The notes under the pieces are model-generated. The model worked only from the letters and a program-made list of their open reading frames with translations. It was not told where the DNA came from and made no database searches. A program made the position numbers and the translations under genes. Shown here one piece after another: positions 1-24,488 of a stretch of DNA of 24,488 nt (positions are counted from its first letter, which is position 1; each line of letters begins with the position of its first letter). Source of the stretch: Vulcanimicrobiota bacterium (GTDB taxonomy: Bacteria; Vulcanimicrobiota; Vulcanimicrobiia; Vulcanimicrobiales; Vulcanimicrobiaceae); contig CAWGBN010000004.1 in NCBI GenBank assembly GCA_963820825.1, forward strand, positions 1-24,488, in the 5' to 3' direction.

Positions 1-195
1 ATGGAGCCGGCCACACCTCCGGCATTCTTCCAAACTGGTGCTCGGTTCTTGTCGTTTGGGCGCCGGAAAATTCTGAGCGCCCCGCGCAACGATTCTGCGT
101 CCGTCAGGAATCCTGATAGGCAAGCCCTAGGCGCATGGCGCGTTGGAGCTTGCAAGCGCTCGCGTTCCTCACGATGCGTCGGAAACATTAGCGGC

Positions 196-200
196 GGGTA
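196..200 (+). promoter_or_regulatory. Putative SigB/SigF-type -10 element (GGGTA)
   Basis: GGGTAT lies 11 nt before the GTG at 212. The gene has no clear Shine-Dalgarno, and there is no good GTTT -35. Confidence 0.3.
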
Positions 201-211
201 TAACCCGGTAA

Positions 212-598
212 GTGAGCTCGCGCGCGTTTGGGGAAAAGGTCTGGATCATCGCCGAGGGTTACATCCCGGCGTGGAGCAACGGGCCCGAACCCGAATTCAC
301 AAGCCATGAAACGGCCTGCATGCTTAACGCGTCGGACGACGACGCGCATGTCGAGATCACGGTATTTTTTAAGGACAGAGAGCCGGTCGGTCCCTACCGA
401 GTAACGGTGCCCGCACGCCGGACGCTCCATCAGCGATTCAACGACCTCGCCGATCCAGCGCCCATTCCGCGAGGTACGGATTACGCCAGCGTCATTGTTT
501 CCGACGTGCCGATTGTTGTGCAGCACACGCGGCTTGACTCGCGCCAAGATAAGAACGCGCTCGTCACGACGGTCGCCTATCCCGCGCATAGTCAGTAA
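212..598 (+). CDS. Anabaena sensory rhodopsin transducer (ASRT)-family protein
   Basis: 128 aa. Family-typical segments G..VWIIAEGYIP, SHETACMLN, FFKDREPVGPY..TVPARRTLH.RFNDL.DP.PIP..TDYASVI.SDVPIVVQHTRLDSRQ. Confidence 0.9.
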   Translation: MSSRAFGEKVWIIAEGYIPAWSNGPEPEFTSHETACMLNASDDDAHVEITVFFKDREPVGPYRVTVPARRTLHQRFNDLADPAPIPRGTDYASVIVSDVPIVVQHTRLDSRQDKNALVTTVAYPAHSQ

Positions 599-611
599 GG
601 AGGAGTAATTC

Positions 612-2434
612 GTGCCCACGGTTGGTGATTTTTTGATCGAGCGTCTTGCTGCATGGGGCGTGCGACGTATTTACGGGTATCCGGGCGATGGCATCAACGG
701 AATCATCGCTGCGATCGATCGCTTTCAGAAGAAGCGCGGACGATGGAGGCATCGATTTTATCCAGGTCCGTCACGAAGAACAGGCGGCATTCATGGCGAC
801 CGCGCATGCAAAGTTCACGGGCGAGTTGGGTGTGTGCCTGGCGACGTCGGGGCCGGGCGCTATCCATTTGCTTAACGGCCTCTACGATGCCAAGGGCGAT
901 CACGTGCCGGTACTGGCGATCGCCGGGCAGGCGGCAATGTCCGCGATGGGCAGTGAGTACCAGCAGGAAGTCGATCTCCAGAATCTCTTCAAGGATGTCG
1001 CGAGCGAGTACCTTGCGACGATTACGGCGCCCGCTGCCGCACGCCATTGCATCGATCGCGCCGTGCGGGCGGCACTGGCGGCTAAAACCGTGACGGCGCT
1101 TATCTTTCCAAAGGACATCCAAGAAGACGATGCGGTGCCTCATCCTCCGCACAAGATGAACTTCACGATGTCGTCGACCGGAATGGCACCCGCGCGGATA
1201 CTTCCGTACGAGCGGGACTTGCAGCGCGCGGCCCAGGTGCTCAATGCGGGCGAAAAGGTGGCGATCCTCGCGGGCGCAGGCGCGTTCGGCGCGGAGAGCG
1301 AGCTGATCGCCGTGGCGGACGCGCTGCAGGCGGGATGTGCGAAGGCACTGCTGGGAAAGGCGGTGTTGCCGGACGATCTTCCATGGGTGACGGGAACGCT
1401 CGGCCTGCTCGGCACGCGCGCTTCGAGCGACATGATGCAAGGCTGCGATACGCTCCTGATGGTCGGAACGAACTACCCGTACTCGCAGTTTTTGCCGAAA
1501 GAGGGCTCCGCTCGCGGCGTTCAGATCGACGTCGCCGGCGAGCGCCTCGGCATCCGCTTTGCCACTGAGGTGAATCTACAGGGCGACGCACGCAGCACGC
1601 TTGCGGCGTTGCTGCCGTATCTCGAACGCAAGTCGGATACGTCTTGGCGCGAAAAGCTCGCCAAGGATCGCAGAACAGTACGACGACGTGATGGATAGCC
1701 GGGCGCAAGTGGAGGGAAATCCGATCAACCCGGCGCTCGTTTTCGACGCGCTCGACGCGCGTATTCCGCCGGCGCGATCGTGACGGCCGATGCCGGCACG
1801 TCGACGAATTGGGCCGCTCGTCGCCTGCACGTGCGCAACGGCATGAAGTTCTCGCTCTCGGGCGGACTTGCGACGATGGGCTCGGCCGTGCCGTACGCAA
1901 TCGCGGCGAAGTTCGCGTTTCCGGAGCGCGTTGCGATCGCACTGACCGGCGACGGCGCGATGCAGATGAACGGTATGAACGATCTCATCACGGTGAAGCG
2001 GTACTGGCAGCGCTGGAGCGATCCGCGGCTCGATTTTCTGCGTCGCCAATAACGACGATCTCAATCAGGTGACCTGGGAGATGCGCATCGAGACGGGCGT
2101 CCCGAAGTATCCGGCATCGCAGGATCTGCCAGGTTTTCCCTACGCGCAGTACGCGCAGCTCTTCGGCTTCCAAGGAATTCGCGTCGACGATCCGCGCGAC
2201 GTCGGCGCGGCCTGGGATGCCGCGTTTGCCGCCGATCGGCCAACGGCTCTGGAGTTCGTCACCGATGCGGAGATCGCGATGCTGCCGCCGCACGTGACGC
2301 CGGAACTCGCGAAGACGTTCGCCAGCACGGCGCTTAAAGGCGATCCGGACGAGGGGCCAATGATCGTCCAGTCGGTCAAAGGCATTCTCGCCGGCATGTT
2401 CCCGACGCATCGCGGCGGTGGGGACGCGCAGTGA
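612..2434 (+). CDS. Thiamine pyrophosphate-requiring enzyme, pyruvate oxidase/PoxB-like (about 4 frameshifts as sequenced)
   Basis: Strong SD AAGGAGGAG at 597-605. Motifs are spread over five frame segments: YGYPGDGING, QVRHEE (catalytic Glu), ATSGPGAIHLLNGLYDAK.D, SGGLATMG, GDGAMQM...NNDDLNQV (TPP-binding). Frame switches at ~737, ~1670, ~1775 and ~2040. Confidence 0.88.
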
Positions 2435-3545
2435 TCGCACCGGCACCGTCTGAGGACCGCTCGAAAGAGCGGAGCGCAAGTTAAGCTTGCCGCGTATCGC
2501 ATTCCGACCGAGCGTCGGGCCGGAGTCCGACGGTACGGCCGTCTGGGACGCGACGACGATGGTGCTGGTCGAGATCGAGTGCGGGGCGCGTACGGGAACC
2601 GGCTGGACGTATGGATCGCGCGCCGCAGCGACGCTGATCGACGAAAAGCTGCGTTCCGTCGTCGAGCGTGAGGATCCGCTCGCCGTGCGCGAGATTTGGC
2701 AGAAGCTGAACGCGGTGGTTCGCAACGACGGCCGTTCCGGGATTGCGTCCTACGCGATCTCCGCGATCGACGTCGCGCTTTGGGATTTGCACGCGCGCCT
2801 TTTCGACGTGCCGCTCTGCGACCTGCTGGGCCGGGTTCGCGACGACGTGACGGTCTACGGCAGCGGCGGTTTTACGTCCTACGATCTCGCGACGCTTCGC
2901 GAGCAGCTCGGCGGCTGGGTCTCCGAGGGCATGCGCGCGGTGAAGATGAAGGTCGGGCGCGATCCGGCGGCCGATCCCGATCGCGTCGATGCGGCGCGCG
3001 CCGCAATCGGACCGGACGTCGATCTGTTCGTCGACGGCAACGGCGGATACAGCGTCGAGCAAGCGATCGGGATCGCACGGCGTTTTGCAGACAGCGGCGT
3101 GACGTGGTTCGAGCAGCCCGTCGACCATCGCGATCTCCGTGGCACCGCGCGGGTGCGCGAACACGCGCCGCCCGGCATGGCGATCAGTTCGGGCGAGTAC
3201 CTCACGGACACGTCCGGCGCGCCATCGGTTGCCGACGCCGTCGACGTATTGCAAGCCGATGCGACGAGGTGCGGCGGATACACGGGATTTCTGGCGATCG
3301 ACGGGTTCTGCGAGGCGGCCCGCAAGCCGCTCTCGACGCATTGCTCGCCGATGCTGCACCTCCACGCCGCAGCCGCCGCGCTGCGGGTGCGGCACATGGA
3401 ATACTTCTACGATCACGCGCGCATCGAGCAAATGCTCTTCGATGGCTTCGTTTCGCCTGTAGCCGGCCGTTTGCGCCCGGACCGAACGCGGCCGGGCCAC
3501 GGGCTGACCTTCAAGCGCGCGGATGCACGAAAGTACGAGGTCTAA
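2431..3545 (+). CDS. Mandelate racemase/muconate lactonizing enzyme (enolase superfamily); N-terminus frameshifted
   Basis: AISAIDVALWDL, VYGSGGFTSY, KMK motif (VKMKVG), DGNG, WFEQP, GEY, LQADATRCGG, EYFYDH. The N-terminal AAYRIPTE lies in another frame (~2489-2512). Likely start is GTG 2431, overlapping the upstream stop (GTGA). Confidence 0.88.
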
Positions 3546-3554
3546 CGACCGGTA

Positions 3555-6500
3555 ATGATCGATCTCATCGGCTACGTTGAGGAACGCACGGTGAAGCGCG
3601 TCGAGCGCGAGCGACCGCCGCCCGGCATTCGCCGCGATCAACTGGGCGAATGGCACGGAAATGTCGCGTCGTTGTGCGCGGAGCTGACCGATCGCATCGA
3701 AGGCGAGGTTCGCTTCGACGACGGGTCGCGGGCGTTGTACGCGACGGACGCCTCGAACTATCGGCAGATTCCGATTGGCGTCGTCGTTCCGAAGACCGAG
3801 CGACGACGTCATTGCGCACGGTCGAGATCGCGCGGCGGCACGGCGCGCCGATCCTGGCACGTGGCGGCGGCACGTCCCTCGCGGGCGAGTGCTGTAACGT
3901 CGCCGTGGTGATCGACTTCTCGCAAGTATCTCAATCGGATTCTCGAGATCAATGCGGTCGAGCGATGGGCGCGCGTGCAGCCGGGAGTGGTGCTCGACGA
4001 CCTGCGCAAGGCGGCCGGCAAGTACGGCCTCACGTACGGGCCCGATCCCGCGACGCATACCCACAATACGCTCGGCGGCATGATCGGCAACAACTCGTGC
4101 GGCATGCACGCGCAAATGGCGGGCAAAGACCGAGGAAAACGTTTTCGAGCTCGACGTTCTCACCTACGACGGCCTGCGCTGAGCGTCGGCCCGACGTCCG
4201 CCGAGCAGCTCGAAACGTTCTGCGCGCGCGACGACCGGATTGGCGAGATCTATTGCGGATTACGAGCGCATCCGTGACCGGTACGCAAGCGAGATCCACG
4301 AGCGTTTTCCGGACATCCCGCGACGCGTCTCGGGATATCCGCTCGAAGAACTGCTGCCGTCGCACGGATTCAACGTCGCGCGTTCGCTCGTAGGCACGGA
4401 GTGCACGTGCGTCATCGTGCTCTCGGCCAAGGTTAAGTTCATCGAGAATCCCCAACAAGCGTTGTGTCCTGGCGCTCGCGTTCGAGGACGTCTATCAGGC
4501 CGGCGACGCCGTGCCGCGGGTAAACGGGCACAAACCGATCGCGCTCGAAGGCATGGATGACCGCTTGCTGGATTACATGCAGCTCAAGCACTTTCACACC
4601 AATGACGAATGGCTGCTGCCGTCGGCGAACAACCGCGCCAAGGGCTGGCTGATGTGCGAGTTCGGCCTCGTCGACGATCTCGACGGAGCGATCGCCGATG
4701 GCGAAGGCGTGCGAGGTTGATTTGCTCGCCAACGGCGCGATCGGATTCACGGCTGATCGTCAACGAAGCGGAGCAGAAAGAACTCTGGGAGGTGCGCGAG
4801 TCGGGGCTCGGTGCGACCGCGAAGGTGCCGAACGAACCCGCATTCCATCCGGGCTGGGAGGATTCGGCGGTTCCGCCGGATCGAGTCGGCGAGTATTTGC
4901 GCGAATTGCGAGCGCTTTACGACAAGTACGGCTACAAGGCCGCGCTGTACGGACATTTCGGGCAAGGCTGCATCCACTGCCGGGTCTCGTTCGAACTCGG
5001 CACGGCCCAGGGCGTCGAGCGCTGGCGCTCGTTTATGAACGAGGCGTCGCGGATGATCCGTCGTTACCGGCGGATCGCTTTCGGGAGAGCACGGCGACGG
5101 TCAAGCGCGCGGCGAGTTTCTCCCGATCATGTACGGCGAAACGATCGTCGAGGCATTCCGCGGTTTCAAACGCGTCTGGGATCCGGAGGGCAGGATGAAT
5201 CCGGGCAAGGTCGTCGACGCGTACGCAATCGATAAAAACCTGCGCGAAGGTCCTTTCTACCGCCCGCCGCAGTTGGACACGACCTTCAGCTTTCAGCCAA
5301 GCGATCGCGGATCGTTCGCGTATGCGGCCAATCGCTGCGTCGGCGTCGGTAAATGCCGCAGGCACGAGAGCGGAACGATGTGCCCGTCGTACCGGGTGAC
5401 GCGCGAAGAGAAGCACGCGACGCGCGGGCGTGCGCGCCTGCTTTTCGAAATGTTGGAGGGCGCGCCGCTGAAGGATGGCTGGAAGTCGGACGCGGTGTTC
5501 GAGGCGCTCGACCTCTGTCTCGCGTGCAAGGGCTGTAAGGGCGAGTGCCCGGTGAACGTCGACATGGCGACGTACAAGGCGGAGTTTCTTTCCCACTATT
5601 ACAAGGGGCGTCTGCGGCCGGTTTGGGCGTACGCTTTTGGCTTGATCCCTTGGTGGGCGCGTCTCGGCTCACGCGTCGTGCGACTCGCAAACGCCATTAC
5701 CCAGACGCCCCCTTTCGATGTCTTGGCCAAGGCCGTCGTTCGCATGGCTCCGCAACGGCACATACCTCCGCTCTCGGCCCTCTCATTCCGCGACTGGTAT
5801 CGTAGGCACCGCGCGACGTCACGCCCCAACGCCGGCAAAAAGCGCGTCCTTCTGTGGACAGACACTTTCAATAACTACTTCCACGCCGAGACCGCACGGC
5901 ACGCGCTGGAGGTCTTGGAGGCCGCCGGTTACGACGTCGTCATCTCCGAGCGCACCCTCTGCTGTGGGCGTCCCCTCTACGACTACGGCATGCTCGAGCT
6001 CGGCAAGACGATGCTCCGCCAGATCATGGAGGTGCTGCGGCCCGAAATCGAGGCGGGCACGACGATCGTCGGCCTCGAGCCCTCGTGCGTCACCGTATTC
6101 AAGGACGAACTGCTCAACCTCTATCCCAACGATCGTGACGCTCGCCGCTTGAGCGACCAGGTGATGATGTTCGGCGATTTCCTAGCTCGAGACGCCGCGT
6201 GGCAGCCGCCGCGCCTCGAAAAGCGCGCCACGGTCCACGCGCACTGCCATCACAAGTCGGTATTGGGGACGGCCGGCGACGCGAATATTTTAGAGCGGAT
6301 GGGCGTCGAGGCGAACTGGCTCGACGATGGTTGTTGCGGTATGGCGGGCGCGTTCGGCTTCGAGGCCGGGGAGCATTACGACGTCTCGATGGGAGCGGGC
6401 GAGCTCGCGTACCTACCGCACGTCCGCACTATGCCACGAGATCAACTCGTCGTCAGCGACGGCTTCTCGTGCCGTGAACAGGTCATGCAGACGACGGATC

Positions 6501-6700
6501 GTCAAGTGTTGCATCTCGCTGACGTGCTATGGCTAGCGCTTCAATCAGAACCGGTCGACGGCGAACGCCCCGAGTTGCTCGCGATGCCCGATAGGGAAGC
6601 CGTTCGGTCGCGCGCGCGGCGAGACTTCGCGACCGGCGCCGCATTCGTCGCCGGCCTTGCCGCGGCCGCATGCTATCTGATTTGGAGGAAACGCTCGTGA
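3555..6700 (+). CDS. FAD-linked oxidase with 4Fe-4S and CCG domains (GlcD/GlcF- or YdiJ-like fusion); N-terminal half heavily frameshifted
   Basis: ALYATDASNY, RGGGTSLAG, GPDPATH...TLGGMIGNNSCG, RRVSGY, YGHFGQGCIH, SGEHGDG, MNPGK, CVGVGKC...MCPSY, CLACKGCKGECP, LCCGRP, EPSC, HCHH, CCGMAG, GFSCREQ. About 9 frame switches between ~3800 and ~5075. The stretch 5129-6700 is intact. Confidence 0.88.
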
Positions 6701-7689
6701 ATCGAGTCGCCGTCGTTACCGGTGCGTCGGCTGGTGTCGGCCGGGCCGTCGTTCGAGAGTACGCCCGTATGGGGTTCGACGTGGGTCTGATCGCACGCGG
6801 CACGGAGGGGTTAGCGGCCGCCCAGCGCGAGGTAGAGGAACTCGGACGTCGAGCCGTCGCGGTCTCGGCCGACGTCGCCGACGACGCGGCGGTCGAGCGC
6901 GCCGCCGAGACGGTCGAGCGCGAGCTCGGGCCCATCGATGTGTGGACGAACGTCGCGTTTTCCAACGTATTCGCCGAGTTTAAAGATCTAACGCCGCAGG
7001 AGTACCGGCGGATCACCGAGGTGTCGTATCTCGGCTTCGTGCACGGCACGATGTCCGCGATGAGACGAATGCTGCCACGCGACCGCGGTACGATCGTGCA
7101 GATCGGCTCGGCGCTGGCCTATCGCAGCATTCCGCTCCAGGCCGCGTATTGCGGTGCGAAGTCCGCCATCCGGGGATTTACCGACTCGATCCGCTGCGAG
7201 CTCGTCCATCAGAGGAGTAAGGTGAAGATCACGATGGCGATCCTGCCGGCCGTCAACACTCCGCAGTTCTCGTGGTGCAAGTCAAAGCTTCCGCGCAAGG
7301 CGCAGCCGGTGCCCCCGATCTTCCAACCCGAAGTTATCGCCCGCGCGGTGGGCTGGCTCGTCGATCATCCGAATCGGCGCGAACTGCGGATCGGGCTTTC
7401 CAGTATCAACGCGCTCGTCGTACAAAGCGTCTTCCCCGGCCTCGCGGACAAGTTGCTCGGCAAGAGCGGCTATTCGTCGCAGCAGTACGACGGCAGCAGC
7501 GATCCGGACCGTCCAAACAACCTGTGGGAGCCGCTCCCCGGCGATTGGGGAGCGCATGGCGATTTCGACAGTCGCGCTCGCAGGTGGAGCCCGCAACTCG
7601 TGCTGACCACCCATCCGTTCATCGCCGCCGCGGCCGCGCTCGCCATTGCGGTAGGAACGTCCATCGGCTTGCAAAGGGCGTTACGCTAG
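6697..7689 (+). CDS. Short-chain dehydrogenase/reductase (SDR) with hydrophobic C-tail
   Basis: TGASAGVG cofactor motif, catalytic S...YCGAK (YxxxK), P.VNTPQF. GTG 6697 has SD GGAGG (6684-6688) and overlaps the upstream TGA. Confidence 0.9.
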   Translation: MNRVAVVTGASAGVGRAVVREYARMGFDVGLIARGTEGLAAAQREVEELGRRAVAVSADVADDAAVERAAETVERELGPIDVWTNVAFSNVFAEFKDLTPQEYRRITEVSYLGFVHGTMSAMRRMLPRDRGTIVQIGSALAYRSIPLQAAYCGAKSAIRGFTDSIRCELVHQRSKVKITMAILPAVNTPQFSWCKSKLPRKAQPVPPIFQPEVIARAVGWLVDHPNRRELRIGLSSINALVVQSVFPGLADKLLGKSGYSSQQYDGSSDPDRPNNLWEPLPGDWGAHGDFDSRARRWSPQLVLTTHPFIAAAAALAIAVGTSIGLQRALR

Positions 7690-8520
7690 AAAATGGTCCA
7701 ACGCTTCCCGGCTCTCGGTAACGATCGCTTCCAGATCGCCATCGTAAAGCGAGTCTGGCACATTTTCCGAGAAAATCTCCAGTATCCACGGTCCGCCGTA
7801 CGCCGCCTCGCGAACGCCCGCGACGAATGGCGCGAAGTCGAGCGATCCTTTCCCGACCGGAAGGCGATCGAGAAACGAGCGCGGGCGCCGGTAGTCGGAA
7901 ACCTGCACGAGAAAGATCCGCCCGGCGCAACGCGCCAAGCGCCTGCGCAGGTCTGCTTGTCCGGCCAGATTCCAAATGTCGGCGCAGATCCCAAGCGCTG
8001 GTTCGCCGACCGCCGCCACCAAATCGAGGGCGTCCTCGAGGTTCCAAATAAACGAGTCCTCGTTCATCGCGATGGGATGCAACGGCTCCAGTGCCAAACG
8101 TACGCCCAGCGCGCGCGCGCGCGCCGCAAGGGTCCGGTAGCCTTCGACCGTCTGAGCGAAAGCGCTATCGACGTCGCCCCCCGAAGCGATGCCGGTATTC
8201 AGCACGAACGCCGTGTCGGGCAGCTCCGGAGCGCACGTTTCCAAAAGCTCCGCGAACGCCTTGAGGCGCTGCTGGAACGCCGCCGGCTCGGGCTGCATAT
8301 GCGTTGGAAAGAGCGCGTGTACGTCGGCCTGAAACGACGAGACTTTCAGGCCGCACCGCCTCGGAAACCGCAGCTGTTCCCGCCGATGTCGCGGATCGTT
8401 CGACAGCTTTTTCTCCCAGATTTCTATCGCACCGGCGCCGAGAGCGGCATACCGCTCGACGTCTTCCTCGAAGCTCCACGGCAGCGTGGTGACCTCACTC
8501 ACTCCAAACGTCCAACTCAT
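7681..8520 (-). CDS. Sugar phosphate isomerase/epimerase (xylose isomerase-like TIM barrel)
   Basis: AIEIW, LALEPLHP, GICADIWN, VQVSD, R...GKG.LDF, YGGPWILEIFS metal-ligand pattern. ATG 8520 was chosen because upstream starts run into the next gene. Confidence 0.85.
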   Translation of the reverse strand: MSWTFGVSEVTTLPWSFEEDVERYAALGAGAIEIWEKKLSNDPRHRREQLRFPRRCGLKVSSFQADVHALFPTHMQPEPAAFQQRLKAFAELLETCAPELPDTAFVLNTGIASGGDVDSAFAQTVEGYRTLAARARALGVRLALEPLHPIAMNEDSFIWNLEDALDLVAAVGEPALGICADIWNLAGQADLRRRLARCAGRIFLVQVSDYRRPRSFLDRLPVGKGSLDFAPFVAGVREAAYGGPWILEIFSENVPDSLYDGDLEAIVTESREALDHFLA

Positions 8521-8539
8521 AACGGAGGTAATTCTACCC

Positions 8540-9358
8540 ATGGCGACTGACGTCAAGACCGCCGTCCACAACGACGACTTGCGCGTCGATCTTCGCGGCC
8601 GGACGGCAATCGTCACCGGGGCGTCGGCGGGCATTGGGAGTGCGATCGCGACTCGCTTCGCGCGATCGGGCGCCCACGTCTTCGTCGACTACCCGAGCGA
8701 AGCCGAGCGCGGTCACGCCGACGAGGTGCGTGCCGCGATCGAGCGCGACGGCGGCACGTGCGAACTCGTACGAGCGGACGTCGCTCAAGAGGCGGGCGCT
8801 TCTGCGCTCGTTCGGGCGGCGGTCGAGCGCCGCGGTGGCATTGACATTTTGATCAACAACGCCGGTATCGAGGAGAGTCATTCGGTCGTCGAGATGCCGC
8901 TCGCCGTGTGGAATCGGATTATTGCCGTTAATCTGACCGGCACATTTCTCTGCGCGCGGGCCGCCGCGCAAGCGATGATCGGGCGTAATCGGGGAGGTCG
9001 TATCATCAACGTCTCCTCGGTTCACGAGGATTTGGCCATGCCGAAGAACTCCGCGTACTGCGCGAGCAAGGGCGGGGTCCGCATGTTCATGCGCACTCTC
9101 GCCCTCGAGCTGGCGACGTATGGCATCACCGTGAACGATATCGCCCCCGGGGCGGTCGCCACGCGGATCAATCGCCAAGTACGGCAGAAGCCGCACGAGC
9201 GTACCGAGCTGCTCGAAGAGATTCCGCTGGGGCGCGTCGCCGATCCCAATGAAATCGCCGCACTTGCGTGCTACCTCGCGTCCGACGCTGCCGGCTATGT
9301 GACCGGTGCAACGTTCGTGATTGACGGCGGTCTGATGCGATACACAAAGGGCCTGTGA
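8540..9358 (+). CDS. SDR, glucose 1-dehydrogenase-like
   Basis: TGASAGIG, INNAGIE, NVSSVHE, YCASKGG, IAPGAVAT.IN, IPLGR, YVTGATFVIDGG. SD GGAGG at 8524-8528. Confidence 0.85.
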   Translation: MATDVKTAVHNDDLRVDLRGRTAIVTGASAGIGSAIATRFARSGAHVFVDYPSEAERGHADEVRAAIERDGGTCELVRADVAQEAGASALVRAAVERRGGIDILINNAGIEESHSVVEMPLAVWNRIIAVNLTGTFLCARAAAQAMIGRNRGGRIINVSSVHEDLAMPKNSAYCASKGGVRMFMRTLALELATYGITVNDIAPGAVATRINRQVRQKPHERTELLEEIPLGRVADPNEIAALACYLASDAAGYVTGATFVIDGGLMRYTKGL

Positions 9359-11772
9359 GCCGCCGACCCTCGCCCCTGCTCCAGCCCGACGGCTCGTACG
9401 TGGTCGCCGCCGACGCACTCGCCGTCGGCTCGACGCTCGGCGGACCGACGCTCGCCGTGAAGCTGCTTGCGAACGGCGCGATAGAACACGTGCACTCCAT
9501 TCGCTCCGGCAGAGATCTCGTGCGCGGGTTCGACGTGCATCACTGGGACGCGCGGACCGGCGTCCGGCTCGCGCGCGGGCCGCGCGGATCGTTCGAGCTG
9601 AAGCCCGATCGCCAGGTGCACCGCTACGTGCTCGCCGGCACCGTCCACGTAGAAAGTACGACCTTCGTTCTCGCGGGCGAACCCGGCGACGGCACTCTTC
9701 CCGATGCGTGCTATGTTTTGATTTGCGCGCGCAACGAGGGGCACCGCGCCATCGAGCTGGCCACAGTTGCGGTGACCCGATTGAAGTTTTCCTCCTCCGA
9801 GCGGATCGACGCCCGCTTTTCGTCTCGGGCGCACGGTCTGGTCGTCTGGGACCGCGATGCCGGCGCGGCGCGCGCCGTGCTGGCCTCCGAGGCGCCCCAG
9901 TCGTGGGCGGTGACGGCGGATCACGCACGCGTCGTCGGCAGACGGTGGTACGGAGCGTTTGAACGTAATGTCGACGGCGGGGGCCCGGATCCGCTCGGTA
10001 TACTTCACCTGCAAGCGAAGCTCGACCCGGGCGCGACACATACGCTCTGGTTTGCCATCGTCGAGCTCGCCGAAGGCGAGGCCTCGATCGACGCCGCCGC
10101 CGCGGCCCTTCCGCCCGGCCGCGACGCGCTCGGGAGTACGGCGGCGTACTACCGCTCGAAGCTCGCGTTGACGCAGATGCTTTCTCCTTTCATTGAAGCC
10201 GATCGGGGCGTATATTGGGCGAAGGCTAACATGCTGCGCGTGCTTCGCGAAACGCCGACCGGGCGCGGTTTTACGAACGATCCCGGGCGTTCCAACAACT
10301 GCGTAGGACGAGATAGCTTCTGGTTCGTTCACGGCTCTGACTGGCTCGATCCATCATTCTCTCGCGAACTACTGCGCGGTTTTGCCGACAGGCAAGAAGA
10401 CGACGGAAAGATCGTCGAGTACTACGATCTCCGTACCGGCGAAACTTCGGACGACGGACTAAACGTGAACGACAACACGGCCCTCTTCGTCCTCGCGGTT
10501 TGGCACCACGCATTTGCGACCGGCGATTCCGGCTTTCTCCACGAGTTCTATGAGCCCGCTCGTCGTGCGGTCGAGCAGCTCCTGGCAAACCGCAACGATC
10601 GAGGCCTCGTGTGGTGCGATGCCGATGGGACCGGCGCTCGCGGAATCGTCGGTTGGCGCAACATCATTAAAGATTACCGTATCTCGGGTGCGACCACGGA
10701 GCTCAACAGCGAGACCTACGCGGCTTTGGGGAAACTCGCGGAGCTCGCACGAATGCTCGGCCGCGACGACGACGCGAAGCGCTACGACCTCGAAGCGAAG
10801 GCGCTGCGCGCGTCCATCGAAAAGCATTTGCGCAATCCGGACAACGGTCTGTATTATCTCACCATTGACGTCGACGGACGTCCGCGCAGTGAAATTAGCG
10901 CCGACCTCGTTTTCCCGGTGATTTTCGGCGTCGCCGACGAGGAAACCAGCGTGCGGATTGTGGAACGTCTGCGCGCGCAAGACTTCTGGACCGAGGCGGG
11001 CGTGCGAACGGTACCCCGCGACGCGCCCGAGTACGGTCCCACGCAGGGCGACGGCCTTCTCGGCGGCGTGTGGGTCGCGGTGACGTTCTGGTACGCGTTC
11101 GCCGCATCGCGGTTCGCGCCGGACGTCATGCTGGAAGCACTGCGGCAGACTTTTGCGCATTACGCGCGCGATCCCAGAGCGACCAATACCGTTCCGGGTC
11201 AGTTTTCCGAGTGGTTACACGGCGAAACGCTCGTCAACGAGGGCATGATGCTCTCGCCGTGGTTTGCGCCGCGTTACATCTGGGCCGCAATCGAAGGGGC
11301 GTGCGGCCTAACGCCGTCGCCGCGCGGTATGAGTCTTCATCCGAACCTGCCGCCGGATTGGCTCTGGCTCGGGGTGCGCAACGTACCACTGCGCGGAGAG
11401 CCCGTCTCGTGGTTCGTGGTACATCGGCACGGGAGACAACGCCTCTTCGCTACGCGCGCAGTCGAGACCGACGCACCGCTCGAAGTTTACGAACGCGACG
11501 TCACTGACGACGTCTCCGTCGAGGGTCATGACGTGGCGACGATCGCGTTCGCTCGCGACGACGGCGTCGTACTGCTCTTGGCGAACCGGTCGGAGCACAC
11601 CATAACGGTGGCCGTACGGCGGGAGGGCGCGCTGCGCCGCCATACGGTCCGCCGCGTTTTCGAGAGTCTGAACGGCGGCTGGCGGAAGGACCTGCAGCGG
11701 GAGGACGATGCCTTTGCCACGGCGATCGCGAGCAATCAGTACGCTTTAGTGGAGTTTGACAAGCGGGATTAG
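9355..11772 (+). CDS. Six-hairpin (alpha/alpha)6 glycoside hydrolase (amylo-alpha-1,6-glucosidase/GH63-MGH1-like)
   Basis: 805 aa. GRDSFW, QEDDGKI.E, D.TALFV, GW, E.NS..Y.AL, DFWT..GVRT, GGVW....W, GQFSEW catalytic-barrel pattern. GTGA overlap with the SDR stop. Confidence 0.75.
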   Translation: MSRRPSPLLQPDGSYVVAADALAVGSTLGGPTLAVKLLANGAIEHVHSIRSGRDLVRGFDVHHWDARTGVRLARGPRGSFELKPDRQVHRYVLAGTVHVESTTFVLAGEPGDGTLPDACYVLICARNEGHRAIELATVAVTRLKFSSSERIDARFSSRAHGLVVWDRDAGAARAVLASEAPQSWAVTADHARVVGRRWYGAFERNVDGGGPDPLGILHLQAKLDPGATHTLWFAIVELAEGEASIDAAAAALPPGRDALGSTAAYYRSKLALTQMLSPFIEADRGVYWAKANMLRVLRETPTGRGFTNDPGRSNNCVGRDSFWFVHGSDWLDPSFSRELLRGFADRQEDDGKIVEYYDLRTGETSDDGLNVNDNTALFVLAVWHHAFATGDSGFLHEFYEPARRAVEQLLANRNDRGLVWCDADGTGARGIVGWRNIIKDYRISGATTELNSETYAALGKLAELARMLGRDDDAKRYDLEAKALRASIEKHLRNPDNGLYYLTIDVDGRPRSEISADLVFPVIFGVADEETSVRIVERLRAQDFWTEAGVRTVPRDAPEYGPTQGDGLLGGVWVAVTFWYAFAASRFAPDVMLEALRQTFAHYARDPRATNTVPGQFSEWLHGETLVNEGMMLSPWFAPRYIWAAIEGACGLTPSPRGMSLHPNLPPDWLWLGVRNVPLRGEPVSWFVVHRHGRQRLFATRAVETDAPLEVYERDVTDDVSVEGHDVATIAFARDDGVVLLLANRSEHTITVAVRREGALRRHTVRRVFESLNGGWRKDLQREDDAFATAIASNQYALVEFDKRD

Positions 11773-11827
11773 CCTGTCGGCGACGATGCGGCGGCGGCGG
11801 GAACAACCAACCCAAAGCCGACGTTTC

Positions 11828-12492
11828 TCACGATGAGCGAAGCCATCGGAACGACCGCTCGACGAATGCTTTTGCATCGGTGTCGACACAATCGCCGTGC
11901 GCGACAATGAGTTTATCGAAGTCCCATGAGAGGATCCCTCGCAGCGACTCTCGGCCCATGCGACGACGGCGCTTTCCGAGGAAAGAAAGGCGTAGATCGC
12001 GTGGCGCGCCGCCCTGCAGTATTCCGCCCCAACGCAGGAGCACGTTACGCAGTGGGCGCCGGGGCATAGGCTGAAAGTTTTGAATGAAGTCTGCCATAAT
12101 GAGCGTGCGCGATCGACGATGAAAGAACTCGATCTCGGAAAGCACGGCGCTGCCCCGAAAGGCTATTTGGTCGATGCTCTCTCTCCCACGCTGGCGGCGG
12201 TTCGTCACCGAGCGCCGAGGCTTTCCAGACCCGCGCGCGCGGGAAGAAGTCGGCCCACAATTTTAAACGCCAGTCGTGCAGCGGGGTCGGCGAAACGAGA
12301 TGGGTTACGGGACCGACCTCTTCTACGCGCACCGCCTGCTCGAACGTCGCGGCGACTGGTGAATAGATCCAGAGCGATCCGTCGTAGAGCTTAATCACCA
12401 CCATCCGGGTTGGATATGGCATGCCGAAGAAACGTACGGTCGGTCCGTCGGCTATCCAAAAGATCGTCGCCAAAGCTTCGCAGAACGTCCAT
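11828..12492 (-). CDS. DUF4336-family protein (metallo-hydrolase-like fold); 2 frameshifts
   Basis: MDVLRSFGDD|IWIADGPTVRFFGMPYPTRMVVIKL.DGSLWIYSP...HLVSPTPLH...|E.EFFHRRSRTLIMADFIQN...WDFDKLIVAHG. Shifts at ~12462 (A-run) and ~12183 (CT repeat). An alternative in-frame ATG lies at 12573. Confidence 0.8.
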
Positions 12493-12748
12493 TGAGTTAC
12501 AAGTTGGATGAAATCGAGCGAGACCTTGCACCGGCGCTAACGTCGAGCGGTTGCGTGGCGACGGTCGCTCCATTGTTGTCGAGGTCGTACCCGCGTAGCT
12601 CGAGCCACCCGGGGCGCTCCGGCGAGTCGGTGCCCCGGAGTTGACCCGCGGGAGTGCCTCACCCTTATACCGAAGCCAAATCGTGTATTTCAAACAAGTG
12701 CGCTCGGCTGATCTTCCTTTATGGAGGTAGCCGGAGAGGGGTTCTCGA

Positions 12749-13108
12749 GTGAGAAAGTTCGTGAGTGGGTTGGTTGCGTTGACCGTGTTGACGACCGGTT
12801 TGGCCTTCGCTGCAGATGTGGGGCCCAAGGCGGACGTCGCCGCCGTGCGCGCGGCGTCGAACCGGGAGTCTCCGAGCAGACACGTGGACGCGGTGCACGT
12901 GGTCGGCGACTATGCGTTGCTCGATTGGTACGATCAGGAATCGGGAGGGTATGCGCTGTACAAGCGCACCTCGGGCGAACGATGGAAACAGATCGACTTC
13001 AGCGGCGGCGTGACCAATGTGAGTCTTATGGCCCAGCATGGCGTGCCGACTTCGATCGGGCACAAGCTTTGCTTGGGATGGGGCAGCGCGAAGCCCTGTC
13101 AACTCTGA
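12749..13108 (+). CDS. Secreted hypothetical protein (119 aa)
   Basis: SD-like GGAGAGGG, Sec signal peptide MRKFVSGLVALTVLTTGLAFA, C-terminal Cys pair. Confidence 0.75.
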   Translation: MRKFVSGLVALTVLTTGLAFAADVGPKADVAAVRAASNRESPSRHVDAVHVVGDYALLDWYDQESGGYALYKRTSGERWKQIDFSGGVTNVSLMAQHGVPTSIGHKLCLGWGSAKPCQL

Positions 13109-13174
13109 CGCGCACGCTTTTCCCCCCAAAAGTGGTAACGAACTGTGAAAAGACTCGTCTTTGAGGGCCTTGCC

Positions 13175-13561
13175 ATGAAAGCTGTACTCGTTCTCTGTGC
13201 TATAGCGGCTTCGTCGTTCTGGAGCCCGTCGCCGGCTTACGCAGGCGGCTCCGCGGTGCACCACGCTGACGGCGTTATAACGCACGTCGGGCGCGGGAAT
13301 CAAGGCACCGAATTTTACATCAAAATCAGCGGCGTTCCCGTACGGTTCTGGTTCGACAACGCCTCCAACTTCGCAATCAACGGACATCAGCCTAATTGCC
13401 AAGGAACGGCCGGCTTCGGCGATTTTACAAAAGGCACCATGCCCGGCTGCCCGGGCTGGGCTCCCGTCACCATCGGGAGAACCCGCGTTCGCGTTTCATA
13501 TCGCGAGGTCAAATCCGAGGGAAGCACCCTCCTCGTTGCGAGTTCGCTGCAGACGATATAA
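13175..13561 (+). CDS. Secreted hypothetical protein (128 aa, beta-rich)
   Basis: Signal peptide MKAVLVLCAIAASSFWSPSPAYA, SD-like GAGGG, Cys pair (NCQG...GCPG), alternating beta-strand pattern. Confidence 0.7.
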   Translation: MKAVLVLCAIAASSFWSPSPAYAGGSAVHHADGVITHVGRGNQGTEFYIKISGVPVRFWFDNASNFAINGHQPNCQGTAGFGDFTKGTMPGCPGWAPVTIGRTRVRVSYREVKSEGSTLLVASSLQTI

Positions 13562-13603
13562 ACCGCGCCTCCTAGGATGGATTTGAGCGCCCGGCGGCTA
13601 AGG

Positions 13604-13617
13604 ATTTTCCGGAAAAT
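13604..13617. promoter_or_regulatory. Perfect 14-bp palindrome immediately upstream of the TIR gene RBS
   Basis: ATTTTCCGGAAAAT, directly followed by SD GGAGG (13618-13622). Confidence 0.35.
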
Positions 13618-13628
13618 GGAGGCCCGGC

Positions 13629-15201
13629 ATGCCCTACCGCGTCTTTGTCTCGTACGCTCACAACGACGACGCTAAGCCTATAGACGGCGGCGGCGAGGGT
13701 TTCGTTAGCGCGCTCATGCGGCGCGTCAGCCACTACTTTGTCGTAGACGGGCCGCCCGTTCCCGAGTTCTTCCGCGATCTGTACGATATCCGCAAGAGTC
13801 GCGCGTACAAACCGATCATTGACGAGGGGCTCGAGACGTGCGATGCGTTGATGATCGTCCTCTCTCGCAATTGGGTCGCCTCGACCTACTGCAACCGCGA
13901 GCTAGAAACGTTTAGGAGTTTCCGCTCTCGCGAGAGCAAAAGTACCTTTCAGCAGCGGCTGATCGTCGTCTCGAAGCAATTCGTTTCCGAAGACGACCTT
14001 CCGGAGTTGCTGAAGGACAATGCCGGCTTCAGCTTTCAAGAAAGCCATAAATTCTCACGCGGAGCACGCCGAGCGGCGCGGCTGGTACGACGAGTACTTC
14101 GCCGAAGGCCAGCGCGAGCAATCGAAAGAGTTTAATTCGGCCACCCGCGAGCTGACGGCCGACCTGCGCGAGCGAACGGAAGAGCAGCTCGGCAAGGGAT
14201 CGAGCGAAAAGCGTCAGGCAGCGCAGAATCCGGCGCCGGATCGTTCCGACGCACTCTCTCGCCACGAGCGCGTCGTCTTCTTGGCGGCACCTGCCAGCGA
14301 TATGAAGGATGCCTACGATCGGCTCGTCGAGGAGCTGCAAGGGCGCGGCTATCGAGCCGTTCCGGATCCCTCCGCAAAAATGCCCAGCGACTCGACCGCC
14401 GCCGATTTTATCGAGAATGCGTTGCGCGATTCCGAGATTTCGATTCACCTGATCGGCGAAAAGGCCGGCCCGGCGCCCGAAGAGCAGGAGCCTATTCTGC
14501 CGCTCCAGCTCCGGCTCGCAGCCGAGCGTGCCGCCTCGGCGCCCGAAGGCGCGACTTTCTGCCGCATCATTTGGGCACCTCGAGCGCTTGCCGCTAACGG
14601 CGCGGCGGCCAACCCTCGCGATCCGCTCGAGGTGGTCAAGCGATTCGGCGCGATCGACGGCGATAAGATTGAAGGGTGCGAGCTCGGCAACTTCGTCGAG
14701 TTCGTCGTCAAGCATCTCGTGGATCATCCGCCGAAACGGCCGGAGGCGGAGCTGCGGCATTACAGTGCGCTCGCGCCAAATGCAAAGGTGTACGTTTGGG
14801 CACCCAAAGAGGATGCCGATTACGCGCTCGAAATTGCCGAGGCGCTCGACAAATGCAGCACGAGGCCGATTCCGACGATCTTCGACAACCGGGACGAGAC
14901 CTCAAACGCTTGGCATGAGAAACAACTGGCGACCTGCGATGCGGTGCTGATTCCGTGGGCCGCCGCAAAGCCCGGTTGGGTATTCAGCAATAGCGATCAG
15001 CTGCGGGATTGGCACGAGCTCGGACGCGACAAACCGTTTTTGCAGCGCTGCGTCGTTACCGGACCGCCGAACGCCGCCGATAAGACCTCGTTCAGACGGT
15101 TTCCGCCCCGCGAGTCCATCGACGTCGTGCTCGATCTCACGCAGAACGAAAAGCCGTCGCCTGACGACCTGAACCCCCTCTTTCCGGAGACGGACGCATA
15201 G
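13629..15201 (+). CDS. TIR-domain protein with two further TIR-like (DUF4062/SEFIR-like) domains; one frameshift at ~14054 (about 523 aa when joined)
   Basis: TIR1: VFVSYAHND...FFRD...I...L..CDALMIVLSRNWVASTYCNREL (catalytic-position Glu). Domain 2: VFLAAPASD...RLVEEL..RGY...ALRDSEISIHLIG. Domain 3: VYVWAPKED...A.AL...LATCDAVLIPW....GWV. Confidence 0.8.
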
Positions 15202-18200
15202 TGGAGCTCTCGCGCGAGCATCCCTTCCCCGGGCTTCGGCCATTTGATTTTCGCGATCGCGAGTTCTTTTTCGGTCGCGAAAAGCATACGTACGCGCTCT
15301 ACCGGCTCCTCGATCGAAGTCGCTTTGTCGCAGTCGTCGGCAGCTCGGGGAGCGGCAAGTCATCCTTGGTTCGCGCCGGTTTGCTGCCACTGCTGGCGGA
15401 GGAGCTTGACGAAGCGGGTCTCCCGATCTGGCGATCGGCTACGTTTCATCCCGGCGACCATCCGATGCGGGCGCTGCGCGACGCACTCGTCGCGCTCGCG
15501 GCAGGCGCCGATCTCGAGACGGACGTTCTCGTAAAAGACGTCGAGACCGCGCTCGGGACCTCGAGCTTCGGCTTATCGAAGGCGGTCGCCGAGATTCCCG
15601 GGCTTTCGAACCGAAAGGTTTTGCTCGTCGTCGATCAATTCGAAGAGCTCTTTCGCTACGAAGGAAGCCGCGACGAGGCAATCGATTTCGTGCAGAGGCT
15701 CCTGGAAGCCACCCGAAGCTACTCGAGCACGATTCACGTTCTCATCACGATGCGCTCGGACTTCATCGGCGATTGCGCGCAATTTCAGCGGTTGCCGGAG
15801 GCCGTCAGCCGTTCGCAGTTTTTAGTGCCGGCGCTCGACCGCGAGCAGCGCGAAGAGGTCATCTTAAAGCCGATCGCGCTCGGCGAAGCCGAAATAGAGC
15901 CGCTCTTGGTCGAGCGCCTGCTCAACGACGGGGGCGCCGAAATGGACCAGCTCCCGGTCTTGCAGCACTGTCTGTTGCGGCTATGGGAGTGCGCCGTGCT
16001 CCTCGATGGAACGCGTCGGCTCGCGGAAAAAGAGTACGACGCCATCGGCGGCATCGCGCACGCCCTGTCGCAGCATGCCGATGAGATCGTGCGGGAGCTC
16101 GGCAAGCCGCTCGAGCCGGCGGTGGAGGCGGTCTTCCGCGCGCTAAGCGAGACGGATGCCGACGGACGAGCGACGCGCCGCGCGCTTTCCTTTTCAAAAC
16201 TATTGGCCGAAACCGGCATTCCCGAAGCCGAACTGCGCCGCGTCGTCGAGCGCTTCAGTGCCGACGACTGCTCGTTCCTCGTCTTGTCTACTGCGGCCCT
16301 GACGGCGGAGACGCAGGTGGACGTCGCGCACGAAGCGCTGCTGAGAAACTGGATGAAGATCAGCGCCCCGCTCACCGTCGAAGACGGGCGCCGCGAAAGT
16401 GGATGGCTCGCGGCCGAGGCCGCGGACGGGTGGGAATATCGCGCACTCCTGAGTCTGGTCAAATCGGGTTCGGCGGGCGCAACGGTCACGCTGCCGCTCG
16501 AACAGGTCGAGCGGCGATACGAGTGGTGGAGTTCGCGCAAACGCACCGCAACGTGGGCGCAGCGCTACGGCGGCGGCTATGAACTCGTCGAAAAGCTCTT
16601 CGACGACAGCCGCGCGGAGCTGGCAAAACAACAAGAACGCCAACGGCAGGAGGCGCAGGCAGCGCGCGAACGCGAAGCGGTAGCGGAGAAGGCTCGCAGC
16701 GACGAAGTGGTGCGCCGCGTTCAAGAAGAGTTCGCGCGAGTCCGCGCTCGACGCACGCTCATCGCCGCCGTCGCCATGGCCGTGCTTGCGCTCGTCGCGC
16801 TCGGCAGCACGGCCTGGGCGCTCCTAAAGGACCACCAACTGACGGTCGCTAACGACGCCGCGGCCACCTTAAACGAGAGGCTCTCTCGCGCCAACACTCA
16901 GCTCCAGCAGCTCAACGGCCAAAAAGACGCGAACATCAAAGTCAAGACCGCGCAAGCGCGCGTTCTCGCCGCGCAGAGAGACAAACTCACAGCCCAAAAG
17001 AATCAGCTGGCGCAGGCCGGTGCGAAGATCATGTTGGAAAAAGCGACGCTCGCCACGGTAAACTCGAAGCTGACGTCCGCGGTCGCCCAGCTGGCGGCGA
17101 CGAACAAACGCTCGATCATCCTCTGGGAGGAGCAGCTCACGCACTCGCAGGCCTCCGGAAAGCGGATGCTCACGGCGGACGTGCAAGAGCATCCGAACGA
17201 CATCTCCGCTCGCGTTGCCCTCGGCGTATATAACGAGGTGACCGGCGACCTGGCAGGGGCGCAGCAGCAGTTCCAATCGGCGCACAGCCCGAACGATGCG
17301 TTCGTAGACGCGTCGCTCTGCGACGTGATCGCGGCTCGGGCGGTTGCTCCCTCCAACAAATACTCGGCGAGCGAGAAAAAGAGCTTGCTCCAGAAAGCGC
17401 TCGAGGACTGCAATACAGCGCTGCGGCTATCGCCGAACATGACCTACGCGCTGCGTTCGCGCGCCGACGTACAATACGATCTCAGCCTGTTACCCGGGGG
17501 CGATCGTTATCGGGCGGGCGCCGTGGGCAGCGTGCAGCGTGCGCTCGCGATCGACCCGACCGAAGAGGTCAGTTTGCGCTATATGTGCGAGCTGGAGTTC
17601 ACGGCGAAAGATTACGATGCCGCAATCGCCTATTGCACGCGCGCCGCAAAGGCTTATCATAGATCGTCCCCAGCGCAGCCGGTTGCGTACATCGGCCTCG
17701 GGAGGGCGGAGATCGACAAAGATGAGTATGCCGCCGCCATCGCAGCCTTGACGGCCGCGATCGAGATCGATAACAAGTACTACGATGCTTATTACTTCAG
17801 AGCGCAGGCCAAAGCCATCAGCGGCATCGATTTGCTCGGCGCCGAGCGAGACCTAGCGTACGTCCTAAAGAATGACGCGCAAGCGTACCGCACCGGCCAG
17901 GGTTTCTACAACGCGCATTACTGGCTGGGTGTGGCCGAAGCAAAGAACGGCGATCCGGGAGCCGTTGCCGATCTCACCGCAGCGCTGCGAAGTAAACCTA
18001 ACGACTATTGGAGCACGTTTTGGCTTGGCAAGGCGCTGATACAGCAGCAGAGTTGGCAGGCCGCGATCGCCGCCATGTCCCACACCCACGAGTGGAATAC
18101 CTACTACTATTTGGCTTATGCGAAGCTGCGCGCGGGTGATTATCGCGGTGCGCGCCCGGACGCTCAACGGTACATAAGTCAAAATCCAAGTCGTGGCGAC

Positions 18201-19094
18201 GGCTACCTGCTGCTGGCGAGAATCGAGCTCAACTCCGGCGACTGGAGCGATGCTTCGACGAATTCGCGCAAAGCCTGGTCGCTTCTTTCAACGAATGAAG
18301 ACAAGAAGGTCGCGCAAGTAGTGGCCGACGACGTTGATGCCATTGCCAAGAAGGATTTGGGCCCGCGATTCGCCGCCGATTCAAGCGCGATTCTCGCCAA
18401 TCCCCACGACGCCCGCGCGTACTCCGATCGCGGTCGCGTGTACGAAACGATCGACGATCGGCAGTGGGCGCTTTTCGACTACGGCTCGGCGATTGCCGCA
18501 AACTCGTCCGACGCTTACGCCTTCGCCGGTAAATGCCGAATAGAAGGGGAGAACGGAATGATTGACGCGGCGATGACCGATTGCGACAAGGCGGCCGAGC
18601 TCGACCCAAGCCTCGCTTCGGCATTGCGACAGCGCGCGATAATCAACGTCACGCGCGTCGGGGACAGCAATTTGAAGCAGCTCGCAGCCGCAAGCCGCGA
18701 CGCCAACCGTGCCGTCACGCTGGAGCCGCAGGTGGCGAGCAGCTTCTCCACGCGTTGCTTCGTCTACTACTCGGCGAGCCGCTATGAGGAAGCTATCTCC
18801 GATTGCAGCGCGGCACTCGCGCGCGATCCGCAGCTCTCGTTCCCGCACTTTTGGCGAGCCAACGCACGTTTGAACACCGGCGACTACGTTGGCGGCTTGA
18901 CGGACGTGCAAACGTACTTGAAAGCGAACCCGTCCAGCGCGGACGCGTATCTGCTGCAGGCAAGGCTCGAGCTTCGGCTCGGGAGCCGGGCACAAGCGCG
19001 GGCGTCTGCCGAGACGGCATTGCGCTACTACAAAGCGGCGAACGATCAAGTAGGGCAGGCGACAGCTCAAAAGTTGCTCGACGACATCGGATGA
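15201..19094 (+). CDS. nSTAND1-type STAND NTPase + single TM helix + coiled coil + TPR repeats (1297 aa)
   Basis: PFPGLRPF..DREFFFGRE, Walker A GSSGSGKSS(LVRAGLLP), Walker B LLVVDQFEELF, ITMRSDF, LPVLQHCL..LW, GGI..AL..HA, DVAHEALLRNW. Hydrophobic LIAAVAMAVLALVALGSTAWALL, followed by many TPR-like units (AY..RG/A..D...A...DP). Confidence 0.88.
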   Translation: MELSREHPFPGLRPFDFRDREFFFGREKHTYALYRLLDRSRFVAVVGSSGSGKSSLVRAGLLPLLAEELDEAGLPIWRSATFHPGDHPMRALRDALVALAAGADLETDVLVKDVETALGTSSFGLSKAVAEIPGLSNRKVLLVVDQFEELFRYEGSRDEAIDFVQRLLEATRSYSSTIHVLITMRSDFIGDCAQFQRLPEAVSRSQFLVPALDREQREEVILKPIALGEAEIEPLLVERLLNDGGAEMDQLPVLQHCLLRLWECAVLLDGTRRLAEKEYDAIGGIAHALSQHADEIVRELGKPLEPAVEAVFRALSETDADGRATRRALSFSKLLAETGIPEAELRRVVERFSADDCSFLVLSTAALTAETQVDVAHEALLRNWMKISAPLTVEDGRRESGWLAAEAADGWEYRALLSLVKSGSAGATVTLPLEQVERRYEWWSSRKRTATWAQRYGGGYELVEKLFDDSRAELAKQQERQRQEAQAAREREAVAEKARSDEVVRRVQEEFARVRARRTLIAAVAMAVLALVALGSTAWALLKDHQLTVANDAAATLNERLSRANTQLQQLNGQKDANIKVKTAQARVLAAQRDKLTAQKNQLAQAGAKIMLEKATLATVNSKLTSAVAQLAATNKRSIILWEEQLTHSQASGKRMLTADVQEHPNDISARVALGVYNEVTGDLAGAQQQFQSAHSPNDAFVDASLCDVIAARAVAPSNKYSASEKKSLLQKALEDCNTALRLSPNMTYALRSRADVQYDLSLLPGGDRYRAGAVGSVQRALAIDPTEEVSLRYMCELEFTAKDYDAAIAYCTRAAKAYHRSSPAQPVAYIGLGRAEIDKDEYAAAIAALTAAIEIDNKYYDAYYFRAQAKAISGIDLLGAERDLAYVLKNDAQAYRTGQGFYNAHYWLGVAEAKNGDPGAVADLTAALRSKPNDYWSTFWLGKALIQQQSWQAAIAAMSHTHEWNTYYYLAYAKLRAGDYRGARPDAQRYISQNPSRGDGYLLLARIELNSGDWSDASTNSRKAWSLLSTNEDKKVAQVVADDVDAIAKKDLGPRFAADSSAILANPHDARAYSDRGRVYETIDDRQWALFDYGSAIAANSSDAYAFAGKCRIEGENGMIDAAMTDCDKAAELDPSLASALRQRAIINVTRVGDSNLKQLAAASRDANRAVTLEPQVASSFSTRCFVYYSASRYEEAISDCSAALARDPQLSFPHFWRANARLNTGDYVGGLTDVQTYLKANPSSADAYLLQARLELRLGSRAQARASAETALRYYKAANDQVGQATAQKLLDDIG

Positions 19095-19162
19095 AGTCGA
19101 ACCTACCAGTCGCCTTGCGACGACCTCAGCGATTTTGGAGCGCGTGTTGGCCGCGCCGCGCC

Positions 19163-20143
19163 CTATCGATTCGTAACGCTTGCGCCCGTCACCCGATGGG
19201 TTTTCCCTTCTTGACCGCGATGGTCTCCGCCGTATGTCGCTGCGAAGCCTTGTCGCCAACTCGGGTATTTGAGCGTCCAGCCGAGTTCTCGTTTTGCCTT
19301 TGCGTTCGAAACGCCGCGCGCCTCGGTCGACATAACGACGAGAGCTTCACCTGCCAGGAGACGCGCCAGTAGGCGAGGGAAGCGAAGGGGCGGCGGTGCT
19401 CCGAGGATCTTTGCTAGCTCCGGCAACCATACGCGCGTGGGGGCCGGTTCGTCGTCAGCGATATTGTAGATCGCGGGGCCTTTGCGCTCGAGCGCGAGCA
19501 CGGTTGCGGCGGCGGCGTCGTCAACATGAATCCACGACGAGACACCTCCGCCATCGCCGACAATCGGCCACTTACGAGCGCGAACCGCAGCACCAATCTT
19601 GTCAAGGGGATCGCCATAAAAGCTGCCGTACCGAAGTGCGATTCCACCCGCATCCGTGACCGCCTTATCCAGGTGCTCCAGAGCGGCCACAGTCTCGCGC
19701 ATCGCAGCAGGCGGACTCGGATCGAGGGGGTCGTCCTCGCTTTTGACCGGCCCACCCTTGCGTTCGTAGCGAATAGGGGCGTAACTCTGAGCGACTATCC
19801 GGCGCACTCCCGCGTTGCGCGCCGCGGCAACAAGGATGTCGATCCCCTCGGTTCTCAATCTGTTGGTTTGGGCAAAGCTGCGATCGAAGTTCCTAAAGTC
19901 TAGTAATTCTGCAAGCGACGTCGCTTCGTAGACGACTGCATCGGGCTGGTTGGCGGCAATTGCCGTGCGTACGGCGTCGCGATCCAGTGCGTCGAGCACG
20001 ATCGGCTGCGCACCGAGCGCTCGCAGCGTCTTGGCTCTTGCCGACGAACGGGCGCTACCAATCACGTCGTGCCCTCGTTCACGAAGTTGCGGGACGAGGC
20101 TACCGCCAATGGCGCCGCTAGCTCCTACGGCCAAGACTCGCAT
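19163..20143 (-). CDS. NAD(P)-dependent oxidoreductase, epimerase/dehydratase (atypical SDR) family
   Basis: MRVLAVGASGAIG Rossmann motif, TNRLRTEG, VAQS, LRYGSFYG, SWIHVDDAA, YNIADDEP, SNAKAKRELGW...YPSWRQG. SD GGAGG upstream of ATG 20143. Confidence 0.9.
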   Translation of the reverse strand: MRVLAVGASGAIGGSLVPQLRERGHDVIGSARSSARAKTLRALGAQPIVLDALDRDAVRTAIAANQPDAVVYEATSLAELLDFRNFDRSFAQTNRLRTEGIDILVAAARNAGVRRIVAQSYAPIRYERKGGPVKSEDDPLDPSPPAAMRETVAALEHLDKAVTDAGGIALRYGSFYGDPLDKIGAAVRARKWPIVGDGGGVSSWIHVDDAAAATVLALERKGPAIYNIADDEPAPTRVWLPELAKILGAPPPLRFPRLLARLLAGEALVVMSTEARGVSNAKAKRELGWTLKYPSWRQGFAATYGGDHRGQEGKTHRVTGASVTNR

Positions 20144-20165
20144 AACTAATCTTCCTCCTGGCCCC

Positions 20166-20255
20166 TTACGCCCAAGTCGCCTGGACCGCAAAAGAGCCAA
20201 ACTCCGCTACCGCATCAGCAACGTTGCGCTCGCACGGATTAGCTTTTGAGACCAT
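20166..20255 (-). CDS. Possible 29-aa small ORF (MVSKANPCERNVADAVAEFGSFAVQATWA)
   Basis: Strong SD GGAAGGAGA 5 nt before the ATG. It ends 22 nt before the oxidoreductase start. Confidence 0.3.
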   Translation of the reverse strand: MVSKANPCERNVADAVAEFGSFAVQATWA

Positions 20256-20456
20256 CGTTCTCTCCTTCCCGCGCGTTTTGGGCGGTAAACGAAAGCGAGT
20301 TAACGCACGAGGAAGTGCTCGCAAACTCAGCGCCTGCGCACAGCCTCGGCGCAATTTCGTCGGGCTCTATTGGCGCGTCACACCGAAACGCAATGCGAAC
20401 GTCCGCCTCCAGGCACCTGAGCGTGATACGTTCGGTTACCGAGGCGCGAGGTGACC

Positions 20457-20480
20457 GTTTACCAACGGCGCCCAAGGGTA
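20457..20480 (+). promoter_or_regulatory. SigB/SigF-type promoter GTTT-N15-GGGTA
   Basis: GTTT at 20457-20460, a 15-nt spacer, and GGGTA at 20476-20480, 13 nt before ATG 20494, which lacks an SD. Confidence 0.55.
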
Positions 20481-20493
20481 GACCCTAGCTGTC

Positions 20494-21732
20494 ATGAGAA
20501 TTGCCATCAATGGAGCCGGTATTGCAGGCCCGACGCTTGCCCATTGGCTCTATCGTAACGGCCACAAACCCACGCTGATTGAGAAAGCTCGCCGCTTTCG
20601 GACCGGTGGCTATGTGGTCGATTTTTGGGGCGTCGGCTATTCGATCGCCGAGCGAATGGGCATTCTGCCGGAGGTGCTGAACGCCGGCTATTCGTTCAAA
20701 GAATTGCGTCTTCTCGACGAAACCGGTCGCAAAGTAGGTGGGTTCTCTACCGACGTTTTTCGACGAATGACCAACGGGAAATTTACCAGTTTGCCGCGCG
20801 GAGACCTGGGGGCGACGATTTATCGAACTATTGAGAACCGCGTCGAATGCCTCTTCGAAAATAGCATTTCAAAACTCGAAGAAAGCGAGAGTAAAGTGCG
20901 AGCGACGCTGGAGCGCGGTGGGTCGCGCGATTTCGATCTCGTGATCGGAGCCGACGGGTTGCATTCGAGGGTGCGGCGCCTCCTGTTCGGACCGGAAGAC
21001 AGGTTCGAAAAGCAACTCGGCTACCGCGTGGCATCCTTCCAGGTAGATGGGTACAAACCGCGTGACGAACTAGTCTACGTCGCCCGTTCGGCGCCGGGTC
21101 GACAGTTTGCGAGAATTGCCCTGCGCGGAGACCGTACGGTATTTCTCTTTGTTTTTCGCACCGAGCTCATGACTGAACCCGAGCCTTCCAACCTGCGCGA
21201 GATCCGCGCCGTGCTGCGCGGCATATATAAGGATCTAGGTTGGGAAAGTCCGCAAATACTTAAGGCGATGGACGAGGTCGAGGAAATTTATTTCGATCGC
21301 GTCAGCCAAATCAGAATGGACGCCTGGTCCAGGGGACGCGTGATGCTAATTGGAGACGCGGCGTCGGCGGTGTCGCTTTTGGCCGGGGAGGGAACTGGCA
21401 TTGCCATGGCTGAGGCTTACGTATTGGCAGGCGAGTTAGAGCGCGCAAAAAGCGACTACCGCGCGGCGTTTAGGAATCATGAGGAGCGATTGCGACCCTT
21501 TGTGGAGCGCAAGCAGAAGGCGGCCGAGGGCTTCGCTTCGTCGTTCGTGCCCAGGACACCATTTGGAATATGGACGCGCAATCAAGTAACAAAACTCATG
21601 CGTCTGCCAAAGGTTTCGGACTTCTTTCTTGGCCGAACCGTCAGCGACGATTTTGAAATGCCGACCTACGAGATGGGACCTTTGCCCGAGGAGCGTGTTT
21701 CTGTAAGTCTCGCGTCATCGCCCGGCGGCTAG
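20494..21732 (+). CDS. FAD-dependent monooxygenase (group A flavoprotein, FAD_binding_3)
   Basis: GAGIAG, R.GGY.VDFWG, DLVIGADGLHSRVR (DG motif), WSRGRVMLIGDAA...SLLAGEGTGIA (GD motif). Confidence 0.9.
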   Translation: MRIAINGAGIAGPTLAHWLYRNGHKPTLIEKARRFRTGGYVVDFWGVGYSIAERMGILPEVLNAGYSFKELRLLDETGRKVGGFSTDVFRRMTNGKFTSLPRGDLGATIYRTIENRVECLFENSISKLEESESKVRATLERGGSRDFDLVIGADGLHSRVRRLLFGPEDRFEKQLGYRVASFQVDGYKPRDELVYVARSAPGRQFARIALRGDRTVFLFVFRTELMTEPEPSNLREIRAVLRGIYKDLGWESPQILKAMDEVEEIYFDRVSQIRMDAWSRGRVMLIGDAASAVSLLAGEGTGIAMAEAYVLAGELERAKSDYRAAFRNHEERLRPFVERKQKAAEGFASSFVPRTPFGIWTRNQVTKLMRLPKVSDFFLGRTVSDDFEMPTYEMGPLPEERVSVSLASSPGG

Positions 21733-21734
21733 TT

Positions 21735-21774
21735 TCATTTCGACAAGGCCGCCAGCCGGCAGGCTCAGGATGAC
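21735..21774. repeat. Degenerate REP/MITE-like element (TTCGACAAG...GCTCAGGATGAC)
   Basis: Resembles the widespread intergenic repeat TTCGACAAGCTCAGGATGAC, here interrupted by ~15 nt, just after a stop codon. Only one copy in the window. Confidence 0.3.
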
Positions 21775-21860
21775 TCGGGCCATCGCTGGGGGAACTCGTC
21801 GTAGCGAGGGTCAAGAGTCAAGCATGGAACCAGCCATAGACGACGTTAGGGAGTTGCACC

Positions 21861-22034
21861 GTGATTCGACTCGGTGATCACGTAATCGTGAAAGGCGAGG
21901 ACGAGGAAGCGATCGTTACGGCCGTGCATCCCGACTCACAGGTCGAAATCGAGTTCCTTCATGCGCCGCAGGGAGGACCGCGGCGCAGACGCTACGCCGC
22001 CGAAGCGCTCGAGAAGGTCTCGCAGACCTCTTAA
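21861..22034 (+). CDS. Small 57-aa protein, SH3/KOW-like beta barrel (absent from the ORF track)
   Basis: SD AGGGAG at 21848-21853. MIRLGDHVIVKGEDEEAIVTAVHPDSQVEIEFLHAPQGGPRRRRYAAEALEKVSQTS. Confidence 0.7.
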   Translation: MIRLGDHVIVKGEDEEAIVTAVHPDSQVEIEFLHAPQGGPRRRRYAAEALEKVSQTS

Positions 22035-22042
22035 TCCGCCTA

Positions 22043-22489
22043 CTACATACTTTGCTTGACTGGAATGTTCGTCAGTGGCCCTTCACCGCCGACCTGCTCG
22101 ATGGTAATGCCCTTTGCGACCGACCAATGATGGACGCCTGCTGGAACTGCAATAAAAGACCCAGCCGGTAGCACACGCGCGTTAGACTTGTTGATGGTAT
22201 CACCCGTCCCGAACAAAAGCGTTCCTTGGATCACGGTGATATATTCGGCCTGCGAATGGTAATGGGGCTTGTTTGTGTAGCCGTCGGGCATTTTGACGCG
22301 GATGATTGCCGTGCCGGATGAGTTCGGGTTGCCGACCATCACCGCATTCCAAGAGCCCTTTCCAGGACCGGTGGCGGCCACCCAGTGGAGACCATCGGAC
22401 GTAAAGAAGAGCGGAGCTGACTGCATCGCGGCGATCGTAGCGCCGGCAGTCACGAGCAGCCCCAAAACGAGCCACGAGAAGACTTTCAT
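22043..22489 (-). CDS. Secreted cupin-domain protein (DUF4437-like)
   Basis: Signal peptide, cupin motif 1 PHYHSQAEYITVIQG, motif 2 GSFIAVPAGVHH. SD GGAAGGA. Confidence 0.85.
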   Translation of the reverse strand: MKVFSWLVLGLLVTAGATIAAMQSAPLFFTSDGLHWVAATGPGKGSWNAVMVGNPNSSGTAIIRVKMPDGYTNKPHYHSQAEYITVIQGTLLFGTGDTINKSNARVLPAGSFIAVPAGVHHWSVAKGITIEQVGGEGPLTNIPVKQSM

Positions 22490-22955
22490 AGACGATCCTT
22501 CCATCGAGTGTCTCTAGAGGTACAACGACGTTGCTTGCCCTTTCGCTGCTACGACGACCGGGGCCCCTTTGCGAAAAGGATGCTCGGTTAGAACGCCGTC
22601 CATCCGGCGCAGCAACAGACCGTTACGGTGACGGGCGCGACTCCGCCGTTGCAAATCGCGCTCGACGGGAAGCTGCCGACGGCAAACGCGGATCCAAGCG
22701 AAAGGCGCGGTTCGCCGTAAACCTGCGTAAAATACAGGCGGCAGAGCGTAAGCGGAGGGAGCGTTTGATCTGGCGGGAGCGTGTAGGAGGTTCTCCTACC
22801 GTCCCCGCCACTACCCCAGCAACGGCTACGCGATATCGCCCAGGTTCTTATGGCCACAGGCTCATCCACGTCGAAACCTTGGATGTTCTGGGTGGAGATG
22901 CTGCCGTTACCGACGTAGATTCGCTAAAATCAGAAATCGCCGGTCCGCAACGCCA

Positions 22956-24011
22956 CTACCGTGCCGCTCCGCCGACGCCGCTGGTGATCGCGTGGGCGTA
23001 TTTCCGCACCAGGTTGGTGCCCGCGATCTGATCGAAAATCCACAGCCAGCCGCCGGCGATGCCGCATTGCGTATGCCAGTTCTTCATCGCCGTCTTTGCC
23101 TCCGCCGGCGTCAGATCGGGCGGTGCCGAGGGTTGGTCCGATACGCCGGGATAAACCGGCACGCTGCCAAAATTCCAGCCGATCTTCGACCTCGACCCCG
23201 AGCAGGGACTGTTGCCTTCCCCCCCAGCAAAGGTCTGCAAATGAATGCCATCCACCGTGCCGGCGCGTTTTTTGTTGATTTGCGACACCACCGACGTCCA
23301 GTAGTCGGAATTGGTATAGGGGTTCATGGTGACCTTGTAGCCAAGCTTACCCAGCATCACCGCGAATTTGATCGTTGAAGACGAATCATAGCTGTTCTCG
23401 TCATCGAAATCGATCGCGTCGAGCGGTAGCGCCGCCTTCAGCGCGGCGAAATCCTTGTGGAGAATGCTGTCTGGTCCGGTTCCCTGCGAATCGACCAGCG
23501 CTTTGATATTCTCCCAGTCGCCGTAGTTGGACGACCCGATGCTAAGGGTGACGCGCTTGACCGTGCCCCGCTTGATCTTCTTTAGATCGGCGGGGAAATC
23601 GGGGTATGTTTCATTCCCGATATAGTCGCCCTCCGATGTCAGCGGGAATTCGCCATTCAGGTTCAAATCGCCCGTGCTGCCGACCTCGACGCTCCAGACG
23701 ATCAGTTCATTGAACCCTGACTTTTTGAGTTCCTCGATATTTTTCGGGATGTGCTTGTAAACCGGCCCTCCCCCCAGAATGCCGACATAGCCTGTCTGTG
23801 CAGTGGCCGTCACCACGCTGGCCTGCGCGGCGCCGCTCGTAGCCGCAGTTACCAGGCCCTCGGGCAGTTGGCCGAGGGGCGACTGCGCAGTGCTCTGCTG
23901 AAACGAGCCCGACGGCGCTAGTTGTGACTGGGCCCCACCGCCGCACCCTGCGAGCATTGCCACGGCCACGCAAATGCCAAGCGCGTAGCGCCCAAAGTCT
24001 GAAGTTCTCAT
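22956..24011 (-). CDS. Lipoprotein with GH18-like TIM barrel (chitinase/endo-beta-N-acetylglucosaminidase H-like)
   Basis: Lipobox LAGC after a hydrophobic leader. TLSIGS strand and intact DxxDxDxE motif (DAIDFDDE), IHLQTF, GGWLW. SD GGAGGA. Confidence 0.75.
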   Translation of the reverse strand: MRTSDFGRYALGICVAVAMLAGCGGGAQSQLAPSGSFQQSTAQSPLGQLPEGLVTAATSGAAQASVVTATAQTGYVGILGGGPVYKHIPKNIEELKKSGFNELIVWSVEVGSTGDLNLNGEFPLTSEGDYIGNETYPDFPADLKKIKRGTVKRVTLSIGSSNYGDWENIKALVDSQGTGPDSILHKDFAALKAALPLDAIDFDDENSYDSSSTIKFAVMLGKLGYKVTMNPYTNSDYWTSVVSQINKKRAGTVDGIHLQTFAGGEGNSPCSGSRSKIGWNFGSVPVYPGVSDQPSAPPDLTPAEAKTAMKNWHTQCGIAGGWLWIFDQIAGTNLVRKYAHAITSGVGGAAR

Positions 24012-24196
24012 GTGCTGTCCTCCTTAAGCATGAACGCGTCGACGGTCAGCCGTGCACCCCGTCGCACTCAGTTTTGTCTTCGATAAGGCGCCTCGTGGAG
24101 CCCTACGCGCCTGGGTTCGATGTGTGGTCCCTCGTGCAGCTCCTTGAAGACATGCGTCGAGCGGCTGAAACGTTCGGCCGGTGGGAGATAGATGGC

Positions 24197-24391
24197 CTAT
24201 TCGATGCGAGCGACGCCCCGGCATATGAGGGCGAACTCCGGGACTTTCTCGTGGAATCGATGTGGAAGAACGTCGGTGACGTAGGCAGTAGCGCTGACAG
24301 GCTCCGCGCTCTTCAAAAAAAAGAGGACATCAAGGGCCTGCGCGACGCGACCGAGGACGTCAAGCGGTACGCCGATCTCGTCATCGCGCAC
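24197..24391 (-). pseudogene. Possible fragment resembling the C-terminal helices of an XRE-type HTH protein
   Basis: Only the segment GVPLDVLGRVAQALDV resembles XRE helices 4-5. No N-terminal HTH helices are evident. Confidence 0.2.
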
Positions 24392-24457
24392 AACACGAGG
24401 GAAAAGTCAGCGCCCGTGGCCGTCTCCGCGATCTCCTCCCCAACCGACGAGATTGTT

Positions 24458-24478
24458 CGTATAGCAAAACGCTATACG
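24458..24478. promoter_or_regulatory. 8-5-8 perfect inverted repeat, putative operator
   Basis: CGTATAGC-AAAAC-GCTATACG. Confidence 0.45.
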
Positions 24479-24488
24479 GCAACTCTCA

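Follow-up and report, generated by a model that had tools for sequence, protein, structure and literature searches.

Organization of the locus

The window, by which we mean the whole 24,488-nt stretch analysed here, contains two adjoining genes with the following features.

13629..15201, + strand: gene 1, TIR protein with two more TIR-like domains, about 523 aa as a single frame
13629..14054, + strand: domain 1, canonical TIR (Pfam TIR_2, PF13676)
13899..13901, + strand: codon of Glu91 in the motif S..W...C..EL, presumed catalytic Glu of the TIR
14055..14058, + strand: frame break, four bases against a single Tyr codon in intact homologues (tblastn)
14263..14739, + strand: domain 2, DUF4062/NIR-like fold (weak Pfam DUF4062 match; fold matches of the P0121 model)
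14506..14508, + strand: invariant Gln codon of domain 2, at the position that would match the catalytic Glu of DUF4062 NADases
14782..15198, + strand: domain 3, degenerate copy of domain 2 with a flavodoxin-like fold (hhalign and model)
15199..15203, + strand: TAGTG, one base common to the gene 1 stop and the gene 2 start
15201..19094, + strand: gene 2, 1297 aa, with nSTAND1 NTPase, one TM helix, stalk and TPR ectodomain
15222..16436, + strand: nSTAND1 NTPase module (Pfam PF20703, residues 8-412; a second search gave the same place)
15339..15365, + strand: Walker A, GSSGSGKSS (G47, S49, G50, G52, K53, S54 and S55 invariant in 50 sequences)
15630..15647, + strand: Walker B, VDQFEE (V144 to E149 invariant in 50 sequences)
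16755..16823, + strand: predicted transmembrane helix, residues 519-541 (RVRARR directly before; Kyte-Doolittle 2.36)
16824..17120, + strand: stalk rich in A, L, Q, T and K, with few Pro or Gly
17121..19091, + strand: predicted extracytoplasmic TPR-rich domain (Pfam TPR families and four conserved Cys pairs)

The one-base stop/start overlap claimed in the initial annotation is real: the TAG of gene 1 occupies 15199-15201 and the GTG of gene 2 15201-15203, with GGAG upstream at 15186-15189. Neighbours of the pair in the window are metabolic genes. No third gene for an outer-membrane protein was found there, the gene downstream of gene 2 being a convergent epimerase (19163-20200).

Domains of the gene 1 protein

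Gene 1 had been described as a multi-TIR effector. One canonical TIR stands; by fold matches and hhalign the other two domains are only TIR-like. The Pfam check for TIR_2 came out above cut-off (E 4.4e-9, 37.3 bits vs. 28). For structural comparison we used the model of an intact homologue, P0121 (pLDDT 87.2), whose residues 1-188 resemble the SPARTA TIR (Z 13.6) and the TIRs of RPV1 and RUN1 (Z 13.1 and 12.7). Glu91, which we take from the TIR NADase literature to be the catalytic residue, is kept in at least 90% of 83 gene-1 homologues. Domain 1, with this Glu retained, appears to be the swappable output of the module and is a candidate NADase.

The anticipated DUF4062 match (PF13271) was found in domain 2, but in the window it is weak (E 1.3e-3, 19.3 bits, below the cut-off of 24.7); many gene-1 homologues pass the cut-off, one of them (L052) at 39.8 bits. 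P0121 model residues 212-369 resemble the SPARTA TIR (Z 14.1), DNPH1 (Z 12.9) and MilB/BcmB (Z ∼12). The catalytic Glu of DUF4062/NIR domains (E87 in Eva01, E97 in KpSwz) appears to be absent from domain 2, and a Gln that is invariant in A1, A3 and A5 stands at the corresponding position. We infer this correspondence from spacing and motif rather than superposition: F217 to Q293 in P0121 spans 76 residues, equal to F11 to E87 in Eva01 as given in the portion of the source compared here. With an invariant Gln there, domain 2 probably serves as adaptor or regulator and not as the NADase.

Domain 3 aligned to domain 2 with an hhalign E value of 4.6e-5. Its model is confident (pLDDT 94.7), and its fold matches are non-discriminating (receiver, Z 11.0; deoxyribosyltransferase, Z 10.7; TIR, Z 9.7). 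The equivalog-domain cut-off of FxsC (NCBIfam NF040588) was missed, at 28.4 bits vs. 130.

NTPase and predicted topology of the gene 2 protein

Gene 2 opens at the PFPGL motif of nSTAND1 (residue 8), as had been noted; the Pfam match from this residue is strong (E 5.2e-89, 300 bits vs. a cut-off of 27.1), and no effector is fused N-terminally to the NTPase. Walker A lies at residue 36-62 in 118 of the 120 best homologues, which are all those where the pattern was found; of the remaining pair, P0034 is incomplete as a protein. Pfam gave no match to ParA, CbiA or AAA_31 in gene 2, and NACHT reached only 25.3 bits, under its cut-off. Superstructure-forming repeats follow at the C-terminus, TPR in gene 2 and WD40 or TPR in relatives.

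The basic patch RVRARR and the single hydrophobic helix that had been placed after the NTPase were both borne out, the helix as a prediction from hydropathy. Residues 519-541 form the sole strongly hydrophobic stretch of gene 2, the next best scoring 1.19 on the Kyte-Doolittle scale. A hydrophobic segment was found in 114 of the 120 best gene-2 homologues, and among 198 pooled relatives 186 have a single helix after the NTPase, at a fixed distance from Walker A, whatever domain comes next. Charge around the helix is strongly biased in these 186 relatives: K+R averages 5.6 on the N-terminal (NTPase) flank against 2.8 on the C-terminal one. In 174 the N-terminal flank has the more K+R, in 10 the two are level, and in 2 it has less. 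Periplasm-type domains following the helix in relatives include TonB_C (L044) and the murein endopeptidase Peptidase_M74 (L077), and polytopic regions occur in some.

Two parts of the earlier description of this region were revised. The coiled coil of ∼90 aa could not be confirmed: 21% of 2000 shuffles reach the 3.5-residue (heptad) periodicity seen across residues 545-640; this stalk diverges fastest of all parts of gene 2 among orthologues. TPRs are indeed present beyond it, between residues of about 792 and 1290, but the Pfam families cover about 500 aa rather than the ∼650 aa proposed. The ectodomain evolves faster than the NTPase among orthologues. All eight Cys of its four pairs (707/737, 796/812, 1112/1128 and 1186/1202) are retained in 9 of 10 orthologues, even where ectodomain identity falls to about 40%. 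Such pairs are conserved in the C-terminal part only; Cys 264, on the cytoplasmic side, varies. The ectodomain is probably held by disulfides.

Genomic context points the same way. In 42 loci with a close downstream ORF, the next gene encodes an OMP_b-brl_2 barrel in 17, all of them Bacteroidota and perhaps reflecting one single event, and a Phenol_MetA_deg protein in 4 more. The proposal that the sensor lies outside the inner membrane thus gains comparative support from the helix, the positive-inside bias, the TonB_C and Peptidase_M74 domains, the Cys pairs and the neighbouring barrels. By hydropathy, charge bias and context, gene 2 appears to encode a type-II single-pass protein, with the NTPase inside and the TPR sensor outside.

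Pairing, swapping and distribution

A survey of gene neighbourhoods showed that the two genes co-occur in other genomes. A gene-1 homologue lies directly upstream of the nSTAND1 gene in 76 of 78 assessable loci, under 11 phylum-level labels; the count comprises family-HMM matches plus two loci (L026 and L077) that carry gene 1 in other frames. In 75 of 79 loci a + strand ORF of at least 80 aa, mostly about 350-750 aa, ends near the nSTAND1 start, its stop within 25 nt of that start in 59. TIR_2 matched 64 of these 75 upstream ORFs and DUF4062 alone 4 more, while family HMMs for domains 2 and 3 (D2 and D3) each found 73. One fused form, a TIR-D2-D3-nSTAND1 protein (P0296), was also found.

The TIR position can be taken or extended by other domains. 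A cyclase takes the place of domain 1 in two loci (L009 and L014) and is added to it in two others (L037 and L072), and kinase, CHAT, EAD1, ParA-like domains and extra TIRs occur on the constant D2-D3 module. In both loci lacking gene 1 (L034 and L061), the place directly upstream is taken by a divergent gene for a GAF-HNOBA-cyclase (E 2e-58). From these sequence comparisons, D2 and D3, TIR-like domains of the DUF4062/NIR class without the Glu, would be the constant part that accompanies the NTPase. The cyclase, kinase and EAD1 variants would suit signalling as well as suicide.

The D2-D3 profile matched 5470 representative proteins at E ≤1e-3, and NTPase relatives number more than 3300. Among relatives of the window's genome the module is patchy, present in 4 of 31 genomes with the window's own counted. 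Two cultured hosts, Chryseosolibacter histidini PWU4 (L075) and Tistlia consotensis USBA 355 (L014, with the cyclase variant), make tests of the module practical.

Proposed function and alternatives

The best explanation of the whole, which we hold with reasonable though not high confidence, is that the two genes are translationally coupled and form a module of the STAND/NLR-like "conflict system" kind with a membrane-spanning receptor. We infer its binding, activation, output chemistry and biological trigger as follows. A ligand or disturbance beyond the cytoplasmic membrane would alter the gene 2 ectodomain, and the change would travel via the single helix to the NTPase. NTPase modules would then swap nucleotide and oligomerise beneath the membrane, gathering cytoplasmic gene 1 TIR proteins and turning them on. 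Activated TIRs would cleave NAD+, causing depletion or yielding a signal molecule.

A more far-reaching proposal, which we offer tentatively, is that this is a widespread trans-envelope innate-immune receptor, whose periplasmic repeats would watch an outer-membrane protein or the wall and send a signal across the inner membrane through one helix; this signal would drive STAND oligomerisation, activating a docked TIR (elsewhere a cyclase, kinase or caspase). To our knowledge, every bacterial STAND/NLR-like sensor characterised so far reads cytoplasmic signals; this module, unlike them, appears to read signals outside the cytoplasmic membrane. If the proposal is true, it would be the first bacterial NLR-like system shown to detect attack before the cytoplasm is reached, such as a phage adsorbing or injecting, or a predator or toxin breaching the cell, and a functional counterpart of Toll-like receptor signalling made from NLR parts. 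The module would raise the questions of which signals bacteria pick up in the periplasm or at the outer membrane, and of how one helix transmits a signal to an oligomerising ATPase.

Rather unlikely, in our estimate, but the strongest competitor, is an ordinary envelope or cell-surface signalling pathway that is neither immune nor suicidal. Its outside domain would keep watch on the cell wall or on an outer-membrane protein, with logic like that of FecA-FecR or TonB-type trans-envelope signalling, and the STAND switch would activate a second-messenger enzyme, producing a TIR-derived ADPR isomer or, in cyclase variants, cNMP. Substitution or supplementation of the TIR by cyclase fits such a pathway, as do the cyclase gene beside the loci lacking gene 1, the outer-membrane barrel genes directly downstream in 17 (+4) of 42 loci, the TonB_C ectodomain and the metabolic neighbours in the window. 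It is likewise favoured by the scarcity of defence genes nearby. No clear defence-island signal was seen among 118 flanking ORFs from 21 loci: six matched PADLOC at E ≤1e-8, a count taken without a control set, and at least two of the six look generic (kinase, PolA). As for the pair itself, the proposed check against PADLOC (library dated 2023) returned no full system and no model for it, the only matches being one of P-loop length (mad3, residues 40-68) and a weak one to PDC-S66. Against ordinary envelope signalling stand the NADase-type Glu retained by the TIR, and the swapping of CHAT and EAD1, the fast-evolving sensors and the patchy distribution, which are hallmarks of conflict systems in the portions of Kaur et al. 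2020 and 2021 drawn on here; nSTAND1 was itself defined in conflict systems, according to the parts of PMC8195603 used.

A conflict module might also be dead in this particular genome. Gene 1 in the window is split over two frames (ORFs 13629-14135 and 14020-15201), and a genuine frameshift would make it a pseudogene. The extra base is present in the window sequence, and no gene-1 protein above 87% identity was found beside the gene-2 relative P0001, which is 97% identical. We nevertheless consider a pseudogene improbable. Read as one frame, gene 1 would have about the length of the intact homologue P0121, of 523 aa, which is 95% and 87% identical to the two pieces. The base inserted at 14056 probably reflects a fault in the assembly, since contigs from two public runs, X1 and X5, do not have it. 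The X1 contig has no other difference from the window over 457 nt, but it is thin (depth 2.8) and may stem from the same sample; that of X5, from a relative, has a depth of 44. All conserved residues are retained in both halves of gene 1. A second gene in the window, FAD-oxidase_C, is split as well (4609-5235 / 5129-6700), consistent with an indel-prone assembly.

Very improbable is a wholly cytoplasmic gene 2 protein, an Avs-like sensor with a separately encoded effector whose hydrophobic stretch is no membrane helix: this would accord with the cytoplasmic location of the characterised bacterial STAND sensors known to us, but it is opposed by the fixed position of the segment in 186 of 198 relatives, the charge bias of 174 to 2, the polytopic, TonB_C or murein-endopeptidase regions that follow the helix, and the confinement of conserved Cys pairs to the C-terminal part while Cys 264 on the NTPase side varies.

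Comparison with known systems

In the preferred reading, a two-gene conflict module with a membrane-spanning receptor, the pair is tripartite in its logic like Avs and bNACHT systems, with a repeat sensor, a STAND NTPase and an effector. It differs from them in its NTPase clade, in having the effector split off, and in its one helix and large, predicted outside domain. Characterised Avs/bNACHT members sense cytoplasmic phage proteins. Animal Toll-like receptors are similar in having a repeat ectodomain, one membrane helix and TIR output inside. A TLR carries its TIR on the receptor chain itself and has an outward-facing N-terminus; in the present pair the N-terminus would be inside, with a STAND NTPase in between and the TIR supplied by a protein of its own. 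The Toll-receptor-like topology that had been suggested therefore holds only as a likeness of layout, and the separate TIR chain and the inward N-terminus make the analogy a loose one.

Other systems share single elements. The EACC1 system is a membrane-linked two-gene conflict system with swappable parts; in the parts of Kaur et al. 2020 compared, its 5' gene encodes a small single-TM EACC1 protein and its 3' gene a caspase fusion, neither of which was found in the window. DGR-diversified STAND "antigen sensors" (Dore et al., PNAS 2024, PMC10907252) are described, in the sections consulted, as nSTAND1 or NACHT proteins whose C-terminal part is a sensor; some have a TM and a predicted periplasmic sensor. 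Their sensor has a CLec/FGE fold that a retroelement diversifies; neither DGR nor CLec was found in the window, and one relative (P0090) carries PF03781. The DUF4062/NIR NADase effectors Swarozyc, Avs2-NIR, Vulcan, Vesta and Evangelion (bioRxiv 2026.05.01.722283, 2026.09.04.749371 and 2026.06.25.731849) share the DUF4062 signature with many homologues of domain 2, and the fold neighbours TIR, DNPH1 and CMP N-glycosidases with the model of this domain. As described in the portions of those preprints used, they need a catalytic Glu (E97, E108, E98, E103 or E87), whereas domain 2 has Gln at the position that would correspond. This invariant Gln suggests that a TIR-like fold was reused for docking or regulation, which bears on the 2026 finding of DUF4062/NIR domains as NADases.

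Two sets of systems are closer. Statements on each refer to the parts of the sources compared here. The nSTAND1-centred counter-invader systems (Kaur, Iyer, Burroughs and Aravind, eLife 2021, PMC8195603) have the same PF20703 NTPase clade, C-terminal repeat sensors, and TIR, caspase, trypsin or kinase effectors, and the EAD1 variant links gene 1 to their effector network. Their effectors are fused N-terminally or recruited by Death-like/EAD adaptors; here the effector is separate, with a constant twin TIR-like module, and a helix follows the NTPase. Those parts of the paper hold no description that we found of the gene 1/gene 2 dyad.

The PCTM and TIR-ParA "receptor-like" systems (bioRxiv 10.64898/2026.10.19.760177) likewise have the cytoplasmic NTPase at the N-terminus of a type-II single-pass protein. 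Directly upstream lies a gene for the effector, and an active TIR is joined to one or more inactive ones. Their periplasmic domain is variable (TPR, pentapeptide or peptidoglycan binders), that of gene 2 being TPR, and sensing of periplasmic or peptidoglycan disturbance has been proposed for them as it is here. Their switch is ParA, sometimes grafted onto nSTAND1, whereas gene 2 is without ParA; their ParA-less versions are direct TIR-STAND fusions, unlike the separate gene 1. A ParA-like N-terminus on the gene-1 architecture (P0291) echoes TIR-ParA. The novelty of the membrane layout was thus overstated in the initial annotation: bacterial STAND proteins that bear a TM, as well as receptor-like NTPases of type II preceded by an effector gene, have already been described computationally, in the parts of these sources compared, and the same layout of upstream effector gene and type-II single-TM receptor, its topology predicted, occurs at this locus.

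The gene pair in the window

The window is one whole contig of a 2.98-Mb genome (9 contigs, 85% complete), and the pair is carried by these ORFs:

13629-14135, + strand: first piece of gene 1, 168 aa, TIR_2 match (E 4.4e-9)
14020-15201, + strand: second piece of gene 1, 393 aa, DUF4062 match under the cut-off (E 1.3e-3)
15201-19094, + strand: gene 2, the nSTAND1 receptor, 1297 aa

The last base of the TAG that ends ORF 14020-15201 is the first base of the GTG that opens ORF 15201-19094 on the same strand, and GGAG stands 12 nt 5' of that GTG. Residues 8-412 of gene 2 match Pfam nSTAND1 (E 5.2e-89, 300 bits against a cut-off of 27.1), and many TPR families match residues 792-1290. Walker A (G47-S55) and Walker B (V144-E149) showed no variation across 50 aligned relatives. 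The sole strongly hydrophobic stretch is at residues 519-541 (Kyte-Doolittle 2.36; runner-up 1.19), with RVRARR just before it. A coiled coil had been proposed for the stalk that follows; heptad periodicity over residues 545-640 was no higher than in shuffles and does not support it. PADLOC gave P-loop-length matches alone for gene 2 and no model for it. A profile of the NTPase searched against PDB sequences also gave P-loop matches alone (UvrA, ABC proteins), leaving nSTAND1 with no solved relative by sequence beyond the P-loop. A complex prediction that paired A2 (gene-2 NTPase, 480 aa) and A3 (second piece of gene 1, 393 aa) scored 0.24 and 0.04, under the 0.32 mark, and speaks neither for nor against binding.

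Just 5' of gene 1 are two small + strand ORFs with signal-peptide-like N-termini, 12749-13108 (119 aa) and 13145-13561 (138 aa). We rejected them as parts of the module; they have no Pfam match and no relative in the loci fetched from other genomes.

Frame break in gene 1

Intact gene-1 homologues (~500-525 aa) follow the first frame to 14054 and the second from ~14059; the closest of them, P0121, a 523-aa protein under the label Candidatus Cybelea sp., is 95% and 87% identical to the two pieces. At the break the window has four bases where intact homologues have one Tyr codon. Contigs covering the region were recovered from two public sequencing runs; of the 11 runs that the DNA-run search listed, none is recorded as RNA. 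That of run X1 (457 nt), at a low depth of 2.8 and possibly from the window's own source sample, lacks one letter at 14056 and is otherwise identical to the window. That of run X5, from a relative (109 differences over 1683 nt, depth 44), lacks the same letter. The simplest reading is that the break at 14056 is an insertion error of the assembly.

Elsewhere in the window a FAD-oxidase_C domain is divided over overlapping + strand ORFs in different frames (4609-5235 and 5129-6700), with Fer4/CCG domains after it. The contig seems to have a further frame break here, consistent with assembly indel errors. ORF 646-1698 (+) has N-terminal and central TPP-enzyme domains with no C-terminal TPP domain reported, and could be one more gene that is truncated or broken in frame.

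Domain anatomy of gene 1

We aligned 83 gene-1 homologues (alignment A1), picked from 64 homologous proteins and 75 upstream ORFs, and folded P0121 on this alignment. The model (mean pLDDT 87.2) has three alpha/beta domains, D1 to D3, among which the matches of a whole-model Foldseek search were muddled. D1 (P0121 residues 1-188) resembles solved TIRs: SPARTA TIR-APAZ (Z 13.6), RPV1 (13.1), RUN1 (12.7), MyD88 (12.3) and AbTir (11.9). Its Glu91, inside an S..W...C..EL motif, is present in at least 90% of A1 sequences.

D2 (residues 212-369) matched the folds of SPARTA TIR (Z 14.1), DNPH1 (Z 12.9) and the CMP N-glycosidases MilB and BcmB (Z ~12), the same set of neighbours that a 2026 preprint gives for DUF4062/NIR. 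A SIR2-like reading of the extra domain was rejected: SIR2 is absent from the 50 best fold matches, and Pfam gives DUF4062. Many gene-1 homologues pass the Pfam cut-off for DUF4062; phmmer of D2 against PDB sequences returned a chance-level match alone (E 0.11). His273, Gln293 and Trp315 are invariant in A1. From the beta-1 aromatic F217 to Gln293 is 76 residues, equal to the spacing from F11 to the putative catalytic E87 of Eva01, as given in a preprint; from this spacing we infer that D2 carries Gln at the catalytic-Glu position of DUF4062 NADases.

D3, modelled alone (pLDDT 94.7), adopts a flavodoxin-like fold of generic type; the fold search could not tell apart receiver (Z 11.0), deoxyribosyltransferase (Z 10.7) and TIR (Z 9.7) folds. 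It is related to D2 (hhalign, E 4.6e-5), a degenerate copy; comparisons with D1 by hhalign were not significant for either D2 (E 0.049) or D3 (E 0.15). In a few homologues, such as that at locus L009, TIR_2 also matches over the D3 region. The description of gene 1 as a multi-TIR effector is right in spirit: one TIR looks active, and it is accompanied by two TIR-like domains that are probably inactive.

Conservation of the pair

A word-indexed search with gene-2 residues 1-640 scored 7999 candidates, of which 3329 were relatives. Of the best 120 homologues, 118 showed the Walker A pattern, every time at residue 36-62, which leaves no room for an N-terminal effector in any of these. A hydrophobic segment follows the NTPase in 114 of the best 120, whatever comes next (TPR, WD40, FGE-sulfatase, Sel1 or nothing recognisable).

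Scanning one genome per species, we obtained 79 loci, which represent the top 80 out of 590 confirmed stretches. Their records fall under 11 phylum-level labels (Pseudomonadota, Desulfobacterota/'Deltaproteobacteria', Eremiobacterota, Acidobacteriota, Cyanobacteriota, Bacteroidota, Verrucomicrobiota, Planctomycetota, Gemmatimonadota, Actinomycetota and Poribacteria), and two are from cultured strains. At 75 of the 79, a + strand ORF of at least 80 aa, mostly ~350-750 aa, ends at the nSTAND1 start; its stop lies no more than 25 nt from the gene-2 start in 59 of the 75, with a 4-nt or 1-nt overlap in 20. Pfam found TIR_2 in 64 of these 75 ORFs and DUF4062 alone in four more. HMMs of the three A1 domains found all three in 66/75, D2 in 73/75 and D3 in 73/75, counts that are partly circular, 33 of the 75 ORFs belonging to A1. 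Six-frame search located gene 1 at L026 and L077 as well, and D1 in another frame at L046, L065 and L074. Leaving out L016, which is cut by a contig end, a gene-1 homologue is present at 76 of 78 assessable loci; the partner gene proposed for the receptor is conserved. At the two exceptions a divergent GAF-HNOBA-adenylate/guanylate cyclase gene (E 2e-58) takes its place, directly 5' of an nSTAND1-TM-WD40 gene:

L034:4444-5925, - strand: GAF-HNOBA-cyclase gene
L061:4459-5934, - strand: GAF-HNOBA-cyclase gene

Gene 1 is patchily distributed in the window's genus, order and class: only four of 31 such genomes, its own included, have a homologue.

At some loci the receptor gene is divided into an NTPase ORF and a TM/WD40 ORF, or duplicated (L080:5947-7170 with 7170-9065; L053:5977-7173; L026). 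The divided genes may result from frame breaks or may be truly split.

A constant module with swapped effectors

At L009 and L014 a cyclase domain stands in the TIR's place with D2 and D3 kept, and L037 and L072 gain one ahead of the gene-1 domains. A D2-D3 profile (A5), searched against 1.84 billion proteins, found 5470 representatives at E<=1e-3, of which 1903 reach E<=1e-30. The module was C-terminal in nearly all of the 150 matches listed, 38 of which, chosen for length, were domain-scanned. Besides or replacing TIR, these 38 have an N-terminal Ser/Thr kinase (eight), a cyclase (3), CHAT (1), EAD1 (1) or a ParA-like domain (1), and some have extra TIR or DUF4062 copies. The gene-1 variants with EAD1, CHAT and ParA-like N-termini are P0271, P0196 and P0291. 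P0304 has its kinase at the C-terminus, after D2-D3, and P0296 is a single-protein TIR-D2-D3-nSTAND1 fusion. The swapped effector domains and the fusion fit a swappable output carried by a constant module that goes with the NTPase. Given the cyclase, kinase and EAD1 variants, a signalling output fits equally well as NAD+ depletion.

Membrane topology and ectodomain

We pooled the window protein, the 120 homologues and the 79 loci, which gave 198 proteins with recognisable Walker A. A segment of Kyte-Doolittle at least 1.8 lies 380-600 residues past Walker A in 186 of them; among the other 12, seven peak at 1.56-1.69, one (P0061) at 0.71, and four are cut or broken. Lys+Arg content is higher on the NTPase-side flank in 174, equal in 10 and lower in 2 (means 5.6 vs 2.8). 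Because the NTPase requires cytoplasmic nucleotide, and with this positive excess on its side, the C-terminal domain of gene 2 should be outside.

Relatives carry varied domains after the helix: TonB_C (L044), murein endopeptidase (L077), WD40, TPR, pYEATS and pentapeptide repeats. In some, more than one additional hydrophobic segment is present there. Eight Cys form four pairs along the ectodomain of the window's gene 2, and in three pairs the spacing is 16 residues. All eight are present in 9 of 10 TPR-type orthologues, even at ~40% ectodomain identity, and one cytoplasmic Cys of gene 2 is variable among these orthologues; the pairs may form disulfides. Divergence is faster in the ectodomain and stalk than in the NTPase (in P0005, 51% vs 82.5% identity). 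The post-helix domains, the Cys pairs and outer-membrane barrel neighbours are independent hints that agree with a C-terminal domain outside.

Judged by comparison across genomes, topology and pairing are well supported; mechanism and biological role we infer. The observation behind the initial annotation, a candidate two-gene trans-membrane NLR-like system, holds, with the coiled coil and the 'multi-TIR' wording to be corrected.

Downstream genes and defence context

Sixty loci extend far enough downstream to show the next gene; in 42 of them a + strand ORF begins no more than 250 nt from the gene-2 end. In 17 of the 42, exclusively Bacteroidota, it encodes an OMP_b-brl_2 outer-membrane barrel, after a gap of a few bases to 80 nt:

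L039, L049, L054, L055, L060-L065, L075, L076, L079, L081-L084: OMP_b-brl_2 gene directly 3' of the nSTAND1 gene

Several of these loci then have one more ORF of ~410 aa with no Pfam match. Four Acidobacteriota loci (L025, L032, L043, L074) have at that place a Phenol_MetA_deg protein, which we take to be a member of Pfam's outer-membrane barrel clan. This suggests a trans-envelope form of the module with three or four genes; the loci behind the barrel counts are interrelated and may represent one or two evolutionary events only. In the window a convergent epimerase gene lies downstream of gene 2, with no outer-membrane barrel gene there.

Other downstream neighbours were noted singly. In Candidatus Cybelea L011, an RHS-repeat/DUF6531 protein gene (10293-11435, +) has a 1-base overlap with the receptor-gene end, and a ThsB-like TIR gene (11625-12914) is further downstream. 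L066:8704-9225 (+) encodes an LprI lysozyme-inhibitor domain protein, L068:6163-7587 (+) a phage tail-sheath-like protein, and L077:9166-12153 (+) a family-A DNA polymerase whose intein bears a LAGLIDADG domain.

PADLOC matched 6 of 118 flanking ORFs, from 21 of 45 full-flank loci and with no control set (ThsB-like TIR, DpdB, kinase, patatin, protease, PolA). In the window, the pair's own neighbours are metabolic genes. On these results a defence-island context cannot be claimed.

Comparison with known systems

The name nSTAND1 comes from Kaur et al. 2021 (PMC8195603). The EACC1 membrane-associated two-gene system (Kaur et al. 2020) was rejected as the identity of our genes, being a different pair. 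Dore et al. 2024 (PMC10907252) predict that the sensor domain of some DGR-diversified STAND targets is periplasmic. The nearest published match is a preprint of October 2026 that deals with ParA-like NTPases (bioRxiv 10.64898/2026.10.19.760177). It presents receptor-like NTPases of type II whose periplasmic domains are TPR, pentapeptide or peptidoglycan-binding and whose effector gene lies upstream, and also TIR-ParA systems, where inactive TIR domains are joined to an active one; ParA, it adds, may be grafted onto nSTAND1. Unlike the TIR-ParA systems, gene 2 is without ParA. A literature search, covering that preprint apart from its supplements, found the TIR-(NIR-like)2 and nSTAND1-TM dyad neither described nor tested. 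The dyad of an nSTAND1-TM receptor and a separate TIR protein is kin of already described receptor-like NTPase systems.
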